DNA from: Chthoniobacteraceae bacterium
GTDB taxonomy: Bacteria; Verrucomicrobiota; Verrucomicrobiia; Chthoniobacterales; Chthoniobacteraceae
Direction: 5' to 3'
Assembly (NCBI GenBank): GCA_031409655.1
Contig: JANNXQ010000295.1
Location: 1 to 18,261, forward strand
Length of the DNA: 18,261 bases
Below are positions 1 to 18,261 of this stretch, in pieces (the stretch's first letter is position 1; every line of letters starts with the position of its first letter). The notes beneath the pieces were generated by a model that saw only the letters and a program-made list of their open reading frames with translations, was not told the origin of the DNA and did no database searches. The translations under genes were made by a program, and so were the position numbers.

Positions 1-105
1 GGATGGCGCGCTCCGCCGCGCCATGCCCAACGCGCGCCGCAGGCCCATCTTCCCAGTATGGCGCTGCGCGCAGATGTTCTCATGGGGCGACGGAGCGCGC
101 CATCC
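1..105. repeat. REP/REPIN-like imperfect inverted repeat, left arm truncated by the window edge
   Basis: 1-25 GGATGGCGCGCTCCGCCGCGCCATG versus the reverse complement of 81-105, GGATGGCGCGCTCCGTCGCCCCATG (23/25 match). Lies just downstream of the kinase stop. Confidence 0.75.
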
Positions 106-120
106 ACCGAGCGCCGGGAG

Positions 121-140
121 GTTTTTCAACAGTCTGCTAG
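121..140. mobile_element. Possible terminal inverted repeat of an IS5/IS1182-type element or derived MITE, followed by CTAG
   Basis: GTTTTTCAACAGTCTG-CTAG resembles the TTTTTCAACAGnCTG ends of such elements (it reads FFNSLL). CTAG overlaps the kinase stop codon. The other end is not in the window. Confidence 0.35.
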
Positions 141-1150
141 CCGCGAACCCCGTAGCGCTCGCCGAGCGCGAGGCATTGCGTGAGCGAGCGCAAGCCGCCG
201 GTGCAGGTCTCGTCGCTCAGATTTGCGGCGGCGGCGCAGACTCCGGAGCGCAGGGCTTCGTCGATGGGACAGGCTTCGTGCCAGCCGAGGAGGACGCCGG
301 CGGTGAAGGCGTCGCCGGCTCCGGCGGCGCCTTTGATGTAGTCGGCGGGGAGCTGCACGCTGCCGTGTTCGTGCCACTGGCCGTCGGTGCCGAGGGCGCA
401 GCCGCCTTCAGGGAAGTGGACGAAGACGCGTTCGCGGATGCCGGCGGCGAGCATTTGCTGCATGGCGGTGCGCAGGGCGGCGCGGTCGAGGTGCTCGCCG
501 TCGCGGATTTTCAGGCCGGTGACGCGCCCGGCTTCGAATTCATTCATGATGCAGACATCGACGAACTTCAGCGCGGGCAGGACGATCCGGGCGAAGCGCT
601 CGCTGTCTTCGCTGACGACGTCGATGGAGGTCTTGAGGCCGGCGGCTTGCGCGCGGGCGAGCACTTCGGCGGCGACGGTGCCGTGGGTCGCGCTCGGGCT
701 ATCGAGGCGATCGAGCAGGAGCAGGTAGCCGAGATGAAAGAGGCGGGCGTCGGTGGCGGTAAAATCGAAGTGCGGGGAGTCGAGCAGCGCATTGGCGCCG
801 CGGGCGTGGAAAAAGGTGCGGCGGCCGGTGCTCTGCACGGTCATCACGTCGGTGTAGCTGGTCGGCGCGGAGTCGGTGTATTTCAGCGCGGCGGTGCCGA
901 TGTTCAGCCTGGCGCAGCGTTCGACGATCCAGCGTCCATTTTCATCCGCACCCACCAGCCCGGCGGCATCGAGCGGAAAGTCCGCGCCCAGGAGCGCGAG
1001 ATCAGCGAGCACATTGAAAGGGGAGCCACCGGTGCCTTTGGCCTCGGAGAGGATATTGGCGAGGGCGTCCTGCTGCGGCCAAGTGTCGATGATCTTGACG
1101 GCATCGACGATCCAGTTGCCGCCAGCGAGAATTCCTTTGCGTGTGCTCAT
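137..1150 (-). CDS. PfkB/ribokinase-family carbohydrate kinase
   Basis: GTGGSPFN, GLVGADENG, MNEFEA and C-terminal GAAGAGDAFTAG signature. ATG at 1150 (MSTRKGILAGGNW) preferred over the 1192 ORF start. Confidence 0.93.
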   Translation of the reverse strand: MSTRKGILAGGNWIVDAVKIIDTWPQQDALANILSEAKGTGGSPFNVLADLALLGADFPLDAAGLVGADENGRWIVERCARLNIGTAALKYTDSAPTSYTDVMTVQSTGRRTFFHARGANALLDSPHFDFTATDARLFHLGYLLLLDRLDSPSATHGTVAAEVLARAQAAGLKTSIDVVSEDSERFARIVLPALKFVDVCIMNEFEAGRVTGLKIRDGEHLDRAALRTAMQQMLAAGIRERVFVHFPEGGCALGTDGQWHEHGSVQLPADYIKGAAGAGDAFTAGVLLGWHEACPIDEALRSGVCAAAANLSDETCTGGLRSLTQCLALGERYGVRG

Positions 1151-1208
1151 AGTGTGGGAAGGGGCGGAAGGAGAGCCAGAAGCCGTGGGCAAGTGAAGGG
1201 GAAAAGTG

Positions 1209-1352
1209 CCGGGAGCGCCGCCTGGGAGCGTCGCCGTCTCGTGCGGCAGTCGTGATCCTTCGCGCGGAGCGCCATACTACATAGATGTGGCGCTGCGCGC
1301 GCTGGGGAGGATTGCCGCCCGGGACGGCGGCGCTCCCGGACGGCGCTCCCGG
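1209..1352. repeat. ~144-nt imperfect hairpin (REPIN/MITE-like or structured RNA) between divergent genes
   Basis: 1209-1251 matches the reverse complement of 1310-1352 at 37/43. Inner stem 1261-1276 pairs with 1286-1301. Confidence 0.85.
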
Positions 1353-1400
1353 GAATAATCCGCATTCGCTGCCGTCTCTCTCCCGTGCGAAAGAACGCCG

Positions 1401-2192
1401 ATGACTGACCCTGAACCAAACCGCCGCTATGCCGTGATCCTCCCGGCGTGCAATGAGGAGCCGTGCATCGGGCAAGTGCTTGCGGAATTACGCGCGGTGC
1501 TGCCGGCGGCGCAGTTTGCGATCGCGGTGGGGGTGAATGGCTCGACGGATCGCACGGCGGAGATGGCGCGCGAATCCGGTGCGGTGGTCGCGGAGACGGC
1601 GGCGCGCGGGTATGGCCATGGGTGCCAGGCGGCCATTGATCTTCTCGAGCACGAGTTTCCGCCTTTCGATGGCTACATCTTTGTCGCCGCCGACGGCGCG
1701 AATGATCCGCGCGACATCCCTCGTCTCGTGGCCGAGCACCGGCGCGGGGCGGCATTAGTCCTCGGGTGCCGCACGCGGACGCCGGGAAATTGGTTGCCGA
1801 CGCAGTTTCACTACGTCGTCGCGAATCGCTTTTTCGGCGCGCTCTGCGGCCTGCTCACGGGCCGTCCGTTTGCCGATCTCGGCCCCTTGCGGCTCATCGA
1901 CCGCGAACTTTTCCGCGCGCTGGCGCTGCGCGAATGGACCTACGGCTGGACGATCGAGGCGCAGATCCGCGCGGTGCGACTCGGCGCGCGGATCGTCGAG
2001 ATCCCGGTGCGCGAGCGGGGCCGGATCGCGGGTGAGCAGAAGGTCTCGCACGTCTCGTGGCGACACACCCTCGCCGTCGCGGCGAAGATCGTGGCGGCGG
2101 GTTTCCGCGCGCGCTTGGTGAGCTATCCGGCTCGGGCGAAAACCCTGCCAGAGGCCGCGGAGATTCCGACCCGCGCCCGCGCCGCGCTCTGA
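1401..2192 (+). CDS. Glycosyltransferase family 2 (DPM-synthase-like)
   Basis: ILPACNEE, NGSTDRT, GYGHGC, ADLGPLRLI, YGWTIEAQ and EIPVRERGRIAGEQKVS motifs typical of DPM1-like GT2 enzymes. Confidence 0.9.
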   Translation: MTDPEPNRRYAVILPACNEEPCIGQVLAELRAVLPAAQFAIAVGVNGSTDRTAEMARESGAVVAETAARGYGHGCQAAIDLLEHEFPPFDGYIFVAADGANDPRDIPRLVAEHRRGAALVLGCRTRTPGNWLPTQFHYVVANRFFGALCGLLTGRPFADLGPLRLIDRELFRALALREWTYGWTIEAQIRAVRLGARIVEIPVRERGRIAGEQKVSHVSWRHTLAVAAKIVAAGFRARLVSYPARAKTLPEAAEIPTRARAAL

Positions 2193-2271
2193 GCCTATTC
2201 AGAGTTCGCGGAACCTCGGCGCGCCGAGAAATCCGTGGCGCTTGAAATCATCGTGTGTTATCGCCGCGTGC

Positions 2272-3024
2272 ATGCGTTTCTCCTTGCTCTTCGCTCTCCT
2301 TTCGCTGGTTTCGACGTCTGGAATTTTCGCCGCGGAGGAGCCGGTGGTGCCGGAAGTGGATGGCATCATGCTGCCGCGCCATCGGGCCAATCTGAGCGTC
2401 GCCATCGAGGCGCGGGTGCGGGAAGTATGGGCCGAAGAAGGGCAGACGGTGCGCAAGGGCGATGTGCTCGCGGTGCTCTACACGGAGGCCGAGGAGCTGG
2501 AGTGCAATCGCGCCGAGGCGCAGATCAAAAAGGCTGACTTCAACTATCAATCAAAGCTGCGCCTGAAGAAGCATGACGGCATCGCGGAACTCGAAGTCGT
2601 CGGTGCCGAAGCGGATCTCGAGATGGCGCGGATCGAACTCGCCCGCGCGCAGGCAAATCTTCGCGACAAGACGCTCACCGCGCCGTGGGATGGTCGCATC
2701 CTGCGCGTCGGGAAAAGCACCGGCGAGACGGTGAATCGCGCGGAGAAAGTGATCGAGCTCATCGACTACTCGACGATCTACGTGGACGTGTATCTCGATG
2801 CGAAATTTCTCCGCGGCGTGAAGCCCGGACAGAAAGCAGAGGTGAGCGGCGAAGCGATCGGGGCGGTGCCGAAGCTGGCGCACGTCTTCATCGTCGATCC
2901 GGTGATCGAGCCGGGCAGCGGGCTCAGTCGCGTGCGCCTGCAGATGGACAATGCCGACCTGCGCATCCCGACGGGATTGCCGGTGCGGGTGAAATTTGAA
3001 CCCGTGGGTCTGGCGTTTCGGTGA
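2272..3024 (+). CDS. Efflux RND/HlyD-type periplasmic adaptor (membrane fusion protein) with signal peptide
   Basis: Signal peptide MRFSLLFALLSLVSTSGIFAA; lipoyl-like halves VREVWAEEGQTVRKGDVLAVL and LTAPWDGRIL flanking a helical hairpin; beta-barrel end IVDPVIEPGSG...IPTGLPVRV. Confidence 0.9.
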   Translation: MRFSLLFALLSLVSTSGIFAAEEPVVPEVDGIMLPRHRANLSVAIEARVREVWAEEGQTVRKGDVLAVLYTEAEELECNRAEAQIKKADFNYQSKLRLKKHDGIAELEVVGAEADLEMARIELARAQANLRDKTLTAPWDGRILRVGKSTGETVNRAEKVIELIDYSTIYVDVYLDAKFLRGVKPGQKAEVSGEAIGAVPKLAHVFIVDPVIEPGSGLSRVRLQMDNADLRIPTGLPVRVKFEPVGLAFR

Positions 3025-3072
3025 TCGCGAATTGGGAGACAAAAGCGCACCGCTCATCCGTGCTCGCACTGA

Positions 3073-4746
3073 ATGAACATCGAAAAGCTCCGCCAGATCT
3101 GGGACGACCACGCGCGGGCCGTCTATGCCTTCCTCCTGAAGCTGACGCGCAGCGAGCCGGATGCCCGCGACTTTCTCCAGGACATCTTCCACCGACTGGC
3201 GAAACAGCCTGACCTGATCGCGAATCTGAACGGTGCGGCGCGGCCCTATCTACTGCGTTTTGCGCGCAATGTAGTCGTGGATCAGGCCCGGCGGAATCAA
3301 GTGCGGGACCGCATCCTCGGTTCCATCGAGGCCCAGCGCCGCCACGAATATGCACCCGCCGAAGATCCCGATGCCGCGCTGCTCCGCGGGTCACTGGCGC
3401 GGGGTCTGGCGCAGCTCCCCGAAGGCCAGCGCGAGGTCGTGCATGCACGGTTGTGGCAAGGGCACACCTTCGACGAAATCGCGCGGGAATCCGGCCTCAG
3501 CATCAACACCGTCGCGAGCCGCTATCGCTACGGCGTAGACAAAATGCGCGAGCAACTTCGTGAACTTTACGAAGACCTCACACCGCAGGCTTCGCCACAA
3601 ACCAAATTCAAGATGAAAGACAATACTGACCGACCGCTGCGAAATCTGAACTCCGAGGAACCCCTCATTCAGCCGCTGGAACAGCGCCGCGTGCCCTCCG
3701 CCACCGGCGCGGCCTTTGCGCTGCCCATTCTTCCGCTCGCCGATGATCACGACGCGCAGCACGACGTCCGGCCGGCCGCGGAGGACGGCGCGATCGACAA
3801 TGCCGAATTCGGCGACGAACTGATCCTCATCGACGACGAAGATCTGGCCTTCATCAATCTGCCGATGAACTTCGACGAAATGGCCGAGGGCATTGAGTGG
3901 GGAACAGGTGAAGATGGTGTCCCGTTTGATCCTCGGGTGCTCTGGCAGTCGGTGGCTCCGGGTGCTGAAAATCCAGCGGCGGGCGGCGCTGGCGTGGTGA
4001 CATTAAATACCCTCGGGAATAGTAGCGGCGTTTTGAGCGGCAATAGCGTTGAGCTGGATGCCGGAAGTCCGATCTTCGATAACGAGATCGAGGTGCTGGA
4101 TGAAAACGATCCGCGTATCTTCGAGTCCGCGGCAGGTGGAGATACCGGAGATCACACCGGCAATCCGGATCATGAAGGGCCAGCGAAGTACGCGGCCGAC
4201 GGGCCAGCGACTCCCGCGACTCCAGTCTCCGCGGAGACTTCCGCACCCGAGATTTCGGGCAGCGCTCCTGAAGTCAGCAGCGCCAGGACAAGCGCACCGG
4301 AGATCGTGCATCTGGACCACCTCGAATTGCATGTTGCAGGCTCGACCTCGGCGGTTTTCTCGGCGGCTCAAGATTCGACCAATGACGGATCTCGATCCGC
4401 CGAACTTCAGCATGGCGCGGACGAGAGTGCATCCGCGGATCAGGACCTTCAGTTCGCCAGTGCTCCGACACCCACCGGCGCTGCTGCTGGGACGGTCGAT
4501 CAATGGGTGCCAGTGGAGGATCAGGCGGACGACGCCGTCACGGATCTCATCACTGAGCCGCTCCTCGGACAGGTCGAAACCGGCAACGCCCCGGACACCG
4601 ATCACGCGGAAGTCACCGCCGATGCCGGCGCGCTGAGCGCGGGCTCTTCGACCAATCTGCGCCACGGCCTGATGGCCGCAGCGCTCGCTGGAACCGTCGC
4701 CATGAACCGCGACCCAAAATCCCGTCGGGAGAAGGAAGGGAACTAA
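3073..4746 (+). CDS. ECF sigma-70 factor (aa ~1-169) fused in frame to an LExR-motif leader and a long acidic low-complexity tail
   Basis: Region 2: DARDFLQDIF...YLLRFARNVVVDQARR. Region 4: LAQLPEGQREVVHARLWQGHTFDEIARESGLSINTVASRYRYGVDKMR. No stop before the ~390-aa extension, which contains IQPLEQRRVPSA and is D/E/A/S/T/G-rich. Confidence 0.88.
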   Translation: MNIEKLRQIWDDHARAVYAFLLKLTRSEPDARDFLQDIFHRLAKQPDLIANLNGAARPYLLRFARNVVVDQARRNQVRDRILGSIEAQRRHEYAPAEDPDAALLRGSLARGLAQLPEGQREVVHARLWQGHTFDEIARESGLSINTVASRYRYGVDKMREQLRELYEDLTPQASPQTKFKMKDNTDRPLRNLNSEEPLIQPLEQRRVPSATGAAFALPILPLADDHDAQHDVRPAAEDGAIDNAEFGDELILIDDEDLAFINLPMNFDEMAEGIEWGTGEDGVPFDPRVLWQSVAPGAENPAAGGAGVVTLNTLGNSSGVLSGNSVELDAGSPIFDNEIEVLDENDPRIFESAAGGDTGDHTGNPDHEGPAKYAADGPATPATPVSAETSAPEISGSAPEVSSARTSAPEIVHLDHLELHVAGSTSAVFSAAQDSTNDGSRSAELQHGADESASADQDLQFASAPTPTGAAAGTVDQWVPVEDQADDAVTDLITEPLLGQVETGNAPDTDHAEVTADAGALSAGSSTNLRHGLMAAALAGTVAMNRDPKSRREKEGN

Positions 4747-4836
4747 GCGCCTTCCCCCGACACCGACAGGGAGCGGGAGTTGTCCAGAAAATGGGCGACT
4801 CCCGTTTCCGCGTTTCATCCGCCAGTTTATTCACCC

Positions 4837-6645
4837 ATGTCCACCCTCCCCAGTTCTGCCGCTGCTCGATTGAGTAAAGGTGAGATCTCGCCTGGCTTCG
4901 ACGTGCCGGCGGAATGGCTGCGGCTCGCGCTGCACGCGGGTGAACCGGAGTTCTTTCCGCGTCTCCTCGACTTGCTCCGCGCCCAGAGCGGCGCGGCCAG
5001 CGGTGGCTTGTGGCTGCTGGCGCGGACGGCGCGTGGCCACGGGCTCTCCGAAAAGGCATCGAGCGGTCTGCCGGCGCGCAATGCCGAGTGGAATCAATGG
5101 TTGCGGGAGCGGATGCAGGAGTTGATCGCCGAGCGGCAGCCAAAGATGGTCCCCGCCGGGCCGGGCACCGGAGCCGCCCTCGGGATGCTGCTGCCGCTGG
5201 TCTGGGATGGGGCGGGCCTCGGCGTCGCCTGGCTCGGGGATGCTGCGCTGGTGCCCGCGGCGGGCCGGCGTCTCGCGATGCTCGCGGGTTGGGCCACGCG
5301 GCTGCATCTGCAGCGACCGGCAGGTGCCGCTGCCACTTTGGATCACGCCTGCTCCGAGGCGCTGCTGGCCAACGCGCATTCCGCGGATTGGCCGACCATC
5401 CTCACTGCGCATCTGCGGCGGCAGAGTGGGGCGCGATCCGCCGCGCTCTTCCGCGAAGAGAGCGGTGGCTGGCGACTCGTGGCGGATTCCAATGCCGGCG
5501 AAATCCAACGGCGCAGCGCCGGTTCCCGCGCGCTGGAGCAGAAGATGGCGCGCCTCCTCGCCGCGCCCGATTTTCTCGCCGCGAAGACGAGCACGGACAA
5601 GGCGCTCGCCTTCCGCGTGGACAAGGCGGACGACTGGGGGCTGCTCCTCGATTTTGAGGGAGGGCACGCGGCGAATGAAGCGCAGGTCCGCAAAGGTCTT
5701 GCCGGCGTGCTTCAGATCGCCGCGCGCGTGCTGCCGCAGTTCGGCGCCACGGGCTGGCGCGTTTCGGTCGCGCGCAGTTTGCTCCGGCGTTCGCGTCTCG
5801 TCTCACCGCGCGGCAGTCGCTGGGTGCTCGCCACGATCGCCGTCCTCGCCGTCGGCGCGATGTTCATCCCAGTCACCGAGACCTTCGACGGCGATTGCGA
5901 ATTGCAACCCATGCAGCGTTTCACCGTGGCGGCGGAAGTGGAAGGCCGCATCCGCAGCGTGCCCGTGGCGGAAGGGGCGGTGGTCAAGGCCGGGCAGGCG
6001 ATCGTCGAACTCGACGCGACCACTTTGCAGACGCGCCTGGAAGTGGCCCGCGAGCAGCGTCAGGAACAGGAGGCGCAGGCGCGACGTTTCCAGGGCCAGC
6101 AGGACATGACGGGCTACCGCCTCGCGCGGATCAAGGCCGAGCAAGCCGGGCAGGAAGAGGCGGCGCTGCTCGAAGATATCCGCCACTGCACCATCGTCGC
6201 GCCGATCGATGGACGAGTGCTCACCAAGGATCTCCCGCAGAAGCTCGGGACGGTGCTGCATCCCGGCGACACGGTCTGCGAGATCGGCGGGCTCGATGGC
6301 TGGAACGTGCAGATCGCCCTGCCGGAGGAAGATCTCGAATCCTTCCTCGGCGCACTCGCGCGGCGCAGCCAACTGCCCGTCGCCTATCGGCTGAAAGCCG
6401 GCTCCACCTTTGCGCTCGCCGCCGCCGTCGAGGCGCCGCGCCAGGTGAGCGAGATGGCGTATCCAGTAGCCGGGCGGAATGTGGTCTTCATCACAGTGCC
6501 TGCCGTCGGGTTGCCCCCGGAGTTGTCGCGTGATCTGCGGCCCGGCTTTTCCGGGCGCGCAAAAATCGACGGCGAGACGCAGCCTTGGGGCCGCACGCTT
6601 TCGCGGCGTTTTGTGCAATACCTCCGGCTCCACTGGTGGCTATGA
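4837..6645 (+). CDS. HlyD-family membrane fusion protein with a long N-terminal cytoplasmic, GAF-like region
   Basis: Single TM WVLATIAVLAVGAMFIPV, then VAAEVEGRIRSVPVAEGAVVKAGQAIVELD, coiled coil, IVAPIDGRVL, LRPGFSGRAKI and terminal YLRLHWWL. The GAF-like call is by eye only. ATG 4837 preferred over 4780. Confidence 0.85.
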   Translation: MSTLPSSAAARLSKGEISPGFDVPAEWLRLALHAGEPEFFPRLLDLLRAQSGAASGGLWLLARTARGHGLSEKASSGLPARNAEWNQWLRERMQELIAERQPKMVPAGPGTGAALGMLLPLVWDGAGLGVAWLGDAALVPAAGRRLAMLAGWATRLHLQRPAGAAATLDHACSEALLANAHSADWPTILTAHLRRQSGARSAALFREESGGWRLVADSNAGEIQRRSAGSRALEQKMARLLAAPDFLAAKTSTDKALAFRVDKADDWGLLLDFEGGHAANEAQVRKGLAGVLQIAARVLPQFGATGWRVSVARSLLRRSRLVSPRGSRWVLATIAVLAVGAMFIPVTETFDGDCELQPMQRFTVAAEVEGRIRSVPVAEGAVVKAGQAIVELDATTLQTRLEVAREQRQEQEAQARRFQGQQDMTGYRLARIKAEQAGQEEAALLEDIRHCTIVAPIDGRVLTKDLPQKLGTVLHPGDTVCEIGGLDGWNVQIALPEEDLESFLGALARRSQLPVAYRLKAGSTFALAAAVEAPRQVSEMAYPVAGRNVVFITVPAVGLPPELSRDLRPGFSGRAKIDGETQPWGRTLSRRFVQYLRLHWWL

Positions 6646-8804
6646 GCGTGCTCGGCGAGAGCGCGAGTGGCTCGGGCGAAAAGCGCATCGGACCCGCGCT
6701 GCGCCGCGATCTCGAAGTCTCGCACCAGCGCCGCGATGGCCTCGATCGCGCGGTGATCAAAGACCCGCTGACGCTGCGCTTTTTCGAGATGGGCTCGGAG
6801 GACTATCAACTCGCCACCCGCATCAATCTTGGCGCCACCGCCCGCGAGATCGCCGCGACCTGGCGCCGTGAACTGCCCGCACTTTGCCGGGCCCGCGGCG
6901 ACGTGGAACTCGAACGGCGCGCGGTGCGCCTCTGCTCGGAACTGCGCCATCTCGGACTCTGCGAATCGCCCGCGCAGACGAACTCAACGTCGGTGCGGAT
7001 GAAGTGGAGCGCGTGGTTCGTGCGGCTGGCGCGGCGGATCAGCGCACCGCTCTTCCTGCGCTTCCGGATGGGCGATCCGGATGCGTTTCTCGAAGTCGTC
7101 GTCCGCGCGCTGCGTCCGCTTTTTTCCCGCACGGCCTGTGGAGTCGCGGCGCTCTTCGTCGCGGTCACGCTCGTCGCGGCCATCGCCCATGCTGGCGAGA
7201 TGGAGATGCACACGGAGTGGTTCCTCGTCTGGCAGCACGCGCTCGCGCTCTACCTCGGCATCCTCGCGCTGAAGGTCATCCATGAAGCGGGCCACGCGCT
7301 CGTCTGTAAAGCGCTCGGCGGCCAGGTGCCGGAAGTCGGCGCGCAGTTGCTCGCCTTTCATCCCACGTTTTTTGTCGATGTCTCCGATACTTGGATGTGG
7401 CCGCAGCGCCGCCGTCGGATCGCGGTGGCGGCGGCCGGTTTCGGTGCGGAGATGATCGTCGCCGCGCTGCTCTTCTGGCTCTGGTGCCTGCTCGCGCCGG
7501 GGTTTGCGCGCGACCTTTGTTTGAATCTCATGTTTGTCGCCAGCGTCAGCGCGGTCTTCTTCAATGCGAATCCGCTGATGCGCTACGACGGCTACCACAT
7601 CCTCGCCGATCTCTGGCGGGAACCGCATCTGCGGAAGCACGCGTTTGCCACGCTCACGGATGCTCTGCGCCGCGTGATCTTCGGCAGTCGCCTCGTGCCG
7701 CGCGCCGTCACGCCACGGCGCGGCCGACTCATGCTCTACGCCATCGCGAGCACGGTGTACCTCGTCTGGATCGTCTGTGCGGTGGCTGGTTTTCTGGAGC
7801 GCGCGCTCGCTCCGCTCGGGCTTGAGGGCGCGGGTAAAGTGCTCATCGCGGCGTGGCTCATCGGGATGCTCGTGCCGATCGTTGGCTTCTTCCGCACCTT
7901 GCTCGTGGATCTTCTGCGGCTCGACGCCGCGCGGCGCCCGCGTCCGCTTTTCGCCGCGGCGGCGGTGGTCGTCCTGCTCGGGGCTGCGGCCTTTGTGCCG
8001 GTGCCCATCCGCGTCGAGCGCGCGTGCGTCGTCGCCGTGCCGTCCACGGGAGTGCTGCGAGCCTCCGAGCCCGGCGTGGTGGTCGAGATGCTGGTGCGGG
8101 AAGGGGAGCGCGTGCAGCGCGGCCAGCATCTGGCAGGGATCGAAAACCGCAGTCTCACGCTCGCGCAGGACCGGACCGCGCTCGAAGTCGGCCAGACGAG
8201 GATCGCGCTCTTTTCCGCTGCCGGGGAAAGTCGCGCCGTCGAAGTCGAGCAGCACTTGCGACACTTTAACAAAGCGCGTGCGAACTCCGAGCAGGCGGCG
8301 CGGCGCACGGAATCGCTGCTCCTCACCAGCCCTTGCGACGGCCTCGTGCTCACGCGGCAGACCGAGCGCCGGCAAGGTCAGCGCGTGCGCGCGGGCGACG
8401 AAGTGCTGAGCATCGGCGGCCCGGAACTGCGCGAGTGCCTGCTCCCCCTGAGCGAAAAGGAAGCGCGCCGGATTCACGAAGGCGCGGTGCTCGCGCTGCG
8501 TCTCCGCGCCGCGCCCGGCACCACTTACTCAGGCCGGATCAGCGCCCCGCCTTTGCGGATCAAAGGCGACGACCTCCCCCCCGCACTCACCGCGCTGGCC
8601 GGTGGGGAGATCGCCGTGGATGCGACGGGCAAAGTCTTTTCCTCCGAAGTCACCCACGTCGCGCGCTTCACCATCGAGACCGCGGAAATGCTGGCCCGGC
8701 CAGGCTCGACGGGCCGGGTGCGGCTCGACTGCGGGCAGCAAAGCGCGTGGCGGTGGCTACTCGAGACGGCGCTCGATGCGATCCATCTCGACCATCGCGT
8801 GTGA
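6642..8804 (+). CDS. Site-2 (M50) metalloprotease fused to a C-terminal HlyD-type adaptor domain, with a PqqD/RRE-like N-terminus
   Basis: HEAGH at 7281-7295, NPLMRYDG at 7569-7592, several TM helices, then GVVVEMLVREGERVQRGQHLAGI and LTSPCDGLVL. ATGA overlap with the upstream stop (6642-6645). Confidence 0.9.
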   Translation: MSVLGESASGSGEKRIGPALRRDLEVSHQRRDGLDRAVIKDPLTLRFFEMGSEDYQLATRINLGATAREIAATWRRELPALCRARGDVELERRAVRLCSELRHLGLCESPAQTNSTSVRMKWSAWFVRLARRISAPLFLRFRMGDPDAFLEVVVRALRPLFSRTACGVAALFVAVTLVAAIAHAGEMEMHTEWFLVWQHALALYLGILALKVIHEAGHALVCKALGGQVPEVGAQLLAFHPTFFVDVSDTWMWPQRRRRIAVAAAGFGAEMIVAALLFWLWCLLAPGFARDLCLNLMFVASVSAVFFNANPLMRYDGYHILADLWREPHLRKHAFATLTDALRRVIFGSRLVPRAVTPRRGRLMLYAIASTVYLVWIVCAVAGFLERALAPLGLEGAGKVLIAAWLIGMLVPIVGFFRTLLVDLLRLDAARRPRPLFAAAAVVVLLGAAAFVPVPIRVERACVVAVPSTGVLRASEPGVVVEMLVREGERVQRGQHLAGIENRSLTLAQDRTALEVGQTRIALFSAAGESRAVEVEQHLRHFNKARANSEQAARRTESLLLTSPCDGLVLTRQTERRQGQRVRAGDEVLSIGGPELRECLLPLSEKEARRIHEGAVLALRLRAAPGTTYSGRISAPPLRIKGDDLPPALTALAGGEIAVDATGKVFSSEVTHVARFTIETAEMLARPGSTGRVRLDCGQQSAWRWLLETALDAIHLDHRV

Positions 8805-10547
8805 GGCCAGCGGCGGCTGCACGAGGTCGTAGATTTCGCCCCACTCACCGACGGCGATGAGCCGCGACTCTTGTTTCCACGGCTGCTCGGAGTCGGGATA
8901 GTGCTCGATCTCGCGCGGGCCGAAGAAGACGTAACGGACCTCGAGGGCCTTGGCTTCGGCGCGCCACGAGGGTGCGCCGTTCATGAGCGCTTCGAGCTTT
9001 GGCTCGGCGGCCTGATACGGGAGTCCGTGGCTCCAGAGGTGGCCGGGGTAGCCGAGGGCCAGCTTGCGACCGGCGAGGAGGAGCGGGTGATTGTAAGTGG
9101 GGTAGCCGGCGAAGCGCAGTTCGGGGCGGAGATTGCGGACGGCTTGCTGCACGCCGTCGAGTTCCGAGCGGCGGGCGATCTCGTAGCCGGTGTGGGTGGC
9201 ATCGAGGCCGCCGAGCAGCGAGGCAAAGCCCGACCAGAAGAGCACAAAGCAGGTGACGAGGCGGGCGGGGAACGACCAGCGCGCGATGAGTGCCTCCCAC
9301 AGAAAAGGCAGCACCGCGAGATACGACCAGAGCATGATCTTGGTGTTGTCCCATTCCCACGGCGCGAACTTCACGAAGCAGCAGAGGAGGAAAATTCCGA
9401 GTGCTGGAACGACAAAGGCGCGAGCCGCTACGTCGCGCCGAATGCGCCAGCACAGGATGGCGAGAAGCACGGGCAGGATGCCAAAATTCACCGGCCAGAA
9501 AAGGAGCGCGGCGTTCGTGGTCGGCGGACCAGGCACGTGCGCGGCGCACCATTCCACCCACGGCGCGTCGTCCCACATCCAGCCCGCTTTCCAACCGATG
9601 ACGGAGGCGCCGCGCAGCATGCCGGTGACGAGCAGCGTGAGCGCGGTGGCGGGTGCAAAGGCAGCACCGACAAGCCCGGCGAGCCCGCGCCGCGCCGCGG
9701 GAATGAGTGCGAACCAAGTGGCGAGGAGGAGAGAGAGGAAAAAAAAGGTGTGCAGATGAAAGATCGGGAGCGACGCGTAGAGCAGCCATTCGCCGAGCCA
9801 GGGCAGACGATCGCGCACGTCGCCGCCGAAGTAGCGGCTGCGCCAACTCGTGAGCAGGAGGAGGCCGGCCGGTAGCGCGAAGAGCAGCCCGCGCTGCGTG
9901 ACCAGCAGCGCGAGTGGCAGACTTTTCCACGCGAGCTCCGTCTGAAAATCCGCGAACTCGCCGGTGGCGAAAAAGACGAAGCCCATGAGCCCGCCATTGG
10001 CGAGGAAGCCGAGGAGCGCAAAGCCGCGGCCCCAGCGCCAGAGCGCCGCGCCAGTGAGCGCCGCGCCGAGCAGCCCGACCCACACGAGGCCGCGCAGGGC
10101 ATCGACGCCGGCGAGGAGGAGCAGCGCATTGAGGAGATCGACACCGACGGGATAGACGAGCGGGCCGCCGCTGAAGATCGGATTCTCCGGCCAGAAAGGC
10201 ACGCCGCTCGCGAGATGGCGGATGTAGGTGAGGTGCAGGGAGAGGTCGCCGAGATTATTCGGCGAGAGCACGGCGATGACGTCGCCATCAGTGACGACGA
10301 GCCAGAGGAAAGCCCGCAGCGTGAAGAGCGTGAAGAGAACGATCGCGCCCCACTCCCAGGCGTCTGGCCGAGCGGAAGGGGAGCTGCGTTTCCAGCGCGT
10401 GCCGAGCGTGAGGAGCTTCACGAAGACACCGGCGGCGAGCGCGGCCCAGGCGAGTACGGGGCGGAGTCCGCCGGAGGCGAAGGCCAGCGCGAGGCCCGAG
10501 AGGACGCTCGTGGCCACGCCGTAGAGGAGTGAAGCGGCGAGTCTCAT
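8757..10547 (-). CDS. Polytopic membrane protein, putative GT-C-fold glycosyltransferase-like
   Basis: Many TM segments; loop NNLGDLSLHL...FWPENPIFSGGPLVYP; WEWDNTK; soluble C-terminal domain. ATGA-coupled to the upstream gene at 10544-10547. Confidence 0.75.
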   Translation of the reverse strand: MRLAASLLYGVATSVLSGLALAFASGGLRPVLAWAALAAGVFVKLLTLGTRWKRSSPSARPDAWEWGAIVLFTLFTLRAFLWLVVTDGDVIAVLSPNNLGDLSLHLTYIRHLASGVPFWPENPIFSGGPLVYPVGVDLLNALLLLAGVDALRGLVWVGLLGAALTGAALWRWGRGFALLGFLANGGLMGFVFFATGEFADFQTELAWKSLPLALLVTQRGLLFALPAGLLLLTSWRSRYFGGDVRDRLPWLGEWLLYASLPIFHLHTFFFLSLLLATWFALIPAARRGLAGLVGAAFAPATALTLLVTGMLRGASVIGWKAGWMWDDAPWVEWCAAHVPGPPTTNAALLFWPVNFGILPVLLAILCWRIRRDVAARAFVVPALGIFLLCCFVKFAPWEWDNTKIMLWSYLAVLPFLWEALIARWSFPARLVTCFVLFWSGFASLLGGLDATHTGYEIARRSELDGVQQAVRNLRPELRFAGYPTYNHPLLLAGRKLALGYPGHLWSHGLPYQAAEPKLEALMNGAPSWRAEAKALEVRYVFFGPREIEHYPDSEQPWKQESRLIAVGEWGEIYDLVQPPLASHAMVEMDRIERRLE

Positions 10548-12040
10548 GGCGCGGCGGGCGCGGGCGTGAATTCCGGAGTGCGGCCTGGAAATTGATCGCG
10601 AAATTCCGCGACGCGCAGATAGAGCAGCGCGGTCCCGTCCGACTGGCCGCGGAGGCGCAGCGGTTCGAAAAAGTAGGTGTGGCGCAGCAGCGGCTCGATC
10701 GTTTCCTGGAGCTGTTCGTCGATCAGCAAAAACGCGGCGTCGAGGGATTCGGGGAGTGCGTCGAAGTCTAAAAATACGACGTGTGGGTAGTCGCCGAGCA
10801 GCCAGGGCAGGGGATGGGTGTCGGCCATGACCACGTGACCGAGGAGATGACGCGCCACAGAATCGCGCGCGACGAGCGTCCGCAACGGCGTGAGCACTTT
10901 CTCGATGTCCGGCAGCGTCTGCACATAGACGTAGGGCTCGGTTTCATCGGTGAATTTGCGGAAGTTGAGTTGCAGCGCGAGGGCGAGGGAGACGGCGAGC
11001 GCGGGCCCTGCAATGAGCCATGGAAACCAGCCATCCACGCGCCGCGCGGCCCGCAGGACGGTGTAGCCAAAGAGCAGGTGCAGCGGCCACGCGAGCGCGA
11101 TGAGACACCAGGGCGTTTTGTAGGCGATCGCGGAATAGACGGCCAAGGTGGCGAGGCTCATGACGGCGAGGCCGCGGGCGATGAGATTCGTGCCGCGCCA
11201 GGAGATGCGCAGCGTGACGATGAGACCGAGGAGCGCGGGCCATTCGTAACGGCCGAGCAACGACAGCCAATACCACCAATCCTTCTCGTGCCCGCTCTCG
11301 CCTTTCGTGCCAGTGGCCAGCCATGGGGCGAAGGTGCGCCAGAGACCAGGGACGGATTCCCAATTCAAAAACCCGCCGGAGTAGAAGAAGACGATGAGCC
11401 CTGCGCACACCGCGGCGACAGCGCCGAGATCGCCCACTTTCCACTGCTGCCCGGCCACCCGCGCGCGACCTCCGCTCCACCAAACGACGGCCGCGGCTCC
11501 GCCCAGCGCGAAGAGATGCACGACGTAGGTTTCTTTCGTCAGCACGGCACCGGTGATCCCGAGCCCGGTCGCCCAGAGATGCGTCGTCGCCCCTCTTGAC
11601 CACAAGCCCGCGAGCCCCCAAGTCGCGAGCATCAGGAAAAAGACAAACGCGGATTCGTGGATCGCGTAGCGTCCATAGAAAGAGAACGCTGGCGAGATCG
11701 CCATGGCCAAGGCCGCGAGCAGACACGCGCCGATGCCGAGGTGGCGGCGGAAGGCCAGCATCATCCCGACGCTCGCCGTGCTGAAGAGTACCAGCGGCAT
11801 CCGCAGCGCCCAGAGGCTCCGGCCGAAGAGCGTTTGCGAGACGAAGAGGATGTAGAAATGGAGCGGCCCGTGGAAGTTCGTCGGGTCGTAGGCGTTGTAG
11901 CCCTGATGCGTCATCGCATCCACGAAGGCCCCGTTCACGCCTTCGTCGAAATGCGCTGGCTTCAGGTCCAGCCAGGCGACGCGCAACGCGAAAGCGAGCG
12001 CGATAATCGCGAAGGCGAGCAGGCGGGAACGGAAAGACAT
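10544..12040 (-). CDS. TIGR03663/Agl23-like GT-C (GT39/PMT-like) membrane glycosyltransferase
   Basis: LDLKPAHFDEGVN (DE motif in the first loop), YDPTNFHGPLHFY, FYGRYAIHES, LTKET, GHEKDWWYW, YKTPW; multiple TM helices. Confidence 0.82.
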   Translation of the reverse strand: MSFRSRLLAFAIIALAFALRVAWLDLKPAHFDEGVNGAFVDAMTHQGYNAYDPTNFHGPLHFYILFVSQTLFGRSLWALRMPLVLFSTASVGMMLAFRRHLGIGACLLAALAMAISPAFSFYGRYAIHESAFVFFLMLATWGLAGLWSRGATTHLWATGLGITGAVLTKETYVVHLFALGGAAAVVWWSGGRARVAGQQWKVGDLGAVAAVCAGLIVFFYSGGFLNWESVPGLWRTFAPWLATGTKGESGHEKDWWYWLSLLGRYEWPALLGLIVTLRISWRGTNLIARGLAVMSLATLAVYSAIAYKTPWCLIALAWPLHLLFGYTVLRAARRVDGWFPWLIAGPALAVSLALALQLNFRKFTDETEPYVYVQTLPDIEKVLTPLRTLVARDSVARHLLGHVVMADTHPLPWLLGDYPHVVFLDFDALPESLDAAFLLIDEQLQETIEPLLRHTYFFEPLRLRGQSDGTALLYLRVAEFRDQFPGRTPEFTPAPAAP

Positions 12041-12049
12041 TCCACGAAC

Positions 12050-12146
12050 TTATGAATGATGATTGATGATTGGTGAATGACGAACGGCACCGGATTCCGC
12101 TGATCCTCACGGAAATTCAAAACCAAAAATCCAGCCTCCAAAATTC
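12050..12146. repeat. Two degenerate heptamer tandem arrays in a divergent intergenic region
   Basis: TTATGAA TGATGAT TGATGAT TGGTGAA TGACGAA (12050-12084) and AATTCAA AACCAAA AATCCAG CCTCCAA AATTC (12114-12146). Confidence 0.6.
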
Positions 12147-12155
12147 TCCCCGCGA

Positions 12156-12893
12156 ATGGCCCCGGCTCTCTCCATTGTCATCCCCGCCTACGGCGAGGCG
12201 CGGCGACTGCCCGCCACGCTGGCGAAACTCGCTGCGTATGTGAGCGCCTCGACACCGGTGGTGGAGGTGCTGATCGTGGTGGAGCGCAGTCCGGATGCGA
12301 CGTTGACCCTGGCGCGTGAATTTACTGCCGGACGGCGGGGCTTCGAAGTGATCGACAATGGGCCGCAGCGCGGAAAGGGGCACGCGGTGCGCGCCGGGAT
12401 GCTGCGGGCGCGCGGGGCGCAGATCTTCTACCTGGATGCCGATCTCAGCGTGCCGCTCGCCGAGATCGCACCTTTCCTCCTGCATCTGGAAAGGAACCCG
12501 CAAACGTCCGTGCTCATCGGTGATCGGCAGCATCCGCGGAGCCGGATCACGCGGCGTCAATCCTGGCTCCGCGAGCGCATGGGCCAGACTTTCAATCGCG
12601 TACTGCAACGCCTCTCCCTGGTGCCGTGGAAGGACACGCAGTGCGGCTTCAAGGCCTTCCGCCACGACGCCGCCCGCGAGATTTTCTCCCGGCAAAAACT
12701 CGACGGCTTTGCCTTTGATGTGGAGGTGCTCCTGCTGGCGACGCAGCTCGGGTACCAGATCGAAGCGCTGCCGGTGGAGTGGATCAATTCCGCGGAGAGC
12801 AAGGTCCGCATCGTCCGCGACAGCCTGCGCATGTTGCGCGATGCGCTGCGGATGCGGAGAGTTTTCGCGCGAGCAACGCTGCGGATCGCGTAA
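12156..12893 (+). CDS. Dolichyl/polyprenyl-phosphate glycosyltransferase (Alg5-like GT2)
   Basis: LSIVIPAYGEARRLP, GKGHAVRAGM, YLDADLS, DTQCGFKAF, FAFDVEVL, LPVEW, SKVRIVRDSLRM. Confidence 0.92.
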   Translation: MAPALSIVIPAYGEARRLPATLAKLAAYVSASTPVVEVLIVVERSPDATLTLAREFTAGRRGFEVIDNGPQRGKGHAVRAGMLRARGAQIFYLDADLSVPLAEIAPFLLHLERNPQTSVLIGDRQHPRSRITRRQSWLRERMGQTFNRVLQRLSLVPWKDTQCGFKAFRHDAAREIFSRQKLDGFAFDVEVLLLATQLGYQIEALPVEWINSAESKVRIVRDSLRMLRDALRMRRVFARATLRIA

Positions 12894-12911
12894 TCCCAGG
12901 GTCATTCCGGG

Positions 12912-12949
12912 ATAGGAAATAGCCCGGGCGAGACAAAGCTCGCCCGGGC
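12912..12949 (-). terminator. Intrinsic terminator hairpin between convergent genes, possibly bidirectional
   Basis: Perfect 11-bp stem GCCCGGGCGAG (12922-12932) / CTCGCCCGGGC (12939-12949) with a 6-nt loop, followed on the minus strand by TATTTCCTAT. Confidence 0.75.
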
Positions 12950-12974
12950 CTTCCCCCCGAAAAGGTGCGCTAGT

Positions 12975-14186
12975 TTAGAAGATACCGGGAATACCGATCT
13001 GCTTGCTTGTCTTCTTCAAGTTACCGCTGGCGTCGTAGATGTAGATGTCCACGGTGCAGGTTCTCCGCGCACCGGGTTGAACGTTTGACGGCTCGGTGAG
13101 CGGGAGATCCTTCACCGAGATGATCGTGCGCCCCCTGGCATCCGTGCCGCCCGTTTGCAGGATGTATGTTCCTGCCTCGTCCCCTTCTTCCGGCTCGCTG
13201 GAGATCGGCAGCATCTCCACGTCATCCACGGCGATGCGGATCCTCAAGGGGCTGGCCTCATCGCTGAGGGTGTTTGGTGGCAGGTCGGTGATGACGCTAT
13301 TGAAGCTGACCTTACCGTCGCGATTTTCATCCAAGTTCGGCACGTCGGCTGCCACCAGCGGATTCGCCGTATCCGCCCGCCCAATGAGCACGGCGGAGTT
13401 AAGATCCACGATGGTGAGGTTGCCGCGTTTCTCAGAGCCCAACCGCTTTTTCGTGTTCGCGATCTGCCCCGCAGCGTATGCGGACCGGAAGCCTGTTGCC
13501 GTCCCGAAGGCCACGGTCACATTCACGGGCCGGTTGGCAAATTTCCTCACGCCGCCCTTCTCCTCATCGAAGCTTCCCTCGGTCACGAGATCGTCCAGCG
13601 GCACGATCGACGCGAGTTCGGCGGCCTGCGCATTGGCGAGGGCGAGCCGGACGGTGAGCGTGCTGGAGGTCCACGAGAAGATCACCGAGCCGACGGTGCG
13701 GATGCGCGGTTCCCCTTCCGGCTTCGCGGGCGGGAAGGTTCCGAGCAACGCGTAGCGGGCGGACTTCCCCAGCAAGTCGAGCTTGGTCGCGTCCTCGAGG
13801 GCGGCACTGAATTCAAAGCCCCCGACGTTCAACTCGACTTCCATGTCCGGGGCAATTTCGGAGAAGTTGAACTCGACGAGATTGGCCACGATGACGGCCG
13901 TCAGTTGCTCGGCTTTTTCGTCCTTGCTGAAGCTCGGGCCCTCCTCGCTTCGCTCCACCACCAACTTCTCGCAGGAGTGCTGGGTAATGGTGATCGTTGG
14001 CTTGAAATGATTGTCCGGATCATTGGCGAGGATATTGAAGGGATCCTGCGCCGAGGCAGGAATGATGGTGGCGGCGCCGAGGGCCAGTGCGAGCAGTGGC
14101 ATCCGGGCTTGTTTTTGCGTAAGGCAGGTGGCGGCGGTGCAACCCGCACGGAACGACTGCCAGATTGTTGGAGTAATTGATTTCAT
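12975..14186 (-). CDS. Hypothetical exported, probably beta-rich protein
   Basis: Long ORF with normal composition. A-rich tract before ATG 14186; signal-peptide-like PLLALALGAATIIPASA|QD; terminator downstream. No recognisable family. Confidence 0.75.
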   Translation of the reverse strand: MKSITPTIWQSFRAGCTAATCLTQKQARMPLLALALGAATIIPASAQDPFNILANDPDNHFKPTITITQHSCEKLVVERSEEGPSFSKDEKAEQLTAVIVANLVEFNFSEIAPDMEVELNVGGFEFSAALEDATKLDLLGKSARYALLGTFPPAKPEGEPRIRTVGSVIFSWTSSTLTVRLALANAQAAELASIVPLDDLVTEGSFDEEKGGVRKFANRPVNVTVAFGTATGFRSAYAAGQIANTKKRLGSEKRGNLTIVDLNSAVLIGRADTANPLVAADVPNLDENRDGKVSFNSVITDLPPNTLSDEASPLRIRIAVDDVEMLPISSEPEEGDEAGTYILQTGGTDARGRTIISVKDLPLTEPSNVQPGARRTCTVDIYIYDASGNLKKTSKQIGIPGIF

Positions 14187-14449
14187 TTTTTGTCTGTGTT
14201 TTGTGTTTTGTTTATTCCCTGGCTTCCCACTCCGGATGACCTGAGCCAGGAAGAGAGTTGGCACTGCTGACGCAGTGCGGTGTTTTTCCGATTTCCCGGA
14301 TCCTATTACCCGGGGCCTCATCATTCATCTGCCGCTTGCCTCCTCTGTTATTTTAACGGGTAACTCGGCAGAACTTGCCGGAAATCTTTTGGAATCGAGC
14401 GACTGATGAGTTGTGGTCAATGGCCGCGCGCTCACTAACACTTCCCCCA

Positions 14450-15394
14450 ATGATCCCCACCGCTCTCCTCGCCGATCCTCTTTGCCAGCAGCATGACCCT
14501 GGGCTTGGACATCCCGAGGCGCCGGCGCGTTTTGCGGCGGTCTTGCAGAAGCTCGAGCGGGACGACATCACCGCCAAGCTGACGCGCATCGACCCGCGCG
14601 ACGCGCTGCATGAAGATCTCCGGCTCGCGCACACGCCGGCCTATCTCGAGCTTGCCGAGCGGGAGATCGCGGGCGGCGCGGATCAATTGAGCACTGGCGA
14701 CACGAGTGTGAGCCCGCGCTCGTGGGACGCGGCGCGGCGGGCTGCTGGGTCTGGACTCGCCGCGGTGGATGCGGTGCTCGGGGGAAAAGTGCAGCGCGCC
14801 TTTTGCGTGGTGCGGCCTCCGGGGCATCACGCCTCGGCGGGGAAGGGGATGGGCTTCTGCGTGGTGAACAATATCGCCATCGCCGCGCGCCATGCGCAGC
14901 GCCGACATGGGATCGCGCGCGTGCTGATCGTCGATTGGGACGTGCATCACGGCAATGGCACCCAGGACATCTTCTATCGCGACGGCAGCGTCTTCATTTT
15001 CAATACCCATCAGTCTCCGTGGTATCCCGGAACTGGGCGCGCGGATGAAACGGGGGACGGCGAAGGGCGCGGCACTACGTTGAATTGTCCGCTCCCCGCG
15101 GGCTCCGGGCGTGCGGAAGTTTTCGACGCCTTCGAGCGCCAGCTCCTGCCCGCCGTCGAAACCTTTCGCCCCGAGTTGGTCATGATCTCCGCCGGTTTCG
15201 ATTCGCGCATCGATGACCCACTCGGGCAATTCCGCCTCACGGATGAAGACTTCGCCGACCTCACGCGGATCGTCTCCGGGATCGCCGAACGCCACGCGCA
15301 TGGCCGCGTCGTCTCGCTGTTGGAAGGTGGTTACAATCTTACCGGTCTCGCCAGTGCGGCCTCCGCACATGTGCGGGCGCTGGCCGCGGTGTGA
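14450..15394 (+). CDS. Histone deacetylase family (class II-like) amidohydrolase
   Basis: GHPEAPAR, RPPGHHA, GFCVVNN, DWDVHHGNGTQ, SAGFD, LEGGY. Confidence 0.95.
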   Translation: MIPTALLADPLCQQHDPGLGHPEAPARFAAVLQKLERDDITAKLTRIDPRDALHEDLRLAHTPAYLELAEREIAGGADQLSTGDTSVSPRSWDAARRAAGSGLAAVDAVLGGKVQRAFCVVRPPGHHASAGKGMGFCVVNNIAIAARHAQRRHGIARVLIVDWDVHHGNGTQDIFYRDGSVFIFNTHQSPWYPGTGRADETGDGEGRGTTLNCPLPAGSGRAEVFDAFERQLLPAVETFRPELVMISAGFDSRIDDPLGQFRLTDEDFADLTRIVSGIAERHAHGRVVSLLEGGYNLTGLASAASAHVRALAAV

Positions 15395-15412
15395 GCGGAC
15401 CTTTCAAGGAGC

Positions 15413-15458
15413 AGGGGCGCCCTCGCCTCGAGTGGCTCATGGGGGCGAGGGCGCCCCT
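15413..15458. repeat. REP-like hairpin or terminator between convergent genes
   Basis: AGGGGCGCCCTCGCC (15413-15427) pairs perfectly with GGCGAGGGCGCCCCT (15444-15458); followed by ATTCCTT on the + strand. Confidence 0.75.
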
Positions 15459-15475
15459 ATTCCTTGATCGCGCGC

Positions 15476-16492
15476 TTACCGTTCTTGCACGCCGAGACCG
15501 GGAGTGCTCGGCGGAGTGAGGGTGCCGGCGGAAAAATGCCAACCGTCAAAAGGATCGTCCGCGAGCAGCCAGGCTCCATCGAGATCGGCGAAGTCTGTCG
15601 CCTGCGCGAGCACCGCACCGGCAGCGATGCCAATGCTGCTTTCGAGCATGCAGCCGACCATGAGTTTGCGGCCGAGTTCGCGTCCGCGGCGCACCATCCG
15701 CAGCGCGGGCGTGAGGCCGCCGCACTTTACGAGCTTGATATTGAATCCGTCAAAGTGCGCAGCGATGCGCGGGACATCGTCTTCGGTGACGCAGCTTTCA
15801 TCGGCGAAAAGCGGCAGGCAGGAACCCGCTGAGGCCAGGCAGTGATCCTCGGCCGGCTGGAGGGGCTGCTCGATGAAAGTGGTGTCCAGCGCGGCGAGTT
15901 CACGCGAGAGCGGGGCGAGGTCGGCGGCGTTCCAGGCGCAGTTTGCATCCACCGCGATCAGGGCCGCGGTGCGCTCGCGGACGGAGCGCACGGCGTCGAG
16001 GCTCGCGCTGCTGTCGGACTTGATCTTGATCTGCGGAAAGCCGCGCAACTCCTCCACTTTCGCCGGCAACTCCTCGGCGGAGGAAAGCCCGATGGTGCAA
16101 AACGTCGTGACCGCGCGCGGCTTTCGTCCCCAGGCGAGTTCCGTGACGCCGACGCCCTCCCGCTGCGCGAGCCAGTCCCAGAGCGCAAGATCCAGCGCGC
16201 CCTGCGCGGCACGCGACGGGGCGAGCCGCGGCCAGGCATCCGCCCACGCCCGCTCGATGTCCGCGACGGAGCGAATCGCCAGCGCCTCGATGAACGCCGC
16301 CGCGCCTTCGAGCTTCGCGGTCACGCCTTCCCAAGTCTCGGCATAGAAGGCATTCGGCGAGGCTTCGCCCAGGCCGGTCACGCCGTCTTTTTCGAAGCGG
16401 AGGAAGACATTGCGCAGCGTCGATTTGCGCGCCCGGCTGATCCGGAATTCGCGGCGCGGATGGAGTTCGATCGTCTGGCAGTGGAGGGGCAT
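15476..16492 (-). CDS. Dipeptide epimerase (L-Ala-D/L-Glu epimerase-like, enolase superfamily)
   Basis: FRISR, GLGEASP, DLALWD, KIK, DAN, EQP, DES, KLVKCGG, GCMLES, DLD. Start at 16492; the ORF extension to 16675 is translated repeat. Confidence 0.92.
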   Translation of the reverse strand: MPLHCQTIELHPRREFRISRARKSTLRNVFLRFEKDGVTGLGEASPNAFYAETWEGVTAKLEGAAAFIEALAIRSVADIERAWADAWPRLAPSRAAQGALDLALWDWLAQREGVGVTELAWGRKPRAVTTFCTIGLSSAEELPAKVEELRGFPQIKIKSDSSASLDAVRSVRERTAALIAVDANCAWNAADLAPLSRELAALDTTFIEQPLQPAEDHCLASAGSCLPLFADESCVTEDDVPRIAAHFDGFNIKLVKCGGLTPALRMVRRGRELGRKLMVGCMLESSIGIAAGAVLAQATDFADLDGAWLLADDPFDGWHFSAGTLTPPSTPGLGVQER

Positions 16493-16513
16493 ACGAGGTG
16501 GAGGGGTGGGATT

Positions 16514-16629
16514 ATCGAACATCGAACGTCGAACATCGAACATCCAACCTTCAATCGAGGCGGCTGCCGTCCGCCCTGCGGCCACTCGATCGCTCGATGT
16601 TGGGCGTTCGATGTTCGATGTTCGATGTT
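16514..16629. repeat. Inverted pair of (ATCGAAC)n heptamer arrays forming a long hairpin
   Basis: ATCGAAC ATCGAAC GTCGAAC ATCGAAC ATCCAAC at 16514-16548 and GCTCGAT GTTGGGC GTTCGAT GTTCGAT GTTCGAT GTT at 16592-16629. Confidence 0.9.
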
Positions 16630-16697
16630 TCCGCCCAAGCAGCGCCGCTCTTCCTCGACGGCCCCGGTATTTCATCGTTCAGTGCGCGTCACAGTCC

Positions 16698-17504
16698 ATG
16701 CGCGACGGGCCAAATTTTCAACACCGCATCAGCCGATCCGTCGAAGGCCGCGAGATCACCGTTCACGCAAATTTCGACCCGGCGCTCGAACGGCCGCGCG
16801 GCGTCACGCTGCTCGTCGGTGGCACGCATGGCGATGAGCCTGCGACGGTCCGCTTGCTCGAAGACTTTCTCTCCCGCGCCGTGCCGCCAGAACCCGTCGC
16901 GGTACTGCCGCTGCACAATCCCGATGCCTTCGCGCGCGGTACCCGCCTGAATGCGCGCGGCGTGGACCTCAATCGCAACTGCGATTTCAACTGGCGGCCC
17001 GATGCCGATGAGCCGCCGGGGCCGCATCCGTGGTCCGAGCCAGAGACGTGCGCACTGCGCGATTTCATCCTTGCCGTCCGCCCGGCTAAGATCGTGAGCC
17101 TGCACTGGGCGCTCGCGGAAATCGACGCGGATGGCCACCATTCCACCGCGCTCGCGCAGGCCATGTGGAGCGCAATGAGTGAAATCGAGCGGGGGCCATA
17201 TCGCTTGCGCGTCACCGAGCCGGGCCGCGGGCAGCGCCGCCTGGAACACATCTATGCGGCGTGTCCCGGTTCCTTCGGCCAATGGTGCGGCTACGGACTG
17301 GAGTATCCCGACGGCACCGCGCCTGCGATGATCACCCTCGAGCTTCCCTACGATCCCGCGGTGGCAGCGCGTCCCGATGAGTTGCTCGATACGCATCTCG
17401 ACTTCGTGCGCGACCTCTGGCGCCGGGATGCGACTGGCTACCTGCGGGCCGTCACCCCCGGCGTGATGCGGATGCTGGAGGCCGCTTGCCGCCATCAGGA
17501 ATAG
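16698..17504 (+). CDS. M14 zinc carboxypeptidase, murein peptide amidase A (MpaA)-like
   Basis: SVEGREI, GGTHGDE (HxxE), NPDA, RLNARGVDLNRN, SEPET, SLH, ITLELP; no signal peptide. Start at ATG 16698. Confidence 0.85.
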   Translation: MRDGPNFQHRISRSVEGREITVHANFDPALERPRGVTLLVGGTHGDEPATVRLLEDFLSRAVPPEPVAVLPLHNPDAFARGTRLNARGVDLNRNCDFNWRPDADEPPGPHPWSEPETCALRDFILAVRPAKIVSLHWALAEIDADGHHSTALAQAMWSAMSEIERGPYRLRVTEPGRGQRRLEHIYAACPGSFGQWCGYGLEYPDGTAPAMITLELPYDPAVAARPDELLDTHLDFVRDLWRRDATGYLRAVTPGVMRMLEAACRHQE

Positions 17505-17598
17505 GGCCGGAAATCTGCCGAGTCCGTCGTGACTTGCCAGCACCGCACGCATCCGCCAGCGTTTTCCTCATGCCTCCCACTGCTGGATTTCGCGCTCC

Positions 17599-18204
17599 AT
17601 GAAACGCATCGAATATCCGATGGCGATCAAATCGCTGATCGCCGAACTCAAGCGCATGCCCGGCGTCGGCCCGCGCAGCGCGGAGCGAATCGCGCTCTGG
17701 ATGATCCAGTCGCGGGACGCCAGGGCCGGGGAGATCGCGCGGGTCATCGGCGAGGTCACGCAGAGCGTGAAGCCGTGTCCGCGCTGCGGCTTCTTCACCA
17801 CCGAGGCGCTCTGCGAAATCTGCGCCGACACCACCCGCGACGCTCACGCCATCTGCGTCGTCGAGCAGCCCACCGAGATCCTCCCGCTCGAACGCACCGG
17901 TGCCTTCCGCGGCTACTACCACGCGCTCGGCGGACGCATCTCGCCGCTCGATCACATCGGCCCCGACGACCTGCGCATCGCCGCGCTGCTCGACCGGATC
18001 AAGACCGAGCAACCCACGGAAATCATCCTCGCCCTCGGCGCCGACGTGGAAGGCGAAGCGACGGCCAATTACCTCGCCGGCCTCTTGCGCGAAAGCCCCG
18101 TGCAAATCACCCGCCTCGCCCAAGGCATGCCCGCCGGCGGCGGCCTCGAAAGCGCGGATGAACTCACGCTCAGTCGCGCGATGACGGGGCGGACCAAGGT
18201 CTAA
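17599..18204 (+). CDS. recR: Recombination mediator RecR
   Basis: MPGVGPRSAERIA (HhH), CPRCG...CEIC zinc finger, ICVVE, YHALGGRISPLDHIGP, VEGEATANY, ITRLAQGMPAGGGLE.ADELTL. Confidence 0.97.
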   Translation: MKRIEYPMAIKSLIAELKRMPGVGPRSAERIALWMIQSRDARAGEIARVIGEVTQSVKPCPRCGFFTTEALCEICADTTRDAHAICVVEQPTEILPLERTGAFRGYYHALGGRISPLDHIGPDDLRIAALLDRIKTEQPTEIILALGADVEGEATANYLAGLLRESPVQITRLAQGMPAGGGLESADELTLSRAMTGRTKV

Positions 18205-18261
18205 CCGAAACGGCGCTTGGCATGTTCGGCGCCTTGTTGCATCGGCTGAGAGAGCGCAGGC

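Follow-up and report, generated by a model that had tools for sequence, protein, structure and literature searches.

INTRODUCTION

Loci that combine a secondary SecA_DEAD protein with HlyD, M50, and GAF domain proteins, present also in Verrucomicrobia, have been proposed to encode a type I-like secretion machine that works without an ABC transporter (Kamneva, Poudel and Ward 2015, PMC4452313; here and below, cited papers are represented by the parts available to us). Those parts present the proposal without experiments, and no experimental follow-up of the HlyD/M50 module was found in the literature searched. As far as the main text of that paper was available, it mentions a sigma factor once, in a reference.

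Covalent linkage of an ECF sigma factor to a regulatory segment has been described in other settings. IutY of Pseudomonas putida (ECF243) unites sigma factor and regulator in one membrane-spanning polypeptide; release involves site-2 proteolysis, with Prc and RseP taking part and a siderophore as the signal (PMC5411451, PMC8999054). Among the ECF groups with C-terminal extensions, some likewise consist of regions 2 and 4 and a long extension, with no separate anti-sigma gene, and the extensions named are SnoaL, TPR, Cys-rich, DUF1835, or transmembrane (Casas-Pastor et al. 2021, PMC7826278). For Planctomycetes, capture of a downstream in-frame gene by an ECF sigma factor has been proposed (PMC7671368).

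Here, we analyzed a window of 18,261 nucleotides from a Chthoniobacteraceae bacterium (assembly GCA_031409655.1, contig JANNXQ010000295.1, positions 1 to 18,261 of the forward strand). It encodes an ECF sigma factor fused to an acidic tail with a divergent LExR-type leader, in a cassette of adaptor and M50-HlyD genes, and the same reading frame probably gives rise to a second, sigma-free product.

RESULTS

An ECF sigma factor continues without a stop into an acidic tail

The fusion gene extends over positions 3073..4746 (plus strand, like all features described below) and encodes 557 aa in a frame that was open throughout, as judged from the ORF, its homologues, and contigs. Its first part (3073..3579; aa 1-169) matched Sigma70_r2 (aa 11-76) and Sigma70_r4 (aa 112-160) above the Pfam cut-offs and passed those of PF04542, PF04545, PF08281, and TIGR02937; regions 2 and 4 alone were present, joined by a short linker. 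The fold of this part resembled solved ECF sigma factors, and a fold search with aa 1-300 matched sigma factors only, covering aa 1-170. Judged by these matches, it is an ECF sigma factor (sigma-70 group 4), predicted to transcribe from a cognate promoter. The tail (aa 181-557) contained 18% Asp plus Glu and was predicted to be disordered; an atlas search with it gave low recognition and unnamed clusters only.

A first-pass annotation of this DNA had described a complete ECF sigma factor running on without a stop into an acidic low-complexity tail. The domain matches, the 557-aa open frame, and the disorder and composition of the tail bore this out, as did a whole-protein search that returned 12 full-length fused homologues with 36-46% identity and one tail-only protein; the named relatives of the fusion were Chthoniobacteraceae. 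The region around positions 3560-3620, singled out there as a place where a stop or an assembly fault might hide, proved sound: contigs of three of four sequencing runs crossed the sigma-tail junction with 0 differences and 0 indels, these being assembled contigs rather than raw reads, from a single study, with two of the runs possibly the source of the window DNA. The fusion is real and conserved.

Of 401 genomes from the host's order, 13 were matched by a query consisting of the leader region only, which cannot favor fusions. Twelve of these matches were tails belonging to three families, all of them (12/12) in frame with a sigma factor; the remaining one, in genome G070, was a chance match inside a repeat protein. 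When the same leader profile was run against 1.84 billion cluster representatives (50% identity), 40 matches were obtained, comprising 33 fused proteins, 6 proteins that began at the Met of the tail, and 1 chance match, again in a repeat protein (P0046). Most of the six tail-only proteins lay on short contigs, and one has a cluster mate that starts with the end of the sigma factor. The first-pass annotation had named as a refutation that relatives always encode sigma factor and tail separately; the 33 fused representatives contradict this, although natural split forms also exist. A search for the fusion in 401 genomes across the phylum was positive for the host alone; five other matches at E <= 1e-35 were stop-terminated sigma factors with no cassette nearby. 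From the sequences searched, the fusion is old, rare, and found only in the order of the host.

The fusion is embedded in a conserved cassette

A scan of genome contigs with a single-sequence query yielded no confirmed locus and was rerun with an alignment. Counting duplicates once, 16 cassette loci were compared. The order MFP, sigma-tail, long MFP, M50-HlyD was complete in 12 of them, cut by a contig end in 3, and broken in 1, and a short MFP gene lay immediately 5' of the sigma factor in all 16. The placement of the gene between adaptor genes and upstream of an M50-HlyD fusion, noted in the first-pass annotation, therefore recurs in other genomes together with the fusion itself. In one genome (G233, 93% complete), the MFP gene, the fusion, and both promoter sites described below were kept and an unrelated gene came next on the same contig, which speaks against the model we favor; the long MFP and M50-HlyD genes were not found there with the queries used.

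In the window, the short periplasmic adaptor (MFP) gene spans 2272..3024, with ATG at 2272 (a longer ORF begins at TTG 2242); its product has a signal-peptide-like N terminus and passed the TIGR01730 cut-off. Downstream of the fusion lies the gene for a long HlyD-domain protein of 602 aa (4837..6645), the stop of which overlaps the start of the gene for the 720-aa M50-HlyD protein (6642..8804). The N-terminal half of the long HlyD protein matched no assigned domain: no GAF domain was detected in the window copy, and among seven homologues one gave a sub-cut-off match to GAF_3 (E 0.17). The M50-HlyD protein comprises a putative PqqD-like domain, an M50 metalloprotease domain, and a HlyD domain. 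Its HExxH (7281-7295) and NPxxxxDG (within 7563-7592) motifs are intact, and M50 motifs are intact in every locus having the gene.

PqqD/RRE-type domains bind leader peptides. The N-terminal domain of M50-HlyD (6675-6983) appears PqqD-like from its resemblance to atlas clusters with PqqD on 31% and 23% of their members (scores 0.95 and 0.94); it had no Pfam or PDB sequence match for PqqD, and a PDB profile search returned designed helical repeats only. A predicted complex of this domain with the leader of the tail scored 0.52, compared to 0.02 for the best control, with at least 68% of contacts shared between runs and a partner pLDDT of at least 46; of 157 solved pairs, 116 passed the mark applied, as did 2 of 215 mismatched ones, and 18 of the 157 and both mismatches did so with scores of 0.60 or below. 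The predicted complex weakly suggests that the first domain of the M50-HlyD protein binds the leader.

Neither an OEP channel nor a SecA-like gene was present in any of the 16 loci. The host carries OEP genes and a secondary SecA elsewhere in its genome, and its contig C17 holds a complete module of the type proposed by Kamneva and colleagues. Among ten cassette-bearing relatives, one has a second, short SecA and the other nine show canonical SecA only.

Twin predicted promoter sites precede the sigma factor and the tail

A predicted autoregulatory ECF promoter, P1, was located at 3037..3062, with the -35 element AGACAA at 3037-3042, a spacer of 16 nt, and the -10 element CGTG at 3059-3062. 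It ends 10 nt 5' of the sigma start codon, which would give a near-leaderless mRNA. The consensus AGACAA-N16-CGT occurred at the same position in 8/8 group-1 loci and precedes the sigma gene in 32 of 35 unfused relatives. A second copy, P2 (3537..3562; -35 AGACAA at 3537-3542, -10 CGTG at 3559-3562), falls within the part of the frame that encodes sigma region 4. It was found in all 16 cassette loci, two of them with one mismatch, and its distance to the Met codon of the tail was 50 nt in the window and 14-83 nt across loci.

Codon usage at P2 was unusual. The codon before Asp ended in A in 13/13 distinct loci compared to 16 of 427 for the Leu/Val/Ile codons in the rest of these genes, and the Arg codon was CGT in 13/13 compared to 20 of 234; the loci in these counts are kin and not independent, yet their sigma factors are just 33-60% identical. 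Both P2-forming codons are rare in the host. Furthermore, P1 and P2 covary: the fourth -10 base was not C at 16/16 group-1 sites and was C at 14/14 group-2 sites, as well as at 32/32 P1 and 33/35 P2 sites of unfused relatives. Among the group-2 loci, 6 of 8 have their upstream site displaced to a position 5' of the MFP gene. These patterns suggest that P1 and P2 are promoters of the locus's own sigma factor, and we regard it as very probable that the sites are in use.

Genome-wide, the AGACAA/CGT consensus was not enriched: the host has 24 sites with a 16-nt spacer, no excess over other spacings, and counts in seven relatives were near control levels. A regulon beyond the locus is therefore not definable. 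A scan for sigma-70 promoters found none.

The tail has a predicted start of its own

Downstream of P2, a G-poor stretch of 20 nt is followed by an internal ATG (3593..3615; ATG at 3613-3615, Met181), the predicted second start. A Met between sigma factor and leader was present in 36/36 fused proteins, at eight different spacings. The 20 nt 5' of this linker Met contained at most three G in 14 of 15 loci, a value equally low at 7% of 16,066 internal ATGs of the host. For comparison, the 20 nt before starts of host LExR-type genes contained 1.96 G on average (n = 23), and those before internal Met codons contained 6.41. Given P2 and the start-site signature at Met181, a sigma-free tail of 377 aa (3613..4746; aa 181-557) is expected, and the locus probably makes two proteins, the sigma-tail fusion and the tail alone. 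The earlier view that the cargo of the cassette carries its own sigma factor in one polypeptide thus holds for the conserved fusion in its conserved cassette, but not as a full account: P2 and Met181 point to a sigma-free second product, and the link itself appears dispensable in at least two lineages.

The tail carries a divergent LExR-type leader and further conserved segments

By profile and matrix comparison, a leader motif of LExR type was placed at 3667..3708 (aa 199-212). It lies 18 residues after Met181, in register and within ~10-30 residues of the start Met in the tail-alone product, but not in the fusion. The tail leader had 0 matches to Pfam and NCBIfam models even at E 10, and NF012209 (LEPR-XLL) and PF07595 (Planc_extracel) missed it in a whole-genome search; the other LExR-like proteins of the host likewise fell below the cut-offs of both models. 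We compared the tail motifs with a profile of 28 LExR leaders gathered with NF012209 and PF07595. They aligned in register over 18 columns with an hhalign probability of 55 and a score of 16.5, a comparison biased towards a match by prior trimming of the alignment blocks around the motif; column shuffles scored 6.95 +/- 1.88, and 0 of 300 reached the score of the leader. On a matrix derived from 27 leaders, the window motif ranked 6th of 5,343,438 six-frame host windows, among the host's own large-protein family, the leader variant of which shares a Pro near the end. Most members of the sigma-tail family scored between -8 and 17, compared to 23 to 44 for true LExR leaders, and in many of them E and the first R of LExR are replaced. 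By these measures, the motif is of a divergent LExR type. The leader recognized in the first-pass annotation was thus upheld by profile and matrix likeness and failed with the curated LEPR-XLL and Planc_extracel models. A further 27 host ORFs fit the LExR pattern. LEPR-XLL and Planc_extracel proteins typically have a large repeat-rich body; such a body is absent from the disordered 377-aa tail, whereas most of the collected LExR leaders head frames of >1,000 aa.

No transmembrane helix was found in the tail. The best 19-residue hydropathy was 0.96 in the window tail and <=1.45 in 29 of 31 tails, whereas 165 next-gene products had a median of 1.95. A short segment around Phe267 (3823..3888; aa 251-272) is a candidate sigma-binding element on account of fold confidence and conservation. 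Modeled beside the sigma factor (39 sequences), aa 251-270 reached a pLDDT of 83-89 with surroundings under ~55, whereas the full-length model (13 sequences) gave just 56-64; the fold tool outputs no contacts, and the candidacy derives from this gain in pLDDT. The segment is clearly conserved in group 1 only, split forms included, and not clearly so in group 2. Other conserved elements are a Trp-Val-Pro motif (4504..4512; aa 478-480) and, at 4666..4743, an Ala/Gly-rich, weakly hydrophobic segment (aa 532-544) followed by a basic C terminus.

The fusion has unfused ancestors and split descendants

In unfused relatives, the gene following the sigma gene encodes a short, mostly hydrophobic-helix putative anti-sigma factor, with an ATGA overlap in 23 of 35. 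The cassette sigma factors formed one clade among these relatives (SH-aLRT 96; this and the other trees are quick trees), and the tail holds both the slot of the anti-sigma gene and its promoter. Tree and gene order place the sigma-tail protein as a descendant of this sigma/anti-sigma family. Two possible relics of the ancestral anti-sigma factor found no support in sequence. The tail leader, considered as a degenerate anti-sigma N terminus, aligned with the N-terminal domain of the partner at E values of 0.41 and 0.099 over at most 3 columns, and this reading was rejected; the Phe267 segment, considered as a relic of the anti-sigma helix, shared one aligned column with the ancestral anti-sigma N terminus.

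One locus (L002) is naturally split: here, the tail is a separate gene with an ATGA overlap, and the cassette and both promoters are kept. In addition, four sigma-only clusters that share the same end point fell at two points among the fused proteins in a quick tree. A single base in the linker separates split from fused forms. The split forms occur naturally, their tree positions mark them as derived from the fusion, and the covalent sigma-tail link is, on this sequence record, dispensable in at least two lineages.

A proposed export checkpoint and its alternatives

In the model we favor, the ancestor would have been an ECF sigma/anti-sigma operon with two self-read promoters, P1 located 5' of the sigma gene and P2 within it to drive the anti-sigma gene. 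In the clade's ancestor, the membrane anti-sigma gene would have given way to a gene for an LExR-leader protein plus two exporter genes, and the sigma stop codon would have been lost. P1 would now yield the sigma-tail protein and P2 the tail alone, with both transcripts running on into the long MFP and M50-HlyD genes. The tail would keep the sigma factor inactive, in cis and in trans, via the segment just past the leader, and the leader would be bound by the PqqD-like domain of M50-HlyD. Cleavage near the leader and/or export of the remainder would take away the inhibitory segment and free the sigma factor, which would then make more tail and more machine, the loop closing once tail outruns export. 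Since aa 251-272 lie past the leader, they would be separated from the sigma factor by cleavage close to the leader as well as by tail export, in fused and split forms alike.

The components of this model differ in strength. We consider it fairly likely that the tail is a client of the neighboring M50-HlyD machine. The whole chain, in which the tail inhibits the sigma factor and processing relieves the inhibition, is a tentative proposal that stops a little short of probable. More doubtful, if well worth entertaining, is the full reading in which the sigma factor is joined to its own secreted anti-sigma factor, M50-HlyD cleaves and exports this inhibitor, and the sigma factor reports on export; on that same, possible reading, one frame with two promoters and two starts might supply a tethered sigma factor and an excess of free inhibitor.

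Within the operon, no candidate regulator other than the tail remains, and the tail would be produced in excess, like an anti-sigma factor; beside the loci read, no conserved additional regulator was seen. This bears on a rather unlikely alternative in which the P2-derived tail is simply what is secreted, the sigma factor is active while still joined to its tail, or once trimmed unspecifically, and is under some other control, and the stop loss is tolerated history. Several observations are in keeping with it: splitting occurred at two or more points of the tree, P2 and Met181 supply the tail's own expression, PMC7671368 outlines how an in-frame downstream gene may be captured, and the sigma-tail contact is a candidate from fold confidence only. 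However, fused proteins occur in three families and in both subclades with the frame held over eight linker lengths, aa 251-270 gain fold confidence beside the sigma factor, and an autoregulated sigma factor with no inhibitor would be expected to run away. That the fusion is an assembly artefact or a recent stop loss in a single strain deserves practically no credence; although split forms exist one linker base away from fused ones, 33 of 40 cluster representatives were fused, all 12 motif-found tails were in frame, the contigs agreed, and the spread of the fusion refutes this explanation.

A loop of opposite sign to the favored model would result if the full-length protein were active and the machine exported or degraded it via the internal leader, so that the sigma factor would accumulate, and make more machine, when export is limiting. 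An internal leader could target the whole chain, and the exporter genes lie downstream of both promoters. This is nevertheless improbable, as it is impossible in the split lineages, one of which (L002) has nevertheless retained both promoters along with the cassette; a folded sigma factor ahead of the leader would also need unfolding, and no motor gene was seen in the loci. The split forms are more readily accounted for by release of the sigma factor than by its export. Release could also occur at the membrane with no export involved, with either the adaptors or the Ala/Gly segment at its C terminus retaining the tail at the inner membrane until M50 cuts on a signal, as with IutY and RseP (PMC5411451). 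The intact M50 motifs in each locus having the gene, the conserved C-terminal segment, and the lack of a channel or motor nearby agree with such a device. We give it little chance all the same: the tails have no transmembrane helix by the hydropathy values given above, three HlyD-domain proteins and an LExR-type leader indicate export, and the host has the 27 other LExR-pattern ORFs and OEP genes elsewhere.

DISCUSSION

If the full reading with a secreted anti-sigma factor is true, the locus would represent a checkpoint of the FlgM kind, assembled from unrelated components on a not-yet-demonstrated secretion pathway and existing today in both fused and split versions. Gene expression may here be coupled, in the manner of a switch, to an unstudied secretion machine, and the locus makes the proposed pathway directly testable. 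The usual neighbors of the HlyD/M50 module are giant proteins that are hard to handle, whereas this locus offers a candidate client of 377 aa and a predicted leader-binding domain. Its predicted sigma promoter is defined to the base, and a P1/P2 reporter could thus read out cleavage or export. The locus also adds a kind of ECF extension not found in the passages of PMC7826278 available to us, and it suggests that the internal promoter of a sigma/anti-sigma operon is reusable for two nested proteins from one frame.

The combination of parts was not found in the literature searched, which covered few subscription papers, or in the accessible parts of PMC7826278. In the portion of its supplement that was covered, the 10 passages that name Verrucomicrobia lack this context and the terms 'M50', 'Chthoniobacter', and 'GACAA' are absent; a matching group may lie in the rest.

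Like the module of Kamneva and colleagues, the cassette has three HlyD-domain proteins, one of them with Peptidase_M50 (PMC4452313). It differs in that 0/16 loci contain SecA_DEAD or OEP and in that an ECF sigma factor and a small disordered client lie inside the cassette. The M50-HlyD protein also recalls RiPP RRE-fused intramembrane leader peptidases (NF041824, daptide type), in that a putative PqqD-like domain precedes its M50 region; the M50 region scored 164 bits on NF041824 (cut-off 300). In contrast to those peptidases, it is fused to HlyD, the client is a disordered protein of 340-660 aa, and no tailoring enzymes were seen in the loci.

Like IutY, the fusion unites a sigma factor and a putative regulator in one polypeptide, and a site-2 protease, which takes part in the release of IutY, may act here too (PMC5411451, PMC8999054). 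Since the tail has no transmembrane helix, however, it is not an IutY-type protein; it further differs in its LExR-type leader, its own promoter and start, and the adjoining dedicated M50-HlyD gene. For the nested promoter, the closest parallel is rseA P3 in the rpoE-rseABC operon of Escherichia coli, a sigma-read promoter inside the sigma coding region that serves the downstream gene without the sigma factor (PMC8595263). There, the downstream gene encodes a separate membrane anti-sigma factor more than 230 nt away (PMC8595263), whereas here the site is followed, at a distance of 14-83 nt, by a Met that shares the frame of the sigma factor, with the result that two nested proteins may come from one frame.

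The likeness to the FlgM/sigma-28 checkpoint is one of logic, and no homology is claimed: sigma class and machine are different, and covalent fusion and a protease are involved here. FlgM itself is exported and largely unfolded. Under the favored model, both systems would have a disordered inhibitor that is removed by a secretion machine and thereby frees the sigma factor that transcribes the inhibitor (PMC6978683). Taken singly, the parts of the locus all have precedents: extensions fused to ECF sigma factors, release by a site-2 protease, a promoter nested in a sigma gene, export of an anti-sigma factor, and the HlyD/M50 module.

Distribution of the promoter consensus

The predicted nested promoter, a second copy of the AGACAA-N16-CGT consensus within sigma region 4, is, judging from sequence comparison, a trait of the entire unfused Verrucomicrobia ECF family. 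An exact nested copy was found in region 4 of 31 of the 35 unfused relatives whose peptide permits it (among loci L003, L083-L093, and L165-L210), these 35 being a selection out of 159 distinct unfused loci. In the unfused relatives, the nested copy is written in rare codons and lies immediately 5' of the putative anti-sigma gene. A paralogous ECF gene on host contig C133 has the same consensus upstream, and the nested copy is absent from it.

Elsewhere in the host, the consensus precedes a gene for a secreted beta-propeller protein (PF09826; L325, contig C273:25646, + strand), and in a relative (L283) it lies upstream of an N terminus resembling that of the host protein. The consensus at these two places may belong to the paralogous ECF of C133. 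An exact AGACAA-N16-CGTC was also located on host contig C196 (L327, C196:7406, + strand), 8 nt upstream of the start of a 2,872-aa LExR-type protein, which is the only one among the host's 27 other leader ORFs to have a site of this type.

Host leader variant

A leader variant specific to the host, of consensus IEPLExRIAPA, stands at the start of about 25 host ORFs of 270 to 2,870 aa; the curated leader models (NF012209 and PF07595) miss it. These ORFs are located on contigs C15, C100, C126, C147, C179, C188, C196, C218, C230, C235, C251, and C265 of the host genome (G000), with a tandem array of seven on C126.

Variation of the tail and of the flanking genes

Tails of group 2 (L193, L195, L197, and L200) contain one to three copies of an aromatic-rich module of ∼50 aa, possibly folded, which is not present in the window's tail. 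The tails of L001 and L199 are His rich (33 and 35 His, respectively, versus 10 in the window's tail), a possible metal-binding trait.

The window's flanking genes (137-2192 and 8757-18204) encode a PfkB kinase, glycosyltransferases, a PMT-family membrane protein, and a deacetylase. None of them recurs beside the cassette in L001, L002, L081, L082, or L094, and they look unrelated to it. Three loci carry a divergent membrane-protein gene upstream of the MFP gene (L002:2188-3351, L082:7756-8640, and L094:1446-2420, all on the - strand) that is not found in the window; its product ends in a CxxC stretch, which we take to be glutaredoxin-like. L200 (243-5088), from a relative's genome (G233), has the MFP gene, the sigma-tail fusion, and both promoter sites; the next gene, where the two exporter genes would be expected, encodes an unrelated, Asp-rich secreted protein.

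Other M50-HlyD loci

At least one additional M50-HlyD match was present in 7 of 10 relatives. A third host cassette (contig C287, 7155-12339, - strand) consists of long MFP, MFP, and M50-HlyD genes, with no cargo, channel, or motor gene seen adjoining it. Host contig C17 (L326) harbors a complete Kamneva-type locus (PMC4452313), comprising a short SecA_DEAD protein, OEP, MFP, M50-HlyD, and a 3,363-aa protein that bears an LExR-type leader.
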